Shown: positions 1 to 64,000 of the stretch, in pieces
Position numbering within the stretch: position 1 is the first letter of the stretch
Layout of the letters: each line of letters starts with the position of its first letter
From: Myxococcota bacterium
GTDB taxonomy: Bacteria > Myxococcota > Kuafuiibacteriia > Kuafuiibacteriales > Kuafuiibacteriaceae
Length of the DNA stretch: 64,000 nt
NCBI GenBank assembly: GCA_036788295.1
Contig: DAIQNR010000004.1
Span: 47,187 to 111,186, forward strand
Reading direction: 5' to 3'
The notes under the pieces: model-generated
Database searches by the model: none
The model's input: only the letters and a program-made list of their open reading frames with translations
Told to the model about the DNA's origin: nothing
Position numbers and translations under genes: made by a program

Positions 1-71
1 TTGGAGTCGATGGTATCCACGTCCTCCGTCGCGGCCCACAGCAGCACGTGGGTGTCGATGAGCACCCGCAT
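1..71 (-). CDS. vapC: PIN-domain (VapC) toxin, 5' part only (runs off the window edge)
   Basis: Reverse strand reads MRVLIDTHVLLWAATEDVDTIDS, a typical PIN N-terminus (hDTHhhhW). Its ATG (71-69) overlaps the antitoxin TGA by 1 nt. Confidence 0.85.
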   Translation of the reverse strand, partial: MRVLIDTHVLLWAATEDVDTIDS

Positions 72-310
72 CAGTCGATGATGCCGAGGACGCGGGCTTC
101 CTCGTCGGGCCAGCTGTCCCAGTCGCCAGGCAGCGTCACGCTCTTCGGGAGTAGACGAAAGCGTCGGGCCCCATCCGCCGGTACCTGCGCAGTGATCCGC
201 GCGACAGGCTTCCCCATCCTCAGGATGATGACGTCCTCGCCCGCCTGAACTCGGTCCACGACCTCCGCGAGGCGGGCCTTGACCTCGGTGATGTTCATGC
301 TCTTCGCCAC
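71..310 (-). CDS. Phd/YefM-family antitoxin
   Basis: MNITEVKARLAEVVDRVQAGEDVIILRMGKPVARI matches the Phd/YefM N-terminal signature; directly upstream of a PIN gene. Confidence 0.9.
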   Translation of the reverse strand: MAKSMNITEVKARLAEVVDRVQAGEDVIILRMGKPVARITAQVPADGARRFRLLPKSVTLPGDWDSWPDEEARVLGIID

Positions 311-320
311 GCAGCCGAAT

Positions 321-343
321 CTGGTCAGACCTGGTCGGACCAG
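321..343. promoter_or_regulatory. Probable TA autoregulatory operator (two tandem GGTCnGACC palindromes)
   Basis: CTGGTCAGAC-CTGGTCGGACCAG, 11 nt upstream of the antitoxin start. Operator role is inferred. Confidence 0.6.
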
Positions 344-378
344 TCAAAGCGAATCGGACCAGCTTTCGGATGGTCGGT

Positions 379-398
379 GTCCGGGTCGAGACCCGGAC
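379..398. terminator. Hairpin between the two TA modules
   Basis: GTCCGGGTC-GA-GACCCGGAC, a 9-bp inverted repeat with no U-tract; function uncertain. Confidence 0.3.
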
Positions 399-481
399 GG
401 TCTCGGCGTGCTGAGAGGCCGGTGTCCCCGGCGCTGTGGAGGTGGCGCCCGCCGAAAGCCGCCCTTGGGCTGTACGAGGGG

Positions 482-928
482 TTAGCTTCCGTCACATCGT
501 CTGAGGGGGTTGACGACGGTCAGTGAGGCGACTCGCCCGAAGTCGCGGTCGGCGCTCCATAGCTCTCGGACGCCATGAGCCTCACAGATGGCCGCAATTC
601 GGCCGTCGTGGACTCTCGGACCAACAGCTCTTCCGGAGACCAGGAGGCGCTCCAGGACTGCGAGATGGTCGGGACCTTCGCCGATGGGTTCGAAGTTCGT
701 ACTCTCGAACCAGCCTCGGACCGCGTCGAGCGCGACCGCCAGGGGGGTGGGTGGGGACCAGATGCGCGGGTGGGTCACGATAGATATGAACTCGTGGACG
801 CATGGCCACGGAACCGTCCACGGCTCACGCGTTCGTCCCAGGGTCTCGAGAGATGTGCGCGCCGCTTCGTGGTCTGGGGATTCAGACCGATGCGCGTAGA
901 CCAAGACATTGGTGTCGACGGCGATCAC
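482..928 (-). CDS. vapC: PIN-domain (VapC) toxin
   Basis: MIAVDTNVLVYA N-terminus, acidic PIN residues (E in CVHEF, D in VHDGRIAA, D in SADRDF); GTGA overlap with the antitoxin. Confidence 0.92.
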   Translation of the reverse strand: MIAVDTNVLVYAHRSESPDHEAARTSLETLGRTREPWTVPWPCVHEFISIVTHPRIWSPPTPLAVALDAVRGWFESTNFEPIGEGPDHLAVLERLLVSGRAVGPRVHDGRIAAICEAHGVRELWSADRDFGRVASLTVVNPLRRCDGS

Positions 929-1167
929 GCTCCTCGACCTGCATACACTTGGGTGAGCATGTCCTCGAAGGACTCGACCCCCGGTTGTAGACCATGGCCG
1001 CTGAAGGTGACGATCCTGGGCGGGACCCTCGTAGCCCCACGCTTTGCGTCGGCCACCACCCGGCGCAGACCTTCTTCCACCAGCGCCTTCAGGGTCGTCT
1101 GCTCTCGCTCAGCCAAAGCCCTCGCGTCGGTCAGCAGCGCGTCCGAAATCTCGACCGTCGTCTTCAT
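925..1167 (-). CDS. vapB: VapB-type ribbon-helix-helix antitoxin (80 aa)
   Basis: MKTTVEISDALL...ALVEEGLRRV. True start is ATG 1167, not the track start at 1458; overlaps vapC by 4 nt. Confidence 0.88.
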   Translation of the reverse strand: MKTTVEISDALLTDARALAEREQTTLKALVEEGLRRVVADAKRGATRVPPRIVTFSGHGLQPGVESFEDMLTQVYAGRGA

Positions 1168-1181
1168 ATGGGCGCCCATAT
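1166..1181. promoter_or_regulatory. Perfect 16-bp palindrome at the vapB start, probable operator
   Basis: ATATGGGCGCCCATAT overlaps the start codon region. Confidence 0.65.
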
Positions 1182-1405
1182 CACCGCGGCCAGCCGCCTG
1201 TCCATGCCGGACTCGCCGGCCGGCACGGCAACCGCTCGGTGGGCTTTCGAGACCCTCGTCGTGGAGACGTCTTCGGGCGCCGCCACCAGCTGACGATTGA
1301 GCGCCTCCCCCGGATGACGGGCGACCGCGTGTGGTCATCGCCCCTCGGAGTAGCCCGGCGCCGGCGTTGTCGTTCACTTTGGGGCCTCGAGGGAGCGACA
1401 ACCGG

Positions 1406-1433
1406 GCTTGTTGCTCATGCATGAGCAACAAGC
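1406..1433. repeat. Perfect 28-bp loopless palindrome
   Basis: GCTTGTTGCTCATG|CATGAGCAACAAGC in the divergent vapB / helicase intergenic region. Confidence 0.9.
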
Positions 1434-1616
1434 TCGAGGGCCCCCGAAAAAAGGACACCCTACCTCCCTCCGGCGATGTTGAAATGCACCTCTACCCGCA
1501 TGGGCCCGTGGCCGAGGGTGGTGGGGGCGGTGGGGCTCGGGCAAGGTGGGCGGCATGAGGGCTCGGGACAGCTCCATCGCCGCGACTGTCGCCGCCTCGG
1601 GCTCGCGGGGGCGACC

Positions 1617-4600
1617 GTGACCGACGAGGCGGCTCGGCTCGCGCTGCGGGGCGCGCTCGACCAGACGTTTTTCGTCGAGGCCGCGGCGGGGACCGGCAAG
1701 ACCCACGAGCTGGTCCAGCGGGCGGTGGCGCTGATCGCCGGCGGCGCGTGCGAAGTGGACCGCCTCGCCGTGGTCAGCTTCACTGCGAAGGCGGCAGGCG
1801 ACCTGTCGCTTCGGATCCGGGCGAGCCTCGACCAGGCGCGAGCGACGGCGACGGATCGGGAGAAGGCCCGGCTCGAGGACGCGATCGCTCGGCTCGAGGA
1901 GGCCACGATCGACACCATCCATGGGTTCGCGGGCAGCCTGCTGCGGGCGAGGCCGATCGAGGCCGGGCTCGACCCCAGCTTCACGGTGTCGGGCTCAGGT
2001 CGAACCCTGCTCGGGCGGGTGCTCCGGGCGTGGTTTGCCGAACGGCTCGCCGACCCGAGCCCGGCGCTCGAGCGGTTCTTGGCTCGATCTCGGCGCAGCA
2101 GCATGGATGCGCCGAGCGCCGTGCTCGAGGACGCCGCTTGGGCGGTGCTCAACTACCGGGAGCTCGACGCGCCGTGGCCCCGGCCCGACGTGGACCTCGC
2201 GGCGGCGGCCGACGAGGCCGAAAAGGCGCTGCTCGACGCGGCGTCGCTGCTGTCGAAGGGGGATGAGAGCGACGAGCTTCGCCGGTCCTACGCCGAGATC
2301 GAGGGGCTGGCGGTGGGCCTTCCAGGCGCGACCCCAGCCGAGCGGGAGGCGGTGCTGGCGGAGGCGCGGCGCATCTCAATCCGGGCAAAGAGGAAGCCGA
2401 AGGGGCACGGGCCGTACGCGCCGGGGGTGCCGCGGGGGGACGTCCGTCGCGCCGTCGATGGGATGCTGCGTTCGCTCGACCGCTTCGAGACGCCGGCCCA
2501 GCAGGACCTCGCCGCGCTGATGCGAGAGGAGCTTCGGGCCCCCGTCGAGCGCTACCTCGAGCTGTCGAAGGCGGCCGGGCAGCTCGACTTTGGCGGGGTG
2601 CTGCTCGCCGCCCGGGACCTCTTGAGGGATGAGCCGGAAGCGAGGAGGGCGCTGCAGAGCCGGTTTCAGCGGATCCTGGTCGATGAGTTCCAGGACACCG
2701 ACCCGCTGCAAGTCGAGATCCTGCTCTTTCTTGCGAGCGAGGACCCCGAAGAGAAGGACCCGTGGCGGTGCCGGCCCGCTCCTGGCCGCCTCATGCTGGT
2801 TGGGGATCCGAAGCAGTCGATCTATGGGTTTCGGAGAGCCGACCTCGAGCAGTACCGGGCCGTCCGCGACTTGATGTCGTCCTCGGGGGCAAAGGTCGTG
2901 ACGCTGAGCCGGAGCCACCGCTCCGTGCGCCCCCTGCAGGATTTCGTGAACCACGCGTTTTCGCCCCGGTTCGTGCCCGATGCCGGCCAGCCGGCCTATG
3001 TCCCGCTCGAGGGCGGGCCAATGCCCATCGAAGGCCAGCCGGCGGTGGTCGCGCTCCCGGTGTACGGCTCTCCAAAAGAGTTTCAAGCGGCCGCCGCTCG
3101 GGTGGTCGCGAACTTCGTTCATTGGCTGGTCCAGGCGAAGGCGTGGTCGGTCCGGGGGGAGGAAGGCTTGCGCCGGGTGGAGACGTCCGACGTCTGCCTC
3201 TTGTTCAAGCAAGCCCAATCCTGGTCGGTGCCGACGACGGCAAAGTTTCAGGATGCGCTCGAGGACCGGGGGCTCGACAACGTGCTCGTGGGCAGCCGAG
3301 CCCTGTCCGGCCGAGAAGAGGTGGAGGCCCTTCATACCGCGCTGTCGGCGATCGAGCGCCCGGAAGACGAGCTGTCGGTGTACGGGACCCTGCGGGGGCC
3401 GCTGTTTTCGCTCCCGGACGAGACGTTGTGGCTGGTGGGGCAGGCCCGGGGCACGCTGAACCCATTTTCGAAGCGCCCGACCGACGACGCGGCGCTCGAC
3501 GACGCGCTCGCGACGCTCCGCGATCTCTCCCGGCGCCGAAACCGCCGGCCTTTCGCCGAGACCGTGACCGATCTGCTGAAGAAGACCCGCGCCCACGTCG
3601 CGCTCGGCCTGTGGCGCGGCGGCCCGCGGGTGCTCGCCCACGTCGAGCGGGTGCTCGAGCTGGCCCGGGCCCACGAATCGGAGGAAGGCCTGAGCTTTCG
3701 TGGGTTCGTGGACCGGCTCGGGGACGAGCTCGAGAAGCCGCGGTCCACCGACGGGCCGGTGAACGAGGAGAGCGCGCCCGGGGTGCGGCTGATGACCGCC
3801 CACAAGTCAAAAGGGCTCGAGTTTCCGGTGGTGGTGCTCGCCGACCCCCATACCAAAAGCTTTGGCGCAGCGAAGCGAGAGATCCGGCCGAAGAGCGGCT
3901 TGGCCGCGTTTTCGATCGCGGGGCTGTCTCCGCTCCTGAACGACGACGGTCCCGGCCACGATCTCGAGAGTCTGCGGCTCGCTTACGTCGCCGCCACCCG
4001 GGCCCGGGACCTGCTGGTCATCCCCTGTCTCGTGGGGGACGACGGAAAGATCGTTCGCGAAGGCTGGCTCGAGCCGCTGCTTCGGTGGATGGAGCCCGAA
4101 GGGGCGGCGATGCCGTGCCCAGGACTCCCCGATAGCGGCCGCCGGTGGGGGCCTGCCCCGTTTGGCCTCTTTTCGACGAAAGTGCCCGGGGTCGAGGTGG
4201 CGTGGTGGGATCCGAACTATCGCGCGCCGGGGATTCGCCTCGGCCGAGGGATCGCGTTCGAGTCCTTTCTCGAGCGGGGGCCCCGCTCCCACGAGTTCGT
4301 GGACATTCACAGCGACTGGCAAGCCAGGCTCGAGAAGGTCCGAGGCGATGGTTCACACGCGACCCGGCTCAGGCAGGATCTCGCCGTTCGGCCGCGAAAG
4401 AAGGGCCCGCCGATCTCGGACCGGACGGTGGCCGGGGCCCCGGTGGGGCCGGGCGGCCGGCGATACGGGACGCTCGTTCATCGGGCGGCCCGCGAACTCA
4501 ATTTCGGGGCGGATGGGGGCCAAGGTGAGATCGAGGCGCTGGTCGTCCTGCACGCCCGGGCGCTCGACGCGCCGGAGGCGGAGCGGAAGGCGGCGGTGTC

Positions 4601-4919
4601 GGCGCTTACGGCCCTGCTCGCCGACCCGCTGGTTCAGAGGGCCCGGGCCGCGCCGCGCGTGCTCCGGGACCACCCGGTGGTCGCGATCGCCGAAGATGGT
4701 TCGGTCGTCGATGTCCGAATCGACCTCTTGTTCGACGACGGCCACGGCCTCGTCGCCGTCGATCTCATCACCGGCTCAGCCGACCCCAACGCGGTCCGAG
4801 GCAAAATGGCTCACGCGCTCGCCGCGCTCGCCGCCGCGAAGGAGCGGGTCGCCGCCGGCGTGCTGCTCCGCCTCGACGCCCAAAAGTCGAGGAACCGTAG
4901 TCCGCTGGCGACAGGGTAG
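1617..4919 (+). CDS. UvrD/AddA(RecB)-like SF1 helicase with C-terminal PD-(D/E)xK-like domain
   Basis: AAAGTGKT, DEFQD, VGDPKQSIYGFRRAD, TAHKSKGLEFPVV, YVAATRARD; C-terminal GTLVH...RIDLL...VDLIT. GTG start at 1617 is inferred. Confidence 0.88.
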   Translation: MTDEAARLALRGALDQTFFVEAAAGTGKTHELVQRAVALIAGGACEVDRLAVVSFTAKAAGDLSLRIRASLDQARATATDREKARLEDAIARLEEATIDTIHGFAGSLLRARPIEAGLDPSFTVSGSGRTLLGRVLRAWFAERLADPSPALERFLARSRRSSMDAPSAVLEDAAWAVLNYRELDAPWPRPDVDLAAAADEAEKALLDAASLLSKGDESDELRRSYAEIEGLAVGLPGATPAEREAVLAEARRISIRAKRKPKGHGPYAPGVPRGDVRRAVDGMLRSLDRFETPAQQDLAALMREELRAPVERYLELSKAAGQLDFGGVLLAARDLLRDEPEARRALQSRFQRILVDEFQDTDPLQVEILLFLASEDPEEKDPWRCRPAPGRLMLVGDPKQSIYGFRRADLEQYRAVRDLMSSSGAKVVTLSRSHRSVRPLQDFVNHAFSPRFVPDAGQPAYVPLEGGPMPIEGQPAVVALPVYGSPKEFQAAAARVVANFVHWLVQAKAWSVRGEEGLRRVETSDVCLLFKQAQSWSVPTTAKFQDALEDRGLDNVLVGSRALSGREEVEALHTALSAIERPEDELSVYGTLRGPLFSLPDETLWLVGQARGTLNPFSKRPTDDAALDDALATLRDLSRRRNRRPFAETVTDLLKKTRAHVALGLWRGGPRVLAHVERVLELARAHESEEGLSFRGFVDRLGDELEKPRSTDGPVNEESAPGVRLMTAHKSKGLEFPVVVLADPHTKSFGAAKREIRPKSGLAAFSIAGLSPLLNDDGPGHDLESLRLAYVAATRARDLLVIPCLVGDDGKIVREGWLEPLLRWMEPEGAAMPCPGLPDSGRRWGPAPFGLFSTKVPGVEVAWWDPNYRAPGIRLGRGIAFESFLERGPRSHEFVDIHSDWQARLEKVRGDGSHATRLRQDLAVRPRKKGPPISDRTVAGAPVGPGGRRYGTLVHRAARELNFGADGGQGEIEALVVLHARALDAPEAERKAAVSALTALLADPLVQRARAAPRVLRDHPVVAIAEDGSVVDVRIDLLFDDGHGLVAVDLITGSADPNAVRGKMAHALAALAAAKERVAAGVLLRLDAQKSRNRSPLATG

Positions 4920-4981
4920 CCCGAGTTTCAGCCGTGAGCGGACGGTGGCGCAGGGCGGGTGGTCCGGCGTAGGGTGGGGTC

Positions 4982-5935
4982 ATGACGGCGGAGGCCGAGT
5001 TTGCAAGCGGTGCGCACGGGGAGGCGCCGCTCGCCGAGGAAAGCGGAGCGCGCAGGGCGGGGCGGGGACCGGGGGCTTTGGACCGCCTCGAGCGGGCGCT
5101 GCTGCGGCAGGTCCGGACGACGTGCCAGTCGTGGCAGCTGCTCGAGCCCGGCGACCGGATCATGGTGTGTCTCAGCGGGGGCAAGGACAGCTATACGCTG
5201 CTCTACCTCTTGCTGAAGCTCCGGCCGAAGCTGCCGTTTCCGGTGGATCTCATCGCCGTGCACCTCGATCAGCGCCAGCCTGGCTACGACGGCTCGGGGC
5301 TCCTGCGATGGCTCGAGCAGGCCGGCGCCCCCTACGAGATCCTGTCCGAGGACACCTACTCGGTGGTCACCTCCCACCTCGACGGGGGCTCGACCTATTG
5401 CTCGCTGTGCTCGCGGCTGAGGCGGGGGATCCTGTACACGGCGGCGGAGCGGCTCGGATGCAACAAGATCGCCCTCGGCCACCATCGGGACGACAGCCTC
5501 GAGACGTTCTTGATGAACCTCTTCTACGCCGGAAAGCTGCAGGCCATGCCGGCGAGCTACGTCACGAACGACGGCCGCTTCCGGGTCATTCGGCCCCTGA
5601 TGGGCTCGGCCGAGGCCGACATCGCCGCCTACGCGAAGGCGAGGGAGTTTCCGATCCTCCCGTGCAACCTCTGTGGCTCGCAGCCGGGCCTGCTCCGGGA
5701 TCGAATGACCGCGCTCATCGACCAGCTCGAGCGGGACAACCCGAACGTCCGGGCGGTCATGGCCCACGCGATCGCGAACGTGCGCCCCACCCACCTGCTC
5801 GACCCGGAGGTGCTCGAGGCGTGGAGCCAGCGCCCCGAGCACGTCCGTCCTGACCGAGCGACCGAGCCTCGGCCCCGGCACGCCGCGGCCGAGCCGGTGC
5901 TCGCATCCCCAGGCCGGCTCCCGATTCTCCGCTGA
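4982..5935 (+). CDS. ttcA: tRNA 2-thiocytidine(32) synthetase TtcA
   Basis: PP-loop SGGKDS, CSLCSRLRRG, GHHRDD, CNLC. Confidence 0.93.
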   Translation: MTAEAEFASGAHGEAPLAEESGARRAGRGPGALDRLERALLRQVRTTCQSWQLLEPGDRIMVCLSGGKDSYTLLYLLLKLRPKLPFPVDLIAVHLDQRQPGYDGSGLLRWLEQAGAPYEILSEDTYSVVTSHLDGGSTYCSLCSRLRRGILYTAAERLGCNKIALGHHRDDSLETFLMNLFYAGKLQAMPASYVTNDGRFRVIRPLMGSAEADIAAYAKAREFPILPCNLCGSQPGLLRDRMTALIDQLERDNPNVRAVMAHAIANVRPTHLLDPEVLEAWSQRPEHVRPDRATEPRPRHAAAEPVLASPGRLPILR

Positions 5936-5972
5936 GTTCTGCTGGGTTTCGCCGCGCGAGCTCCCACCGGGT

Positions 5973-6311
5973 TCAAGCCGATCGTTCGGCTATTGCTGGA
6001 TCGAATCGTTCCTGCTCTGGCTTCGTTCGAAAGTGCACGTTGGGAACGTAACCGCTTTCCTCGATCGCCTGTTCGAGTTCGCCGAGCACGGACAGCAGCC
6101 CTCCCGGGCGAAGGGAGCTATCGGTAAGCCGGCCGTCCGCTCCGATGGGAGATACTCCTTCAGGAATGACCAAAGTCACCCATGCGGTTGGGTACCCATG
6201 AAGATCGGCGCTACTTTGGACCTCGAACTCAAAAATGATAGGATTCTTTCTGATGACTTCCTCCACCAAGCCAAGCAGAACAAGGATGGGGTGTTGCCGA
6301 ACGGGTGTCAT
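5973..6311 (-). CDS. Small hypothetical protein (112 aa), AT-richer than its surroundings
   Basis: Open frame MTPVRQHPILVLLG...AERSA; 60 of 120 bases are G+C at 6181-6300. No confident family. Confidence 0.5.
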   Translation of the reverse strand: MTPVRQHPILVLLGLVEEVIRKNPIIFEFEVQSSADLHGYPTAWVTLVIPEGVSPIGADGRLTDSSLRPGGLLSVLGELEQAIEESGYVPNVHFRTKPEQERFDPAIAERSA

Positions 6312-6450
6312 GTAGGCCGAGCCTGCCACAGTCCACGAACGCCCGCAATGCGCTGCCCCGGGCGGGGCGCAATTCCTGGCACGCGGGCGAGCGGTGGGCA
6401 CTGGCTGCCCCGGACACGGCAAGGATGTGCCACCCGCCATGCAAGACTGC

Positions 6451-7185
6451 TCAAGGAGCGTCGGGTCGGCGGCCCAAGAGAAAGACCCGTGGGGTGCGGG
6501 CCTCGACGGTGTGCTCCGGGATCGGCTCGGCCTCGAAGCCGGCCTGCTCGAGCAAGCGGAGCCACGTCGCTCGAGAGAAGAGACCGAATTGGTGGGTTTC
6601 GTGGAAGGACCGGACCGTGCCGTCGACCTCGCGGACCAAAAACGAGTACTCGACGGAACCTACCGTATCGCTCGGGTCGGGGTCATGGCTCCACTCGAGG
6701 TAGCGAACGCCCTCCCCTTCGGCGCCATCGCTGCCGCCGCACTCGGTGCCGGGTTCGAACGATTCGAGGAAGGTGTCGGGGACGAGCAGCGCGATCCCGC
6801 CTGCTCGGCAATGACGGTAGGCCGTCGCCATCGCTAAAGCGAGGTCGGCCTCGGAGGTCATGTAGTCGATGGCGTCATGAATCAAGACGACGTCGAAGCT
6901 TCGTCCCAGATCCAGGGTGCGCATATCGCCTTGGATGTGCTCGCACTCGGGGTTGAGGCGCTTCGATACTTCGAGCATCTCGGCGCTCAGGTCGCTGAGG
7001 GTGATCTGAAAGTGGGACTCGAGGTGGTGCGCGTTGTGGCCTCCGCCGCTGCCGAGCTCCAGGAGGCTTCGTGCCCCGGGGGCCGCTCCACGGATGACTC
7101 GGAGGAACTCACGGGCCTCCGCGGCGTAGTCTTCAACGGGCGAGATGAGGGGCCACCACTTGGCCAGCTCTTGGTAGAAGATCAT
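6451..7185 (-). CDS. Class I SAM-dependent methyltransferase
   Basis: LLELGSGGG motif I, SDLS, QGDMRTLDLGRSFDVV. Confidence 0.9.
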   Translation of the reverse strand: MIFYQELAKWWPLISPVEDYAAEAREFLRVIRGAAPGARSLLELGSGGGHNAHHLESHFQITLSDLSAEMLEVSKRLNPECEHIQGDMRTLDLGRSFDVVLIHDAIDYMTSEADLALAMATAYRHCRAGGIALLVPDTFLESFEPGTECGGSDGAEGEGVRYLEWSHDPDPSDTVGSVEYSFLVREVDGTVRSFHETHQFGLFSRATWLRLLEQAGFEAEPIPEHTVEARTPRVFLLGRRPDAP

Positions 7186-7202
7186 GTCGTTTCCGCACTG
7201 CT

Positions 7203-7778
7203 CTAGCTGCCGTAGCGCTCGACCACCGCCCGCACCTGCTCACGAAAGGCCGCCTCTCGGTACCGGGCAAATTGGTCCCAGGTCGTGAGTGTCGTCGGAT
7301 CCTCCACCCGGTCGAGGAACAAGCGGCCAAAGAGATGATCCACCTCGTGCTGCACGGTCCCGGCGGTGATGCCCCGGTAGGTTTTGTCGATGTATCCGCC
7401 GGCCTCGTCGCGGGCCTCCACCCGCAGGATCGCAAAACGAGGCACGATCCCACGGAGGTTTGGGACTGACAGACAGCCTTCGTAGTTGTCGAACATCTCT
7501 TGTCCGACCGGCGTGAGTTTCGGGTTCACGAGCACGGTCAGCGGGACCTTCGGCTTGTAGGGATAACGGGGGTTGTCGCCCACCTCCATCACGCAGACCT
7601 GCCACGGCTCGTGGATCTGGGGGACGGCGAGGCCGGCCCCGTTCGCGTCCCGCATGGTCTCGATGAGGTCTTCGATCAGCGAATGGAGCCAAGGGGTACC
7701 AAACCGGTCTTCCGGCACCGGTTGGGCCGGGACCCGGAGCCCGGGGTGGCCGACGAGGGCGATCTTGCGAAGGGTCAC
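7203..7778 (-). CDS. def: Peptide deformylase
   Basis: GAGLAVPQ, EGCLSV and QHEVDHL motifs; GTG start at 7778 is inferred. Confidence 0.93.
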   Translation of the reverse strand: MTLRKIALVGHPGLRVPAQPVPEDRFGTPWLHSLIEDLIETMRDANGAGLAVPQIHEPWQVCVMEVGDNPRYPYKPKVPLTVLVNPKLTPVGQEMFDNYEGCLSVPNLRGIVPRFAILRVEARDEAGGYIDKTYRGITAGTVQHEVDHLFGRLFLDRVEDPTTLTTWDQFARYREAAFREQVRAVVERYGS

Positions 7779-7849
7779 CGCGGCTCCGTACTCGGCGCGA
7801 CGCGCCCTGGCCAAGCCCGGTTCTCGTCGAGCGGTTTCTGCCCTACGCT

Positions 7850-8470
7850 ATGGCCATGGTTCGCCGGACCTTCGCCGTTGTCGTAGCCCTGTGCGGATGC
7901 ACCGAGGACGGCGGCCTCGACGTCAGGGAGGAGGAGATCTGCTTCACCCGTCGCGACGGGGCGGGGATCTGCATCGAGACCTACGAGGCCAGCCGCAGGG
8001 ACGCGACCGACACGTCGCCCGGGGTGTCGGACGAGCCTCCGCGCTCGTTTGCGAGCCGGCGCCCGTGGGTCGAGATCACCTGGTCGGCGGCCCGCGACGC
8101 CTGCCTGGCCAAGGGCCGGAGGCTGTGCGAGCGGGACGAGTGGATCGACGCCTGCTCGGGAGCGGTGGGCGAAGGCAACGGGACCCGCTACCCCTACGGC
8201 GCGGAGCTCGACGAGGCGGTCTGCAACGTGACGGGGACCGAACCGGTGGCCGGCGGGAGCTTCGCCGGCTGCGTGTCCGGCTTCGGCGCCTTCGACCTCG
8301 CCGGTAACGTCTGGGAGTGGACGGGCAACAGCGAAGCGGCCGCGGTCGCCCGCGGAGGGGGCTTTCGCTCCTCCGTCGCCCACGAATGCCGGTCCGGAGA
8401 CGATCTGCGGCGGTTCGACCCCCGGCAAGCGAACGTCGAGGTGGGATTTCGGTGCTGTCGCGACGTCTGA
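7850..8470 (+). CDS. Formylglycine-generating enzyme (SUMF1/FGE-sulfatase) family lipoprotein
   Basis: Signal peptide with Cys (VALCGC); FDLAGNVWEW and terminal GFRCC. Confidence 0.85.
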   Translation: MAMVRRTFAVVVALCGCTEDGGLDVREEEICFTRRDGAGICIETYEASRRDATDTSPGVSDEPPRSFASRRPWVEITWSAARDACLAKGRRLCERDEWIDACSGAVGEGNGTRYPYGAELDEAVCNVTGTEPVAGGSFAGCVSGFGAFDLAGNVWEWTGNSEAAAVARGGGFRSSVAHECRSGDDLRRFDPRQANVEVGFRCCRDV

Positions 8471-8476
8471 AGGCGG

Positions 8477-9460
8477 TCAGCGGCGGCGGGATCGGTCCGA
8501 CATCTTGTGAAAGTCCGCCTGCGCGGCGAGCGCGACGTCGACCGCCCGCTTGCCCTCCTCGATCGCCTCTTTGGCCCGGTCGAAGTCCATGAGCCCGACG
8601 TCATGGAGGCGCGGCACGACGTGCAGCTCCGGGGGATCGCCAGCGAGCACGCTGCGGGTGATGCGGCTCTGCATCACCTGAAGGCTCTGGCCGATGACCT
8701 CGTACACGGACGGCCGGGCCTGCTCGCTGCTGTCCTCATGCGGCCAGAACTGGCCGAAGACCCGTTCGGAGAGGTCGGCGAGGTTGTCGAAGAGCCCGCC
8801 TTCTCTGGTCGATTCGGCCTTCTCGAGCTCCGGAGCGATGTTTGGCTCCGCCTCGCTGCCGGAGGCCCGTTTGGCCAGGGCCGCGAGCGGGAGCGCGTCG
8901 GGGTCCACCACCGCGAGCTCGACGGCGATGACGAGGTCCGCACCGAGAGCCCGGGCCAGACTGACCGGTACCGGGTTCAGGAGTCCGCCGTCCACGAGCC
9001 ACCGGCCGTCGATCCGGCGCGGCCCGATGAGCCCTGGGATCGCGATCGAGGCTCGAAGCGCCGTGCGGAGCGGGCCGGAGCGGAGCCAGACTTCGGTCCC
9101 GCCCTGCAGGTCGGTGGCGACCGCCCCAAATCGCATCGGGAGGGCTTCGATGTCGACGTCGGGCAGGACGTCGGTGAGCTGGTCGAAGACGCGGCTCGCC
9201 TCGATGAGCCCCCCGCGAAACGAGAAGTCGAACAGGCCGAGCACGGTGCGGCGGTCGAGGCCCCGGGCCCACGCCTCGAATCGGTCGAGCTTTCCCGCCG
9301 CGTAGGCGGCCCCCACCGCTGCCCCCATCGAGGTCCCGGCCACCACCTCTGGCCTGAGGCCCGCTTGCTCGAGGGCGCGGATGACCCCGATGTGGGCCCA
9401 GCCCCGGGCCCCGCCTCCACCGAGCGCGAGCCCGAGCCGCGGCGGTTTTTTGCGGCTCAT
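8477..9460 (-). CDS. Patatin-like phospholipase (RssA-like)
   Basis: ALGGGGARG, GTSMG nucleophile motif and DGG; start at ATG 9460 (9496 also possible). Confidence 0.9.
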   Translation of the reverse strand: MSRKKPPRLGLALGGGGARGWAHIGVIRALEQAGLRPEVVAGTSMGAAVGAAYAAGKLDRFEAWARGLDRRTVLGLFDFSFRGGLIEASRVFDQLTDVLPDVDIEALPMRFGAVATDLQGGTEVWLRSGPLRTALRASIAIPGLIGPRRIDGRWLVDGGLLNPVPVSLARALGADLVIAVELAVVDPDALPLAALAKRASGSEAEPNIAPELEKAESTREGGLFDNLADLSERVFGQFWPHEDSSEQARPSVYEVIGQSLQVMQSRITRSVLAGDPPELHVVPRLHDVGLMDFDRAKEAIEEGKRAVDVALAAQADFHKMSDRSRRR

Positions 9461-9495
9461 GACCGGAGCCTGCGCCCCTCGTTGCGGTTCGTCCA

Positions 9496-9768
9496 TCAAG
9501 GGTCGGAGGCGGTCTCGGCTTCGGCCCGGGCCCGGGCTTCGGCAGCGGCTCGAACCCGGTCCACGGGGGCCCCGCCGACGGCCTCGAGGTACCAAGCGAA
9601 GCACTCCATGGCCACGCAGCGGTAGATCAGCTCTCGGTGGGCCGCCGGCAGGGCCGAGTCGTTTCGAACCGCGGCGAGCGCGGTGAAGAACGCTTCGGTA
9701 TCCAGCCCCGCCGCCCGCAGCGCTTCGAGGTGGGCGGCGGCCCGGGGGGTGGGTCGGCGTCTCGGCAT
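9496..9768 (-). CDS. Hypothetical helical protein (90 aa)
   Basis: Fills the gap between two co-oriented genes; GC-rich third codon positions. Confidence 0.55.
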   Translation of the reverse strand: MPRRRPTPRAAAHLEALRAAGLDTEAFFTALAAVRNDSALPAAHRELIYRCVAMECFAWYLEAVGGAPVDRVRAAAEARARAEAETASDP

Positions 9769-9772
9769 CGGC

Positions 9773-10441
9773 TCAGCCGGCGGCCTTGTTGGCGGCGGTC
9801 GGCTTGGCTTCGCCTTCGGGGGCCGGCGCCCGCTTCATGAGGTGGTGGGCGCCGGCGGCGAGCCCCCCCGCGATGAGCAGGTCTACGAGGTCCATCCCGA
9901 AGAACAGGTTGCTCGCGGGCATCGGGCCCATCATCGCCGGCCCCATCATCGGGCCCATCGCGCCCATGAACGGGTCCATTCCGTACCCTCCGTACCAGGG
10001 GTTGCCAAAACCGTTCATGGCGAGCGGGTCGAAGACGTTGTTCATCAGCGCGATGGCGCCGGCGCCGCCCAGCGCCCATTTTGCCCATCCGGGGATGCCG
10101 CTCTTCTGCTCGGCCTGCTTCGCGTTGCTCTCGGCCGCGGCCGGTTCGGCCCGGGTCTTCGCCCCGTCGGCGCCGCCGAACAGGGTCTTCCCGAGCGCGC
10201 GCAGGGCCTCTTCCACCCCGCCCTGAGCACCGACGCCGTGAAATGCGTCCTGCGCCGCCGATTTCATCCCGTCGGCCATGCCCGGGGTCGAGAACAGGTT
10301 GTAGCCCGCTCCCCCGGCGGCGCCGAGCAGCGGTCGTCCCATCAGCAAGCCGAGCCCGAGGCCGATCGCGGTGTCGCGGAGCAGGTTCGGGTTTTCGAGG
10401 ATCTGGCCCCGGTTTTGGGGCGGTACGCGCGCGGTGCTCAT
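9773..10441 (-). CDS. Gly/Met-rich hypothetical protein with three hydrophobic glycine-rich segments
   Basis: AIGLGLGLLMG..GAAGGAG, WALGGAGAIALM and LLIAGGLAAGAH segments. Confidence 0.7.
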   Translation of the reverse strand: MSTARVPPQNRGQILENPNLLRDTAIGLGLGLLMGRPLLGAAGGAGYNLFSTPGMADGMKSAAQDAFHGVGAQGGVEEALRALGKTLFGGADGAKTRAEPAAAESNAKQAEQKSGIPGWAKWALGGAGAIALMNNVFDPLAMNGFGNPWYGGYGMDPFMGAMGPMMGPAMMGPMPASNLFFGMDLVDLLIAGGLAAGAHHLMKRAPAPEGEAKPTAANKAAG

Positions 10442-10568
10442 CGTCGTCTCCAGGCGGGGCTCGGCCCCGATGTCCTACATCATCGGCGGCCGGTCCAGGG
10501 AGTTTCGTCGACTTGCTCGCGGACCGGAGCGGATGACGTGGAGCCCTCGGTGGTCTAGCTTCGAAGCC

Positions 10569-11135
10569 ATGAGCGCGTGGCTCGAGGCGTTCGAGGGTCT
10601 GCCTGAAGCGGCCAAGGAGCGGGTCCGGCGGTGGGTCCTGCTTCAGCGGCTCGTCGCCGACACCCTCGGCGTCCCGTTCGAGCGGTGGGTGGAGGAGTAC
10701 GTGGGCGGGGCGATGGCCCACCCTTTCGACTACCGGTTTTTGGACGGGCTGGTCCCGGGCGGGTTCGAAGGCTTTGGCGGAGCCACCGAGTTCTCCCTGG
10801 GCGCGGACCCAGCGACCGCGGGAATGGCGAAGGTCCCGGTTCGAGCGGCAAACCAGCTCGGCCGGCTCTCGCCGGGGTTTCAGGACGCGATCCGCCGTCT
10901 TCTCGACGACCCGGAGGCCCCCGCCGCGACCCCGCCCCCCGGCGACGTCGCCACCCTCCAGAAGATCTTTCCCGGGGTGAAGGCGCTCGCCCGACTCAAG
11001 CGGCCCGAGTTTCGCCGGCTCCGCCTCACCCGGGATCACGACGCGCTGGTGCTGTCGCTCGATGGCCCGGCGGAGGATTTGGCCCAGCTCCCGCTCGAAG
11101 AGGTCGCCTCGACCCTCGCTCGGCGCCAGACCTGA
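10569..11135 (+). CDS. Hypothetical protein (188 aa)
   Basis: MSAWLEAFEGLPEAAKERV...; codon usage looks coding. Confidence 0.6.
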   Translation: MSAWLEAFEGLPEAAKERVRRWVLLQRLVADTLGVPFERWVEEYVGGAMAHPFDYRFLDGLVPGGFEGFGGATEFSLGADPATAGMAKVPVRAANQLGRLSPGFQDAIRRLLDDPEAPAATPPPGDVATLQKIFPGVKALARLKRPEFRRLRLTRDHDALVLSLDGPAEDLAQLPLEEVASTLARRQT

Positions 11136-11395
11136 GCCACGGAGAGCAGGCCCCGGCTCTCGACGGCAGACAGGCGCCCGCCGTGCTGCTGCCGGTGCTC
11201 GACGAGCCGGCCGTGGGCCCTCTGTGCGGCGTCACGCACCGCTCGGGGGGCGACGTGGAAACGGGCGATCAGCCGAAGCCGGGCTTCGAAGCGGAGGTCG
11301 AGCGTGGCCGCGACCTCTTCGATGGCCGCCGTGCGGACGTCCCAATCGAGGGCGGAGAGGGCCGCCGCGAGCTCGGCGTAGGGGCGGTTCGGCAC
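11036..11395 (-). CDS. Small helical (HEAT-like) hypothetical protein
   Basis: DWDVRTAAIEEVA and GRLSAVESRGLLSVA segments; follows xth; 3' end overlaps the opposite gene by 100 nt. Confidence 0.55.
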   Translation of the reverse strand: MPNRPYAELAAALSALDWDVRTAAIEEVAATLDLRFEARLRLIARFHVAPRAVRDAAQRAHGRLVEHRQQHGGRLSAVESRGLLSVAQVWRRARVEATSSSGSWAKSSAGPSSDSTSAS

Positions 11396-11432
11396 CGGCT
11401 GACGGTAGCACCGGGCGGTCTGGAGCGGGACC

Positions 11433-12203
11433 TCAGCGGTCGAGGTGCAGCAGCACCGGACAGTGATCGCTCGGGGCTTCGGACTCCCGGGCGCTCCGGT
11501 CGATGGTGACGCCTCGGGCCCGGGCCAGCACCGGCGCGGTGACGAGGATGTGGTCGATGCGCATGCCGAGGTCCCGCTCGTAGCCGTTTCCTCGGTAGTC
11601 CCACCACGTGAAGCGCCCGGGCGAGGGATCGAAGTGGGCGACCGAATCGGTCAGGCCCCAGTCGAGCAGGCGCTGAAACCGGGCCCGCTCGGCGGAGCTG
11701 ACGAACAGCTGCTCCCCTCCGCCGTAGCCGGCGTGCACGTCGCCGTCGCGGGGGGCGACGTTGAAGTCTCCGAGCAGCACCACCGGCGTGTCCGGGCCCG
11801 GGCCCTGCTCGAGAAACTCGACCAGGCGATCCATCCAGGCGAGCTTGAACCGGTACTTGTCTCCGCCGTAGCTCTGTCCGTTCGGCAGGTAGATGTCGAT
11901 GAAACGAATCCCGGCCACGGTGGCGGCGATGAGCCGCTTGTCCTCCTCTGGGGCAGACCCAGGGAAGCCTCGGACGACCGCCGCCAGGTCCTCCCTCGCG
12001 GCGATGGCGACCCCGTTGTAGGCGGGCTGGCCGAAATACACGACCTCGTAGCCGAGGTCCCCGAACCCGTCTTCGGGGAACTCTTGGTCGGTGATCTTCG
12101 TCTCCTGCAGGCACAGCACGTCGGGCTCGTTGTGTTCGATCCAGTCGAGCACGAGGTCCTCGCGGGCCCGGAGCGAGTTGACGTTCCAGGTGGCGATCTT
12201 CAT
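11433..12203 (-). CDS. xth: Exodeoxyribonuclease III / AP endonuclease
   Basis: [37 protein letters not shown]. Confidence 0.95.
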   Translation of the reverse strand: MKIATWNVNSLRAREDLVLDWIEHNEPDVLCLQETKITDQEFPEDGFGDLGYEVVYFGQPAYNGVAIAAREDLAAVVRGFPGSAPEEDKRLIAATVAGIRFIDIYLPNGQSYGGDKYRFKLAWMDRLVEFLEQGPGPDTPVVLLGDFNVAPRDGDVHAGYGGGEQLFVSSAERARFQRLLDWGLTDSVAHFDPSPGRFTWWDYRGNGYERDLGMRIDHILVTAPVLARARGVTIDRSARESEAPSDHCPVLLHLDR

Positions 12204-14251
12204 CCCGGGGGCCTTGACGGATCGGCGCCGCCTTGTCGAGCCGGAGCCTGATCATCGAAGGCTTCGACGAGCCTCTGCCACGCCGTCTCATCCAGCACCG
12301 GCAACGCGTAGACCGCAGCCGCGTCCCTCGTCCGGTCGGCCCGCTCGCCGAGCACCACGAAATCGGTGGTGCGGTTGACCCTCGGCTCCACCCGCCCGCC
12401 CTTTCGCTCGATCTCGTCCACGATGTGGTGGGCGCCGGCAGCGAAGCGCCCGTCGACGACCACCCGCTGGTGGCAAAACGGGGCCGGAAACGCGGCCCGA
12501 GCGTCGAGCAGGTCCACCCCCGTCGCCCGCAGCCGAGCCAGGAAATCGGGCCCGGGGCCGCGCAGCCACTCGAGCAGCGCCTCGAGCGCGCCCGGCTCGA
12601 CCCCTTCGAGATCGAGCAGCTCCGATGGCCGCATCTCGAACAGCCGCCCCAGGCTGAACGCCTGCTGCAGGACCAGCCGCGCCCCCCGCTCCCCGAGCTG
12701 ACGGATCCCGGCCCAGTACAGGACGCGCCAGCCGGCGAGCCGGGTCCACTCGGCGCGCTCCGCTGCGAATCGAGCCCCGGCGCCGGGGGCCATCCGGTCG
12801 ATTTCGTCGCCGTCGAGACCGAGCACGGCGGGCAGGTCGAGCGGGCCCCTCTCGGCGAGCAACCGGTCGATGAGGTCGGGCGAGAGGCTCGGGAGGCGGA
12901 GGCCCCGGGGCCCGGCGAGGTGGGCGAGCAGCGCCCGGTCCCGGCCCGGACAGCGCGGGCTCGCGCAGACCTTGTGCAGGCCGCCGCGGGGCGGCGCGGT
13001 GCAGCTCGGGCAGCCGGGCGTCGGTTCCGGCCCGACCGGGGAGAGGACCTCCGGGACCACCGCCGGGGCCACCCCGCCCGGACGAACCCGAACCGACTGC
13101 CCGGGCCTCAGAGAAACCAGGCCGGCGGCGCTCGCCGGCACCGGCGCCCGCTCCGGAAGCGGCGGACCGTCCGCCGCTCGGCCGAGCTGGACCACCGGCA
13201 GCAGCGTCCCGGTGCGGCTCACCGCGTGGTAGATCTTGTCCACGGCCGACACGCGGCCAACCGGCGGGAAAGCGAGGCGAACGGTCCGAGGGAGACCTTC
13301 GGGCGGGGGGCGGTGGTGGGTCAGGGTCCCCCCTTCGAGCGCGATCTCGAAGCTCGGGGCCGCTTGCTGCAGGGCGGCGACGAAATCGAGCACCTCCTGA
13401 AGCCCCTTGCACCGCCAGGTCAGGGGCATGATCGCGAAGCCCCAGCTCTTGAGCGCTCCGAGCATCTGCCACCACGAGTCGATGCCCGGCGCCTCGACCG
13501 CTTCCACCGCGAGCACTCGCAGAGGCCGTACGGCCGCGACCCTCGGGTCCGACGCGGCCAGCGAGTGGGCCACCGCCCCTTCGGGCAGGACGTACGGGGG
13601 CTCGCCGGCGTCGACCCGGGCCCGGTCGAGCGCCGCGAGGTCCGCGGTCCGGATCACCGCTCGGGCCAGGACCTCGAGCACCGGCGGGTAGGGAGGGGTC
13701 GGGGTGAGGGTCGAAGGACCAAAGCCCCGGTGGGACGGCTTGGTCGCGCGCGACTCGGTCGTGGACCCGGGGCGCCGAAGCCGCAGCGGTACCGTGCGCA
13801 CCGTCCGCACCGCCTCGGTCACGTCGCGCGCCATCCCGTAGACGTTCGACAACACCGCGCGCACGAGGACGCCGTCTTCGTAGCGGAGGCTGAGGTCCAC
13901 GCCGGACGGCTGGGCGCTCGCCACGTAGATCACCTCGCCCTCGGTCCGGGCCTCGCTCTTCTGATGGTGGGCCTTCAGCTCCGCGACCCCGTGGATCGCG
14001 GGCAAAAGGGACGGAGCGACCCCCTGCTCGCGGCGGCCGGGACCGACCGAGCCGAGCCGTCCCATCCGCCAGGATGGGCTGTCGAGAGGGGGGGGACGGT
14101 CCTGGTCCGACTCCCGCGCGAGCAGCTCGGCCATCGCCGCCCGGCGCTCCACTTCGGGGACCGCCGGATGCTCGAGCACCTCCGCCCGGTGCTCCAGGTC
14201 TCGGAGCCGCTGCCTGAGCCGTTCGAGGCTCTCGTCCTGGCTGGGGCGCAT
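12200..14251 (-). CDS. NAD-dependent DNA ligase (LigA)-like protein, apparently catalytically inactive (Ia, adenylation, OB, Zn finger, HhH, BRCT)
   Basis: [55 protein letters not shown] and RTTDFVVLG align with LigA, but KxDG reads QPSG. ATG start at 14251. Confidence 0.82.
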
Positions 14252-14621
14252 ATCGACCTTGACGGAGATGCCCTCGGCTCGTAGCGTGCCGGGGTCCGGT
14301 TGCCGCCGCCCGAAGCATAACCGTCTCGCTCCCGGGGCCCAAGCCCCGAACGAGGCGTTCGGGAGGGGGCGAACGTTCCCGTGCCTTCTTGGATGGGTGA
14401 GGTGGGGCAAACGCCCCTTCACGCCCTCGGCCCTCATGACGGGGGTTCCGGCCGTCCCGCTGGACGGCTCCGCCGACGGCGCGGCGATCACCCGAACCTC
14501 CTGCCATGACGTATCCACGCGCCACGCGGTTCGCAGAGCGCCCACCAGCGGCCGGGCCTCGTCCCGGCGCCTCGGCCAAGACCGAGGCCCGTCCCCGCCG
14601 CCCGAAACTCGAGGACATCCT

Positions 14622-16043
<1,422 letters not shown>

Positions 16044-16092
16044 CCCAGCAAAGGGACTGCGGATTGAGGCCGCCCGTGCTACGCACCGCAGC

Positions 16093-17400
16093 ATGACGAC
16101 GGGCGCGCGGCACGACAGCCGCCTCCGTGTTCTCGTGCTCGCCCTGGCCGGCCCCGCCTGCCTCGGGAGCCTATCCGACGAAGAGAAGGCTCGCTTCTTC
16201 GACGTTGGGGTTTTCGACCTGGGCGGCCCGGCTTGCCCCGACGTCGTCGCCGAGATCCTCTCGAACACCGCGGCGGGCGGGTGCGCGAGCGCCGGGTGCC
16301 ACCCGGCCGGAGGCGCGCTCGACCTGGAGAGCCCCGGCGTTTTCGACCGCCTCGCCGGCACCCCGTCCCCGACGTGCTCGGGCGAGCTCTGGGTGGACCC
16401 AGACCGCCCGGACGAGTCTTTCCTCTACACGAAGCTCCTCGCCTCCCCTCCCTGCGGAAACCGGATGCCGCTCGGCGGCAATCCGCTCTCTTCGGAGCAG
16501 ATCGGGTGCGTGCTGTCGGCGATCACCGCCGCGGTGCGGCCCGACGCCCCCGACGCGGGCGCAGGGGACGCTACGACCGGCGACGCCGCGACCGGCGACG
16601 CTGGGGACGCGGGCTCCGGGCCGTGCCCCGACGTCGTCGCGACCCGGATCTCGAGGACGACCCCGGGCGGCTGCGCGGTCGGGGGCTGCCACGCCGCGGG
16701 GAGCAGCCTCGACCTGGCGAGCCCGGGGGTGCTGTCCAGGCTGGCCGGTGTCGAGTCGCAGAGCTGCCCTGGGGAGGTCTACGTGAGCCGAGAGCGGCCG
16801 GCTGAGTCGCTCCTGTACACGAAGCTGCTGCCTGGTCCGCTGTGCGGGACCCGGATGCCGCTCGGCGCCGAACCGCTTCCCGCGAGCGAGATCGCGTGCG
16901 TGCTCGAGGCGATCGAAGCGCTCGGAGAGGAGCCTGGCACCGAGGCCGATTTCGAAGCGGAGGCGATGAGCCTTCAGGCGCCGATCGTCATCGCGCAGGA
17001 TCCGGGCGCGTCGGGCGGCTCCTACATCGTCCTCGATTCGGAGACCTCGTTCGAGGCGCCGGACGCCTCCCGCACCGGCAGCGCCACCTACCGCTTCCGG
17101 CTCGGCCAAGCCGGCCAAGCGCGGATCTTCGCCCGCGTCCGCAGCTTCGCCGACGATTCGGACTCGGCGTGGGTCCGGATCGGAGACGGCGCGTTCGTTC
17201 GCTGGAACGACGTGGGAGGCAGCCAGCGCGACGCCTGGATCTGGGAGCAGGTCTGGAACAGCGACGCCGCCAACGCCCCGCTCGTGGTCGAGCTCTCGGC
17301 GGGCGAGCACCGGCTCGAGGTCGTCGGGCGAGAGCGCAACTTTCAGATGGACCGCTTCATCGTGACCGTGGACCCGAACTTCACTCCGCCGGCGAACTGA
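16093..17400 (+). CDS. Lipoprotein with two Cx4CH cytochrome-c-like repeats and a C-terminal carbohydrate-binding-like beta-sandwich
   Basis: LAGPAC lipobox; CASAGCH...RMP and CAVGGCH...RMP; FEAEAM...ASGGSYI C-terminal module. Confidence 0.65.
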   Translation: MTTGARHDSRLRVLVLALAGPACLGSLSDEEKARFFDVGVFDLGGPACPDVVAEILSNTAAGGCASAGCHPAGGALDLESPGVFDRLAGTPSPTCSGELWVDPDRPDESFLYTKLLASPPCGNRMPLGGNPLSSEQIGCVLSAITAAVRPDAPDAGAGDATTGDAATGDAGDAGSGPCPDVVATRISRTTPGGCAVGGCHAAGSSLDLASPGVLSRLAGVESQSCPGEVYVSRERPAESLLYTKLLPGPLCGTRMPLGAEPLPASEIACVLEAIEALGEEPGTEADFEAEAMSLQAPIVIAQDPGASGGSYIVLDSETSFEAPDASRTGSATYRFRLGQAGQARIFARVRSFADDSDSAWVRIGDGAFVRWNDVGGSQRDAWIWEQVWNSDAANAPLVVELSAGEHRLEVVGRERNFQMDRFIVTVDPNFTPPAN

Positions 17401-17974
17401 TCGCGGCGCCGAGCGCGGCGGCGATGTCGGCCGGCGGCGTCCCGTGGGGCAGCTGGTCGAACACCGTCCCGTCGGGCCGAAGCACGAACAGCTGGGTCGA
17501 GTGGTCGATGAGGTCGCCCATCGCCGACCCCGCCGCCACCCGGCGAGCGAACACGCCCCAATCGGCCAGCACCGGGGCGAGCGAGTCCTCGGAGAGAACC
17601 CCGCCCCGAAACCGGGGGTGAAAAGCGGCGGCGTAGCGTCCGATTCGCGGGGGCTCGTCGCGCGCCGGATCGACGCTCACGAACAGCGCGGTCGCGCGCT
17701 CGGCGAGCGCCGGATCGATCCGAAACGCGGCGCCGAGCGCTCCCAAGGTGGAGGGGCAGATGTCGGGGCAGGCGGTGTAGCCGAAATAGAGCGCCAACGC
17801 CCGCCCGCGAAGGTCGGACAGCGAGAGCGACCCGCTCGACGTCCGCACCGAAAAATCGCCGTAGCTCGGACGTTCCTCGCCCCCGGGCCACAGCAAGGCC
17901 CCCACGATCCCGAGGCCCAGGAGGACCCCGAGCCACCGCCAAACGCCCCCAAAGAGGCGCCGGACGGGCCTCAC
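17381..17974 (-). CDS. SCO1/SenC copper-binding protein
   Basis: FGYTACPDICP (CxxxC) and IDHS; N-terminal TM segment; GTGA overlap start. Confidence 0.9.
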   Translation of the reverse strand: MRPVRRLFGGVWRWLGVLLGLGIVGALLWPGGEERPSYGDFSVRTSSGSLSLSDLRGRALALYFGYTACPDICPSTLGALGAAFRIDPALAERATALFVSVDPARDEPPRIGRYAAAFHPRFRGGVLSEDSLAPVLADWGVFARRVAAGSAMGDLIDHSTQLFVLRPDGTVFDQLPHGTPPADIAAALGAAISSPAE

Positions 17975-18423
17975 GGCGAGGTCTCCACCACGAGAAACGC
18001 GGCGGTCCGGTCGGAGAACAGGACCTCCGCCCGCCACCGCATCTTCTCCTGGTCGCAGGCGGGGAGCCCGGCGATCGCGAAGTGGCCGCCCTCCCCCTCC
18101 CGAAAACGCACCCGAAACAGACCCATGTTCATGTCCTCTCCGGACAGCTCGAGCGCCTCCGGCGCCGTCGTCGCGCGGACCTCGAACCGCAGCCGGCCTC
18201 CTTCTATGGCCGCCACGGTCAGGCGCACCTCGCCGTCCGGGAAGCGGACCGAGCACGGCCCCCCGGGCAGCGGGCAGTCGAGCGCCTCCGCGTACGGCAT
18301 CGTCGCCCGCCGAATTGCGGTCCGCAGCTGGGGGGCGAGCCACAAAAGCGCAAGCAAAACGGCCGCTCCGCCGATGGCCACCGGCTGGAGCCACCGCCGA
18401 GCCGCGGTCCGGTCAGCGCCCAT
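17971..18423 (-). CDS. Membrane-anchored hypothetical protein between PCuAC and SCO
   Basis: TM segment, then CPLPGGPC, MNMG and LPAC..MRW; overlaps both neighbours. Confidence 0.7.
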   Translation of the reverse strand: MGADRTAARRWLQPVAIGGAAVLLALLWLAPQLRTAIRRATMPYAEALDCPLPGGPCSVRFPDGEVRLTVAAIEGGRLRFEVRATTAPEALELSGEDMNMGLFRVRFREGEGGHFAIAGLPACDQEKMRWRAEVLFSDRTAAFLVVETSP

Positions 18424-18862
18424 CGGGGGGCGGACCTCGCTCCTTGGGACCGACGACTTGGGCCGTGACCGGCAGCCGGCGCCCGTCGTCGAAGACGAGC
18501 GTGAAGGACACCGTGCTCCCGGCGACGAGCGGGCGCTCGAGGTCGATGAACATGACGTGGAGGCCGCCGGGCGCGAGCGACACCGTCCCCCGCTCGGGCA
18601 CTTCGATCCGGGGCACCGGGCGCATCCGCGCCACCCCTCCCTCGAGGACGTGGGTGTGCAGCTCTACGGTTCGGCAAAAATCGGCCTCGGCCGCGACGAG
18701 CGCCGCCGCCGCGCCCTGATTGACGAGCTGCAGGAACGCGGCGCCGTGGGGAGCCCCGGCGCTGGCGCGGACAACGGCCGCCTCCGCGCGAACCGCGCCC
18801 TGCCCGTCGTTCGGCCGGCTCGGGGTGCACGCGAGGACCGCGAGCAGCGTCCACCTCCTCAT
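18413..18862 (-). CDS. Copper chaperone PCu(A)C
   Basis: ELHTH...ARM...PGGLHVM (H-x-M...HxM motif). Confidence 0.9.
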   Translation of the reverse strand: MRRWTLLAVLACTPSRPNDGQGAVRAEAAVVRASAGAPHGAAFLQLVNQGAAAALVAAEADFCRTVELHTHVLEGGVARMRPVPRIEVPERGTVSLAPGGLHVMFIDLERPLVAGSTVSFTLVFDDGRRLPVTAQVVGPKERGPPPDGR

Positions 18863-18957
18863 GCCCCCGGTGGTCGGGCAGGAGACCGACCGAGGCAAGC
18901 TCGACCCGCCGTCCTTGACTCGACCGTCGGCCGCAGAAACGATCGGGAGGCGCCGCC

Positions 18958-19725
18958 ATGAAGCTTCGTTACGCCGGCCTCACTCATGTGGGTATGAAAC
19001 GCACCCACAACGAGGACAACATCGCCCTCCTGCCGGAGGAGAGCCTCTACATCGTGGCCGACGGCATGGGCGGCCACGCGTCCGGCGAAGTGGCGAGCCA
19101 GATGGCGGTCGAGACCATCATGTCCTTCTTCCGGATGACGACCAGGGACGAAGAGGTCACCTGGCCGTTCAAGGAAGAAAAGAACCTCCGCTACGACGAA
19201 AACCGGCTGGTGGCGGCGATCAAGTTCTCGAACCAGCGCATCTACGAAGCGGCGGCCCGTGAGTCCCGGTTCAAGGGCATGGGGACGACGATCGTGACCG
19301 CGTTCTTCACCCAGGGGGGCGCGTACCTGGGCCATGTCGGCGACTCGCGCGGCTACCGCCTCCGCGACGGCGAGATCGAGCTGATCACCGACGATCACTC
19401 CCTGCTGAACGACTACATCAAGGCCAACAAGCTCACCCCCGAGGAGATCGAGAACTTCCCCCACAAGAACGTCATCGTTCGGGCGCTCGGGATGAAGGAC
19501 TCGGTGCAGGTGGACGTGAACCGGCTCGACCCTCGGCCGGGGGACTTCTACCTGCTCTGCTCCGATGGGCTGTCGGGCATGATCACCGACGACCAGATCC
19601 GGGATCTGACGCTCGCCGCCGATGGCGACCTCGAGAAGGCGTGCGAGGACCTCGTGACCGCGGCCAACGACGCCGGGGGCACCGACAACATCACCGTGGC
19701 GCTGGTGCAGTTCCTCGGGACCTGA
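18958..19725 (+). CDS. PP2C-family (Stp1/IreP) Ser/Thr phosphatase
   Basis: [33 protein letters not shown]. Confidence 0.95.
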
Positions 19726-19730
19726 GGCGC

Positions 19731-21440
19731 TCAACCGGGCGCCAGAAAGAGCACCCGGGCGAGCAAGAGGCCGAGCACCAGGCCGAGCGCCACGCCGGAC
19801 ATGAGCGCCGCCACCAGCGCTGCGACCCCGAAACGGGCTGGCTCGGCCACCGGGGCCACGACGACCGGCGGCGTCGGGATCGACGGCGATGGGGTGGGCG
19901 CCAGCACACGCCGCGGCGACAAGCCCGCCGGCTCCACGACGGGGCGGTGGCGGTCGGGCAGGGCCGTCGCCAGCTCGAATTCGGTGACCCTCGAGGACGA
20001 AGCCTGAAAAGCGCCGAGAACCGAAGCTTCCGTCGAGGCCTCGGTCGACTCCTGGCGCGAGATCTCGCTCTCGCCTCTTCGCGACGACGCGGACGGCTGC
20101 GGCGGACCGGCTGCGGCGTCGAGCTGCCATGCGCCTGCGAGCGGCCCGTCCATCGGGACCAGGCTCGGAGCGGGCCCCGGAGCTTCCGATTTCGGGGGCA
20201 GGGGCCGAGTGCGGGCATCGGCGTCGAGCTCTGCGAGCTCGACCAGCGTGTCCGGCGACGCGAGCTCGATGCTGCGCTCCGGGGGCCCAGCCGGCTCGAG
20301 CTCGACCCGAAATCGGGCCGCGAGACTGGTCTCGGTGCCCTCGGTGGCCAAGGAAGGGACCTTCGGGCTCTCTACGAAGTCCGGCTCGGACTCCGCGGCG
20401 TCGCCCGGGAACAGATCCACGTCGCGGACCGGGCCGGCACCGAGCGCGGACAGCCAGTCCGGTTGCGCGGGACCGTCGGCGGCGAGGGCGAGCTCGACGG
20501 CGCGCCGCCGGGCATGGATGACGGCGCCGAAGCGGGCCTCGCACAACGCGCCGACCGCCCTCGCGTTTTGGGGGTGCCGGACCTCGTCCAGATAGTTGCG
20601 AAGAGCGTCCCCCATCTCGAGGGCGGTCTGGAAGCGGCGCCCGAGCCGAGGCTCGAGAGCCCGGGCGCAGATGTCATCGAGCGCCGCGGGGACGTCTGGG
20701 ACCACGGAAGACAGCCGCGGGACCCGCCGCCGAAGGATGAGCTCCGCGACCTGCTCCGGAGAGTCTCCGCGGAACAAGCGCCGGGCGGCGAGGCACTCGA
20801 AAAGCACGATCCCCAGGCTGAACACGTCGCTGCGCCGGTCCACATCTCCCCCGGCGATCTGCTCGGGGGACATGTACGAGAACTTGCCTTTCACCACCCC
20901 GGCCCGGGTCGGGTCCCGTCCGGTCTCCGCCTTCGCGATCCCGAAGTCCACCACCTTCGTCTGGCCCTCGAAGGACACCATGATGTTCTGGGGCGACACG
21001 TCGCGGTGAACGAGGTGGTAGGGCCGCCCGGTGGCGTCGCGCAGCTCGTGGGCGTGGTGAAGGCCGTCGGAAGCGGCGGCCACGATGGCGGCGACATCGG
21101 CCGGAGGCAGGCGCTGGCCTGCCGTCGCCACCGTGCCGAGGAGATTCCACAACGTCTCCCCGCAGATGTATTCCATCGCGATGTAGTAGAGGCCCCGCAC
21201 CCGGCCGAGGTCGAAGATCTGCACGCATGCCGGGTGGGCGAGCCGGGCGGCGAGGCGGGCCTCGTCGAGGAACATGGCCACGAATGCGTCGTCGGCGGCC
21301 CGGTCGGGCAGCAGCGTCTTCACGACGACCGCCCTTCGAAATCCCTCGAGGCCGGGCTGCCGAGCGAGAAAGATGTTCGCCGTTCCGCCCGTGGCCAGGC
21401 GGGCGAGGACCTCGTACCGACCGAACGCCCTGGCCTCCAT
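19731..21440 (-). CDS. Ser/Thr protein kinase with C-terminal membrane anchor
   Basis: [20 protein letters not shown]; Pro-rich linker and a terminal TM segment. Confidence 0.92.
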   Translation of the reverse strand: MEARAFGRYEVLARLATGGTANIFLARQPGLEGFRRAVVVKTLLPDRAADDAFVAMFLDEARLAARLAHPACVQIFDLGRVRGLYYIAMEYICGETLWNLLGTVATAGQRLPPADVAAIVAAASDGLHHAHELRDATGRPYHLVHRDVSPQNIMVSFEGQTKVVDFGIAKAETGRDPTRAGVVKGKFSYMSPEQIAGGDVDRRSDVFSLGIVLFECLAARRLFRGDSPEQVAELILRRRVPRLSSVVPDVPAALDDICARALEPRLGRRFQTALEMGDALRNYLDEVRHPQNARAVGALCEARFGAVIHARRRAVELALAADGPAQPDWLSALGAGPVRDVDLFPGDAAESEPDFVESPKVPSLATEGTETSLAARFRVELEPAGPPERSIELASPDTLVELAELDADARTRPLPPKSEAPGPAPSLVPMDGPLAGAWQLDAAAGPPQPSASSRRGESEISRQESTEASTEASVLGAFQASSSRVTEFELATALPDRHRPVVEPAGLSPRRVLAPTPSPSIPTPPVVVAPVAEPARFGVAALVAALMSGVALGLVLGLLLARVLFLAPG

Positions 21441-21506
21441 GGGTGAACCCCGCGGGCGGGGACCCGATTGAGCCCGGTCAGTCCGCTCCTGTCAAAGCCG
21501 CGGGGC

Positions 21507-22277
21507 TCACCAGTGGGCGGCGATGGCAGCCCGCGCCGCCACCCGGGCCAGCCCGTCGCCGAGCTCGTTCGCGACCCGGCGCAGCGCGAAGCCGCGGGCG
21601 CGCTCCGATTCGGCCTGCCGATCTCGCCGGACCCGGTGAAAGCGAAACGAAGACACCGTCGAGCTGAGCACCGCGCTCAGGGTCACCGACACCCCAGCGC
21701 GGCCGAAGAAGCCCGAATCGACCGACTCGAGGTCCACCCCGAGCCGGGGGGCTCCCGGCCGGAGGACCACCCCCCGCCGGAGCAGCGCGTCGGCCAGACG
21801 ACGCTGGGCGTCCGCTCGTTCGAGCCCTTCGACCCGATCGATCTCGAGCGATACGGCAAGCGGCGCCGAGGCCAGCGAGGGCCGTCGCTCGACGAGGCGC
21901 TGCCACACCCGCCAGGACACGTGCATAGGAAACGGGGCGAGGCTGTCCCACGCCTCGAGCACGGCCTCCCTGCTGGCCCCCGGCGCGAGCCCTGGCGCCC
22001 GGCGGCCGTGGGCGTTAAGCCAATCGATGAGGAGCCGGTGTCCGACCGTCTCCCCCGGGTTCGGAGGCGAGGCCAAGAGGGCCTCGATCGCGGCCTTGGC
22101 GCCGGCCCCGTCTCCGGCGAGCTCCGCCTCCACGGCGAGCACCAGGGCCCGGCCGGCCCCACGGGCGTCGAGCGAGGTCGGCCCGGCGTGCGCGAGGCCG
22201 AGAAAGAGCGCAGGGCCCGGTGCGAGCGCGAGGCTGAGCAGCCAAAAGCGCGCGGTGGTCGGCTCGGCGCTCCCCAT
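21507..22277 (-). CDS. Exported hypothetical protein
   Basis: Hydrophobic N-terminus (FWLLSLALA..ALFLGLAHA); start chosen at ATG 22277, uncertain. Confidence 0.6.
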   Translation of the reverse strand: MGSAEPTTARFWLLSLALAPGPALFLGLAHAGPTSLDARGAGRALVLAVEAELAGDGAGAKAAIEALLASPPNPGETVGHRLLIDWLNAHGRRAPGLAPGASREAVLEAWDSLAPFPMHVSWRVWQRLVERRPSLASAPLAVSLEIDRVEGLERADAQRRLADALLRRGVVLRPGAPRLGVDLESVDSGFFGRAGVSVTLSAVLSSTVSSFRFHRVRRDRQAESERARGFALRRVANELGDGLARVAARAAIAAHW

Positions 22278-22400
22278 TCGATGTGCTTCTTCGGCCTCGG
22301 CGGCGCCCGCTCGACCCGCCGGCTGGTCCACCGTGCCCGTGCGCCCCGGCTCTGAACAGTCGGGAAGCACCAATTCGCCGGCCGCGCCGATGAACTGGGC

Positions 22401-23918
22401 GTGAATCCGGCTCGGATGTGGTCCGCCCTGTTGGGCGGGGTCGCCCTATGGGGCGGATGGACACCGCTCGCCGCCGCCGGACCCGAGATCCGGGCGACGG
22501 CCGGGTTTGCGCTCGGCGTCGATCCTTCGGGGCAAAAGCCGGCGGCAATGGCCGACGCGCTGCTCAGGACCAAGGTGGCGGCGGCGCCGAAGCTGCGCTG
22601 GGTCGAGCCAGCCCGGGTCCTGTCCGGGGACCCGAAGACCCGCGAGGAGGAGACGCTCGAGCGAGCCCGCGCCGCGCTGGCCGATGGGCGGCGGGCCTAC
22701 GACGCGCTCGCCCTCGACGACGCGATCGCCCGGCTCGGGCAGGCGGTCAGCCTGTATCAAAGGACAGGTCCGCTGCTCTCGGACGGCAACGAGCTCGAGG
22801 CTGCGCTCGCCCTGCTCGGCTCCGCGCTCGTGCTCCGGGGCTCGGCCGATGAAGCCGAGAGCACCTTCGTCGAGCTGCTGACCCTCGACCCCGGCTTTCA
22901 GCTCGGAGAGGCGCCCCCCGCAGTGGACCGAATCTTCGAGCGCGCGGTCGCCCGGATCGACCAGTCCCCCACCGGCGAAGTCGAGATCTACAGCACGCCG
23001 CCGTACGCGGCGGTGTTCCTCGATGGACGCTTCGAGGGCGTGACGCCGCTGGTCTTGACCGACGTGGTGGCCGGAACCCACTACTTGCGGGTCGAAAAGC
23101 TCGGCTACACCATGTACGGAGCGCCCCTCCAGATCTCGGGCGGACAGCGGGTGACCGCGCAGACCCGACTCTCGTCGCTGGTGCGAGGGGCGGAGCTGCG
23201 CGACCTGGCGGCCCGAGCCGTGGTGGAAGCGGACGGGGACGGCATGGGCGGACACACCCGCGAGCTGGGCCGGCAGCTGCTCGCCGACGTCCTCGTGGTC
23301 GTTGCCGTCCACCAGAGCGGGCAGGACGCCACCTTCACCGGGGCGGTCTACGACGCCCGAACGGGGGCCCGCACCGCGACCGAGCGGGCGGTGCTGTCCG
23401 CCGATGCCCAGCTCACCGAGCAGCTCGGGCGCTACCTCGACCGCTTGGTGGCGGCGGCGAGCGCGGAAGGGGCCGAACCCCTCCCCAAGGCGGAGGCCCC
23501 GGCCAGCGACCAGCCCTTTGGGCTCGGTCGGGACGGGAAGACCGGGAGCGCGCCGGGGACCGCGAGCGCGCAGACACTCGTCCCGTCCCGGTCGACCTCG
23601 AGCGCGGAGATTCTGGGGTGGACGTTGGTGGGGCTCGGCGGAGCGGCGGTGATCGGCGGCGCCGTCGCCGGCGGGCTCGCGCTCGACGCCCACGACGACT
23701 TTCGCCAGACCTCGCAGCGCTCACCGGACCTCGTTCGCCTGCAGGACCGGGGGCGAACCCTGGGAACGACCGCCGACGTGCTCTATGTGAGCGGCGGCGC
23801 GGTGCTGGTCGCCGGGGCCGCGCTCGTGGTGTGGTCGGGGCTCGAGCGGGGCCCCGTCCGAGCCGGCGTCGCCCCGACCGACGGAGGAGCCATGGTGGGA
23901 GCGTGGGGGCAGTTTTGA
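22401..23918 (+). CDS. PEGA-domain exported protein with C-terminal hydrophobic hairpin
   Basis: Signal peptide; VEIYSTPPYAAVFLDGRFEGVTP..GTHYLRVEKLGY (PEGA). Confidence 0.85.
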   Translation: MNPARMWSALLGGVALWGGWTPLAAAGPEIRATAGFALGVDPSGQKPAAMADALLRTKVAAAPKLRWVEPARVLSGDPKTREEETLERARAALADGRRAYDALALDDAIARLGQAVSLYQRTGPLLSDGNELEAALALLGSALVLRGSADEAESTFVELLTLDPGFQLGEAPPAVDRIFERAVARIDQSPTGEVEIYSTPPYAAVFLDGRFEGVTPLVLTDVVAGTHYLRVEKLGYTMYGAPLQISGGQRVTAQTRLSSLVRGAELRDLAARAVVEADGDGMGGHTRELGRQLLADVLVVVAVHQSGQDATFTGAVYDARTGARTATERAVLSADAQLTEQLGRYLDRLVAAASAEGAEPLPKAEAPASDQPFGLGRDGKTGSAPGTASAQTLVPSRSTSSAEILGWTLVGLGGAAVIGGAVAGGLALDAHDDFRQTSQRSPDLVRLQDRGRTLGTTADVLYVSGGAVLVAGAALVVWSGLERGPVRAGVAPTDGGAMVGAWGQF

Positions 23919-24868
23919 ACCGGTGGAGACATCCAGTCCGGGCGACCGAGCGAGGGGCGCACGAGGGGCGCCGCGCTCCGAAGTCGGCTCTCGGCGGCTG
24001 CCTCGAGAACCGCCGTCGGCCGGCTTTGCTCGCTGGGCTCTTGGCGCTCGGCGGCTGCGCGCTCGTGCTCGACTTCGAGGACCTCGAGGGCCTGCCCTGC
24101 CCGTGCGACGACCGCCACGTGTGCCTCTTGGCGAGCGAACGGTGCGTGCCCCGCGAATCGGTGGACCCGTTCAAGAGCTGCCCCACCGACACCCCGCTGT
24201 CCGGCAGCGAGACCTGCCGGCTCGAGCGCGACGCTACCGGGCGGGTGACCCAGGACTACGTCTGCGCGGCGTTGAATGGGCAGGGCCCGAGGTGCCTCCC
24301 GGTGTGTGCGCCGGTCCCGTATGGCCGCCGGGACGCCGGGCGCCTCGTCGCGAACCGGTGCCCGACGGGCACGACGTGCTGGAGCGTACCGACCGGGGAC
24401 TCCCCAGCGGGCGGGGTGTGCTCGGAGGGGATCTGCGAGGAGAGCCCGAACACCTGCCCAGCGACCCAGCGGTGCGCCCGGTTCAACGGAGCCGGGGTCT
24501 GCTTCACCGAGTGCAGCGTGTACGACCGGCCGAGCGGCTGCGGAGCGGACCAGGTCTGCCAGCTCATCGGGCTCGCGAACCTGACCGCCTGCGTCGCCGC
24601 CGGCCCCACCCCCACCGGCGGACTCTGCAACCAGATCGAAGGCGAGGAGCCGCTCGACGACATGTGCCAGCGCCAGGACACCGGGTCCGTGGTTCGTCCC
24701 CTGATCTGCGCCCACCCGGACGCGGCCACCGACCGGCGCGACTTCTGCCTCCCGGTGTGCAGCCCCGCCGACGGCAGCGGGTGCCTCCCCGGTGAGCTCT
24801 GCCTGCTCGCGCGAGCGAACGTGTACCCGTCCACCGGCCAGGGGGTGGGCGTGTGCGGTCTTCGCTGA
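23915..24868 (+). CDS. Cysteine-rich lipoprotein
   Basis: LLALGGC lipobox followed by many Cys in repeated C-x-C patterns; TTG start overlapping the upstream TGA is inferred. Confidence 0.75.
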   Translation: MNRWRHPVRATERGAHEGRRAPKSALGGCLENRRRPALLAGLLALGGCALVLDFEDLEGLPCPCDDRHVCLLASERCVPRESVDPFKSCPTDTPLSGSETCRLERDATGRVTQDYVCAALNGQGPRCLPVCAPVPYGRRDAGRLVANRCPTGTTCWSVPTGDSPAGGVCSEGICEESPNTCPATQRCARFNGAGVCFTECSVYDRPSGCGADQVCQLIGLANLTACVAAGPTPTGGLCNQIEGEEPLDDMCQRQDTGSVVRPLICAHPDAATDRRDFCLPVCSPADGSGCLPGELCLLARANVYPSTGQGVGVCGLR

Positions 24869-24922
24869 GCCTCAGCACGGGGCTGGGCAGGGCGTCGCCG
24901 CTCTGCTATCGGTGGAGGGTCC

Positions 24923-26557
24923 ATGCTCGACCTCTCCGCCCCTCGCAGCGGCGTCCTCGGCCCTGAGCATTGGTTTTCGGACCTCTACGTGGCCGCCCTG
25001 GAGGGCCGCTTCACCGGCGGGGTGCTCATCCGGGCGGACGACGGAGATCGCGCCCTGTTCTTTCGAGCCGGGGACCCGGTCCACGCCGGGGGGGCCGGGT
25101 TCTCCGATCACCTCCTCGGCGAGGTGGTGGTGAACCTCGGTCTGGCGGCGCGGCCGCTCGTCGTCGACGCCCTTCGCTTCCAGGCGAGCATTCCCGAGGA
25201 GGAGCGGCCGCTGCTCGGGGAGGTGCTGACGGCGCGGCTCGGGCTCTCGAAGGACGCGGTCGACCGCGCAGTGCGAACCCAGACCGAGGCCCGAACGGCG
25301 GCCTGCTTCGCGCTCGGAGCGGGGAGCTTTCACGCCGCCCCGGGGGAAGACGAGCGGGTTCGCTCGGTCGGCAGGCCGGTCGATGGGTGGGCGGTTCTCC
25401 TTCGCGGGTTGACCGAGCACGGCTCCGCGGAAGAGCTGCGGGGCACCGCCGACCGATTGCTCGGTCGCGCCGTCCGCCTGAAGGGGAGCGCCCGCCAGCT
25501 CGAGGCGTTGACGAGCCTGAGCGAGCCGATCCGGCACGGCCTCAAGTACCTGCAGAAGCCCCGGAAACCGGATCAGCTGGAGCGGGCGCTGGACCGGCGC
25601 CTCGCTCGGGGCCTCCTGCGCATGCTCGAGCTGCTCGAGCTGCTCGAGCTGCTCCCGGTGGCCCGAGCCATCCCCATCCCCAAGGTGGCCGCGCGACTGG
25701 AGACGTTCAGGGAAGACAGCCCGAACCCGGCCCCCTCGCCCCGCCCCGCCCAATCCGAGCGGCCCGCGCCCTCCCGCACCGACCCCGCCGCCGCCCGGTC
25801 CGCGGACCGATCGCCGTTCTCCGAAGTGGAGCGTCGGTTCGAAGAGCTCGGGCAGCTCGACCACTTCGGGGTGCTGGGGTTGGCTCGAGACGACCCGCCG
25901 GACCTGGTCCGCCGCCGCTACACCGAGCTGGCCAAGCGCTTCCACCCGGACGCCTTCAGCGGTCGGAACGTCCCGCCCGACATCGAGGAGAAGATTCGCG
26001 CCCTCTCGGCCCGGCTCAACGAGGCCTATCGGGTGCTCTCGCAGCAGGAGGCCCGGTCCGAGTACGAGGCGCTGCTCGAAGACGAGCGCTTCGCCGGGGA
26101 CAGCCGCCGGGCCGATCAGATCCGCGAAGCGTCGCTCAAGGTGAAGATGGCCCTGGTGCACATCAAGAAGCGGGAGTTCGACAAGGGTCGCGCGATGCTC
26201 CGAGCGGCGGTGGAGGCCGACCCTCACTCCCGCGCCTACCAAGCCCATTTGGCCTGGTCGATGTTCGTCGACCCGAAGTTCGACCGAGAAGAGGCCAAAC
26301 GAGAAGGGCTGCCCCTGCTCGTTGGGGCGCTCGCCACCGAGAACGAGAACCCGGTCGTGCACTTCTATCTCGGCCGGGCCTACAAGGAGCTCGGGCAGAT
26401 GAAGCAGGCGCTGCAGCACTTCAACGCCGCCTCGAAGCTCGATCGAAGCTTCGCCGACGCGCAGCGCGAGGCCCGGCTGCTCGCGGGACGGCTCGAAAAG
26501 GATAAGAAGTCCCAGAGCGACGTGAAGGGAGCGTTCGGCAAGCTGTTTCGCCGGTGA
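24923..26557 (+). CDS. J-domain (DnaJ-like) protein with N-terminal DUF4388-like region and C-terminal TPRs
   Basis: HFGVLGL...KRFHPD (intact HPD); TPR-like helices; GGAGGG RBS. Confidence 0.85.
   Translation: MLDLSAPRSGVLGPEHWFSDLYVAALEGRFTGGVLIRADDGDRALFFRAGDPVHAGGAGFSDHLLGEVVVNLGLAARPLVVDALRFQASIPEEERPLLGEVLTARLGLSKDAVDRAVRTQTEARTAACFALGAGSFHAAPGEDERVRSVGRPVDGWAVLLRGLTEHGSAEELRGTADRLLGRAVRLKGSARQLEALTSLSEPIRHGLKYLQKPRKPDQLERALDRRLARGLLRMLELLELLELLPVARAIPIPKVAARLETFREDSPNPAPSPRPAQSERPAPSRTDPAAARSADRSPFSEVERRFEELGQLDHFGVLGLARDDPPDLVRRRYTELAKRFHPDAFSGRNVPPDIEEKIRALSARLNEAYRVLSQQEARSEYEALLEDERFAGDSRRADQIREASLKVKMALVHIKKREFDKGRAMLRAAVEADPHSRAYQAHLAWSMFVDPKFDREEAKREGLPLLVGALATENENPVVHFYLGRAYKELGQMKQALQHFNAASKLDRSFADAQREARLLAGRLEKDKKSQSDVKGAFGKLFRR
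25623..25654 (+). repeat. In-frame 9-bp tandem repeat (TGCTCGAGC x3.5) encoding LELLELLELL
   Basis: Read directly from the sequence. Confidence 0.8.
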
Positions 26558-26613
26558 GCCGGCCGGCGCTGGCCCGCGTCCGAGGGGGCGTGTACGGTCC
26601 GGGGCGATTGCGC

Positions 26614-28407
26614 ATGGCCGCCGGCCGCACCGAGCCCCCACCTCCGCCCGAGGTCGCCGCGACCCTCCTTCAGCAGGGATGCGGGCGCACAATCGGGAGG
26701 TACACCCTGCTTCGCCGCATCGCGAAGGGCGGCATGGCCGAGGTCTATCTCGCCCGGTCCGACGGCGCCTCCGGGGTGTCCAAGCAGGTGGCGCTCAAGC
26801 GGATCCTCCCTCAGCACGCCCACAACGAGCGCTTCGTGGCCATGCTCGTGGACGAAGCCAAGATCGCGGTCACGCTCGCCCACCCCAACATCGCCCAGGT
26901 GTTCGAGTTCGGCCTCGAGGCCGAGGACTTCTTCCTCGTCATGGAGCACGTCCCCGGGCCATCGCTCGCCGATCTGCTCCGCCGAATCGACGCTCGGGCA
27001 CCGCCAGGGCGAACGCTGGGGCTCCCGATCCGCCACGCGGTGCACGTCGTGGCCGAGGTCGCGCGGGGGCTCGAGCACGCCCACACCCGGACCGACGTTC
27101 GGGGGCGTCCGCTCGGGATCGTGCATCGCGACGTGTCCCCCCAAAACGTGCTCGTCTCGTACGGCGGGGACGTGAAGCTCATCGACTTCGGCATCGCCCG
27201 GGCCCGAAACCGGCTCGCCGAGACCCAGGCTGGGGTCATCAAGGGCAAGCTCCGGTACCTCGCCCCGGAGATCGCGGCCGGCGAGGAGCCGGACCACCGG
27301 GCCGACGTCTATTGCTGCGGGATCGTGCTGTTCGAGCTGCTCACCGGCGAGGCCCTGTACGCCCCGGCGTCCGATTTCGAGGCGATCGAGATGGCAACCC
27401 GAGGGGTCGTGCGGTCGCCGCGGGCCAGCAACCCGGCGGTGCCCGCCGAGCTCGACGCGCTCGTGCGGCGCACCCTGTCGAGGGACCGGGCGGGGCGTCC
27501 GCCGACCGCGAGGGCGCTGCAGGATGACTTGCGGCGCTTTCTCAACCACTTCGACCCGGGTTTCGTGGAGAGCCAGTTCGGCGAGTTCGTCAGCGAGCTG
27601 TTCGCCGCCGAGCGGGCGCGGGACCGAGCCCTCGATGTCGCGGCCGAGATGCTTTCCCGCCGCAGCACTGAGGAGGCGACCGAGTTCGGGCCAAGCCCGT
27701 ACCGGTCCATCGTGGCCGCCGAAGCGCCGGCGCCTCGGCCGGAGGCGGAGCCGGTCGAGGCGCAGCCTCCGCGCACCCGCGCCGCCCGCTGGTGGTGGGG
27801 GGCGCCGGTGGCCGCCGGCGCGCTCGCTTACGCCCTGGCCCGCCCCGCGCCCCCGCCGGATCCGGTTCCGGAAGCGGAAGCGGAAGCGAGCCCGATGCTC
27901 GGCACCCTCGAGCTATCGATCTCGCCGCCGGTGCCGGTCCGGGTCGAGCTCGACGGGGCGGTGCTGGCCGACGGGGCGACGCCGCCGCTGCTGCTTCGGG
28001 CCGCCCCCGGCTTGGTTCATCGGCTGGAGATCTCGGCCGACGGCTACGAACCTCATGAATCCAGGGCCGAGGTGGGGGCGGGGAGAACCACCCGGATCGA
28101 GCTCACGCTCGAGCCCAAAGCTCCACCCCCGACGACGACCGCGCCCGTGCCTTCGCCCCGCGGCCCCACGTCACCCCCGCCGGCGCAAGAGCGGCCCCGC
28201 CGACGGTTTGGCCACCTGCTGGTCAACAGCCGTCCGGCGTCGGTCGTCTGGATCGGCGGCCGAAAGCTCGGTGAGACCCCGGTACGCACCCGGCTGCCGG
28301 CCGGACGCCACCGGGTGACCCTGGAGGGACCGGGCGGGGCCAAGAAGGTGGTCATCGTGCAGATCCGCGCCGGTCATGAGGACCAGTTCACGTACCGGTG
28401 GCCGTGA
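26614..28407 (+). CDS. Membrane Ser/Thr kinase with PEGA-like extracytoplasmic domains
   Basis: [21 protein letters not shown]; TM segment WWWGAPV..; PEGA LVNSRP..GETP. Confidence 0.92.
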   Translation: MAAGRTEPPPPPEVAATLLQQGCGRTIGRYTLLRRIAKGGMAEVYLARSDGASGVSKQVALKRILPQHAHNERFVAMLVDEAKIAVTLAHPNIAQVFEFGLEAEDFFLVMEHVPGPSLADLLRRIDARAPPGRTLGLPIRHAVHVVAEVARGLEHAHTRTDVRGRPLGIVHRDVSPQNVLVSYGGDVKLIDFGIARARNRLAETQAGVIKGKLRYLAPEIAAGEEPDHRADVYCCGIVLFELLTGEALYAPASDFEAIEMATRGVVRSPRASNPAVPAELDALVRRTLSRDRAGRPPTARALQDDLRRFLNHFDPGFVESQFGEFVSELFAAERARDRALDVAAEMLSRRSTEEATEFGPSPYRSIVAAEAPAPRPEAEPVEAQPPRTRAARWWWGAPVAAGALAYALARPAPPPDPVPEAEAEASPMLGTLELSISPPVPVRVELDGAVLADGATPPLLLRAAPGLVHRLEISADGYEPHESRAEVGAGRTTRIELTLEPKAPPPTTTAPVPSPRGPTSPPPAQERPRRRFGHLLVNSRPASVVWIGGRKLGETPVRTRLPAGRHRVTLEGPGGAKKVVIVQIRAGHEDQFTYRWP

Positions 28408-28413
28408 TCGGTC

Positions 28414-30060
28414 TCAACCGGCCGGGGCGCGCGAACCGTGGCCCGGGAGGGTAGGACGGCGGCCAAGGACCACGGTCAGGGCTCGGGCGAGCTCGCTCGA
28501 GGGCGTGCCTGGCCAAAGCCCGATCGTGCCCCCGCGCAGCCGCTCCTCGGGCCACCCCGGCTTCAGCATGGCCGGGCCGACGAGGCGGGCCCCTTCCCCC
28601 GGCCACAGCACCCACACCGACCGGACCAGCGGCTGGCCCGACGCGTCGCCGATCCCCTCCCCGTACTTCCACCAAACCTCCTGCAGCGCGGTCCAGGGCG
28701 GGCCGCCGGCCTCCCGACGGAACTTCGCGTCGAGCACGTGCAGGTCGAGCGAGCCGTCGATCCACCGCACCTCGACCACCAAATCCGGGCGCCAAGGCCG
28801 ACCGGGGTGGAGCTTTCGGATCTCGCCCTCCCGACCGATCTCGGGCTCGTAGAGCAGGCGAACCGTGCGCAGCTCTTGGGTCCAGGTGGCGACCTCGCCC
28901 CGGGCGAGGGTCGAAAACCAGCCGGGATCGATCTCGAAAGTCCCCGACCAAGCGCCAAGCAGGTCCCCCAGGGCCCGAGCGACGACGACGGTGCACCACT
29001 GCTCCCACAGCTCGTCGAGGGCGCGAATCGGGGCCGGAGCGACCGAAGACTCGTCCTGCCCGTCCGCGATGAGAAAGGCGCGAAACGTCGTCCAGTACGC
29101 TGGCTCGGCGTCGACGCGCGGGGTCCGGAGCATGCGCGGGCCCCGGGGGCGCAGGTCCGGGAGCCCGGCCCGCAGCCGAATGGCGGCGATCTCCCTCCGC
29201 AGCTCGTCGATGCGCGCCCGCCGCCGCTCGAGACCCAAGGCGCGCGGCGCGTCGCGCTCCTGCCACAGGTTGCCGTGCTCGGTGACGAAGGCCTCTCTCG
29301 CTTCCCGGCCGGCCTCGAGCCGCCCGAGCTCTTCGCTGACGCGAGCCCGCAGGTCGGTCGCGGCGGCGTCGAGGCGATCGTACGCGGTCAGCACCCCCCG
29401 GTTTTCCAGGGTGTCGAGGTCGGCGCGGCGCTCCCGGCGCACCCCCACCGAGCGGCCGGTCGCGGCCGCCCGGACCGACGCCACCGGGTGGGTGGCGAGC
29501 CAGCGCACGTCCCGCGCGGTGCGGGGGCCGCCCACCGCCGGGGCCGCCCACACCTCCTCCCGGGCCCGGTGAAGCGGCCGGCGCCGGATCGCCGGAGCGG
29601 CCGACGCGGCGAGACCCACCGCCATCTCGAGCAGGCTCAGCTCCCGGTCCCGAGATCGCACCCCCTCCACCGTGGACACCGCCCCCGCCGAGAGGGACAG
29701 CCCCTCGGCGACCGCCTCGAGCTCGGTCACCAGGGCAGAGATCGCCTCGGCGACGAGCTTGTTCGGCTGCACGACGAAGCTCACGCTCCGGGCGTCGACG
29801 GCGACCTTGACCTCGCCCGCGACCTCGGCGAGCAGCCCGGGACCGGTCCAGCTCGCGAGGCCGCTGGCATCAGCCCGAAGCTCGATCTCTCGGTCCCCAA
29901 CGGTCAGCAGCACGAAGGCACCCGGGCGGTGGCCGCGGGAGCGAACCACGAGATCGCCCCAACCCCGCACGACCGGCCGCGCCTCGTCCTGGATCAGGGT
30001 CTCGCCGGCCACAACCTCCAGCTCGAGCCCCTCAGGTGTGGAAGAAGTCGTACCAGTCAC
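28414..30060 (-). CDS. DUF2357 / McrC-like PD-(D/E)xK nuclease
   Basis: VQPNKL, DTLENR, LWEQWC, RPD and LDAKFR; N-terminal beta-rich domain and an internal coiled-coil-like segment. Confidence 0.82.
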   Translation of the reverse strand: MTGTTSSTPEGLELEVVAGETLIQDEARPVVRGWGDLVVRSRGHRPGAFVLLTVGDREIELRADASGLASWTGPGLLAEVAGEVKVAVDARSVSFVVQPNKLVAEAISALVTELEAVAEGLSLSAGAVSTVEGVRSRDRELSLLEMAVGLAASAAPAIRRRPLHRAREEVWAAPAVGGPRTARDVRWLATHPVASVRAAATGRSVGVRRERRADLDTLENRGVLTAYDRLDAAATDLRARVSEELGRLEAGREAREAFVTEHGNLWQERDAPRALGLERRRARIDELRREIAAIRLRAGLPDLRPRGPRMLRTPRVDAEPAYWTTFRAFLIADGQDESSVAPAPIRALDELWEQWCTVVVARALGDLLGAWSGTFEIDPGWFSTLARGEVATWTQELRTVRLLYEPEIGREGEIRKLHPGRPWRPDLVVEVRWIDGSLDLHVLDAKFRREAGGPPWTALQEVWWKYGEGIGDASGQPLVRSVWVLWPGEGARLVGPAMLKPGWPEERLRGGTIGLWPGTPSSELARALTVVLGRRPTLPGHGSRAPAG

Positions 30061-33000
30061 CGAGCTCTTCCCCGCGCACCCTCAGCTCCTTGGTCCGAGC
30101 CGCGGAGCGGCGCCAGCCCCGCTCTTCGAACAGGGCGCCGAGCTGATCGAGCAGGGTTCGCCATCGCGGCCCGACCCCGCGCAGCGGGGGCAAGACCCGC
30201 TGAAGCACCTGGAGGTCCTCCGCCTCCGTCCGGTCGAGGACCCCGTCGGCGGCTCCTAGGTACCGCTCCATCGCCCGGCGGGTCCGGGCGGTCGGGGCGC
30301 CGGGCACCCGCGCCTCCTGCAGGAACTTCACGACCTCGGTGATGCCGCCGAGCGCCGCGGCCTCGGTGATCGGAGCCAGGGCCGACCAGGGCACGGACAG
30401 GCCGAGGTTGTCGTCCTCGGCTCGCCACAGAGGGGCGTCGGCCGACGGCTCCATCCACAGGACGCTCGCCCGGGACAGAAAACGAGGGGAGAGCCGCTCG
30501 ACCGTGTCGTCGACGTTGATGGTCGCGAGCATCCGCACCGAAGGCGGCACGGAGAAGGACCACGGGTACCGCTCGGCGTTGTCGGGATCGAGCTCCGGGT
30601 CGTAGAGGCGCACCGTGGGCGCGGCCGCCTCGAACGCCGACAGCATGCGAGCGAGGTAGTACTCGGGGGAGGCGAGGTTCAGCTCCTCGACCAGAACCGG
30701 CCACAGCCCCCCGTCCGCCTCCCCGTCCCGAGCCCGGAGAAGGTGCTCCACGAAGCCCTCGCTCGACGCGGTCCAGCGGTGCTCGGTCGGGTGCCAGAAA
30801 CCAAAGAGGGCCGCGTCGTCCTGCCAGTCCCGTCGGACCACCAGCTCGAGGTAGCGATCGCTGCCCGGCCCGTGGCCGAGCCGGCTCAGCACGCTGCGCA
30901 CGAACGTGCTCTTTCCCACCCCGGGGAGGCCGGCGAGCAAGGTCCACCGCCCGGTCCCGAGCGAGAGCACCAGGTTGGCCACCGCGGTTCGGTCCCAGGT
31001 GCTCCCCGCGACCGCGGTGATGAGCTCCTCGAGCGCCGGTGGCTCGCCCGGCCGAAACGGGCGGGCTCGGATCGGAGCTCGGGCCGCCTCCCTCGCCCCA
31101 CCGCCCCGAGGTCGCTCTGCACCGCCGAACGCGCCAAGCTGGGCGAGCAGCCGCACCTTTTCGTCCTCGAGCGCCGAACGGGCCGCGGCGAGCTCGGACT
31201 CGAGCCGCTCGATTTCGGCGCCGAGACGCTTCTCTTCCTCCGCGACCCGCTGCGCCACGGTGACGAGCGCCGTCTCCTTGGCCGCCAGCTCGGCGTCCAG
31301 TTCCGCTCGGCGGGCCCGCACCTCGGCCTCGTGCCGGTCGAGCTGGTCCGCCACCCACCGGGCCGCCGCCTCCGAGCGCGCCGCCTCCCCGTCCTTCGTC
31401 TCGAGCCACGCCGCGACCGCCTGCCGGCGAGCGTCGTCCAATGCTTCGGCCCGGGGGAGGAGGGCCCGCAGCCGGCTCGCGCGGATCGCGTACACCGAGG
31501 GAGGGAACTGCGGCGCCTGGTCGTCGGCGAGGAACCGTCGAAGGGACTCCGGCGACGGCGTCTGCTCGAGCTGGCGCGCCAGCCAGGCCGCCGCGGTCAC
31601 GTCGTCGAGGCGGTCGTGCACGCTCGCCCCGGCCGCCACGAGATCCTCGAGCGTCGGGGGGTCCGGAACGAGGCTCCGGGTCTCGTCGGCGATGATCCGC
31701 CCGAACAGCCGCTCGAAGTCGGCGATGGGCAGGCGCGCGACCGCGAACGCCGGTTCCTCCGGGGCAAGCCCGGTGGGCAGCAGCCGAAATGGGCCCTCGA
31801 CTGCGCTCCCGGTGCGCCGGAACACCGGGCCGAGCGCGTCGGCGCGCAGGTGGTTGTTGCTCCACAGCTCACCCCACGCCGACAGATGGTGCGAGGCGTC
31901 ATCCGGCGCGCCGGGGGTCAGCCGCAAGCCAGCCGGACCGGCCTCGGTCACGGCCGCCGTGCCCGGGGCCTCGATGCCGGCCAGGACATAGGCGAGCCGC
32001 CGGGCCCCGCCTTTGGCCTCGACCGCGACCGTCGCCGCCGGAGCGCCCGAGGCGAGGATCTCGGCGAGCTGCGCGAGCTCGTCGACGAGCCGCTCGGACG
32101 CGAGCCCCGCCGCTCTGCGGCTGGCCGCCCGTTCGATCGCGAGGGTCAGCGCGCCGGCCTCAGGGAGGGCGTCGATGCGCTCGGCGAGCGCCCACAGCTC
32201 GGGGCCGAGACGCTCGCGCTCCTGGTCGAGGCACGCCTCGAGCTCCCTACGGGCGCCGTGCAGCAGCTGCGCCACTTCCGCCAGCTCGTTTCTCTGCAGG
32301 GCTCGCTGCGCTTCCTCAGCCGCCTCGACCACCGCCTCGGCCCCGCTCGGGACCCGCAGCGCCCGCTGGAGCACGTGCTCGACCGCTTCCCGCAGCGGCG
32401 CCCGGGCCTCGCGCCACCGCGCGTCCACCGCCTCCGCCCAAGCGTGCAGGTCGGGCCCCGGCGCCGGAGCCACGAACCCGAGCTTCGACAGCTCCGCCGC
32501 CCGAAACTCGGCCCGCTCCTTGATGCGGACCAGGTCCGCGCCCTGGGTCGCCGCTTCGTGGTCCCGGTCGGCCTGCTCGATCCAGTTCTCCGCCTCGGCC
32601 AGCTCGAGCCGGTCGAGCGCCTGCTGGGCGGCGCCGAGGTCCTCGGCCGCTTCGCCCTCGTACTCGGCGAGCCGCCCGTCGAGACGGTCGGCGAGGTTTT
32701 GGACCCGGTCCGCGATCACCGCCGCCCACTCCGGTGGCTCGCGTCCGGCGCTGGCCGCCGCTTCCCGCGTCAGCACGAAGGCCACCCGCTGCCGGCCCTC
32801 GGGCGGCTTGGCGAGGGTCTTGGCCAGCAGGGTGCCCGGGGCGAGGATCGGCCGGTAGCTCGGTTCGGGGAGCGCGTCCTCGACCAGCGCCTTCGCGAGA
32901 TCGCGGCCGGCCTCGCAGTGGTCGTCGACCGATTTTTTCCACGCCGCCGGCAGCTCGGGCGCCGGGCGTTCGGAGCCGGGCCACAACGCGAGCGCCCGCT

Positions 33001-33649
33001 GGACCAGCTGGCGACGGGTCTCGAGCTGCTTGATGAGGTGGTTCCAAACCGGCGTGTTCGGGTCGACCCGGCGAGCCGCCGACCCCTCGCTCGCCCAGGC
33101 CGCGAGGTCCCCGGGGGTCGCCGACGCGAGGCGGAGCTTGGTCGGCTTGGGGCCCCCCTGCACGGCGGCCCGGAGGACGGCGTGGCACTCCGATATCGCC
33201 TCGGTCAGGATCTCCTTTTCGGCCGCAATCTTGCCGGGATTGCGCTCTGCGACCCTCTCGAGCTGGTCGAGCACCGCCGAGAACGCAGCGGGGCGCCGGA
33301 CCGCATCCAGCGGGCGACCTCCGCCGCTCACCAGGATGCGGTGGAGGACATCGCCGAGCTCGCCGGGGAGCTCGCGGTCGATGGACCACGCCGAGTGCAG
33401 GGGCTCGGCTCCGAGCGCCGCCACCCGCCACCAATCGAGCACCGCGCCGAGCCGAGGGTGGGTGCCGACGACGGCCACCGCCGCGGCGTTGAACCAAGCC
33501 AGCGCGCGGCGCCGGTCCTCATCCGGGTCCTCGCCCTCCCAGGCGAGGCGGTGCACCGCGCCCGCCGTCGCCTCCAGCGTACGAAGGGCGGACTGGGCGT
33601 CGGCGGGGCGCTCGCTCACGTCGGTCAGCCCTTCCTGTACCTCGTGCAT
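30032..33649 (-). CDS. Large McrB-family AAA+ GTPase (NxD type) with coiled coil and long N-terminal region (1205 aa)
   Basis: GLPGVGKST, VRRDWQD, VEELNLA.PEYY, TINVDD, RFLSRA; heptad-rich segment at ~31135-31390; GAGGGAG RBS before ATG 33649. Confidence 0.85.
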   Translation of the reverse strand: MHEVQEGLTDVSERPADAQSALRTLEATAGAVHRLAWEGEDPDEDRRRALAWFNAAAVAVVGTHPRLGAVLDWWRVAALGAEPLHSAWSIDRELPGELGDVLHRILVSGGGRPLDAVRRPAAFSAVLDQLERVAERNPGKIAAEKEILTEAISECHAVLRAAVQGGPKPTKLRLASATPGDLAAWASEGSAARRVDPNTPVWNHLIKQLETRRQLVQRALALWPGSERPAPELPAAWKKSVDDHCEAGRDLAKALVEDALPEPSYRPILAPGTLLAKTLAKPPEGRQRVAFVLTREAAASAGREPPEWAAVIADRVQNLADRLDGRLAEYEGEAAEDLGAAQQALDRLELAEAENWIEQADRDHEAATQGADLVRIKERAEFRAAELSKLGFVAPAPGPDLHAWAEAVDARWREARAPLREAVEHVLQRALRVPSGAEAVVEAAEEAQRALQRNELAEVAQLLHGARRELEACLDQERERLGPELWALAERIDALPEAGALTLAIERAASRRAAGLASERLVDELAQLAEILASGAPAATVAVEAKGGARRLAYVLAGIEAPGTAAVTEAGPAGLRLTPGAPDDASHHLSAWGELWSNNHLRADALGPVFRRTGSAVEGPFRLLPTGLAPEEPAFAVARLPIADFERLFGRIIADETRSLVPDPPTLEDLVAAGASVHDRLDDVTAAAWLARQLEQTPSPESLRRFLADDQAPQFPPSVYAIRASRLRALLPRAEALDDARRQAVAAWLETKDGEAARSEAAARWVADQLDRHEAEVRARRAELDAELAAKETALVTVAQRVAEEEKRLGAEIERLESELAAARSALEDEKVRLLAQLGAFGGAERPRGGGAREAARAPIRARPFRPGEPPALEELITAVAGSTWDRTAVANLVLSLGTGRWTLLAGLPGVGKSTFVRSVLSRLGHGPGSDRYLELVVRRDWQDDAALFGFWHPTEHRWTASSEGFVEHLLRARDGEADGGLWPVLVEELNLASPEYYLARMLSAFEAAAPTVRLYDPELDPDNAERYPWSFSVPPSVRMLATINVDDTVERLSPRFLSRASVLWMEPSADAPLWRAEDDNLGLSVPWSALAPITEAAALGGITEVVKFLQEARVPGAPTARTRRAMERYLGAADGVLDRTEAEDLQVLQRVLPPLRGVGPRWRTLLDQLGALFEERGWRRSAARTKELRVRGEELGDWYDFFHT

Positions 33650-33859
33650 GGGCGGTCTCCCTCGGCGGCGCGCTGGCCATCGGGCAGAGAATGGAGCTAT
33701 CCCGTTCGCAAAGGGTCGTCCAGTCGGCTCCGGACGTCGCCACCTGGCGCCGTTCGCCCACATAGGCAATAACCCTTAATTTCATGGCCGCGCATCAACG
33801 CGCCGCGGACGAAGGTCGGGTCGGGGGGAGGCTTGTCTGCCCGCGTCGGTCGTGCCGAA

Positions 33860-34330
33860 ATGACGCAAATGGTGGGCCGATTGCCGCTCCTCGTCGCCCT
33901 CGCCGGCGCCGCCTGCGGAGACATCGGGGTGCTGGCGCTCGACGTGCAGTTCCCCAATGAGGACGCAGAGGCGCGCACCCGTGCCCTCCGGGTGGTCGTT
34001 CGGGAACCGCCTCCGAATGGTGCACGGGGCTGCGCTTCGCTGTGGACCGACCCTCCCGCGGGCCTTCGTCAATCCGAAGGGACGGTGCGCTTCCCGAACC
34101 GGAACGACGCGCTCGCCGCCCCGGTGAGCATCGCGTACGACATCTTGACCGTGCTCGTGTACGCCCACCCCGGGGTGATCACCGAGATGCGGGAGAACCC
34201 GAGCACCGGAGAAATGCAGCCTCGATTGCGGGTCACCGGCGACCCGCTGGTCGGCGGCTGCGTCGATGTCCCGATTGAGGACAGCACCGTGACCACGGCG
34301 GTCTCCGTCCCCCTGTTTCCCGCGCCGTAG
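33860..34330 (+). CDS. Hypothetical lipoprotein
   Basis: LLVALAGAAC lipobox. Confidence 0.65.
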   Translation: MTQMVGRLPLLVALAGAACGDIGVLALDVQFPNEDAEARTRALRVVVREPPPNGARGCASLWTDPPAGLRQSEGTVRFPNRNDALAAPVSIAYDILTVLVYAHPGVITEMRENPSTGEMQPRLRVTGDPLVGGCVDVPIEDSTVTTAVSVPLFPAP

Positions 34331-34360
34331 AGCACCGTCCGGATCGGATAGGGTCGCCTC

Positions 34361-35503
34361 GTGCTCTGCCTCCTCCTCGCCGCGGCCGGCGCCGGACCGG
34401 CACTGTGGCTCGGGCTCGAACGAGGGCCGATTCCACCGGCCGCCGCCGAGCGGGCCGAGCGGGCGCTGGTCGAAGCGCTCGATCTGCAGGAGCAGCTGAC
34501 CGATCCCTCCGGCCGTCCGCTCGGCGCCGAGGGGCGAAAGCGGGTCGAGGCGCAGGTCGCCGCGCTTCGGGACGCCGGCGTCGATGCGTTCCTGCGGTTC
34601 GACGCCGCTGGGGCTCGGCGGGCCTTCGCTGCGGCCCGGGAGCGGTTCGTCACCGAGCTCGGCGGCGAGGGGCCGCTCGCGCTGTACGCGGACATTCTCC
34701 TCGCCGAAGCCGAGGCGGCCCTGCAGCGCGAAGAGCGCGGCCTCGCCACCCAGCTCCTCCTTTCGCTGCTTCCCTTTGGGCCCGTTGCCGGCCCCTCACC
34801 GGAGCGAGCGCCGGCCGAGCTACTGGCCGCTTGGCGCCGGCTCGAGCCCGGTCCAAGCGGATTCGTTCACGCCCGCTGCGCCCCGCGCTGCGAGCTGTGG
34901 CTCGACGGCGAGCCGGCGGGAACGAGCGACGAGCGAGGGCGGCGGCTGGGCCCGCTCATCCCCGGGGAGCACCTCCTCACCGCGCGCTGGCCCGGCGCAC
35001 GCTGGTCCGGCGCCGCGCCGGTGCCCCCAGGAGCGACCACCGATCTCGACTTGCGGGCCCCCCCCGAGACCGAGGCGGCGCGCGACGCGGTCCACCGGTT
35101 CGCCGTGGGCCTCGCCGCGTCCACTCCCGAAGCGGCGCCTTCGCTCGGCGCCCGCGAAGCTTCGGGCTACTTCGCGGTGGTGCGACCCGGACCGAAGCTC
35201 GTGCTCGGAGTGGTGGACAAAGACGGCTACCCGATCGGCGCCGCGCCGGGGCCGGTCACCGAGGACAAACTTCTGCTCGCCGAACTCATCCGCAGGGCCA
35301 CCGTCTTTCCCGACCCAGGAGCGTGGAAGCTGGCGCCGGATCGGTTCGAACCGCGACGGGAGCAAGAAGAACCGGGGCCGGGCTGGCCGTGGTGGGTGTG
35401 GGGAGCCGTTGGCGCCCTGGTCGCCGGGGGCGTGGTCGCCGGGGTCGCGGCGGCCACCGCGACCCCGGAAGGGGTCACGACCGTACGGGTGGAGTTCAGG
35501 TGA
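34361..35503 (+). CDS. Exported protein with helical N-terminus, PEGA-like domain and C-terminal hydrophobic helix
   Basis: CELWLDGEPAG..GEHLLTA (PEGA-like); WWVWGAVGALVAGGVVAG near the C-terminus. Confidence 0.7.
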   Translation: MLCLLLAAAGAGPALWLGLERGPIPPAAAERAERALVEALDLQEQLTDPSGRPLGAEGRKRVEAQVAALRDAGVDAFLRFDAAGARRAFAAARERFVTELGGEGPLALYADILLAEAEAALQREERGLATQLLLSLLPFGPVAGPSPERAPAELLAAWRRLEPGPSGFVHARCAPRCELWLDGEPAGTSDERGRRLGPLIPGEHLLTARWPGARWSGAAPVPPGATTDLDLRAPPETEAARDAVHRFAVGLAASTPEAAPSLGAREASGYFAVVRPGPKLVLGVVDKDGYPIGAAPGPVTEDKLLLAELIRRATVFPDPGAWKLAPDRFEPRREQEEPGPGWPWWVWGAVGALVAGGVVAGVAAATATPEGVTTVRVEFR

Positions 35504-35880
35504 GCGTTCGCCGCAGGACAGGTTGCGTACTCGCTTGCCTCGTCGCCTGCGGAGGGCGGCCGGAGCTCCGGGTGGTGATTCGGGACGGCCCGATGCACGA
35601 GCGCGCGGATTTGTCTCGGATGGATCTGGTGCTGCTTCGGTGCGAGGCCGAACCGCAGACCGTCGATCTGCCCACCGATGACCCGCCCGCCCTCGACCTG
35701 GCGCTTCCGCCCGGGGGGCGTTTCGCGGTGTGGGTCAGGGGGTACGCGGAGCCCGGGGCGGGTAGCCGCGCGGTCAGCGAAGCGTGCGGACCGTGGATGG
35801 CGTTCGAGCCTGGGCTCGTCTTGAACCTTCGGCTGGGGCCGGTCGAGGGTTTTTGCCCGCCGCCCCCGGACTGCCCCTGA
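35500..35880 (+). CDS. Small hypothetical lipoprotein
   Basis: LACLVAC lipobox; GTGA overlap with the upstream gene. Confidence 0.6.
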   Translation: MSVRRRTGCVLACLVACGGRPELRVVIRDGPMHERADLSRMDLVLLRCEAEPQTVDLPTDDPPALDLALPPGGRFAVWVRGYAEPGAGSRAVSEACGPWMAFEPGLVLNLRLGPVEGFCPPPPDCP

Positions 35881-35883
35881 GAC

Positions 35884-36810
35884 TCAGCCCTCCTGGGGCT
35901 GGGGATCGGGCAGCGCGCCGTTCGTCGGGGCCTTGGTCTCGAGCGCGGAGCCGATGGCGGCGCTGCGCTTCATCCGGCCCTCGAGCACCCAGCGCGGGGG
36001 CGTTCGGAGGTCCCAGACCACCCCGAGCTTCTCGAGGACCCGAAGCACGGCGTAGCTGACGTCGATCTCCCACCAGAAGAAGCCCTGGTTGGCAGCGGAA
36101 GGATAGAAATGGTGGTTGTTGTGCCACCCTTCTCCGAGCGTGAGCAGCGCGAGCCAGAAGTTGTTTCGGGAGGTGTCGCTGGTCCGGTAGCGCCGGCTCC
36201 CGAGCACATGGGCGAGCGAGTTGATGACGAAGGTCCCGTGCCAAGTAAGCAGGGTGCTGAAGAAGAAGCCCCAAAACAGCCAGTCCCATCCGCCGATGAG
36301 CAGCAGGCCGACCGCCATCGTCGTCGGCGGCACCAGCCACCACTCGTGGATCCAGAGGATCTCGGGATACTTCGAAAAGGCCTTGAGTTGGCGCTCCGAC
36401 GTGGCCGCGTAGTCGGGGACGAGCATCCACACCATGTGGGACCAGAAAAACCCCCGTTTGGGGCTATGGATGTCGCGCTCCGTGTCCGAGAACCGGTGGT
36501 GGTCCACGTGGTGGCCCGACCACCACAGCACCCCGCGCTGCGCCGCCGCGGAGCCGAGCCACGCGAGCACGAACTGAAACACCCGGCCGGTCTTGAACGC
36601 GCGGTGCGAAAAATAGCGATGAAACCCGGCGGTGATCCCGAACATCCGGACCGAGTAGGTCACGAGCACGAGCAGAGCCATCGACCAGGTGAGGTCGAAC
36701 ACGAACAGGCCGCCAATCGGGATGATGTGCATGACGATGAAGGCGACCGAGTCCCGGTACCACGGGCGCTCGGGTTGAACGGATGAACCGGGTTCGGCGG
36801 CGATGCTCAT
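35884..36810 (-). CDS. Acyl-CoA (delta-9-type) fatty acid desaturase
   Basis: His boxes HRYFSH, HVDHH and HNNHH; GEGWHN. Confidence 0.93.
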   Translation of the reverse strand: MSIAAEPGSSVQPERPWYRDSVAFIVMHIIPIGGLFVFDLTWSMALLVLVTYSVRMFGITAGFHRYFSHRAFKTGRVFQFVLAWLGSAAAQRGVLWWSGHHVDHHRFSDTERDIHSPKRGFFWSHMVWMLVPDYAATSERQLKAFSKYPEILWIHEWWLVPPTTMAVGLLLIGGWDWLFWGFFFSTLLTWHGTFVINSLAHVLGSRRYRTSDTSRNNFWLALLTLGEGWHNNHHFYPSAANQGFFWWEIDVSYAVLRVLEKLGVVWDLRTPPRWVLEGRMKRSAAIGSALETKAPTNGALPDPQPQEG

Positions 36811-36945
36811 GCGGCCATCGTAGGACGCGCTGCGTCGGGCCGGGGTCCCATCCCGAGAACGGTACGGTCACGAATTCCGTTCGCAGGGACGTTTCGGCCG
36901 CTTTCGGTCGCCTCCGTGTCAGCGTCCGAACATGACGCGCGGGCC

Positions 36946-36974
36946 TTGACACCGCCGCCCGCGTTTCGCAGAAC
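36946..36974 (+). promoter_or_regulatory. Probable sigma70 promoter of the tRNA
   Basis: TTGACA-17 nt-CAGAAC ending 12 nt before the tRNA; the -10 match is weak. Confidence 0.45.
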
Positions 36975-36986
36975 CGCCGGCGTCGG

Positions 36987-37060
36987 GTCCCCATCGTCTA
37001 GTTGGCCCAGGACTCCGGCTTTTCACGCCGGCAACAGGGGTTCAAATCCCCTTGGGGACA
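36987..37060 (+). tRNA. tRNA-Glu (anticodon TTC), CCA not encoded
   Basis: Acceptor stem GTCCCCA/TGGGGAC, anticodon arm CCGGC-TTTTCAC-GCCGG, T arm AGGGG-TTCAAAT-CCCCT. Confidence 0.95.
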
Positions 37061-37141
37061 ATCGATCGACCGGCGCGGCGGGCCCAAGAGCCGCTCCGCT
37101 TGGCCGGGCTGTGCGCTGAACACTGGCTTCGAGCCGGCGGC

Positions 37142-39280
37142 TCAGCCGGCCGGGGCCGCTTCGGCGGCTGGGCTTCGGGCGGCGGCGATTTTGGCTCTCG
37201 CCTCTGGGGTGAGCGCTGCGGCCACGACCTCGGCGAGGTCGAGCACCTGCACCTCCTCCTCCTTGCCGTGGTGCTTCAGCCCGTCGCCGATCATCGTCTT
37301 GCAGAACGGGCAGCCGACGGCGACCGCGGCCGCGCCGGTGGCGAGGGCCTGCTCGGTGCGCTTCACGTTCACCCGGGTGTGGCCCTCCTCCTCTTCTTTC
37401 CACATCTGGGCCCCACCCGCTCCGCAGCACAGGGACTTCTTGCCGTGGTCCTCCATCTCGAGGACCTGCAGGTGCTTCACCCCGGCGAGGGACCGACGCG
37501 GGGCCTCGAGCTCATCGTTCCAACGGCCGAGAAAACACGGGTCGTGAAAGGCGACGTTCTCGAGCGCGCCTTTTCCGAGGTCGAGCCGGCCTTCGTCGAG
37601 CAGCTTCGCGATGAGCTGCGAGTGGTGGAGCACATCGTAGTTCCCGCCGAAGGCGGGGTACTCGTTCTTCAGGGTGTTGAAGCAGTGCGGACAGGCGGTG
37701 ACGACCTTCTTCACCCCCATCTCGTTGAGGGTGGCGACGTTGGCCTGCGCGAGGCTGTCGAACAGGTACTCGTTGCCCGCCCGCCGGGCCGGGTCACCCG
37801 AGCACTGCTCGCCCTTGCCGAGGATGGCGTAGGTGACCCCTGCGGCGTCGAGGATGTCGGCGAACGCCTTCACCGTCTTTTGGGCGGAGTCGTCGTAGCT
37901 GCCGGCGCAGCCCACCCAAAACAGGTACTCGTACCGTTGTGCGTCCTCGGTCCCCCCCCAGAACTTGAGCCCGAGCGGCGTGGCCCAGTCCCCGCGCTGG
38001 TCGGCGCCGATGCCCCAAGGGTTCGAATTGCGCTCGATGTTCGTGAAGGTGGCGGTCAGCTCCGCCGACACCGCGCCTTCGGTCAGGGTGAGGTACCGGC
38101 GAAGGTCCATGATCGCGTCCACATGGTCGATGAGGACCGGGCACGCCTCGACGCAGGCCCCACAGTTGGTGCAGCCCCACAACACCTCGCGCGAGGTCTG
38201 CCGGTACTTGGTTCGCTCCTCTTCGGTCTCGGCGATGAGCGCGAGGGAGGGTTCGAAGTCGGCTGGGGCCGGCTTCACCTCGAAGTACCCCCGCTTGGCG
38301 AGCAGCTCGTCCCCGTTGGCGTAGAGGTTCCCTCGGATGTCGTGGATGAGCTGCTGAGGGTTCAGGGCTTTTCCGGTCCGGGTCGCGGGGCACTGCTGAT
38401 TGCATCGGCCGCACTCGGTGCAGGCGTAGGTGTCGAGCAGCGCCTTCCACGAGAACTGGTGGACCATGCCCACCCCGAAGCTGGTGGCGTTCTCGTCTTC
38501 GAGGTCGAGCCGGTCGAGCGCTGCCTTGTGCTTCTCCCGTTTGTGGAGGAAGATGTTCGGGATCGCCCCGAGAAGATGGATGTGCTTGCTCTTCGGAATG
38601 ACGTTGAGGAACGCGAGCAGAACCACCGCGTGCGCCCACCAGAACACCTCGCTGATGACATAGGCCGCGCTCGGCTCGACCCCGCTCACCGCAGCGCCGA
38701 CGGCGCTCGAGACGGTCAGGCTGCCCGCGTGGTCGAGCAGGATGCCGTCGGCGCCAGCCTGGATGCCAAAGCCCATCGCCCCGAAGTAGGTGATCATCAC
38801 CAGCGCGATGAGGGTGAGAATCAAGAACCCTTCCCGGCTGGCGTGGTGGATGTGGCTCGGCTTCACCACCGCGCGGCGGTACACCGCGGCGACCACCGCG
38901 AAGAGCACGATGAAGGCCATGATGTCCTCACCGGCCAGGATCGCGTGGTAGGCCGGCGTGGGGAGGAACGCGCCGAAGCTGAACCGAGGAAATGCCCCAC
39001 GGACCAGAAACTCGAGGTGCCCGACGCTGATGATGAGAAAGCCCCAGAAGAAGATGACGTGGTTCCAGCCGAAGGTCTCTCGGACCACCCTCCGCTGAAA
39101 GAAGACCAAGTAGATCACCGCACCGATGCGGTCTGGAATATCTCGGAGGGCAACGGCGCGGGAGCGGGGCCCGCCGAGCGCGAGCAAGCGGAACATGCGC
39201 CACACCGAGTGGACGAACAGCCCCATCATGCCGAGGAAGAACAGGCCGAACAGGATGGGCTTCAGGTAGGCCTCGTACAT
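37142..39280 (-). CDS. Membrane-bound heterodisulfide-reductase-like Fe-S oxidoreductase (FadF-like)
   Basis: N-terminal TM helices; CTECGRCNQQCP and CTNCGACVEACP; two CCG domains (CSG, CPHC, CCGAGG, CPFC). Confidence 0.9.
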   Translation of the reverse strand: MYEAYLKPILFGLFFLGMMGLFVHSVWRMFRLLALGGPRSRAVALRDIPDRIGAVIYLVFFQRRVVRETFGWNHVIFFWGFLIISVGHLEFLVRGAFPRFSFGAFLPTPAYHAILAGEDIMAFIVLFAVVAAVYRRAVVKPSHIHHASREGFLILTLIALVMITYFGAMGFGIQAGADGILLDHAGSLTVSSAVGAAVSGVEPSAAYVISEVFWWAHAVVLLAFLNVIPKSKHIHLLGAIPNIFLHKREKHKAALDRLDLEDENATSFGVGMVHQFSWKALLDTYACTECGRCNQQCPATRTGKALNPQQLIHDIRGNLYANGDELLAKRGYFEVKPAPADFEPSLALIAETEEERTKYRQTSREVLWGCTNCGACVEACPVLIDHVDAIMDLRRYLTLTEGAVSAELTATFTNIERNSNPWGIGADQRGDWATPLGLKFWGGTEDAQRYEYLFWVGCAGSYDDSAQKTVKAFADILDAAGVTYAILGKGEQCSGDPARRAGNEYLFDSLAQANVATLNEMGVKKVVTACPHCFNTLKNEYPAFGGNYDVLHHSQLIAKLLDEGRLDLGKGALENVAFHDPCFLGRWNDELEAPRRSLAGVKHLQVLEMEDHGKKSLCCGAGGAQMWKEEEEGHTRVNVKRTEQALATGAAAVAVGCPFCKTMIGDGLKHHGKEEEVQVLDLAEVVAAALTPEARAKIAAARSPAAEAAPAG

Positions 39281-39429
39281 CGGGATCGGGAGTGCCGCAT
39301 TCCGTGGACCGCAGCAAGGTCCTTCACCATCGGAGCCGCCCAAACCGTCAACGGGCGCGGGCCACACCGAAAAGTCGGCGCGCATCGGCAACGCTGGCCC
39401 CGGCGAGCGAGCCGAGGCATGGTGTCGGG

Positions 39430-41445
39430 GTGCGGGTCTGTCCGCGGTGTCGGTCGGTCTACCAGGCGGACCTAGGGGCGTGCAGCCTGGACGGCGAGTT
39501 CTTGGTCGAAACCGCACAGGACCCGCTCGTGGGAGCCATGCTCGACCGCTACCAGGTGGTGGAGCTCATCGGGTCCGGGGCGACGGGGCGGGTGTACCGG
39601 GCTCGGCACGCCGAGCTGGACCGGTCGTGCGCCATCAAGGTGCTGTACGGGGACCAGGCCGCCGAGCCCCGTTTCCGGGAGCGATTTCGAAGAGAGGCTC
39701 GGTCCATCGCGCTCATCCGCCACCCGAACGTGGTGAGCGTGGAGGACTTCGGGGCCACGCCCGAGGGGCTGTGCTTTCTCGTGCTCGAGCTGGTCGAGGG
39801 AACGCCGCTGGACCGGGTTCTCGAGCGGAGCGGCTCGATCTCACCCGAGCGGGTGCTCGGCTGGGCCCGGCAGCTGGCCGCCGGGCTCGGCGCGGTCCAC
39901 GGCCATGGCTTCGTCCACCGGGACGTCAAGCCGAGCAACGTGGTGGTTCGCCCGGACGGGTCGGCGACGTTGCTCGACTTCGGCGCCGTCGGTCTGCCCG
40001 CCGCCGCGCCCGATTCCCGCCTCACCAGGCTCGGCACCTTGGTCGGGACGCCAACCTACATGGCGCCAGAGCAGAGCCAAGACCCGGCGGTGGATCCGAC
40101 CGCGGACCTGTATTCGCTCGGCGTGGTCATGTTCGAGCTCCTGACCGGGCGCCCCCCGTTCGAAGGGGCGACCCGCGCCGACGTGCTCATCCAGCACATC
40201 ACGGCCCCCGTTCCGCCGCTGCCGCCGCTCGGCGGGATCGAGCGGGTGGTGCAGCGCCTGCTCGAGAAGCGACCGGCGGACCGGCCCCAGACCGCGGCCG
40301 AGCTCGACGACCTGCTCGCGTCGCTCGAGGCCGACGCCGAGCAGCGAATCGACCATTTCGGGCCGCTCTCCGAGCCCCCAGAGGCGAGCTTCGAGGCCCT
40401 GGCCCGGGACCCGGGATGGGGAGATTGGATCCGGGAGGCGACGCTCGAACCGTACGGCGCCCTGGCTCCAGCCGAGCCGGAGCGCACCGACCGGCTTCAC
40501 ACCGATGCGGTCCGCGAGGTGCTCGCTCACGACCTCACCATCGACGAGGCAGCGATGCTGTTCGAGCCGGCGATGCCGGCCGACCGGCCGAGGGTGGTCG
40601 AAGACGACGGCAAGACGCAGGTCGATTTCTGTCCAGACTTGGTGGAGGAGCCGGAGGCGAGAACCGAGCTCGAGATGCCTCCGGTGGAGCTCGACCTCCC
40701 GCTCGAAGCGATCGCGTTCCCCGAGCCGCCCGCCGCGCTCTCGGAGGAACTCGTCGCCGAAGCCCCCCGGCGGGCCGACCTGGCCCTCGAGGTGCCCGAC
40801 CGCCTCGTCCGGGACCCGCCTACCCTGCTCGACGATCTGCACATCGAGCGAAACCCGCCGGGCGAGCGGGTGACCGAGCCGGCGGTGGCCACCCACGATG
40901 GGTCGGTTCTTCCTCGCCTACCGTCCGGGGCCTTTCGTCCGGTCGCGGGGTCGAACCTCGAGTTCGACGTGGAGCCGAACTTTCGCTCCGAACCGGAGCC
41001 CCTTTCTGACCCGGACCTCCAGAACGGCTCGGGGCCGATCCCGGTGGTGCCCGTGCCCCTGGGGCTCGACGACGCCGAGGGCTCGATCGACCGACCGGCC
41101 CCCGACCTGCCCGCGCCCCGCCCGTCTCCCCCGCCCCGCCTCGCGTCGGTTCGGCCAGCGACGACCGGCACCCCGTTCACCTCCGCCCCCCGGCTCGGCG
41201 AGGGGCCGAAAGAGGCCAAGCCGCGAGGCCGAAGCGGTCCTCGGCTCGTGGGCCTCGAAGCGGAGTCGACCGCCGCGGTCCGGCGACGGGCGCGGCCGGC
41301 GCCGCGCCCGGAGTCGAGGAGCCGGCTCGAGCGGTGGCTGCTGCCGCTCACCGTAGCGGCGCTCGTGCTGGCCGCGGCGGCGCTGACCGGAGCGCTCGTG
41401 GTGCGAGCGATGCAGGGCAACCTGCCTCCAGTGCTGCAGCGATGA
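39430..41445 (+). CDS. Ser/Thr kinase with N-terminal Cys motif, long acidic/Pro-rich linker and C-terminal TM segment
   Basis: CPRC..C; GSGATGRV, CAIK, HRDVKPSN, DFG, YMAPE; GTG start is inferred. Confidence 0.9.
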   Translation: MRVCPRCRSVYQADLGACSLDGEFLVETAQDPLVGAMLDRYQVVELIGSGATGRVYRARHAELDRSCAIKVLYGDQAAEPRFRERFRREARSIALIRHPNVVSVEDFGATPEGLCFLVLELVEGTPLDRVLERSGSISPERVLGWARQLAAGLGAVHGHGFVHRDVKPSNVVVRPDGSATLLDFGAVGLPAAAPDSRLTRLGTLVGTPTYMAPEQSQDPAVDPTADLYSLGVVMFELLTGRPPFEGATRADVLIQHITAPVPPLPPLGGIERVVQRLLEKRPADRPQTAAELDDLLASLEADAEQRIDHFGPLSEPPEASFEALARDPGWGDWIREATLEPYGALAPAEPERTDRLHTDAVREVLAHDLTIDEAAMLFEPAMPADRPRVVEDDGKTQVDFCPDLVEEPEARTELEMPPVELDLPLEAIAFPEPPAALSEELVAEAPRRADLALEVPDRLVRDPPTLLDDLHIERNPPGERVTEPAVATHDGSVLPRLPSGAFRPVAGSNLEFDVEPNFRSEPEPLSDPDLQNGSGPIPVVPVPLGLDDAEGSIDRPAPDLPAPRPSPPPRLASVRPATTGTPFTSAPRLGEGPKEAKPRGRSGPRLVGLEAESTAAVRRRARPAPRPESRSRLERWLLPLTVAALVLAAAALTGALVVRAMQGNLPPVLQR

Positions 41446-41499
41446 ACGCCCGGACGAAGCGCTTGACCCCCTCGTCCGCCCGTTCTACCCCCCGGGCCG

Positions 41500-42489
41500 A
41501 TGTCGTCGCTGCGGGACCTGCGAAAGCGTCTGAGGGCGGTCAAGAACACCCAGAAGATCACCAAGGCGATGAAGATGGTCGCGGCCTCGAAGCTGCGCCG
41601 CGCCCAGCAGCAGGTGCTGCAGGCTCGCCCCTACGCGCTGCGCATGCAGGAGGTGCTCGACCACCTCGTTTCGCGCTCGGACGTAGCCGCCCACCCGCTG
41701 CTGCAGGCGAGGGTCCCGAAGCGGGTCGAGCTCGTCGTGCTCACCTCGAACCGTGGTCTCTGCGGGGGGTTCAACTCCAGCATCCTGCGCGCGGCGGAGC
41801 GGTACATCCAGGAGCACCGAGGGGAGTACGAGGAGATCCTCGTGTCGAGCATCGGCAAGAAGGGGGCGGAGCACTTTCAGCGCCGCGGTTACTCCCTCGC
41901 TTTTCGGCAAGACGACGTATGGGACGACCTTCGGTTCGAGCGGGCCGCCGAGATCGCGGGCGGGCTCGCGGCCGGATTTCGCACCGGTCGGCTCGACGCG
42001 GTGTACTTGCTGTACAACGAGTTCAAGAGCGCGATCGCCCAGAAGGCGGTCGTCCGGCAGCTGCTCCCGGTGCAGCCGATCGACGACTGGGAGCAGGACA
42101 CGTCGATCCGGGTGAGCGAACTGTTGACCCGCGGCCCAGACCTTCAAGGGGCGACGAGGGTGGGCAAATACGAGGTCGAGTACCCGGAGCGGTGGGAGCC
42201 GTCGCCGCCGCTCGAATTCGAGCGGGAGGGCTTCGAGCACCTGTTCGAGCCGAGCCGGGAGGCCGTGCTCGACGCGCTCCTGCCCCAGCACCTCGCCGTG
42301 CAGCTGTGGCGAGCGCTGCTCGAGTCGATGGCCGCGGAGCATGGAGCCCGAATGGCGGCGATGGACGCCGCCTCCCGCAACGCGAAGGACATCATCGAGA
42401 AGATCAGCCTGAAGGCGAACCGGCTTCGGCAGGCCGGCATCACCAACGAGCTCATGGAGATCGTGTCCGGCGCCGAAGCGCTCCGCTGA
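41500..42489 (+). CDS. atpG: F1 ATP synthase gamma subunit (stand-alone, with insertion)
   Basis: VKNTQKITKAMKMVAASKL, SNRGLCGGFN, EHGARMAAM, LRQAGITNELMEIVSGA. Confidence 0.96.
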   Translation: MSSLRDLRKRLRAVKNTQKITKAMKMVAASKLRRAQQQVLQARPYALRMQEVLDHLVSRSDVAAHPLLQARVPKRVELVVLTSNRGLCGGFNSSILRAAERYIQEHRGEYEEILVSSIGKKGAEHFQRRGYSLAFRQDDVWDDLRFERAAEIAGGLAAGFRTGRLDAVYLLYNEFKSAIAQKAVVRQLLPVQPIDDWEQDTSIRVSELLTRGPDLQGATRVGKYEVEYPERWEPSPPLEFEREGFEHLFEPSREAVLDALLPQHLAVQLWRALLESMAAEHGARMAAMDAASRNAKDIIEKISLKANRLRQAGITNELMEIVSGAEALR

Positions 42490-42574
42490 CCGGCCCCGCT
42501 TCCCCGGACGGTTTCCGCTTCGCGGACCGGCCGCGGTTCTAGCTTCGCTCACCGGCGCCGAACCGGGGGTCGGC

Positions 42575-42946
42575 TCACGTCGCTCGTCGGATGCGGATCG
42601 GCCCTTTGGCGGTGGACGGATCGACCACCCGGCCTTTTTGGGTGATGTGCACCCGGCCAGCGGCGACCAATCGACGGGCGGCCTGCCTCGTCGCTTCCAT
42701 CCGCAGCCGCCACTCGTCTTCTCCGAAGACCGCCCTCGCCGCTTCCGATGGGCAGATCGTCGCCCCGCGGGGGCGTCGCTCGAGCAGCTCGAGAATGGTC
42801 GCCTCGAGGGCGCCGTCGCTTGGGGCGGCGCGGTCGCGGCGGCAGGCGTCGCTGCAGTATCGAACCTGCTCCCAGTCCCGCTCCCACTTCTTTCGCCAGG
42901 TGATGGCGCGCCCGCAGCGGACGCAGACCTTTTCGGGGGGGCTCAT
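42575..42946 (-). CDS. DUF2256-DUF3253 fusion protein
   Basis: [32 protein letters not shown] followed by TICPSEAAR; ATGA overlap. Confidence 0.85.
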
Positions 42947-43902
42947 CCCCGGAGGGCCTCGGCGAGCTGCAGTCCGGCTCGGTAGGCGCCCTCGACCCGG
43001 GGACCCGCGGTCCAGTCCCCGGCGAGCGCGATTCGGGGGTCGGTTCCCACCAGGCATGGGACCTCGGCGATGGTCGTCGCCGCGGCGTACCGCCATCGGT
43101 GGACGTCGGCTCGCTCGACCGGCGCCGGCTCGAGGTCGAGCGCCGCAAAAAAGGCCGGCTCGAGGGCGGCGCGCACGGCGGCCGGCTCCCACTCGAGCGC
43201 GGCCTGCGACCAAACGTGGCTCGCGTGCGCGACGAAACGCTCGTCCGCGGGCCGCCCCGGTTTGCTCGCCTCTCGAACCACGAACGACAGCGGCCCGTCG
43301 TTCACGAAGATCGCGTCGAACGGGGTGGGGAGCGGCTCGGAGAACGCGAGCATCAGGGTCCAGGTGGGCGCCATCTGGGCTCGGCGAACCCGAGCGGCGA
43401 GCGGCGCATCCGCCGGCTCGATGAGCGCGGCTGCCTGCGGCGCCGGCACGGTGAGGCCCACCCGGTCGAACAGCCCGAGCGATCCCTGCTCCCCGGCGAG
43501 CTCGACCCCGCGCGGTGAACCCACCACCGACGTCACCTGCGCGCGCTCGACGGCGAGCCCGTCGGCGAGCGAGAGGGCGAGCGAGCCCATCGAAGGCACG
43601 CCAACGAAGCGGGTCGGTCCGCCCGATCCCTTCGGGGTGAGGCCGGCCGGGCCGCGCACGGCGAGCCGAGGGGCCCAGGGGCCGACCAAGCCCGCCTCCC
43701 GCCACTGCTCGACCTCGGCCGCGAAGGTCGGGTCCCGTACGGTGAAATACGACGCGCCGTGGTCGAATTCGGTCCGGCTCGAGCTCCGTCCTCCGGGCCG
43801 ACGGCCCTTGTCGAACAGCCTCACCTCATGGCCCGCCGCCTGAAGGGCCCTCCCCGCCACGAGGCCGGCCATGCCCGCCCCGACGATGCCGATTTGCGCC
43901 AC
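42943..43902 (-). CDS. Renalase-like FAD/NAD-dependent oxidoreductase
   Basis: [38 protein letters not shown]; start uncertain. Confidence 0.9.
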
Positions 43903-44035
43903 GGCGGGAGCCTGCGCCGGGGCGGGAAGCGGAGGCAACCGGGCCTCGTCCTCGACCGCCTCGGGTCGACACGGTTGGCCTCGACCGGCGGGGTCCGCGC
44001 TCCCGGGCGGCGGCGCCCGGCCGATTCGACCGGGT

Positions 44036-45115
44036 GTGGGGCTCATCACCTACTTGCTCGGGGGCCCCGACGCCGAGGCCCGGGCAGCCCTCGCCGACCT
44101 CCTTCACGCCGCCGGCAAACGGGCCTTGGACATCCCGAGCGACCCGGCGGAGGCCTTCGCCGAGCGAACGGCGACGCTGGCCGCCCAGCTCGAGCTGCCG
44201 AGCGCCCCCAAAGAGACGCCATCCGAAGCGGCGCGCGTCCTCGGGGACCGCTGGCGGGCCGAGCGCGCCCACGTCAGCGCGACCGTCTCCGGCCTGCGGG
44301 GGACCTTGTTCGACGTCGTGCGCGGGCTGTCCGCCGACCTCGGCGACGACGAGGAGGATGGCCGCGCGCTCGGCGCCACGCTCGACGGGCTCGCCGCGGC
44401 GGCCGCGGCCGGCGACCTCGACACCGTGCGCCGGCAAGCGACCGAGGCCATCGAGCGGGTGCGAACCGGGCTCGCGCGGCGCCAGCACCGCACCACGAAG
44501 CAGCTTCGAGCGATGGCCCGCCGGCTCGAGGAGCTCGAGCTGCGCGCCGCCGAGGCCGAGAGCAAGCAAGACCGCGATGAGCTGACCCAGCTGCCGAACC
44601 GGCGGGCGCTCGAGCGGCGACTCGACGAAGACGCCGTGCTCGCCGGGCTGACCGGCGCCCCGATGACGGTGCTGATGCTCGACGTGGACCACTTCAAGCG
44701 GTTCAACGACACCCACGGCCACGCGGCCGGCGACGAGGTCCTTCGGCTCATGGGCAAGACCCTGGTCGAGGCCTTCCCCCGAAAGTCCGACTTCGCCGCC
44801 CGGTACGGAGGCGAGGAGTTCTGCGTGCTGCTGTCGGACACCCCGCTCGACACCGGGCGCCGGCTCGCCGAGCGGTTCGCGGCGGCGGTGCGAGATCTTC
44901 GGATCCCCTGGAAGGGCAAGACGCTGAATCTCACCTGCTCGGTGGGGGTCGCCGGGCTCGCCCTCCGGGAGCAGCCTCGCACCGTGCTCGGCCGGGCCGA
45001 CGCGGCGCTCTACGACGCAAAGCACCAAGGACGGGACCGGGTCGTGGTCGCCCCGAGCCCTGCTGCCCCTCCCACCGACGCTTCCCCCGTGCGCGCCCAG
45101 GCCGTCCCCCGGTAA
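44036..45115 (+). CDS. Diguanylate cyclase with helical N-terminal region
   Basis: DELTQLPNRR, DVDHFKRFNDTHGH, RYGGEEF, and I-site RKSD; GTG start is inferred. Confidence 0.9.
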   Translation: MGLITYLLGGPDAEARAALADLLHAAGKRALDIPSDPAEAFAERTATLAAQLELPSAPKETPSEAARVLGDRWRAERAHVSATVSGLRGTLFDVVRGLSADLGDDEEDGRALGATLDGLAAAAAAGDLDTVRRQATEAIERVRTGLARRQHRTTKQLRAMARRLEELELRAAEAESKQDRDELTQLPNRRALERRLDEDAVLAGLTGAPMTVLMLDVDHFKRFNDTHGHAAGDEVLRLMGKTLVEAFPRKSDFAARYGGEEFCVLLSDTPLDTGRRLAERFAAAVRDLRIPWKGKTLNLTCSVGVAGLALREQPRTVLGRADAALYDAKHQGRDRVVVAPSPAAPPTDASPVRAQAVPR

Positions 45116-45137
45116 GAGCGCCTCCGCGGAGGAGGCG

Positions 45138-46511
45138 ATGAACGGCAAAGGGAGCGGAAAAGCGGCGCTCGGCGAGCTGCTGGCGCTCGCCGTGCCGAGT
45201 TCCGCCTTCGTTCTGCTCACCCACGGCTATCGGGTCGTGGACCAGTTCTGGGTGGATCGGATCTCGGTCGCCGCGCAGGCCGCGGTCGGGTCCACGCTGT
45301 TTGTCCTCGTGGTGGCCTTCGCGAGCTTCGAGGTGCTGTCGGCTGGGGCCGGACCCCTTCTCGCCCGGGCGACGGGCGGAGGCGACGACGACGGCCGGCG
45401 GCGGGTCCTGGGGGCCGCGCTCCGGGGCGGCTTTGGCCTGGCGGCGGTGTTCTTCGTGGGCGGAGCCCTCGGCGCCGACGGCATCGCCCGCTCGCTCGGA
45501 CTCGACCTCGGAGCCCAGACCGAGGCGGCCCGGTACCTGCGTGCGCTCGCCCTGACCTCGCTCCCGCTCGTGCTCACTCCGCTCATCGACGTCGCATTTC
45601 TCGCCCTTGGAGACGCCCGAACCCCGCTCGCCCTGCACGGGGTCGCGCTCGGCCTCAACCTGGTGCTCACCCCGCTGTTCGCCCTCGGCCTCGACGGCGG
45701 CGTCACCGGAGCGGCGCTCGCCTCGACCTTGTCCCGAGCGGTCGCGACCGCCTGGGGCCTCCACCGATTGTCGAGGCGGATCGGCCTGCGCCGGGCGGAC
45801 GTCTTGAATCCGGGGTGGCGGCGCGAGCTCGCCCGAATCGGCCGCATCGGGGCCCCCATGGCCCTGTCAACCGCGCTGTACGGGGGGGTGTACTGGGTCC
45901 TCGTCGCCGTCGCGGTCTCCCCGCTCGGCCCCGAGGTCAACGCCGCGCTCGGCATCGGATGGTCGGCGCTCGAAGGCCTCGCGTGGCCGGTGTTCCACGG
46001 CGTCGCGCTCGCCGTCGCGTCGGTGGTCGGACGGCGGCTCGGGGCCGGCGACGTGGCTGGGGCCCGCCGCGCCGCCGCGATCTCGCTCCTTCCCACCGCC
46101 GCGCTCGGCCTCGTCGCGACCGGCCTGTTCGTGGCCGGCGGAGAGCTGTTGACCGCCCCGTTCGCGAGCGATCCCGCCGTCCGCCGGGAGGCGGCCCTCT
46201 ACGCCGCGATCATCGGCCTGTCGCAGCTGTTCGTCGCCCTCGAATCCACCGCGGAAGGGGTGCTGGCTGGCGCCGGAGCGACGAGATCCGTGTTCTGGAC
46301 GTCCGCCCCCCTCAACTTGCTTCGCGCCCCGCTCGCCTGGTGGGTCGCGATCCCCCTCGGCGCCGGCGCCGCCGGGATCTGGTGGGTCATCACCGGGACC
46401 ACGGTGGTGAAGGCCGGGCTGAAGCTGATCCTGCTCGTACGAGGCCGGTGGGCTCTGATGAGCCTCGACGATCGAGCCTTGAAGGCGGCTCCGATCACTG
46501 ATATCGACTGA
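45138..46511 (+). CDS. MATE-family efflux transporter
   Basis: About 12 hydrophobic helices in two halves; GDARTP..LN and GAGATR signatures. Confidence 0.85.
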   Translation: MNGKGSGKAALGELLALAVPSSAFVLLTHGYRVVDQFWVDRISVAAQAAVGSTLFVLVVAFASFEVLSAGAGPLLARATGGGDDDGRRRVLGAALRGGFGLAAVFFVGGALGADGIARSLGLDLGAQTEAARYLRALALTSLPLVLTPLIDVAFLALGDARTPLALHGVALGLNLVLTPLFALGLDGGVTGAALASTLSRAVATAWGLHRLSRRIGLRRADVLNPGWRRELARIGRIGAPMALSTALYGGVYWVLVAVAVSPLGPEVNAALGIGWSALEGLAWPVFHGVALAVASVVGRRLGAGDVAGARRAAAISLLPTAALGLVATGLFVAGGELLTAPFASDPAVRREAALYAAIIGLSQLFVALESTAEGVLAGAGATRSVFWTSAPLNLLRAPLAWWVAIPLGAGAAGIWWVITGTTVVKAGLKLILLVRGRWALMSLDDRALKAAPITDID

Positions 46512-46526
46512 TCAGAGGTTCAGTCC

Positions 46527-47168
46527 ATGTCTTCCGACGTCCAGTTCTACACCAACCCCATGAGCCGAGGTCAAATTGCGAGATGGGCGCTGCACGAGGC
46601 CGGCGCCTCGTACGAAGAGCGCCTGCTCGAATACGGCGCCCCGATGCACAGCGAGGCCTACCGCTCGGTCAACCCCATGGCGAAGGTCCCGGCCATCGTG
46701 CACGAGGGCAACGTCGTCACCGAAACGGCCGCGATTTGCGCCTACCTTGCTCGGGCCTTTCCCGGCGCCGAGCTCGAGCCGACCACTCTGTCCGAATCGG
46801 CGGTTTTTTACCGATGGCTGTTCTTCGCCGCCGGTCCGCTCGAGCAGGCGGTCGTCGCCCGCTCGATGAAGTGGGACGAAGGGCTCGATCCCTCGAAGGA
46901 AGGGATGATCGGCTTCGGTTCCTTCGAGCGGGTCACACGGACGCTGTCCGACTTTCTGAGCGGTCGAGCCTATGTCTGCGGCGAGCGGTTCACGGCGGCG
47001 GACATCTATGTCGGCGCGCAGGTCGACTGGGGTCTGAAGTTCGGGACGCTCCCCAATACGCCAGCGCTCGTTGCCTACGCGGAGAGGCTCCGGGCTCGGC
47101 CGGCTCACCAGGCCGCCGCCGCGATCGACCTCCGCCACATCGAGGACGCGAAAGCGGGCCAAGCCTGA
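46527..47168 (+). CDS. Glutathione S-transferase family protein
   Basis: NPMSRG, VNPMAKVPAI, TETAAIC, FTAADI. Confidence 0.92.
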   Translation: MSSDVQFYTNPMSRGQIARWALHEAGASYEERLLEYGAPMHSEAYRSVNPMAKVPAIVHEGNVVTETAAICAYLARAFPGAELEPTTLSESAVFYRWLFFAAGPLEQAVVARSMKWDEGLDPSKEGMIGFGSFERVTRTLSDFLSGRAYVCGERFTAADIYVGAQVDWGLKFGTLPNTPALVAYAERLRARPAHQAAAAIDLRHIEDAKAGQA

Positions 47169-47378
47169 AGCCCAATCTCTCGTTTTGATAGTCTGCTTCG
47201 ACAGCGCGGTCGCGGTTTGGGGGACCCCGGCGCGGCTCCGCTGAGCGCAATCCCGAAGAACCCGCCGCAAATCCAGGGACTTGACCGGTTTGGGCGGATT
47301 TCGATGGACGATACCTGGACGAAATCTAGACTCCGACGCGACCGACCGGCCGGTTCCGGCTGGGGTCACGGAGGACCG

Positions 47379-49994
47379 ATGCAAACACATGTTCGATGGA
47401 TTCTGCCCCTTGCCCTCCCCGCCGTGGTGGCCCTCGTGGCCTGCGGGGGGGACGACGAAGACACCCAACCCGACGCCGGGATGACCACCGACACGGGGAC
47501 CCGGCCCGACACGGGGACCCGGCCCGACACGGGGACCCAGCCCGACACCGGCTCGGGGGACACCGGGATGATGCTCGGCACCATCGTCCAGGTCGCACAG
47601 ACCGCGGGGCTGACCAGCCTGCTCGAGGCGGCGACGGCGGCCGGACTGGCCGAGACCCTCGCGAGCCCCGGCCCCTTCACCGTGTTCGCGCCCACCAACG
47701 AGGCCTTCTCGGCCCTTGGTGCTGCGGCGCCGACCGATCCGGCGCTGCTCGCGAACGTGCTGCTCCACCACGTCGTGCCGGGCACGCTCGAGTCCGACGC
47801 GGTGCTGGGCAGGACCACGCTCGACACCGCGGCCAACACGTCTCTCGCCGTGGACGCGACCGGGAACCCGCCGACCGTAGGCGGCGCCCCGCTCGACACC
47901 ACCCGAATCGACGTGCGCGCCTCGAACGGCGTGGTCCACGTCGTCGAGCAGGTCATGATCCCGCCCACCGTGCTCGAGGCCGCGGCCGCCACCGCGAACC
48001 TCTCGACCCTGGTCACCGCCGTGGGCGCGGCCTCTCAGTCGGTTCGAGACGCGCTCGCCGGCGGCCCGATCACCGTATTCGCTCCGGTCAACTCCGCCTT
48101 CGCTGGCGTCGATCTGGGCGAACTCACCCAAGAGCAGGTGGACGCGATCCTCAGCTACCACGTCGTGTCCGGGCAGGCCCTCTCGGGGGACCTGACCCAA
48201 GGTCAGACCCTCACCACGGCTGGCGGCGGCACGCTCACCGTCAACGTCTCCGCTGAGGGGGTCAGCCTCACCGACCAGGCCGGGTCGCAGATTCGCGTCA
48301 CCACCCCAGACATCCGCCTCCTCAACGGGGTGGTCCACCTCATCGACGGCGTCCTGAACCCCGAGGCCCCGATGATGCAGGGGAACCTGGTGGAAGAGGC
48401 CACCCGGCTCAACCTGAACACGCTCTTGTCCGCGGCGGGGACCGCTGGGCTTGCCGGCACGCTCGCTACCGGCGGCCCGTTCACCGTGTTCGCGCCCACC
48501 GACGCCGCTTTCCTCGAGCTCGGGGCAGCGACGCCCACCGACCCGGCGCTGCTCGCGAACGTGCTCCTTCACCACGTCGTGCCCGGGCGCCAGGACTCGG
48601 CCGCGGTGCTCGCCGCCGAGTCGTTCCAGACCGCGGCCAACACCTCGATCGCGGTCAACCCCGCCTCGAACCCGCCCACGATCGGCGGCGCGCCGCTCGA
48701 CGCGAACCAGCTCGACGAGGCCGCGACCAACGGCATCATCCACGTGCTCGACCGGGTCATGGTCCCGCCGACGATCGCCCAGGCCGCCGCAGCCACGGCC
48801 GACCTCTCCACCCTGTTTGCCGCCGTGGGCGCCGCCGACCCTGCGGTCGCGGCCACGCTGTCCGGCCCAGGGCCGATCACGGTCTTCGCGCCCATCAACT
48901 CCGCGTTCCCTTCGGATGTCTCCGATCTGCTCGCGGACCAGGCCCGGCTGACCAGCATCCTCACCTACCACGTCGCCACCGGCCAGGCGCTGGCCGGGAG
49001 CCTCACCGATGGCCAGGTCATCACCACCGCGAACGGCGGGACCCTCACCGTGTCGGTCGGCGCGATGGGCGCCGTCTCCCTCACCGACGGGCTCGGGAAC
49101 ACGGCGTCGGTGGTCACCGCCGACATTCGGCTGCTGAACGGGGTCGTGCACCTCATCGATGGGGTGCTGAACCCGGGGACCATCCCCGAGCGGGCCATCG
49201 CCGCGGGGCTCACCTCGCTCGCCGGAGCGGTCGAGCGGGTGGGCCTCACCCCTGCTCTTCGCGGAGCCGGGCCGTTCACCGTGTTCGCGCCGAGCAACGC
49301 CGCTTTCGCCGCAGTGCCGGCGGATCTCTCGGCGGTCAGCGACGACGTGATCGCGAACATCCTGCTTCACCACGTCGTATCCGGCCGAAACGACTCGGCC
49401 GCCGTGGTCGGCGCCACGAGCTTCACGTCGCTCGCGAACCTGCCCCTCGCCGTGGCCTCGATGCCGCTGCGGATCGGAGGGGCCAGGCTGGGCATGACGC
49501 TCGACGTGCCCGCGTCGAACGGCATCGTGCACCTGCTCGATGACGTCATCGTGCCTCCGTCCATCGTGCAGGTGGCGGCGGCCACCCCCGACCTGTCCAC
49601 CCTCGTGGGGGCGCTCGGCATGACCACGTCCGCCACGCAGGACGCGGTGAACCCGAACACGCTGGCCGGCGATCCGCCGATCACCGTGTTCGCGCCGGTC
49701 AACTCGGCTTTCATGGGTCTCACCATTCCGCCCTCCCCGGCGCTCGATGGGCTGCTCGCCTACCACGCCCTGCCCTCGCAGGTCCTGTCCACCGACCTCC
49801 CGGTGGGCATGCCCACCATCGTTCAGACGCTCGCCGGACTGCCGGTCACGGTGACCCGGAGCGCGAGCGGCGACATCACCATCCAGGACGGCGCCGGCGG
49901 CACCGCGACGGTGGAGATGGGCCGGCGTGACATCCGCACCCTGACCGGCGTGGTGCACGTCATCGACCGGGTGCTTCAGCCCCCCGCACCCTGA
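47379..49994 (+). CDS. Lipoprotein with six fasciclin (FAS1) domains
   Basis: LVAC lipobox; six TVFAP motifs each followed by H1/H2 motifs (YHV or HHV; GVVH or NGIxH); GGAGG RBS. Confidence 0.92.
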   Translation: MQTHVRWILPLALPAVVALVACGGDDEDTQPDAGMTTDTGTRPDTGTRPDTGTQPDTGSGDTGMMLGTIVQVAQTAGLTSLLEAATAAGLAETLASPGPFTVFAPTNEAFSALGAAAPTDPALLANVLLHHVVPGTLESDAVLGRTTLDTAANTSLAVDATGNPPTVGGAPLDTTRIDVRASNGVVHVVEQVMIPPTVLEAAAATANLSTLVTAVGAASQSVRDALAGGPITVFAPVNSAFAGVDLGELTQEQVDAILSYHVVSGQALSGDLTQGQTLTTAGGGTLTVNVSAEGVSLTDQAGSQIRVTTPDIRLLNGVVHLIDGVLNPEAPMMQGNLVEEATRLNLNTLLSAAGTAGLAGTLATGGPFTVFAPTDAAFLELGAATPTDPALLANVLLHHVVPGRQDSAAVLAAESFQTAANTSIAVNPASNPPTIGGAPLDANQLDEAATNGIIHVLDRVMVPPTIAQAAAATADLSTLFAAVGAADPAVAATLSGPGPITVFAPINSAFPSDVSDLLADQARLTSILTYHVATGQALAGSLTDGQVITTANGGTLTVSVGAMGAVSLTDGLGNTASVVTADIRLLNGVVHLIDGVLNPGTIPERAIAAGLTSLAGAVERVGLTPALRGAGPFTVFAPSNAAFAAVPADLSAVSDDVIANILLHHVVSGRNDSAAVVGATSFTSLANLPLAVASMPLRIGGARLGMTLDVPASNGIVHLLDDVIVPPSIVQVAAATPDLSTLVGALGMTTSATQDAVNPNTLAGDPPITVFAPVNSAFMGLTIPPSPALDGLLAYHALPSQVLSTDLPVGMPTIVQTLAGLPVTVTRSASGDITIQDGAGGTATVEMGRRDIRTLTGVVHVIDRVLQPPAP
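47488..47541 (+). repeat. In-frame 18-bp tandem repeat x3 (DTGTRP linker)
   Basis: CCGACACGGGGACCCGGC twice, then one copy with a single substitution. Confidence 0.85.
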
Positions 49995-50010
49995 CCGAAC
50001 CCACGTTCGT

Positions 50011-50049
50011 GGGCTCGCCCGGGGCTCGAGGGAGAACCGAGGCGAGCCC
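50011..50049. terminator. Inverted repeat between the convergent fasciclin and mazF genes
   Basis: GGGCTCGCC...GGCGAGCCC; possible bidirectional terminator. Confidence 0.4.
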
Positions 50050-50090
50050 CCGAATCCTACCGCCTCGCCGACCGCTCGAAGCCCTCGACC

Positions 50091-50438
50091 TCATGTGAGG
50101 TCGAGGGCGATTCTCAGGCCGCGATCGAGCCGTCTCACTGCGCCCAAGGGAAGGTCTTTAGCGTGCTCGGTGAGCCAATCTCCGTCGAGCGTCATGACCT
50201 GGCACGTCAGCGCGACGCTCACCTTGGCCAACCCGGTCTCCTTCTCCTCGAGCCGGACGTTTCCGATCGCCTCAGCCCGCTGAAGGTTGGAGGTGAGCGG
50301 AACGACCATCACCGTTGAAAGGGCACTGTCGTTAAGAGGGTCAGCCTGAACGACGACCACCGGCCGAACGAAAGCCGGCTCGGATCCGCGAGGCTCGCCG
50401 AGGTCCGCCCACCAGACGCTTCCTCGCTCGATTACCAA
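50091..50438 (-). CDS. mazF: MazF/PemK endoribonuclease toxin
   Basis: WWADLGEPRGSEPAFVRPVVVVQ..N, VVPLTSN. Confidence 0.92.
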   Translation of the reverse strand: MVIERGSVWWADLGEPRGSEPAFVRPVVVVQADPLNDSALSTVMVVPLTSNLQRAEAIGNVRLEEKETGLAKVSVALTCQVMTLDGDWLTEHAKDLPLGAVRRLDRGLRIALDLT

Positions 50439-50671
50439 TCGACCCTCGAAAGCAGGTCCCGGGCCGCGGCGCGACGAATGCGCCGCTCCTCATCGCTGTC
50501 CACAGCCCGATAGCCCGCGTCGTAGGATCGTCGGATTTCATCGGGAGAGTGTCGGTCTAGGTAGGAGCGCGCGGCGCGCGCGAACAGCTCGCTCCGCGAG
50601 ATGCCGAGTTGTTGGGCCGTCCGCTCGACATCCTGAAACAGCTCGTCCGGGATGGAAATGGCGGTCTTCAT
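50432..50671 (-). CDS. RHH/CopG-type antitoxin of MazF
   Basis: MKTAISIPDELF...ISRSELFARA; overlaps the toxin start by 7 nt. Confidence 0.88.
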   Translation of the reverse strand: MKTAISIPDELFQDVERTAQQLGISRSELFARAARSYLDRHSPDEIRRSYDAGYRAVDSDEERRIRRAAARDLLSRVDW

Positions 50672-50677
50672 GCGGCT

Positions 50678-50697
50678 GGTATAACCACGGTCATACC
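50678..50697. promoter_or_regulatory. Probable mazEF operator
   Basis: GGTATAACC-AC-GGTCATACC, an inverted repeat with one mismatch, 6 nt upstream of the ATG. Confidence 0.65.
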
Positions 50698-50782
50698 TGG
50701 TGGTCAACGCGCGAGCCGTTGCCGACCAACCTCAGCACCGTCCCCGTGCCCGCGCCGTTCGTCGATCTGGTAGGCTCTCGCT

Positions 50783-50966
50783 ATGGAGGCTCGAGGCATC
50801 CCAAAGCGGCTGAGCGTCGCGGACTACCTAGAGCTCGAGCAAAAGAGCCCGGAGCGGGGACTGGCTCACATCGTTCTTCACCGAGGGCGCGGTCGAGCTC
50901 GCTTCGCTCGGCGTCTCCGTCGATGTGGCGCCGCTGTGGAGCGATCTCGACACCCTGGCCCCGTGA
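50783..50966 (+). pseudogene. Uma2 (DUF820) endonuclease remnant with internal deletion and frameshift
   Basis: One frame gives KRLSVADYLELEQKSPER (Uma2 N-terminus). A different frame from 50859 gives DWLTSFFTEGAVELASLGVSVDVAPLWSDL-stop (Uma2 C-terminus). Confidence 0.65.
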
Positions 50967-51044
50967 CGCCTCGCTTCCTGGGGTTTTGGACCGAGATGAG
51001 CGTCGAGCCCGCGTCGCTCGCGCGGTGCTGCTTCTCGACAACGC

Positions 51045-52757
51045 CTACTCGGGCAGGGCGGGCAGCCGGAGGGTGAAGCGGGTCGAGCCCGGCTCGGACT
51101 CGAACTCGAGCTCTCCGCCGTGGTCGCGAGCGATGCGCCGGGCGATGTCGAGGCCGAGCCCGAGGCCATTTTCCCCCTTCGTGGACACGAACGGCTCGAA
51201 GATTCGCTCGCCGAGCTCGCTGGGCACCCCGGGCCCGTCGTCGGTGACGGTGAGCCGAGCGATGGGTCCGTCCTCCTCGACCCGAACCTCGATGCGGCCC
51301 TCCCGAGCCTCGCCGAGCGCGTCGGCCGCGTTCTTCACGAGGTTCAACAGCAGCTGACGGATGCGGGGCGTGTCGATTCGGGCCCACGGCTCGCCAAGCG
51401 CGACCACCTCGAGCCGGTGGCGCTTCACCGCGGCGTCGCAGCTCACGAAGCGTGCGACCGCTCGAGCGAGCGCCAACAGATCGGCCGGCTCCCGGCGGCC
51501 CCCCGAGCCTTCCGGTCCCCGCGCAAACCCCTTCACCTCGGAGACCAAGTCCACGATGTGTTGGCGGGCCTCGAGCATCAGCTCCACCACGTTTTGGGTC
51601 TCTTCGTCGTCCGGATACTTTCGGGCGATCATGTCGGCGAGCATGAACGGAGAGAGATGGTTCTTCACCTCGTGGGCAAGACCGCTCGCCAGGCGCCCGA
51701 CCGCCGCGAGTTGCTCGGAGCGAACCAGCCTGGCCCGGGTCTCGAGCAGGTGGGCGCGCGCCGCCTCGAGCTCCCGGATGGTGGCTTCCCGCCGCTCGGC
51801 CAGCTGGAGGTTCTCGAGGGTCTGGCCGATGGTCGTCGAGAGTACGGTCAAAAGATCGAGGTCGGATTCGGAGAACGCGTCCGGCCGCCCGCTCTCCACG
51901 ACGAGCGCGCCGAGCACCTGCTCACGAAGCAGGATCGGCACCGCCATCAGCGCCCGGGTCTCGCTCAGAAACAGGGATTCCGAGGCCGCGAAGCGGGCGT
52001 CGTCCCCGGGGTCGTGGCTGAGCACCGAGCAGCGCTCGGACAGGACGTGGCGGGCCACGGTGCTCGAGAGCGTCGGCGTCCCCGGGCCCTTTCCGCGCAC
52101 CGCGGCCACCCGGAGGTCCCCGGGGGCGCCGGGCGGCTCGGTGTCGTCCTCGGTCCCCGTCCCGGTCGTGCTCGCCCCCGATTCGGCCAGCACCACGAAC
52201 CCGCGGTCGCCTTCCGTGAACTCGAGCACCAGCTCGACCAGCCGGCCGAGCATGCCTTTGGGGGTGTGGGCCGCCCGAAGCGCGAGGCTCAGCTGGTGGA
52301 GGACCGCGTAGTGCCGGGTCTTGTCGAGCAGGGCGACCGCGGCCCCCGGACCGGCGTCGAGCAGCGTCTCGTCGCCGAGGCCGAGCGCCCGGTAGATGGC
52401 GTGGCGCCCCATGGCCTTTGGAAGCTCGGCGACCCGGACCGGCTTCACCACGTCGCCTCGGGGCGCCCCGCCCGTCTCGACCCGCAGCCGGTGCTTGCCG
52501 AGCACGAGCACGTCCCCCCGACTGAGCTCTTGCCGGGCCACCCGGAGACCGTTGACGACCGTGCCGTTGGGGCTGCCGAGGTCTTCGACCACCAGCCGCC
52601 CGTCCTCGAGCAGCAGCCGGGCGTGGCGGCGGCTCACCCGGGGGTCGTCGAGGACCACGTCGCACCCCTCCGCTCGCCCGAGCGTGGACTCGCCGCGCAC
52701 GAGCACCCGTTCGCCTCGCCGCTCGGGCGGAGACTCGAAGGAGAGGGAGTGGCTCAC
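51045..52757 (-). CDS. FHA-GAF sensor histidine kinase
   Basis: GR..CD..VSRRHA...GSPNGT (FHA); GAF with LMAVPI; AHEVKN H-box, LLNLVKNA, DDGPG, GLGLGL. Confidence 0.92.
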   Translation of the reverse strand: MSHSLSFESPPERRGERVLVRGESTLGRAEGCDVVLDDPRVSRRHARLLLEDGRLVVEDLGSPNGTVVNGLRVARQELSRGDVLVLGKHRLRVETGGAPRGDVVKPVRVAELPKAMGRHAIYRALGLGDETLLDAGPGAAVALLDKTRHYAVLHQLSLALRAAHTPKGMLGRLVELVLEFTEGDRGFVVLAESGASTTGTGTEDDTEPPGAPGDLRVAAVRGKGPGTPTLSSTVARHVLSERCSVLSHDPGDDARFAASESLFLSETRALMAVPILLREQVLGALVVESGRPDAFSESDLDLLTVLSTTIGQTLENLQLAERREATIRELEAARAHLLETRARLVRSEQLAAVGRLASGLAHEVKNHLSPFMLADMIARKYPDDEETQNVVELMLEARQHIVDLVSEVKGFARGPEGSGGRREPADLLALARAVARFVSCDAAVKRHRLEVVALGEPWARIDTPRIRQLLLNLVKNAADALGEAREGRIEVRVEEDGPIARLTVTDDGPGVPSELGERIFEPFVSTKGENGLGLGLDIARRIARDHGGELEFESEPGSTRFTLRLPALPE

Positions 52758-54673
52758 GGGTCCGCCGGCGGCTCGAAGAGCGCCGCCGTCCCTCCGCCGA
52801 CCAGGAGCAGCTGCTGCCCCGTCCACGCTGCCAGCGGATTCGAGAGTCCAAACGGGGCGAACGCCGGCGTGATCGCCCGCCACTGCGCGTCGCCCACCCG
52901 CCAGGTCGCCCCGATGGTGCCGTCGAAGGCGTCGGAAGCGACGAAGAGCTGGCCGTCGCCGAACGCGAGCCCCGGCCCGGTCCGAGCGGTGGGCCCGCCG
53001 GATCGAGGAAGCAGGGTCCACCGCTCGGCCACCGGATCGAACCGAGCCCCGTCCGCGAACACCGCGCCCGATTCGTTGCCGCCGCCGAAGAACACCACCT
53101 CGGTCCCGGTGAACACCGCCCGATGGTTCGCCCGGGCGGAGAGCGGAGCGGGGGGGAGCGGCCGCCAGCGGTTGGTGCCCGGGTCGTAGGCCCAGGCGTC
53201 CCCGAGCGCAGAGAACCGCTCGTCTACGATTCCGAAGCCGCCATGCACGATGAGCTCTCGGCCGGTCCAGGCCCCGGCGTGGTCGATCCGACCCACCGAC
53301 AGAGCCGCGGTCCGCGTCCACGTCCCGGCGGCCGGGTCGTACAGGAGCCCGTCGCCGAGAAACTGCTCCTCGGAGCTTCCGCCGACCACCAGCATGCGCC
53401 GCCCGGTCCAGACCGCGAGGTGGCCCGACCGCCCCGGGCCGGGCGCGGCCGGGATCGGCACCCAACTGTCGCCGTCCGGGTCGTAGGCTCCGCCGTCGGC
53501 GAGCGGACGCTCGGGGCCGAGGCCTCCGAAGAACAGCACCGCCTCCCCGCTCCACGCCGCCGAATGACCGAGCCGGGGGGCCGGCGCTCCCTCCGACGCG
53601 ATTCGGCGCCACGTCCGGGTCTCGGGGTCGAAAGCCTGGCCATCGTCGAGGGCGAAGTTCCCTTGTTCTCCGCCGCCGAAGACGACCATCTCCCGCCCGG
53701 TCCAGGCTCCGGCGTTTCGGCCAGATAGGTTGACCGGGGCCTCGAACGCGGTCCACCGGGTGCGGCACGAGGAGGTCTCCCCCCTCTGCTGCTCGCAGCG
53801 CCAGCCCTCCTCGACCTCGCAGCTCGGGTCGCAGCCGTCGCCGGGATCGAGGTTTCCGTCGTCGCACGCTTCGTCGCCGAGCGTTCGACCGTCCCCGCAG
53901 ATCGGCGCGCATCGGGTGGGACTCTCCTCGTCGCAGGTCCAGCCGAGCTCGACCAGGCAGCCTCGGTCGCAGCCGTCGCCGGGGACCCGCCCGCCGTCGT
54001 CGCACTCCTCTGGGCCTTCGAGCCGGGCGTTGCCGCATCGAACGCAGACCGACGGCGACCCGGAGCACGAAAAACCGTCCTCGACCTCGCAATCCGGGCC
54101 GCAGCCGTCGTCGGCTTCGCGGTTTTGGTCGTCGCAGGCCTCGTTGCCTACGACGAGGCCATCCCCGCACACCGACCTGCAGACCGAGGGCGCAACTTGG
54201 GTTTCGCACACGAAGCCGGGCTCGACGCGGCAGGTTCGGTCGCACCCGTCGCCGGACCTTCGGTTGCCGTCGTCGCAGGCCTCATTGCCGCGCAGGAGGC
54301 CATCTCCGCAGCTCGGTTCGCATTGGCTCGGTTCGGCGTCGTCGCAGCTCCAGCCCCACTCGACCAGGCAAGTCGCCGAGCAGCCGTCCCCGTCTCGCTC
54401 GCCGCCGTCGTCGCAGGACTCGCGGGCACGGACCCGGCCGTCTCCGCAGACGGCCCTGCACTGAGAAGGAGCCCCTTCGCACGCGAACCCGAACTCGACC
54501 CGGCACGTCGCGCTGCAGCCGTCCCTGTCCTCCCGGTTGCCGTCATCGCAGCCCTCGCCCGGCTGGACCACCCCGTCCCCGCACGGAGGGACGACGGCAT
54601 CGAGGTCTCGAGGCTCGGTGCACGCCGCGCCGAGCATGAGGGCCACCCCGGCGACCCAACCGGGCCAGCTCAT
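52754..54673 (-). CDS. Lipoprotein with six Myxococcus Cys-rich (DUF4215) repeats and a Kelch-like beta-propeller
   Basis: LGAAC lipobox; six CGDG..E.CDDG repeats; repeated H.A.WTG.E...FGG blades. Confidence 0.9.
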   Translation of the reverse strand: MSWPGWVAGVALMLGAACTEPRDLDAVVPPCGDGVVQPGEGCDDGNREDRDGCSATCRVEFGFACEGAPSQCRAVCGDGRVRARESCDDGGERDGDGCSATCLVEWGWSCDDAEPSQCEPSCGDGLLRGNEACDDGNRRSGDGCDRTCRVEPGFVCETQVAPSVCRSVCGDGLVVGNEACDDQNREADDGCGPDCEVEDGFSCSGSPSVCVRCGNARLEGPEECDDGGRVPGDGCDRGCLVELGWTCDEESPTRCAPICGDGRTLGDEACDDGNLDPGDGCDPSCEVEEGWRCEQQRGETSSCRTRWTAFEAPVNLSGRNAGAWTGREMVVFGGGEQGNFALDDGQAFDPETRTWRRIASEGAPAPRLGHSAAWSGEAVLFFGGLGPERPLADGGAYDPDGDSWVPIPAAPGPGRSGHLAVWTGRRMLVVGGSSEEQFLGDGLLYDPAAGTWTRTAALSVGRIDHAGAWTGRELIVHGGFGIVDERFSALGDAWAYDPGTNRWRPLPPAPLSARANHRAVFTGTEVVFFGGGNESGAVFADGARFDPVAERWTLLPRSGGPTARTGPGLAFGDGQLFVASDAFDGTIGATWRVGDAQWRAITPAFAPFGLSNPLAAWTGQQLLLVGGGTAALFEPPADP

Positions 54674-56736
54674 CGAGGGTCCTCCGACCAAGAGGAGATC
54701 GGGGGGAGCTGGGGCTCGTCGAGCCACTGGGCCACCGCCCAACCGACCAGGGACACCGCGACGCCAACCGCGGCAAAGCCGAGCGACTGCGCAAACCCGC
54801 GGTTGTCCTCTTGGGCCCGCACTCGGCCCTGGAGGGCATCGAAACGATCGGGCTCGGTCGTCGCCCCGAGGGCGCGAAGCGCGTCTTCGCGCCGATTCTC
54901 GAACCGCTGCGCCGCCGAGAATCGCTCCACCGCCAGCCCCGCGAACACCGCCGCCGCCCCGAAGCTCGCAAACTTGGCCCACGGAGCGGTGTGCAGCCGC
55001 TCCACCGCAGGAGCCTCCGCCGATGGTTCGAGCGCAGCGGACGGAACCATCCGAACGTGGGGCGGGGCCCCTTCGGGCATCGCCTGAGACCCCGGCTCGG
55101 AACCCGGCTCGATCGCCGGCGGCCGCAGGGGGGTCTCCTGCCACCACCGGGGCGCGTTGGTGGAGAATCGGCGGTAGGCTACGAACTGCGGAGCGGTGGC
55201 CGGGTCGGCGCCGAGCCCCGGCAGCGCCCGCCCCGGTCCAAACAGCGGCTCGACCACGAACAGGCGGCCCCCAGCGGCCCGCCAGCCGTCGAGCATCGCG
55301 AGCAAGGGCACCGACAGCCGAGCGTCGAGCGCGACTTCGAGCGCCCGCGCCAAGGAAGCCGGACGCGACCTCTTCGGTTGGTCCCTGCCCGCTGCGTCCG
55401 CCGGTTCGAGCCCGAGGCCCCCGGACGCGGCGACGAGGTCGATGCCGGCGTCGGAGGCGATGGCTGCCACCTCCTGCACCTGCCGAAGCAGCGTGGGCAC
55501 GGCCGTGTTCTCGAGAAACGACACCGCGGCGTCGGCGGTGCCCGGGGGCAGATCGGCGCCGAGGCGAGGGTTCACCGCGAGGGCGTCCACCGCCGCCCCC
55601 GTCGCCTCGAACTCCATCATGCGCCGCACCAACGCCGAGTCGCCGAGCGGCACCGACAAGACCCGCACCACCCGATCGGCCCCGAGCGCCCGGCGGAACG
55701 CCGAAAACGAGGACCGCGCCCGGCGGGTCGAAGCCAACCACCGGCCCACCTGGGGGTCCGGATCGAGGACCGCCCCCTCTCGAAGCAGGCGGTCCTCGCT
55801 GGCCGGCTCCGATCGTTCGGAGTCGACCTCGAGGTACAGTCGGAGCCCCGGCTCCAGCATTTTGGCCGCGAGGCCAGCGAGCCGCTGCAGGTGGTCGTCG
55901 TCGAGTCGGGCGGGAATGCGCAGCCACAGGTCCGCCCGAAGGTGCGAGGCGAGCGCGAAGTGGTGCTCGTAGGCCACCCCGCCGGGGCCGGTCTGGGTCG
56001 CGTCGTCCGGCTTCGCGCGGTGGGCCCAGTCGCTCGGGGCGTCCGCCGGCAACCACCCCGCGGTGCGCAGCACCGAAAACGGGGTCAGCCGCTCGACGAA
56101 ATCCGGATCGAAGCTCGGGACCGGGCCTTCGGACCACCGCTCGGGGAGCAGCTCCACCGACCGGATCGGCATCGACGGGGAGCTGCGCTCGATGCGAATC
56201 GAGACCGTCGCCCCGCCCGCGACCAGCTCGATCCGCCCCGCGGACCGGCGGCCCACCCGGGCCCCGCCGACCTCGACCCGGCCGTCCCCCAGATACCGGA
56301 GCACATAGCTCGCTCCGGGCTCCGTCGGTGCGTCGGCCACGGCCACCTGCCCGCGAGCGAGCCGCCGAACCCACCCCTTCTCGTCGAGAGCGAGCGGCTC
56401 GGGGTGAGGGCGACCCCGGCGGTCCAGAGCCCGCCAGCGGCTCGCCTGCCGAAACCGATCGGTGAACGCGACGTGGTCGGTGCCCACCCCGATCGGCCCG
56501 AGCGTGACCCCGAGCGGGGAACGACGGTCGGCCCGCGGACCCTCGACCACCGGCGCCGGCGGGTTCTCGGGCTCGTCCGGCTCGGCCCCCATCCACTGCG
56601 GCTCGGTGGGCGGCGGGACCGGGGCCTGCGGCGCGAACGCCCGAGGCTGCGAGCCGGCGACCTGGCAACCGGCCACGAGCAGTGGCACCAGGGGACGGAG
56701 CAACCCGAGCCTTGGACTGTTTGTCGTCGCGCTCAT
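54670..56736 (-). CDS. Lipoprotein with degenerate clan GH-A-like ('cellulose-binding protein') domain and C-terminal hydrophobic hairpin
   Basis: LVAGC lipobox; FDPDF..L.PFSVLR, W..R.KPDD.T, GVAYE, DLW..IP...DDD, LRLYLE. Confidence 0.7.
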   Translation of the reverse strand: MSATTNSPRLGLLRPLVPLLVAGCQVAGSQPRAFAPQAPVPPPTEPQWMGAEPDEPENPPAPVVEGPRADRRSPLGVTLGPIGVGTDHVAFTDRFRQASRWRALDRRGRPHPEPLALDEKGWVRRLARGQVAVADAPTEPGASYVLRYLGDGRVEVGGARVGRRSAGRIELVAGGATVSIRIERSSPSMPIRSVELLPERWSEGPVPSFDPDFVERLTPFSVLRTAGWLPADAPSDWAHRAKPDDATQTGPGGVAYEHHFALASHLRADLWLRIPARLDDDHLQRLAGLAAKMLEPGLRLYLEVDSERSEPASEDRLLREGAVLDPDPQVGRWLASTRRARSSFSAFRRALGADRVVRVLSVPLGDSALVRRMMEFEATGAAVDALAVNPRLGADLPPGTADAAVSFLENTAVPTLLRQVQEVAAIASDAGIDLVAASGGLGLEPADAAGRDQPKRSRPASLARALEVALDARLSVPLLAMLDGWRAAGGRLFVVEPLFGPGRALPGLGADPATAPQFVAYRRFSTNAPRWWQETPLRPPAIEPGSEPGSQAMPEGAPPHVRMVPSAALEPSAEAPAVERLHTAPWAKFASFGAAAVFAGLAVERFSAAQRFENRREDALRALGATTEPDRFDALQGRVRAQEDNRGFAQSLGFAAVGVAVSLVGWAVAQWLDEPQLPPISSWSEDPR

Positions 56737-58298
56737 CGGTTTTGCTCTCGATGGGCGGCCCGCAGCCGGGACAGCGCTCGGCGAAGCTGCTCGGCGAAGC
56801 GGCCCGCCGTCGCCGGTCGAAGCTCGGGGACCGGCGACATCGCCCGCTCCACGAGCTCCCGGACCCGCTGCGGCACCTCGATGTCGCTCGGCAGGGGCGG
56901 CGGCGGGGCCGACATGCGGGCCTTCACTGCGTCCACGGTGGGCTCGAACGCGGCCCGCCCGGCGAGCATCTCCCACAGGACCACCCCGAGAGAGAACAGG
57001 TCGGATCGGGGGTCGGCCGGCCGCCCTTTCGCTTGCTCCGGGGCCATGTACCGCAGCGTGCCCACCATCATCCCCTCGTTCACCGGCTGGCGGTCGGTCC
57101 GGACCGCGACCCCGAAATCGGACAGCTTCGCCCGGGCCCCTCGGTCCACCAGCACGTTGCTCGGCTTGACGTCCCGGTGAACGATTCCGGCGGCGTGCAC
57201 GGCGGCGAGCGCCTCGGCCAGCGTTTTCGCCACGTGCAGGGCGAGGTACGGCTCGAGTCGGCCCCCCCGAAGCAGCGCGCGCAGGCTTCGGCCAGCGAAG
57301 TACTCCATGACGAAGAAGGTCACCTCCGCCTCCCTTCCGAAATCGAACACCGACAGGCAACCGGCGTGCTGGACCCGGGCCGCCATCCTCGCTTCGGCCA
57401 AGAAGCCCTCGAGAAGGTCTGGGTCTTCGGCCAGCGAAGGCGCGAGCACCTTCACCGCCACCGGGCGCTCGAGCACCTGGTCCCGGGCGAGGTACACGGT
57501 CGCTTGCGAGCCTCGACCGACCTCCCGCTCGAGCCGAAAGCGCCCGCGAAGGATCGACCCCACCAGCGCGTGAGGGGCCGGGCTCGGGGGCCGGGACGGC
57601 CAGCCGAAATCGAGCGACGCGCTGTCATCGGCGAGGTCGGCGACCAGGTGTTCCGCGTCGATGACGGCGCTGATCGCGGCGTCGATCTCGCGAACCGACC
57701 GGCCAGGGGGTTCGAACCGCGCTTCATGGGTCGCAGGGACCGGATGGGAAGGGTGGACGAGCCGAAGCGTCGCTCGAACGTGCTCGGCGTAATCGGTGGC
57801 TCCCGCCTTCATCGCCGACTCGAGCTCGTCGGCCCACGCCGCGGCGCTCGATCCGAGCGGCGAGCTCCCCCGACGCCGCTCCTCCGCCCAAATGAGCCGG
57901 GCGGCAGGCTCCGATGGGGCCTCGTCGGACAGCGGCCCCTCCGCCGCCCGGAGCACGGCCTCGCTCGGCTCGGGGTCGTCCTCGTCGAGCGGAGCGAGCA
58001 GCAACGGGCGGGGCAAGCTGGTCTCCTCCGAGGCGGCGCGAGCGGGACCAGGGAGCCACTTCGCGTTCGAGACATCGCTCTCTTCCGTGTCCGCGGGCGC
58101 CAGGTTGGCCATCGGCGGGCCCTCGAGCTGGGCCCGCAGCCGCTGCGCTCGCTGCTCGTCGCCGGCGTGCTGGAAGGCCTCGGCCGCCTCGAGCAAAAGC
58201 TGCCGGCCGATGCTGGCGTCGCCCTGGGCGATGGCGTGCTCGGCCTGCTCCACGAGGCGCAGCGCCGCTCGCGCCGACTGGGTGCCCTCCGCGCTCAC
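56733..58298 (-). CDS. Cytoplasmic Ser/Thr kinase (C-terminal kinase domain)
   Basis: GRGSQATV, VAVK, HRDVKPSN, DFG, YMAPE; GTG start at 58298 is inferred. Confidence 0.9.
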   Translation of the reverse strand: MSAEGTQSARAALRLVEQAEHAIAQGDASIGRQLLLEAAEAFQHAGDEQRAQRLRAQLEGPPMANLAPADTEESDVSNAKWLPGPARAASEETSLPRPLLLAPLDEDDPEPSEAVLRAAEGPLSDEAPSEPAARLIWAEERRRGSSPLGSSAAAWADELESAMKAGATDYAEHVRATLRLVHPSHPVPATHEARFEPPGRSVREIDAAISAVIDAEHLVADLADDSASLDFGWPSRPPSPAPHALVGSILRGRFRLEREVGRGSQATVYLARDQVLERPVAVKVLAPSLAEDPDLLEGFLAEARMAARVQHAGCLSVFDFGREAEVTFFVMEYFAGRSLRALLRGGRLEPYLALHVAKTLAEALAAVHAAGIVHRDVKPSNVLVDRGARAKLSDFGVAVRTDRQPVNEGMMVGTLRYMAPEQAKGRPADPRSDLFSLGVVLWEMLAGRAAFEPTVDAVKARMSAPPPPLPSDIEVPQRVRELVERAMSPVPELRPATAGRFAEQLRRALSRLRAAHREQNR

Positions 58299-58394
58299 CG
58301 TTGCCTCCTTTCGGTGGACGCTAGCCGAATTCCGCGTCCCGGCGAAGGCGCCGCTCCGGTTGATCTTTTGGGACCGGAGGGCAAGCCTTTCCCC

Positions 58395-59756
58395 ATGGCG
58401 GGGGAAGATGGCGAAGTCGAGACAGCCACCGCCCACACCCTCCCCGGGTTGGCGTCTTTTTCTGTCGGACTCGATGGTCGGTATCGCTCGTTCGATCAAG
58501 AACACGCGGCGGTCGTCGCGTCGAGAGGGGGCGCGGCCCCCAGGGTAGGCGAACTGGCGCCGTCCGCCCTCGCCTCGGCGCTGGTGAGGGCCGCCGCCGG
58601 TCAGCAGGTGCAAGAGACCTGGTCCTCTGCGGGGGCTCCTCCTCTGCCGGTGCTGCTCTTCCCCATCGCCGGCGGTGTGCTCGTTCTTCACCCGAGCCGC
58701 GCCGCGGGAGCCCGGCGCGACGAGCTGACCCGACTGTCGGAGGGGGTCGTCAACGAGCTCAACAACCTCGAGGTGGGCCTCGGGGGGGTGACGGAGGGGC
58801 TTCGCAGCGACCCGAGCGAAGCCCATGTCACCCTGGATCTCTTGACCGACCTCGCCGCCCGCGCCGACGCCGCGCGGCGCCTGGCCCGCACCATCCGCTC
58901 GCTCGTGATGCCGACGCCCACCACCACGGTGGCGCTCGACGACGTCCTTCGCCGGCTCGAGCCCCGGCTCCGGCGAGCGGCGCCGCGCTGCGGGTTCACC
59001 GTGGAGGTCGGCGCCCCCGAGGTCGAGGTGGAGGCCGAGGTCGAGGAGCTGGCCGACGCGCTCGGGGAGCTGGTGCGAAACGCAGCCGAGGCCGGCGCCC
59101 GGCGGGTCGTCGTGCGCTCGGGTCTGGGCCCCCCCGGGACCGTCGTGCTCGACGTGGACGACGACGGCGAGGGCATCGATCCCGACCGGCAGTCCCAAGC
59201 CTTCGAGGTCTACACCGGGTCGCGAAAGCACACCCAGGGCATCGGGCTCACGCGGGTCCGCGGGGTCGCGCTCAGCCACCGGGGGTGGGTTCGAGTCGAA
59301 GAGAGCCGCCCGGGCAAAACGGTGCTGCGCCTCAGCTTGCCCATCGCGAGCCCGAGATCGCCCCCGAGCCCTCCGCCGGCGCCCGCTCGACCCCGGTCGC
59401 TCGACGTGTTCGTCATCGACGACGCGCCCGAGGTCCGCCGGGTCCTGGGCCGCATCCTTCGCCACGCCGGCCACCGGGTCGCAGAGGCCGAGGACGGGGT
59501 CGATGCGCTCGAGAAGCTCGAAGCGAGGGGCGGGCTGCCCGATTTGGTCGTGCTCGACCTGATGATGCCCCGCATGGACGGCGTAGAGACCTACCGGGCC
59601 CTGAGGTCCCGCTCGACGACGCTGCCGGTGCTGATCACGAGCGGATTTCACCCGTCCAGCCTCGGCTTCCTCGAGACGGACTCCCGGGCGAGCTTCTTGC
59701 CCAAGCCCTTCCTGCCCGCCGAAGTCATCGCCGCGCTCGACGCCCTCATGCGCTGA
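58395..59756 (+). CDS. Hybrid histidine-kinase-like/receiver protein lacking the H-box His
   Basis: GVVNELNN where AHDFNN is expected; RNA N-box, DDDGEGI, GIGL; receiver LDLMMPRMDG...KPF. Confidence 0.8.
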   Translation: MAGEDGEVETATAHTLPGLASFSVGLDGRYRSFDQEHAAVVASRGGAAPRVGELAPSALASALVRAAAGQQVQETWSSAGAPPLPVLLFPIAGGVLVLHPSRAAGARRDELTRLSEGVVNELNNLEVGLGGVTEGLRSDPSEAHVTLDLLTDLAARADAARRLARTIRSLVMPTPTTTVALDDVLRRLEPRLRRAAPRCGFTVEVGAPEVEVEAEVEELADALGELVRNAAEAGARRVVVRSGLGPPGTVVLDVDDDGEGIDPDRQSQAFEVYTGSRKHTQGIGLTRVRGVALSHRGWVRVEESRPGKTVLRLSLPIASPRSPPSPPPAPARPRSLDVFVIDDAPEVRRVLGRILRHAGHRVAEAEDGVDALEKLEARGGLPDLVVLDLMMPRMDGVETYRALRSRSTTLPVLITSGFHPSSLGFLETDSRASFLPKPFLPAEVIAALDALMR

Positions 59757-59783
59757 GACCCCGCATCGGGTAGCGTCCCGGCC

Positions 59784-61211
59784 ATGGGCCTCGACGTGCA
59801 CCTCATCGGCATCTGCGGCACCGGGATGGGCAGCTTCGCCGGGTTGCTCGGCGCGGCAGGCCATCGGGTCCGGGGCAGCGACCAGAATGTCTATCCGCCG
59901 ATGTCCAAGAAGCTCGAGGACTGGGGCGTCCCGGTGTTCGAGGGCTACCGGGCCGAGAATCTGCATCCGCCGCCGGACCTCGTCGTCGTCGGCAACGCGA
60001 TCCGGCGCGACAACCCGGAGGCGATGGCGGCCGAGCGCGCCGGACTGACCATGACCTCGTTTCCGGCGGCGCTCCGTGAGCTCTTCCTCGACGGTCGGCG
60101 CTCGCTGGTCGTGGCCGGAACCCACGGCAAGACGACGACGACGAGCTTGCTGGCCTGGATGCTGGCCCGAGCCGGGCGCGACCCGAGCTTCCTCATCGGG
60201 GGGGTCCCCGAGAACTTCGGAGAAGGTTTTCGATGGGGAAAGGGCCCATGTTTCGTGGTGGAGGGCGACGAGTACGACACCGCGTATTTCGACAAACGCC
60301 CGAAATTCCTTCACTACCAGCCAGAGCGGCTCGTGATCACCTCGCTCGAGTACGACCACGCCGACATCTACCCCGACGTCGAGACCATCGAGGCCCGCTT
60401 CGAGGAGCTGGTCGCGCTCGTCCCCGACCACGGCCTCGTCCTCGCGTGCGCCTCCGCGCCCCGGGCCCTGGCCCGGCGTTCGGCCTGCCGGGCTCGATTC
60501 GCCACCTACACCGCGCGCGACCGGGTCGATGCCAGCTGGCGCGCGGCCGGGGTGACGCCGGACGGAGACGGTGTTCGCTTCACCCTCGAGCACCAGGGTC
60601 GGCCGCTGGCCTCTCTGTTTCTCCCCATGTCCGGGCGACACAACGTCGAGAACGCGGTGGCCGCCTCGGCGCTCGCCCTCGAGGAGGGTCTCGACCTCGG
60701 CGAGCTCGCCGAGGCAATGGCGTCGTTTCGGGGGGTTGCGCGCCGCCAGACCGTCCGGGCGGTGGTCGGCGGAGTGCGCATCATCGACGACTTCGCCCAC
60801 CACCCGAGCGCGGTGGCCGAGACCCTCGCCGGCCTTTGCGCCCGGTACCCCGAAGGCAGGCTGGTCGCCGTGTTCGAGCCGCGGACGGCGACCAGCGCCC
60901 GGAGCACGTTTCACGACGCCTACGCTCGCGCCTTCGCCGACGCGGACCTCGCCGTCATCGCCCCCGTGGGACGGCCGGAGCTCCCGGCGAGCGAGCGGCT
61001 CGACGTCGCTCGGCTCGTCCTCGACATCGAGAAGTCAGGCACGGAAGCCGAGGCTCCGGAGAGCCTCGACCGGCTGGTCGCCCGGCTCACCGCCGCGCTG
61101 CTCCCCGGCGACACCGTCGTGCTGATGAGCAACGGCGGCTTCGGCGGGGTGCCCAACCGCCTCGAGACCGCGCTCGCCGCCCGGTTTCAGTCCAAACCGC
61201 CGCTCCGATAG
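59784..61211 (+). CDS. mpl: UDP-MurNAc:L-Ala-gamma-D-Glu-mDAP ligase (murein peptide ligase)
   Basis: HLIGICGTGMG, GSDQNVYPPMS, GTHGKTTT, EGDEYDTAYFDKRPKF, DDFAHHP. Confidence 0.93.
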   Translation: MGLDVHLIGICGTGMGSFAGLLGAAGHRVRGSDQNVYPPMSKKLEDWGVPVFEGYRAENLHPPPDLVVVGNAIRRDNPEAMAAERAGLTMTSFPAALRELFLDGRRSLVVAGTHGKTTTTSLLAWMLARAGRDPSFLIGGVPENFGEGFRWGKGPCFVVEGDEYDTAYFDKRPKFLHYQPERLVITSLEYDHADIYPDVETIEARFEELVALVPDHGLVLACASAPRALARRSACRARFATYTARDRVDASWRAAGVTPDGDGVRFTLEHQGRPLASLFLPMSGRHNVENAVAASALALEEGLDLGELAEAMASFRGVARRQTVRAVVGGVRIIDDFAHHPSAVAETLAGLCARYPEGRLVAVFEPRTATSARSTFHDAYARAFADADLAVIAPVGRPELPASERLDVARLVLDIEKSGTEAEAPESLDRLVARLTAALLPGDTVVLMSNGGFGGVPNRLETALAARFQSKPPLR

Positions 61212-62128
61212 AACGTCACCGTTCGGGCGATCCCCTCCGCGAAGTCCACCTGGGGCTCGTACCCGAGCAGGGCCCGGGCGCGCCCGATGTCGGCCTGCGA
61301 GTGGCGGACGTCCCCGGCCCGAGGCGGCCCGTGCACCGGGGGCCGACCCCGGCCGACCGCATCCCGCACCGCCCGCGCCAGCTCCACCAGGGTGATCCGG
61401 TCGCCGCGGGCCACGTTGATGACTGCGCCCGCCGCCTCCGGCGCCTCGCAGGCGAGCAGATTCGCCTGGACCACGTCGGCGATGAAGGTGAAATCGCGCG
61501 AAGTCGTGCCGTCGCCATGGATGGTCGGCGCCTCGTCCCGCAGGCAAGCGCCGATGAACAGCGGGATCACCGCCGCGTACGCGCTGTTCGGATCCTGCCT
61601 GGGGCCGAACACGTTGAAGTAGCGCAGCGCGACGGTCTCGAGGCCGAAGCACTCGGTGAAGACCCGGCAGTAGAGCTCGCCGGCGTACTTCTGGACCGCG
61701 TACGGGCTCTTCGGCGACGCGGGCATGGTCTCGACCTTCGGGAGCCGCTCGGTGTCGCCGTAGGCGGACGAGGACGCGGCGTACACCACCCGCCGGACGC
61801 CCGCGTCGCGGGCCGCGATCAAGAGGTTGAGCGTCCCGTCGACGTTGACGGCGTGGGTCTCGGCCGGTCGCTCGAGCGACTTCGGAACGCTCGGGAGCGC
61901 AGCTTGGTGGAGCACGAAGTCCACGCCCGCCACCGCCCGCCGGCACGTCTCCGGGTCGGTCACCGAGCCCTCGAGCAGGTCCAGCGAGGGCAAAAAGGGG
62001 TCTAGGTTCTCACGCTTGCCCGTCGAGAGGTCGTCGAGCACGCGGACGCGATCCCCTCGGGCGAGCAGCGCCTCGACGAGGTTCGAGCCGATGAAACCGG
62101 CGCCGCCGGTGACGAGCACGCTGGGCAT
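61187..62128 (-). CDS. Extended SDR NAD-dependent nucleotide-sugar epimerase (WbpP-like)
   Basis: TGGAGFIG, YAVQK (YxxxK), LRYFNVFG, RDF. Confidence 0.92.
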   Translation of the reverse strand: MPSVLVTGGAGFIGSNLVEALLARGDRVRVLDDLSTGKRENLDPFLPSLDLLEGSVTDPETCRRAVAGVDFVLHQAALPSVPKSLERPAETHAVNVDGTLNLLIAARDAGVRRVVYAASSSAYGDTERLPKVETMPASPKSPYAVQKYAGELYCRVFTECFGLETVALRYFNVFGPRQDPNSAYAAVIPLFIGACLRDEAPTIHGDGTTSRDFTFIADVVQANLLACEAPEAAGAVINVARGDRITLVELARAVRDAVGRGRPPVHGPPRAGDVRHSQADIGRARALLGYEPQVDFAEGIARTVTFYRSGGLD

Positions 62129-62181
62129 GGGCGGACCATGCCCGAACTGCCGCCGGACGGCACCCGGTTCACCTGCCGCCG

Positions 62182-63819
62182 GTGGTTGTGTATGAGCCCG
62201 GGGTGACCGACGGGTTCGTCGAGCACGTCGGTCGGTTCCGGGTGGTCGGGTGCATCGCCCGGGGCGGCATGGCGGAGATCTTCCTCGCGCGGCCCGACGA
62301 CCCGGAGTCCACCGACGCCGGCGCGGAGGTCGCGCTCAAGCGGCTCTTGCCCGGGCTCGCCCACGACCGCGGGTTCCTCGAGATGTTCCGGGACGAGGCC
62401 CACCTCGCCTCGCAGCTCGACCACCCGAACATCGTCCGCATCCTCGAGGTGGGAGAGGACCCAAACGGGCCCCACATCGCGATGGAGCTCCTGCGGGGGG
62501 TGAACCTGCGGGACTTGTTGTCGCGCCTGCAGACCCTCCGCCAATCGATGCCGCTTCCGCTCGGGATCGCGATCTGCGTTCAGGCCCTGTCCGCGCTCGG
62601 GCACGCCCACCGGTTCGCCGACGGGCAGGGTCGACCGCTGCGGCTCGTGCATCGGGACGTGTCCCCGCAAAACGTGATCCTCACCTACGACGGCGCGGTG
62701 AAGCTCGTGGACTTCGGGGTCGCGAAGGCGGAGGGGCGGCTCCACCAGACGCGGGCCGGGCTCATCAAGGGAAAGTTCGCGTACATGTCCCCCGAGCAGG
62801 TGGACGCCGGGGAGCTCGACGGGCGCTCCGACCTGTTCGCGCTCGCCGAGGTGTTCTTCGAGCTGCTGCTCCGCCGACACCCTTTCTACGCCGCGTCCGA
62901 CATGGACGTGCTGCGCAAGGTGCTCGACGAACCGGCGCCGGACGCGAGGGTCCTCGATCCGAGTTTCCCGGACGTCCCGGCCGAGGTCCTGCATCGGGCC
63001 CTCGAGAAGCGGCCCGAGGATCGCTTCCCCGACGCGGAGTCGATGCGGGCCCCGCTCGACGCCTGGCTCAGAGAGGTCGGGCAGCGGCCCACCTCCCGCG
63101 ACCTCGCCCGCTTCGTCCGAAGCCTGTTCGGGGACCGACTCCGAGAGGAGGAGCGGGCTCGGCGAGCCGGGGACGACCGCGCCCTGGTCGAGGCGCTCCG
63201 GGTCGGGCGCGCGTCGGTGGTGGGCATGGTCACCCAAATGGGAGCTCCGGTCGTGCCCACGGCGCTCGACGGCTCGGAGGATGTGCCCACCGTCATCGCC
63301 GGGGGCAGGCCACCCCGACCCAGACCGCACTCGGTGACGGTCCGCCCCGCGTCGCCCGGTCGGCGCGGACCACGGATCGTACCTGCGGAGCGAGCCGACG
63401 CAGCCGATCCGGCCGAGGCGCCGGCTCCCCCCGAGCCGCTCGAGGTGGCGCCGCTCGAACCCACTTCCCGGAGGCCCAGGCCGTTTTCGGCGCCCCGACG
63501 GTTCGACCTCGCCGTGTTCGCGCTCGGGTTGCTCGCCCTGCTCGCGTCGATCCGCTTCGCGCTCGCCCCCCCACGGGGTACCGCCGACATCGACGTCCAC
63601 AGCGAGCCGCCCGGCGCCGAGGTGTGGGTGAACCGGCAGCGTTCCGGCCTGACCAGCCCAGCCCGGCTGCGCATCCCCACCGGCGAGCCGGTCGATGTCG
63701 AGCTGCGGCACCCGGGCTTTCGCACCTGCACGAAGCGGGTGCTGCTCGGCAGCGACGTGCCCGCGGACATCCGCTGCCGGCTCGAGCCGCTCCCGCACCC
63801 CGCGCCTCGCTTTCCTTGA
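62182..63819 (+). CDS. Membrane Ser/Thr kinase with C-terminal PEGA domain
   Basis: [22 protein letters not shown]; TM segment; [14 protein letters not shown]. Confidence 0.92.
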
Positions 63820-63843
63820 CAGGCGCGCGCCGGTCCCCATTAT
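63816..63843 (+). promoter_or_regulatory. Probable sigma70 promoter for rpsU
   Basis: TTGACA (overlapping the kinase stop codon)-16 nt-CATTAT; GAGGAGG RBS downstream. Confidence 0.5.
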
Positions 63844-63898
63844 TCCGCCTTCCGCGACACCGCGGAGGCAACCGGCCGACCGAGGAGGTGACACATCC

Positions 63899-64000
63899 AT
63901 GCCCGGCATTCGAGTCAAGGACGGCGAGTCGTTCGACCGCGCCCTCCGGCGTTTCAAGAAGCAGTGCGAGCGGGCGGGGATCCTCGGGGAAATCCGCAAG
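63899..64000 (+). CDS. rpsU: 30S ribosomal protein S21 (5' part)
   Basis: [34 protein letters not shown]. Confidence 0.96.

Follow-up and report, generated by a model that had tools for sequence, protein, structure and literature searches.

LigA is regarded as an enzyme that all bacteria possess and need, and it serves as an antibiotic target; the locus described here, which encodes a LigA scaffold stripped of its catalytic residues, raises the question of what such a protein is, how it arose and what it may do. The gene lies in the window, by which we mean the whole 64,000-nucleotide stretch of myxococcotal DNA analysed here, and an earlier note had described it as a full-length but catalytically dead LigA paralogue coupled to xth and repurposed as a scaffold. 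We refer to it as pseudo-LigA (pLig). Taken as a whole, the evidence is best explained by a conserved, inactive derivative of LigA that evolved in place and acts most likely as a non-enzymatic DNA-binding protein, an account that we consider rather probable. The features of the locus are collected in Table 1.

Table 1. Features of the pLig locus and of the encoded protein (window coordinates; res, residues)
Feature	Position	Strand	Basis or remark
pLig CDS, 683 aa	12200..14251	-	ATG 14251 to TGA 12202-12200
xth, exodeoxyribonuclease III, 256 aa	11433..12203	-	TIGR00195 264 bits; PF03372
ATGA overlap, pLig stop / xth start	12200..12203	-	read from sequence
Divergent pLig-rho intergenic region	14252..14621	.	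between pLig and rho
rho, 473 aa, divergent neighbour of pLig	14622..16043	+	linkage conserved across loci
Domain Ia remnant, res 1-70	14042..14251	-	NMN-binding Y22, D32, Y35, D36 (E. coli numbering) replaced
Nucleotidyltransferase (NTase)-fold domain, res 71-330; motifs I, III, IV, V absent	13262..14041	-	PF01653 E 1e-20; motif tables; Foldseek TM 0.82-0.88
Motif I remnant SAQPSG, Q114 for adenylated Lys	13901..13918	-	CAG 13910-13912
LSNVYG in place of (T)RGDG	13835..13852	-	loss particular to window copy
Ser/Thr/Pro-rich family-specific insertion, res 160-190, including GPST...PPYPP	13682..13774	-	absent from canonical LigA; low pLDDT
OB domain	13043..13261	-	R333, G335, R379, V383, P385 equivalents kept
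Cys4 zinc finger C414, C417, C429, C434	12950..13012	-	invariant in 42/42 family sequences
HhH-like helical domain	12494..12943	-	hairpin glycines degenerate; alignment and AlphaFold
BRCT-fold domain	12251..12484	-	aligns to LigA BRCT (including 9vse_A, E 0.006); model beta-alpha-beta
C-terminal tail, about 16 aa, unique, predicted disordered, into xth	12203..12250	-	homologues without tail; pLDDT <50

The uninterrupted 683-codon frame and its ATGA junction with xth were both found as described, and the frame stays open upstream to 14707. The N-terminus agrees with that of the homologues P0012 and P0005, and an AAGG motif is placed 7-10 nt upstream of the ATG within a segment that is also conserved at L002 and L005. 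Three independent contigs encode the very same protein, which rules out misassembly as the source of the frame. At its other end the TGA overlaps the ATG of xth (12203-12201), the sequence reading GGGATGAAG, and xth itself is a bona fide exodeoxyribonuclease III (264 bits against a TIGR00195 cutoff of 183). The region between pLig and rho yielded no sigma-70-like promoter in a promoter scan and no Rfam match.

The proposed full-length homology to LigA was confirmed, as residues 4-669 of E. coli LigA (2owo) align with residues 5-662 of pLig (phmmer, E 1e-28). The AlphaFold model (pLDDT 91, pTM 0.91) retrieved only LigA structures in Foldseek, with 2owo at E 4e-35 and the adenylation domains superposing at TM 0.82-0.88, and the complete order Ia-NTase-OB-Zn-HhH-BRCT was recovered by alignment and both structural methods together with the LigA fold. 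The protein scores below the curated LigA cutoffs, with 135.8 bits against 444 for TIGR00575 and 144.8 bits against 369 for NF005932, and in Pfam only PF01653 passes (E 1e-20). The claim that the zinc finger, HhH and BRCT domains are retained stood for the four zinc cysteines, and for BRCT and HhH in so far as alignment and AlphaFold recognise them; both are below Pfam thresholds (HHH_2 at E 0.02, BRCT without a match) and most glycines of the HhH hairpins are replaced.

All the catalytic substitutions that had been listed are present in the window copy: ELKLDG is changed to SAQPSG, TRGDG to LSNVYG, EVRGE to EVLAR, NPRNAA to LPEGAV, DGVVIK to EGGTLT and KFP to AFP, and the adenylated lysine is indeed replaced by glutamine. 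Comparison of 42 family with 10 canonical sequences extended the absence of adenylation machinery to the conserved family. The motif I lysine K115 is threonine in 36 of the 42 sequences and lysine in no family member, E113 and D117 are likewise lost family-wide, and E173, K290, K314 and R277 are gone from almost every member, R277 being left in a single one of the 42. D285 shows a conservative change to glutamate, and the NMN-binding residues are replaced in most of the family as well as in the window copy. A protein of this composition would be able neither to self-adenylate nor to seal nicks.

Other parts of the scaffold have been spared. R333, G335 and P385 are kept, like the zinc cysteines, in 42/42 sequences, the DNA-backbone arginines R200, R208 and R218 in most members (R218 in 40/42, R208 in 33/42), and the OB motifs 'GRxG' and 'R-G-V-P' are also kept. 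As most members further retain G118, D285 as glutamate, and R136, D138 and G139 (35-41 of 42), and as K171 and K268 are invariant in a 37-sequence alignment, the family might be thought still to consist of enzymes that use a relocated nucleophile or another cofactor, or that act on pre-adenylated nicks only (step 3). We consider this extremely unlikely, since five of the six AMP-contacting residues are gone family-wide and the NMN-contacting ones in most members, the step-3 residues D117, E173, R277, K290 and K314 are lost too, and K268 aligns with a non-catalytic lysine of E. coli LigA. K171, situated in the conserved insertion, was rejected as an alternative catalytic lysine, as it is not conserved in the wider members P0215, P0217 and P0220.

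The pLig family comprises about 50 sequences, which form 12-13 clusters at 50% identity. Every one belongs to a single uncultured clade of Myxococcota and was obtained from a MAG or metagenome. It is sharply bounded: scores range from 313 to 731 bits for 42 relatives (40-57% identity) against 157 bits for the best canonical LigA, and when 1.84 billion representatives were searched exhaustively with HMMER, 12-13 clusters reached at least 553 bits, the next scoring at most 369. The window protein gave no match in a genome collection that lacks the window's own MAG. Members carry new family-specific conserved motifs and an insertion of 25-30 aa that canonical LigA lacks, and their NTase domain is the best-conserved part (58% mean identity). 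In the literature searched, no description of a dead LigA or of a Myxococcota LigA was found. The canonical LigA closest to the pLig HMM (P0222) was considered and set aside, as no tie to the clade could be established; it lies beside rpmE in an unrelated-looking MAG, and it is an orphan whose nearest relative is 65% identical.

Several lines of evidence indicate that this family is kept by purifying selection, as the claim that the gene is not a decaying pseudogene had anticipated. The same losses recur family-wide, 95 columns of the 37-sequence alignment are invariant, and dN/dS is 0.13 at a dS of 0.52 between L003 and L004, the sole unsaturated pair, dS being saturated in all others. No frame disruption was found among the roughly 50 members, whose ORFs are either complete and intact or cut short by the end of a contig. 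Divergence is nevertheless fast: at a Rho identity of about 95%, pLig proteins are 55-59% identical and canonical LigAs about 76%, so that the family evolves at roughly twice the rate of canonical LigA. This rate, at least two losses of the gene (see below) and the state of the window copy would suit a former ligA, or at least a window copy, drifting without function towards loss. The window copy additionally lost R136, D138 and G139 (and with them the RGDG motif) as well as R200 and R208. Of 176 positions that are highly conserved in the family it departs at 19, and only two of the 37 sequences fare worse; this copy may on that account function less well than a typical member. Decay of this kind is very unlikely in view of the intact frames, the invariant columns, the low dN/dS and the newly conserved motifs; the window's own reading frame is also unbroken, with the same sequence on three contigs.

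As the gene lies next to rho, we compared its position with that of canonical ligA. rho is divergent and adjacent in all eight GTDB pLig loci that include upstream DNA, as it is in L090, L091 and L229. Canonical ligA is likewise adjacent to and divergent from rho in 14 Myxococcota loci and in 25/25 Myxococcia loci (Myxococcus, Corallococcus, Archangium), so that pLig holds the place of ligA and is its positional orthologue. The pLig HMM also scores Myxococcota LigAs higher than those of other phyla (324 against 299 bits, p 6e-7). By these indications, pLig appears to descend in place from the ancestral ligA that was divergent from rho in Myxococcota, and the term paralogue was not supported. 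The gene has not been kept everywhere: L148, whose Rho is 97.8% identical, has the same neighbours with neither pLig nor a remnant of it, and L149-L152 also lack it. As L150-L152 group together on the Rho tree and L148 stands apart, the losses map to two distinct points of that tree; pLig has thus disappeared independently at least twice and is dispensable. The possibility raised beforehand that orthologues are patchy and neutrally evolving thus holds in part for patchiness and fails for neutrality.

The overlap with xth had suggested a scaffold resembling XRCC1, in which the DNA-encircling body and the BRCT domain bring Xth to nicks or abasic sites. Besides the ATGA junction and the retained BRCT fold, this draws on the presence of xth within 10 kb of pLig in 8 of about 12 informative loci; as none of the 25 loci from cultured Myxococcia has xth near canonical ligA, such proximity is a trait of the pLig clade. 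The overlap itself, however, is restricted to the window lineage: in other loci 2-9 kb separate xth from pLig and the two mostly lie on opposite strands, and in the nearest relatives xth is found on the other strand at a distance of 3-9 kb. The gene order of relatives shows a local inversion at the window locus, by which the 4-bp overlap arose recently in this lineage rather than being a property of the family, and the inversion also added the unique, predicted disordered C-terminal tail of window pLig that runs into xth. Moreover, xth lies directly beside rho in the pLig-less relatives L149, L150 and L152, and its position is thus independent of pLig. The link to Xth is accordingly weak, and an XRCC1-like role, which lacks family-wide support, is unlikely; the eukaryotic base excision repair scaffold XRCC1 offers at most a functional analogy as a non-enzymatic BRCT repair platform, with no homology outside the BRCT fold. 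Of the expectation that orthologues with the same losses would be found between xth and rho across Myxococcota under purifying selection, the shared losses, the dN/dS of 0.13 and the adjacency to rho were recovered, while the xth overlap is not general and the family is confined to one clade.

What pLig does instead has to be judged from the residues it kept. We favour DNA binding, for which the conserved backbone arginines, OB motifs and zinc finger speak, along with NTase, OB and HhH segments that are more basic than in canonical LigA; the protein would most likely act as a clamp on nicked or duplex DNA, or as a platform. The HhH hairpins are the main non-specific DNA-binding element of LigA, and the replacement of most of their glycines counts against DNA binding. 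It fits better with a regulator that works by binding proteins instead of DNA, with the true ligase, the beta clamp, RNA polymerase and Rho as examples of partners, as do the strong conservation of the NTase domain despite catalytic loss, the new motifs and conserved flexible insertion, the invariant linkage to rho, and the RpoB-LigA contact in an integrative model from the literature (PDB 9a6z), itself the top Foldseek match. The linkage to rho was, however, inherited from canonical ligA and says nothing specific about pLig, and the retention of the OB, zinc and arginine DNA-contact residues speaks against such a regulator, which we consider unlikely.

With pLig inactive, a working replicative ligase is presumably encoded elsewhere in these genomes. 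By tblastn, no second LigA-like gene was found in the window or within 8-10 kb on either side at each pLig locus, and the 6,476-bp pLig contig of P0013 held no second ligase. No other ligase domain was detected among the window ORFs scanned with Pfam (49,994-59,784 being unannotated), and in a genome search with the Myxococcota LigA P0044 no pLig assembly was among the matches listed. The clade might even be without any functional NAD+-dependent ligase, an ATP-dependent or unrecognised ligase serving replication and ligA being kept only because its product has another, non-catalytic task, for instance binding DNA or the replisome. We regard this as unlikely; if true, it would constitute a second exception to replication by LigA in bacteria, independent of high-light Prochlorococcus, and would for the first time point to a function of the LigA scaffold apart from ligation.

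Compared with known systems, pLig shares with canonical LigA (TIGR00575 / PRK07956; E. coli LigA, 2owo) the six-module order, the fold, the Cys4 finger and the OB motifs, and with that of Myxococcia also the position beside rho. It differs in lacking the adenylated lysine, the motif III glutamate and the lysines of motifs IV and V, in its lost NMN residues, its insertion and degenerate HhH glycines, and in being dispensable. E. coli LigB, the second NAD+-dependent ligase of enterobacteria, is also a diverged LigA-type protein; it keeps the catalytic motifs and a weak ligase activity and is devoid of the BRCT domain and of two of the four zinc cysteines. pLig shows the reverse, with all domains and four cysteines and no catalytic residues. 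A further comparison is offered by high-light Prochlorococcus, in which an ATP-dependent ligase has replaced LigA and taken over the ligA locus, and NAD+-ligase genes are present in truncated form; these truncated genes encode fewer than 260 aa (Ia and NTase only) and lie on mobile islands without synteny (bioRxiv 10.1101/2020.05.11.089284). Like pLig they are presumably inactive LigA derivatives in genomes whose real ligase is another gene, and they set a precedent for LigA not being strictly universal. pLig, unlike them, is full length, conserved and located at the ancestral locus.

Read as an inactive, DNA-binding derivative of LigA, pLig points to retention of the LigA scaffold for a purpose other than ligation and provides a natural experiment on the roles of its non-catalytic domains. 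A dead full-length LigA at the ancestral ligA locus would also mean that the replicative ligase of this clade has been re-assigned, either to a duplicate ligA or to an ATP-dependent ligase. In public annotation, members are called 'DNA ligase (NAD+)' by JGI and one is called 'hypothetical protein' by NCBI; under the former label, automated surveys could mistake an inactive gene for the essential ligase.

The earlier note described a full-length, uninterrupted LigA-like frame carrying six motif substitutions relative to the E. coli enzyme. All of these were recovered for the pseudo-LigA (pLig) when it was aligned by phmmer with E. coli LigA (PDB 2owo), residues 4-669 of which match pLig residues 5-662 (E 1e-28); the adenylated K115 (E. 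coli numbering) is replaced by Q114. The only Pfam match was the adenylation-domain family PF01653 (E 1e-20), and the NCBIfam LigA models scored 136-145 bits against cutoffs of 369-444. The protein recurs unchanged on three independent contigs. The reading frame stays open upstream as far as 14707 and one gene caller placed the start at a GTG, but we take the ATG as the start because the homologues P0012 and P0005 begin at the same place and an AAGG motif lies 7-10 nt 5' of it, inside a stretch conserved in the loci L002 and L005. The element GTCAAGGTCGAT just upstream, which reads in frame as VKVD and is conserved in three lineages (the window, L002 and L005), is probably non-coding, acting as a ribosome-binding or leader element.

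Coordinates of pLig, its neighbours and other features in the window
Feature	Position	Strand	Description
pLig ORF	ATG 14251 to TGA 12202-12200	-	683 aa, uninterrupted
Q114 codon	13910-13912	-	CAG
Alternative pLig start	14491	-	GTG
GTCAAGGTCGAT	14252-14266		just 5' of pLig ATG
EHRxHVLEHP motif	14165-14194	-	residues 20-29
Insertion	13682-13774	-	residues 160-190
xth	11433-12203	-	exodeoxyribonuclease III
rho	14622-16043	+	divergent from pLig
Rho N-terminal extension	14622-14790	+	charged, ~57 aa
Ser/Thr kinase	26554-28407
PDDEXK_7 gene	28414-30060	-	PD-(D/E)XK nuclease family
ORF	30032-33769	-	1245 aa
Ser/Thr kinase	39292-41445
FAS1 protein gene	47217-49994	+	925 aa, six fasciclin repeats
Ser/Thr kinase	62182-63819

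The window pLig belongs to a family. Among 5.8 billion proteins searched, 42 relatives were recovered (40-57% identity, 313-731 bits), all of them above the best canonical LigA at 157 bits, and exhaustive HMMER with the family profile against 1.84 billion cluster representatives gave 12-13 clusters at no less than 553 bits, separated by a gap from canonical LigAs at 369 bits or lower. Every assignable member was a metagenome-assembled genome (MAG) labelled Myxococcota, Myxococcales or 'Deltaproteobacteria'. The motif I lysine was absent from all of the approximately 50 pLig sequences inspected.

Residues were tabulated for the 42 pLig sequences and 10 canonical LigAs, with the E. coli numbering rebuilt from the printed alignment and verified on known residues. 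The NMN contacts Y22, D32, Y35 and D36 were lost family-wide, as were E113, K115 (Thr in 36/42), D117, E173, R277 (surviving in one sequence), K290, W309 and K314. The adenylation machinery is gone, and the protein would be unable to adenylate or ligate; an unlikely rival reading grants pLig some residual enzymology, and here it may be recorded that G118 is kept, that D285 is kept as Glu and that R136, D138 and G139 persist in 35-41 of the 42. The four zinc cysteines are present in every sequence, the OB motifs R333, G335, R379, G381, V383 and P385 in 39-42, and the DNA-contact arginines R200, R208 and R218 in 23 (with five further Lys), 33 and 40, respectively. Basic character is higher in the NTase, OB and HhH segments than in those of canonical LigA, and the HhH hairpin glycines are mostly substituted. 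The retained OB and zinc motifs, arginine contacts and basic surfaces point to a protein that would bind DNA without catalysis; alternatively, pLig might act as a protein-level regulator. The family has invariant motifs of its own, including GRARARLLHxxGPRGL and DEIERRGG, and a Ser/Thr/Pro-rich insertion of 25-30 aa not present in canonical LigA; this insertion is flexible and family-conserved (TESRxTK...GPST...PVPPFP). The His/Glu-rich motif EHRxHVLEHP, likewise family-conserved, lies in the former NMN-binding domain.

The fold is retained along with the zinc finger. The AlphaFold2 model of the window protein, built on a 47-sequence alignment, reached pLDDT 91 and pTM 0.91, with low confidence confined to the insertion and the final ~11 residues. 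Foldseek against the PDB matched LigA structures exclusively (2owo at E 4e-35), and the adenylation domains superposed with TM 0.82-0.88 and rmsd 2.4-3.3 Å. The top match was chain B of 9a6z, in which a contact between RpoB and LigA is modelled integratively from cross-linking; this may be of note given the linkage of ligA or pLig to rho throughout Myxococcota. In the literature searched, no account was found of a LigA both full-length and catalytically dead. The nearest precedent is high-light Prochlorococcus, where an ATP-dependent ligase took the place of LigA and LigA fragments survive on genomic islands (10.1101/2020.05.11.089284); those remnants are truncated, whereas pLig is full-length.

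Divergent adjacency to rho was seen for pLig in 8/8 GTDB loci having upstream DNA and also in L090, L091 and L229. Canonical ligA occupies exactly the same arrangement in 14 Myxococcota loci and in 25/25 loci of Archangium, Vitiosangium, Myxococcus, Corallococcus and Pyxidicoccus. The pLig HMM scored Myxococcota LigAs higher than those of other phyla (324 versus 299 bits, p 6e-7). The term paralogue used in the earlier note is not supported: pLig shares this site and is the positional orthologue of ligA, not a relocated copy. Divergence in place explains this most simply, and ligase activity would thus be supplied by another gene, perhaps a canonical LigA or an ATP-dependent ligase. Canonical ligA was not beside rho in L093 and L094, from high-GC 'Deltaproteobacteria' MAGs; there its divergent neighbour is rpmE (L31) and an acylphosphatase gene comes after it. 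The proteins encoded are P0222 and P0361, respectively, P0222 being the canonical LigA most like the pLig profile. The window Rho has an N-terminal extension (...EEENYEDVE) ahead of its conserved core, variable in sequence across the clade. The Rho of L090 (ENA ERZ26696514, a 6.05-Mb contig) is 96.9% identical to that of the window, and the 22-kb L090 locus has 55% GC versus 71% in the window with synonymous sites fully saturated, a large difference in base composition for two such close relatives.

Purifying selection acts on the family. The 37-sequence alignment holds 95 invariant columns, and L003 versus L004, the one comparison in which synonymous sites were not saturated, gave dN 0.069, dS 0.52 and dN/dS 0.13. 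When loci were matched for divergence of the adjacent Rho, pLig identity was 55-59% against ~76% for canonical Myxococcia LigA (Rho ~95% identical) and ~40% against ~66% (Rho ~90%), so constraint is relaxed but real. The window copy is among the most derived members: it additionally lacks RGDG, R200 and R208, and of 176 positions with conservation of 90% or more in the remaining family it departs at 19 (third worst of 37). A scan with the clade-specific Rho N-terminus uncovered close relatives, L148-L152, with no LigA-like gene next to rho. L148, whose Rho is 97.8% identical, has the same cNMP-binding, FGE-sulfatase and patatin neighbours, and a pLig remnant was looked for in this locus and not found; pLig is also missing at the rho locus in L149-L152. 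The assemblies of these relatives were absent from the matches of an unsaturated pLig scan, and a neighbour-joining tree of Rho placed the losses at two separate positions inside the clade. The gene is dispensable, and the genomes without it must encode a ligase elsewhere. A much less likely rival to its retention as a putative non-catalytic DNA-binding protein is that pLig is drifting toward loss.

With 264 bits to TIGR00195, whose cutoff is 183, the xth product is genuinely an exodeoxyribonuclease III, and the pLig TGA does overlap the xth ATG, as GGGATGAAG. The earlier note took pLig to be translationally coupled to xth and perhaps to recruit Xth; a functional coupling is unsupported for the family as a whole. 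In the window's nearest relatives (the loci of P0003, P0006 and P0013) the order is rho, pLig, cNMP-binding (-), FGE-sulfatase (+), further genes, xth (-) and def (+); the block between pLig and def is inverted in the window, and xth thereby came to lie head-to-tail behind pLig. The window protein has a unique disordered C-terminal tail of ~16 aa that runs on to the first stop, inside the xth start. At other pLig loci xth lies 2-9 kb off, mostly on the opposite strand, or is not found within 8 kb, and none was near rho-ligA in the cultured Myxococcia loci. Relatives that lost pLig retain xth right next to rho: in L149, L150 and L152 it lies directly 5' of rho and co-oriented with it, following a dihydroorotase-like gene in L152. 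Co-expression of pLig and xth is plausible in the window lineage.

Elsewhere in the window, the PDDEXK_7 gene overlaps the end of the 1245-aa ORF, which had no Pfam match, and the two could form a two-gene module. The fasciclin-repeat gene has several Ser/Thr kinase genes near it, one of which encodes a PEGA domain.

Follow-up and report, generated by a model that had tools for sequence, protein, structure and literature searches.

A Genus-Level Myxococcota Locus Joining Soluble Kinase Genes, a Pseudo-Glycosidase–Propeller Cassette and a His-less Hybrid: A Probable Envelope Sugar-Sensing Circuit

Gene Organisation of the Locus

The stretch of DNA analysed here (the window, 64,000 nt) comes from a Myxococcota bacterium, of a genus known from uncultured MAGs. 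Four minus-strand genes follow one another: a Ser/Thr kinase gene (STK, nt 56733–58298), a gene for a putative lipoprotein called LipoB (54670–56736), a gene for a putative DUF4215-Kelch lipoprotein (52754–54673) and a gene for an FHA-GAF histidine kinase (51045–52757). Diverging from the STK on the plus strand is a gene for a HATPase-receiver hybrid without a phospho-acceptor His (58395–59756), and 27 nt downstream of it, on the same strand, lies an mpl-like Mur ligase gene (59784–61211).

The junctions within the minus-strand set read ATGA at 56733–56736 (STK/LipoB), ATGA at 54670–54673 (LipoB/Kelch) and GTGA at 52754–52757 (Kelch/FHA kinase), all on the minus strand. Start/stop overlaps of 4 nt are commonplace in bacterial operons, so three in succession point to tight coupling and to nothing unusual. 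A promoter/terminator scan was uninformative, with five terminator-like sites (3.7 expected); no internal terminator was credible, and the four genes are predicted to be one tightly coupled operon. Third-position GC favours the minus-strand frames across 51045–58298 and a plus-strand frame from about nt 58400. The STK starts with GTG at 58298, with AAGGAGG ahead of it, and the hybrid with ATG at 58395; in alignments, the hybrid, the FHA kinase and the STK each begin at the same column as their orthologues. The overlaps, gene models and domain calls of an initial annotation of this DNA are upheld by the sequence, third-position GC and Pfam/NCBIfam, as is its placing of the hybrid gene 96 nt from the STK (gap 58299–58394). 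No sigma-70-like promoter match was found in this divergent region by the promoter scan; it carries GTTGATCTTT at 58359–58368, which is common to three orthologous loci. None of the locus genes encodes an output domain.

The Ser/Thr Kinase and the FHA-GAF Histidine Kinase

The STK (521 aa) has no predicted membrane segment. A short, TPR-like N-terminus (aa ~8–58) and a poorly conserved linker precede the kinase domain (aa 255–496, nt 56811–57536), which is of Hanks type: it scores 151.3 bits against PF00069 (Pkinase; cut-off 31.7), and the motifs VAVK283, HRDVKPSN at 374, DFG and APE419 are present and invariant across five orthologues. Outside the kinase domain, the five aligned orthologues share no invariant Thr. 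The protein is the orthologue of a TPR-STK adjacent to mpl in other genera (56% identity in the kinase domain), although the N-terminal ~50 aa align weakly.

The histidine kinase (570 aa) also has no evident membrane segment. It consists of an FHA domain (aa 25–87, nt 52497–52685), a GAF domain (aa 164–316, nt 51810–52268) and, at the C-terminus, an HATPase_c domain (aa 462–567, nt 51057–51374; 89 bits). Its H-box is AHEVKNHLSPF, with H362 at 51672–51674, and H362, E363 and N366 are invariant in a nine-sequence alignment. The HisKA model gives 18.5 bits, under its cut-off of 26.9, and it is the invariant AH362EVKN366 together with HATPase_c that places the protein among HisKA-type sensor kinases. 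The FHA domain is well recognised (PF00498, 69.5 bits, cut-off 20.7) and has the phosphate-contact motifs G27-R28, S42-R-R-H45 and SPNGT. These residues are changed in two of nine orthologues, one in a genome of the same genus (G002; GR to GS and NGT to HGT) and one on a metagenome contig (L032; SxxH to GxxH, as GRRH, and HGT). At 119.5 bits against the EspA equivalog NF052573 (cut-off 1400), the kinase is not assigned to EspA.

The His-less Hybrid

The divergent gene encodes 453 aa with a PAS-like domain (aa 6–100), DHp helices (aa 102–171), a CA domain (aa 178–317) with intact N, G1 and G2 boxes (HATPase_c, 48 bits) and a receiver (aa 338–448; PF00072, 75 bits). Its AF2 model has a pLDDT of 81. 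Residues D342/D343, D388, T415/S416 and K437 of the receiver are present; an 18-sequence alignment shows no variation at D343, D388 or S416 and hardly any at K437. The D, T and K positions are intact and more than 80% conserved, and the domain is assigned to PF00072.

No HisKA domain match was found in Pfam or NCBIfam. In the H-box, VVNELNN, N120 (AAC, 58752–58754) replaces the phospho-acceptor His, and the orthologues have [VLIW]NELNN in 16 of 16 cases, compared with AHDFNN in CckA-like outgroups. The absence of the His, noted in the initial annotation, is therefore a fixed property of the family, and assignment as a true hybrid histidine kinase was rejected. N123 and N124 are invariant across orthologues, so the H+4 Asn phosphatase residue, which the initial annotation had not mentioned, is kept. 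The product is, as judged from its alignment, a pseudo-kinase with hybrid architecture. It scores 72 bits against the EspC model (cut-off 1200). EspC retains its acceptor His, whereas the hybrid family here has Asn throughout.

The phosphatase activity of HisKA kinases depends on the H+4 Asn/Thr, whereas it can largely do without the His (PMC3510030), and phosphatase-only sensors such as BumS are known (PMC11796366). BumS of Campylobacter jejuni, DivL of Caulobacter and His mutants of NtrB and CrdS resemble the hybrid in having a DHp-CA core without autokinase chemistry, and in keeping the fold, ATP-lid motifs and H+4 Asn/Thr (PMC11796366; PMC3510030; PMC9430884). The hybrid, a candidate phosphatase, differs from them in that an intact receiver of its own and a PAS-like domain belong to the same polypeptide, and in having no DNA-binding partner nearby.

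LipoB, a Pseudo-Glycosidase with a Membrane Hairpin

LipoB (688 aa) matches nothing in Pfam or NCBIfam, and at the level of sequence no PDB entry either; a HMMER search of 1.84 billion representatives gave 2731 matches. The AF2 model (pLDDT 86 overall, above 90 across about aa 70–540) contains a beta-sandwich and a clan GH-A TIM barrel at aa ~71–535 (nt 55132–56526). Foldseek matches it with probability 1.0 to GH79, GH51, GH10, GH26, GH5-like and GH53 barrels, at target-normalised TM-scores of 0.4–0.5, the leading matches being GH79 heparanase (5bwi), GH51, GH10 and GH26. The 'glycan-fold lipoprotein' of the initial annotation is thereby confirmed as to its fold; the loss of its enzyme function and its membrane hairpin had been missed.

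LipoB shares with clan GH-A hydrolases (GH79 5bwi, GH51, GH10, GH26, PslG-like 4zn2) the (beta/alpha)8 barrel, the accessory beta-sandwich and the strand-4 acid/base Glu, here E307 (55816–55818), although the Asn preceding it is replaced by Ser (DSE). It differs from them in having Ser438 (55423–55425) at the position of the nucleophile Glu (AASGG, family AYEGG), in its lipobox and two-helix hairpin, and in being encoded in a predicted kinase operon. The fold of a clan GH-A retaining glycoside hydrolase is present and the pair of catalytic Glu is not; since the nucleophile Glu is gone, LipoB is filed as a GH-A-like fold and not as an enzyme. GH-fold lectins such as the GH18 chi-lectins have likewise lost a catalytic carboxylate and kept the fold. 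The wider LipoB family retains the motifs EYSNEvWN and AYEGGQH, and in a 50-sequence alignment both are kept by 30 of the 33 members that have no membrane segment at the C-terminus. At least one catalytic Glu is missing in all 17 with C-terminal membrane helices.

The lipobox reads LLVAG|C, and Cys24 (56665–56667) is invariant in all seven members of the 2-TM clade. At the C-terminus is a two-helix hairpin (aa 584–672, nt 54721–54987) with its tip at GATTEPD (aa 624–630); in the AF2 model the helices span 585–625 and 629–673 and are joined by an Arg-rich loop. Pairwise identity is higher in the TM helices (54–58%) than in the ectodomain (38%), and R605, R616, Q636, R640 and R646 are invariant in seven sequences. 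The tip has Thr in five of the seven and only Ser in the other two. According to the predicted topology, the tip should lie on the cytoplasmic side, so that of LipoB and the Kelch protein only the hairpin would reach the cytoplasm. LipoB is modelled as a clan GH-A-fold pseudo-glycosidase that its C-terminal hairpin and a lipid anchor hold in the inner membrane.

The Kelch Lipoprotein and the Envelope Cassette

The Kelch lipoprotein (639 aa) has a signal peptide ending ...MLGAA|C, followed by about six Cys-rich DUF4215/TIGR02232 repeats (aa ~30–300) and a Kelch beta-propeller (aa ~305–630). Models above cut-off are DUF4215 PF13948 (139.2 bits) and TIGR02232 (247.8 bits, six stretches) for the repeats, and PF24681 (174.7 bits) and PF01344 (93.9 bits) for the propeller. 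Judged by eye, its N-terminus resembles those of the orthologues in G001 (VAGAC) and G002 (SALAC), the two other genomes of the genus and the only ones with full-length Kelch orthologues (44–49% identity). For both LipoB and the Kelch protein, the N-terminal signal and lipobox-like Cys were read from sequence and alignment, and both are putative lipoproteins.

A cassette of hairpin-anchored ectodomain plus propeller protein is found in other genera without kinases, and in three of four cassette forms the propeller protein is a Cys-rich DUF4215 lipoprotein. No Pfam description of this recurring pair was found. In the other genera the kinase-free cassette adjoins sugar-metabolism genes (GT4, deacetylase, SIS/HAD).

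Conservation and Distribution

The locus was compared with G001, G002 and the metagenome contigs L032/L033, L034, L035 and L036. The five genes and mpl occur in the same order in both genomes and on L032/L033 and L035, consistent with the synteny check proposed in the initial annotation. On the shorter contigs L034 and L036, a truncated gene without annotation is followed by LipoB, its neighbour and the FHA kinase. Across the syntenic loci LipoB is only 34–46% identical; coupling of LipoB and Kelch is retained in most orthologous loci, where junctions are mostly tight or overlapping. After the hybrid, the mpl orthologues of G001 and G002 are 61–67% identical, and the contig genes are annotated Mur_ligase/_M/_C. 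In G002 the hybrid and mpl ORFs share 4 nt; in G001, L032 and L035 a gap of 8–44 nt separates them. This closeness had not been remarked on in the initial annotation.

The flanks of G001 and G002 are also collinear (fasciclin and MatE on the left, mpl on the right), so part of the within-genus synteny is background collinearity; among the syntenic contigs the left flank varies (MatE, TM2/MscS or a 908-aa gene). Of 20 genomes of the class, only those of this genus combine orthologues of the hybrid, of 2-TM LipoB and of full-length Kelch. In five other genera mpl has the STK orthologue beside it and the remaining locus genes were not seen there, as a closer look at two of these loci bore out (G004 and G012, the latter with the two ORFs about 100 nt apart). 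Five other genera have the FHA kinase orthologue as an orphan, with unrelated, variable neighbours and no hybrid, so another partner would be needed there. The locus is thus an assembly made at genus level from parts that are older and separate, and the self-contained circuit of the initial annotation did not hold up, since orthologues of the STK and the FHA kinase occur separately in five other genera.

Interpretation

We read the locus as a probable circuit for sensing sugars at the cell envelope, in which known parts are newly combined. The best explanation of the whole, which we hold with slightly less than even confidence, is a lineage-specific signalling locus with an envelope cassette between kinases and a His-to-Asn hybrid opposite, for which we infer the following mechanism. 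An older two-gene envelope cassette would have been inserted, translationally coupled, between a cytoplasmic STK and a cytoplasmic FHA-GAF kinase. The enzyme-dead barrel and Kelch propeller would bind an envelope or extracellular glycan, and the cytoplasmic tip of the LipoB hairpin would inform the soluble kinases of the glycan-bound state. The STK would phosphorylate Thr, the FHA domain would recognise this mark, and the histidine kinase would phosphorylate a receiver, most simply that of the neighbouring hybrid. The hybrid would not autophosphorylate at the canonical site; as it lacks the acceptor His and keeps the H+4 Asn, we propose that it is a phospho-acceptor, phosphatase or sink, and not a kinase. 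The gene structure, fold, lost catalytic nucleophile, Asn fixation and gene order in the clade are the established parts of this account. Counting against it are the occurrence of the cassette, the STK and the FHA kinase elsewhere without the others, the FHA changes, the lack of an invariant Thr outside the STK kinase domain, the hairpin tips with Ser only, the background share of the synteny and the lack of an output domain.

Glycan-binding domains are used as transmembrane signalling input elsewhere: RsgI anti-sigma factors of Clostridium thermocellum have CBM/GH modules as extracytoplasmic glycan-binding input, and Bacteroides hybrid two-component systems have periplasmic beta-propeller sensors. 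In those systems sensor and signalling domain are one polypeptide, whereas here the candidate sensors are separate from soluble kinases, so coupling would need protein–protein contact at the hairpin. In the mycobacterial PknB-MviN-FhaA system, an STK phosphorylates the cytoplasmic part of an envelope-biogenesis membrane protein, and the phospho-Thr recruits an FHA protein. PknB, however, is a PASTA receptor kinase and the STK here is soluble, and the hairpin-tip Thr of LipoB is not strictly conserved. It is a distinctly unlikely proposal that LipoB and Kelch form a two-protein trans-envelope glycan receptor signalling through the hairpin tip. On this view the STK would phosphorylate a site at or near the tip, the FHA domain would dock there, and the histidine kinase would feed the receiver of a dedicated His-less partner, which would reset the signal as a phosphatase; the cassette would be a general, so far undescribed, modular envelope-sensor unit.

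The initial annotation had envisaged a chain in which the autophosphorylated STK is bound by the FHA domain and the primed kinase phosphorylates the hybrid receiver, the lipoproteins being unspecified surface sensors. Gene adjacency and coupling agree with this, as do the intact FHA residues R28, S42 and H45 in this genome, the STK catalytic motifs and the receiver D/T/K. Its EspA precedent for an FHA kinase linking STK and two-component signalling is real: EspA phosphorylates its own receiver and that of EspC, and PktA5 may interact with EspA (PMC4320627). The Esp system of Myxococcus xanthus (EspA/EspC/PktA5/PktB8/EspB), also myxobacterial, similarly has an FHA histidine kinase gene beside STK and membrane protein genes, and the receiver of its second hybrid kinase is phosphorylated by the first (PMC4320627), a transfer that here is a proposal. 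By this analogy, EspA/EspC-like wiring from STK to FHA kinase to hybrid receiver is plausible. EspA, however, is itself a hybrid (FHA-PAS-PAS-HK-REC), while the FHA kinase here has a GAF domain and neither PAS domains nor a receiver; the Esp system has no pseudo-glycosidase/propeller pair, and nothing corresponding to MrpC turnover, the Esp output, was identified here. As a complete account the chain is unlikely: no Thr is conserved beyond the STK kinase domain in five orthologues, the FHA domain is degenerate in two of nine, FHA kinase orthologues occur without the hybrid in five genera, and no route is provided from the lipoproteins to the cytoplasmic kinases.

A structural or polysaccharide-handling role for the envelope pair, merely co-expressed with or controlled by the kinases, would place the kinase input elsewhere, for example in the GAF or PAS domains, which are classical cytoplasmic ligand sensors in the kinase and the PAS-like part of the hybrid. 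That the cassette stands alone near GT4, deacetylase and SIS/HAD genes in other genera suits such cargo. It seems improbable, given that the cassette here sits between the kinase genes and overlaps each of them by 4 nt, the retention of LipoB/Kelch coupling in most orthologous loci, and a conservation of the membrane helices (above that of the ectodomain, with invariant loop Arg/Gln) that exceeds the needs of a passive anchor.

The close spacing of hybrid and mpl here and in G001, G002, L032 and L035, together with the invariant phosphatase Asn, could mean that the hybrid pairs with mpl, as a phosphatase, phosphate sink or ATP/PAS-dependent regulator in peptidoglycan recycling whose partner kinase is encoded elsewhere. 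This is very unlikely, because all genera examined have mpl next to the STK, where a hybrid was not detected at E<=1e-30, so that mpl does without the hybrid, and because the hybrid never occurs apart from the LipoB-Kelch-FHA kinase block. Least probable is the absence of any functional link, a single rearrangement in the genus ancestor kept by shared ancestry: the confinement of the arrangement to one genus-level clade, the collinear fasciclin, MatE and mpl genes of G001 and G002 and the many STK genes of myxobacterial genomes (loose first-look candidates number about 180–370 per genome), which make chance adjacency not rare, would allow it, but the order has outlasted LipoB divergence to 34–46% identity, is kept where the left flank differs, and goes with tightly packed or overlapping junctions at most loci.

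Newly described here are the LipoB GH-A barrel with a Ser at the nucleophile position and a hairpin, the fixed His-to-Asn change, the six-gene order and the assembly from older parts; as a sequence-derived proposal, the finding stands at the annotation level. If the preferred wiring of a glycan-binding cassette to the kinases holds, soluble Ser/Thr and histidine kinases would gain extracytoplasmic input through a separate pseudo-enzyme receptor, and the locus would offer natural cases both of a GH-fold protein converted from catalyst to sensor and of a fixed His-to-Asn pseudo-kinase fused with its own receiver. As an envelope module, the hairpin-ectodomain/propeller cassette could be widespread among this Myxococcota class, of which little is known. 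Across the class, it is seen with other ectodomains and propellers.

Organisation of the locus

Four genes are arranged head to tail on the minus strand: a Ser/Thr kinase (STK; 56733–58298, 521 aa), an unassigned putative lipoprotein here called LipoB (54670–56736, 688 aa), a putative DUF4215/Kelch lipoprotein (Kelch protein; 52754–54673, 639 aa) and an FHA-GAF histidine kinase (51045–52757, 570 aa). The STK begins at a GTG (58298) with the sequence AAGGAGG just 5′ of it. A gene for a hybrid protein with HATPase_c and receiver domains (58395–59756) diverges from the STK, its ATG at 58395 lying 96 nt from the STK start, and an mpl-like Mur ligase gene begins 27 nt past the end of the hybrid. 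The GC content of the window is about 70%, and the coding frames stand out clearly by third-position GC. The N-termini of the hybrid, FHA kinase and STK align with the starts of their orthologues, and the lipobox Cys of LipoB is invariant within its clade. The sequence and the orthologue-aligned starts bear out the array, the three 4 nt overlaps and the 96 nt divergence described in the initial annotation, and all the domains it named were recovered with Pfam and NCBIfam. On the coding strand the three junctions are, in order from the STK, ATGA, ATGA and GTGA. Overlaps of 4 nt are frequent in operons, so these junctions represent tight packing, not something unusual.

A scan of the window for promoters and terminators was uninformative. 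In the divergent STK-hybrid region, GTTGATCTTT (58359–58368), about 25 nt 5′ of the hybrid ribosome binding site (RBS), is conserved in the window, in the two other genomes of the genus (G001 and G002) and in metagenomic contig L035; in the window it forms the loop of a CTCCGG...CCGGAG inverted repeat overlapping the RBS. A GAGGAAAACGC block common to the other four loci is absent from the window. The conserved GGCAC...TTGATC stretch was considered as a sigma-54 promoter and rejected by inspection, as its spacing exceeds that of such promoters by 2–3 nt and it has no −12 GC.

Conservation among related genomes

GTDB-style relatives of the source MAG (6.8 Mb) make up a small class, with 20 genomes spread over 12 genera, and order-level and class-level searches gave the same 20 genomes as the family-level search. 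Synteny was derived from the coordinates of the genome-search matches. The order FHA kinase, Kelch protein, LipoB, STK, hybrid and mpl, and the orientation of the genes, are kept in both G001 and G002, as the grouping proposed in the initial annotation would lead one to expect. Identity to the window proteins is 61–67% for Mpl, 58–65% for the FHA kinase, 59–60% for the STK (kinase domain), 49–54% for the hybrid, 44–49% for the Kelch protein and 34–43% for LipoB. Relatives of LipoB at 37–46% identity occur on five metagenome or MAG contigs. The locus is complete, hybrid and mpl included, in L032/L033 and L035, while in the shorter contigs L034 and L036 a cut gene without annotation comes first, then LipoB, the gene after it and the FHA kinase. 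At most of these loci LipoB and the Kelch gene overlap by 4 nt. Background collinearity makes up part of the conservation within the genus, since the fasciclin and MatE genes of the left flank are also kept in G001 and G002; the left flank is different in L032, L035 and L036. The arrangement may be one of mere inheritance.

LipoB, a probable pseudo-glycosidase on a predicted membrane hairpin

LipoB had no match in Pfam or NCBIfam, and a word-indexed homologue search returned one distant match only. A single-protein scan of the genome contigs found nothing, and a scan with an alignment recovered only G001 and G002. By exhaustive HMMER search the family comprises 2731 representatives (1132 at E<1e-10), and its members are mostly ~520 aa long and either secreted proteins or lipoproteins. 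The family profile had no matches to PDB sequences or to Pfam, and none of a 50-sequence sample matched a glycosidase Pfam family.

LipoB was identified by fold comparison alone. Its AlphaFold model (mean pLDDT 86, and >90 over residues ~70–540) contains a beta-sandwich and a (beta/alpha)8 barrel, and Foldseek matched it at probability 1.0 to GH79 heparanase (5bwi), to GH51, GH10, GH26, GH53 and GH113 structures, and to a Pseudomonas aeruginosa glycosyl hydrolase (4zn2, PslG). The earlier label of a "glycan-fold" lipoprotein was right. The family alignment carries the signature motifs of clan GH-A, with the acid/base in EYSNE(V/L)WN and the nucleophile in AYEGGQH. Both are kept in 30 of the 33 sampled members that have no C-terminal membrane segment, whereas at least one catalytic Glu is gone in all 17 sampled members with C-terminal hydrophobic helices, including LipoB and its closest relatives. 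The acid/base motif of LipoB is LEVDSE, in which E307 is kept and the Asn lost, and its nucleophile motif is VAASGG, with Ser438 at the nucleophile position. LipoB thus has the GH-A fold and lacks the nucleophile, and from these residues it should not act as an enzyme by the classical retaining mechanism. For the secreted members of about 520 aa with intact EYSNEvWN and AYEGGQH motifs, Pfam has no model and sequence comparison gives no relative in the PDB; they probably form a glycoside hydrolase family that is undescribed or lacks a model.

The C-terminus of LipoB is modelled as a low-confidence linker followed by two long helices (585–625 and 629–673), the hydrophobic outer halves of which are WAKFASFGAAAVFAGLAV and LGFAAVGVAVSLVGWAVAQWL. 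The inner 46 residues of this hairpin are Arg-rich and the turn is GATTEPD. A motif characterising the hairpin is W-A-K-W...Q-W-L-x-E-P. Given the N-terminal lipobox, the barrel should be periplasmic and the helical tip should reach into the cytoplasm. Among seven close relatives, pairwise identity is 54–58% in the membrane helices, 38% in the ectodomain and 40% in the loop, and R605, R616, Q636, R640 and R646 are invariant.

The FHA kinase and the STK

Full-length orthologues of the FHA kinase (~50% identity) are found in five other genera, where their neighbours are unrelated: an ANF-receptor lipoprotein and another STK in G004, GT1 in G005, Prc and SIR2 in G016, and OtsAB and DnaE in G007. 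An orthologue of the hybrid is absent from all five. In G004 (L027 3705–9680, G004:C41, genus g3) the gene for the ANF-receptor/periplasmic-binding lipoprotein is directly followed by that of the FHA-GAF kinase orthologue, and a different Ser/Thr kinase (~886 aa) is encoded divergently from the latter, giving another grouping of STK, extracytoplasmic binder and FHA kinase. A general rule of sensor plus FHA kinase, drawn from this arrangement, was dropped because of the unrelated neighbours in G005, G007 and G016. The GAF domain of the window protein has an acidic, Thr-rich insert, STTGTGTEDDTEPPGAPG (aa ~205–235, window 52060–52150), present in six of the seven genomes with the putative operon and missing in L036 and in the orthologues of other genera.

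In each of five other genera that were checked, an orthologue of the STK (kinase domain 51–57% identical) is encoded no more than a few kb from mpl. Detailed reading of two of these loci (G004 and G012) shows it to be a divergent gene for a protein of ~890–960 aa with a long TPR region. In G012 a gap of only ~100 nt, which holds no hybrid, separates the STK and mpl reading frames, and in G004 PrmA lies downstream. The window STK retains the first ~50 residues, but its TPR array is shorter by ~350 aa. Within the genus the N-terminus still has two short conserved motifs, RRGRSPL...HLRA and EIDAAI.

The hybrid lacks the phospho-acceptor His

The hybrid orthologues (15 from the database plus that of G002, 41–53% identity) all carry [V/L/I/W]-N-E-L-N-N (16/16) where CckA-like outgroups align with A-H-D-F-N-N. 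The N box, G1 (DDGEG), G2 (QG-GLTR) and the receiver Asp, Thr and Lys are conserved, and conservation is strongest in the receiver. In the AlphaFold model (pLDDT 81) the protein has a PAS-like domain, a two-helix DHp, a CA domain and the receiver, so that the architecture is that of a hybrid kinase without the defining His. Because Asn replaces this residue, the protein is predicted to be incapable of autophosphorylation at the canonical site, and by sequence it would be a fixed pseudo-kinase. N124, the Asn at H+4, is invariant. HisKA kinases need the residue at this position for phosphatase activity, which falls only mildly when the His is lost (PMC3510030), and phosphatase-only sensors are known (PMC11796366). 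The hybrid receiver may accept phosphate, or the hybrid may remove phosphate, or both. In a rival reading, the hybrid may be functionally tied to mpl.

Related gene pairs outside the genus

Distant membrane-anchored relatives of LipoB have four membrane helices and have also lost the nucleophile. Their genes (P0010, P0011 and P0013; L037–L039) are translationally coupled to genes for SGL/NHL six-bladed propellers, one or two per locus, and no kinase gene lies close by. These loci adjoin sugar-metabolism genes (GT4, polysaccharide deacetylase, SIS and HAD). In genera g8 and g9 the two-helix hairpin forms the C-terminus of a protein without a recognisable Pfam domain (PEGA-like repeats by eye), the gene of which is followed by that of a DUF4215-RCC1 or DUF4215-Kelch lipoprotein. 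The two genes overlap by 4 nt in G010 (L048 9530–13524, G010:C2), where no kinase adjoins the pair in the flanks examined, and in G009 (L012, G009:C109) they are adjacent with overlapping reading frames. A hairpin ectodomain with a DUF4215 propeller lipoprotein looks like an undescribed modular envelope unit. The older unit is therefore a hairpin-anchored ectodomain plus propeller protein. From these distributions, the genus appears to have built one locus out of this unit, the STK-mpl pair already resident there, an FHA kinase that was an orphan, and a new hybrid without the His.

A possible signalling locus

The best-supported reading, though a tentative one, makes this a lineage-specific signalling locus that takes its input from the envelope pair (LipoB and the Kelch protein). 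Three points argue for this reading. The cassette is flanked by the two kinase genes and coupled to each of them. No membrane or periplasmic part can be recognised in either kinase. The LipoB hairpin is by prediction the sole cytoplasm-facing part of the pair and is conserved beyond the needs of an anchor. Alternatively, the envelope pair may be co-expressed cargo.

By analogy with EspA/EspC/PktA5, the precedent for both steps (PMC4320627), the FHA domain would read Thr phosphorylation and phosphate would be transferred to the receiver of the neighbouring hybrid. The initial annotation had proposed a full three-step wiring, from STK to FHA kinase to hybrid receiver, and this specific chain is unlikely to be correct: the phosphate-contact residues of the FHA domain are lost in G002 and L032, the orthologue alignment of the STK has no invariant Thr beyond the kinase domain, the only conserved Thr of the activation loop is that at P+1, and in genera without the hybrid the FHA kinase must have another partner. 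A phospho-Thr docking site was sought at the hairpin tip, which carries Thr in five of seven sequences, and in the STK linker, and none was strictly conserved. In its predicted working the locus comes closest to the Esp system, but it is not a member, the FHA kinase scoring 119 bits against an EspA cut-off of 1400. A limited, precedent-directed literature search did not find a hairpin-borne pseudo-glycosidase combined with an STK, an FHA kinase, a His-less hybrid and a propeller lipoprotein. Taken singly, the components all belong to known kinds.

Other genes in the region

Only in this genome does a MazF/PemK toxin gene (50091–50438) lie between the gene with six FAS1 domains (47217–49994) and the FHA kinase. 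As the fasciclin genes of G001 and G002 are directly adjacent, the toxin gene is a local insertion at the 3′ end of the putative operon. Beyond an NAD-dependent epimerase gene (61187–62128) lies the gene of a second Ser/Thr kinase (62182–63819), which has a PEGA domain at its C-terminus, and this epimerase/PEGA-STK pair also flanks mpl in contig L035.
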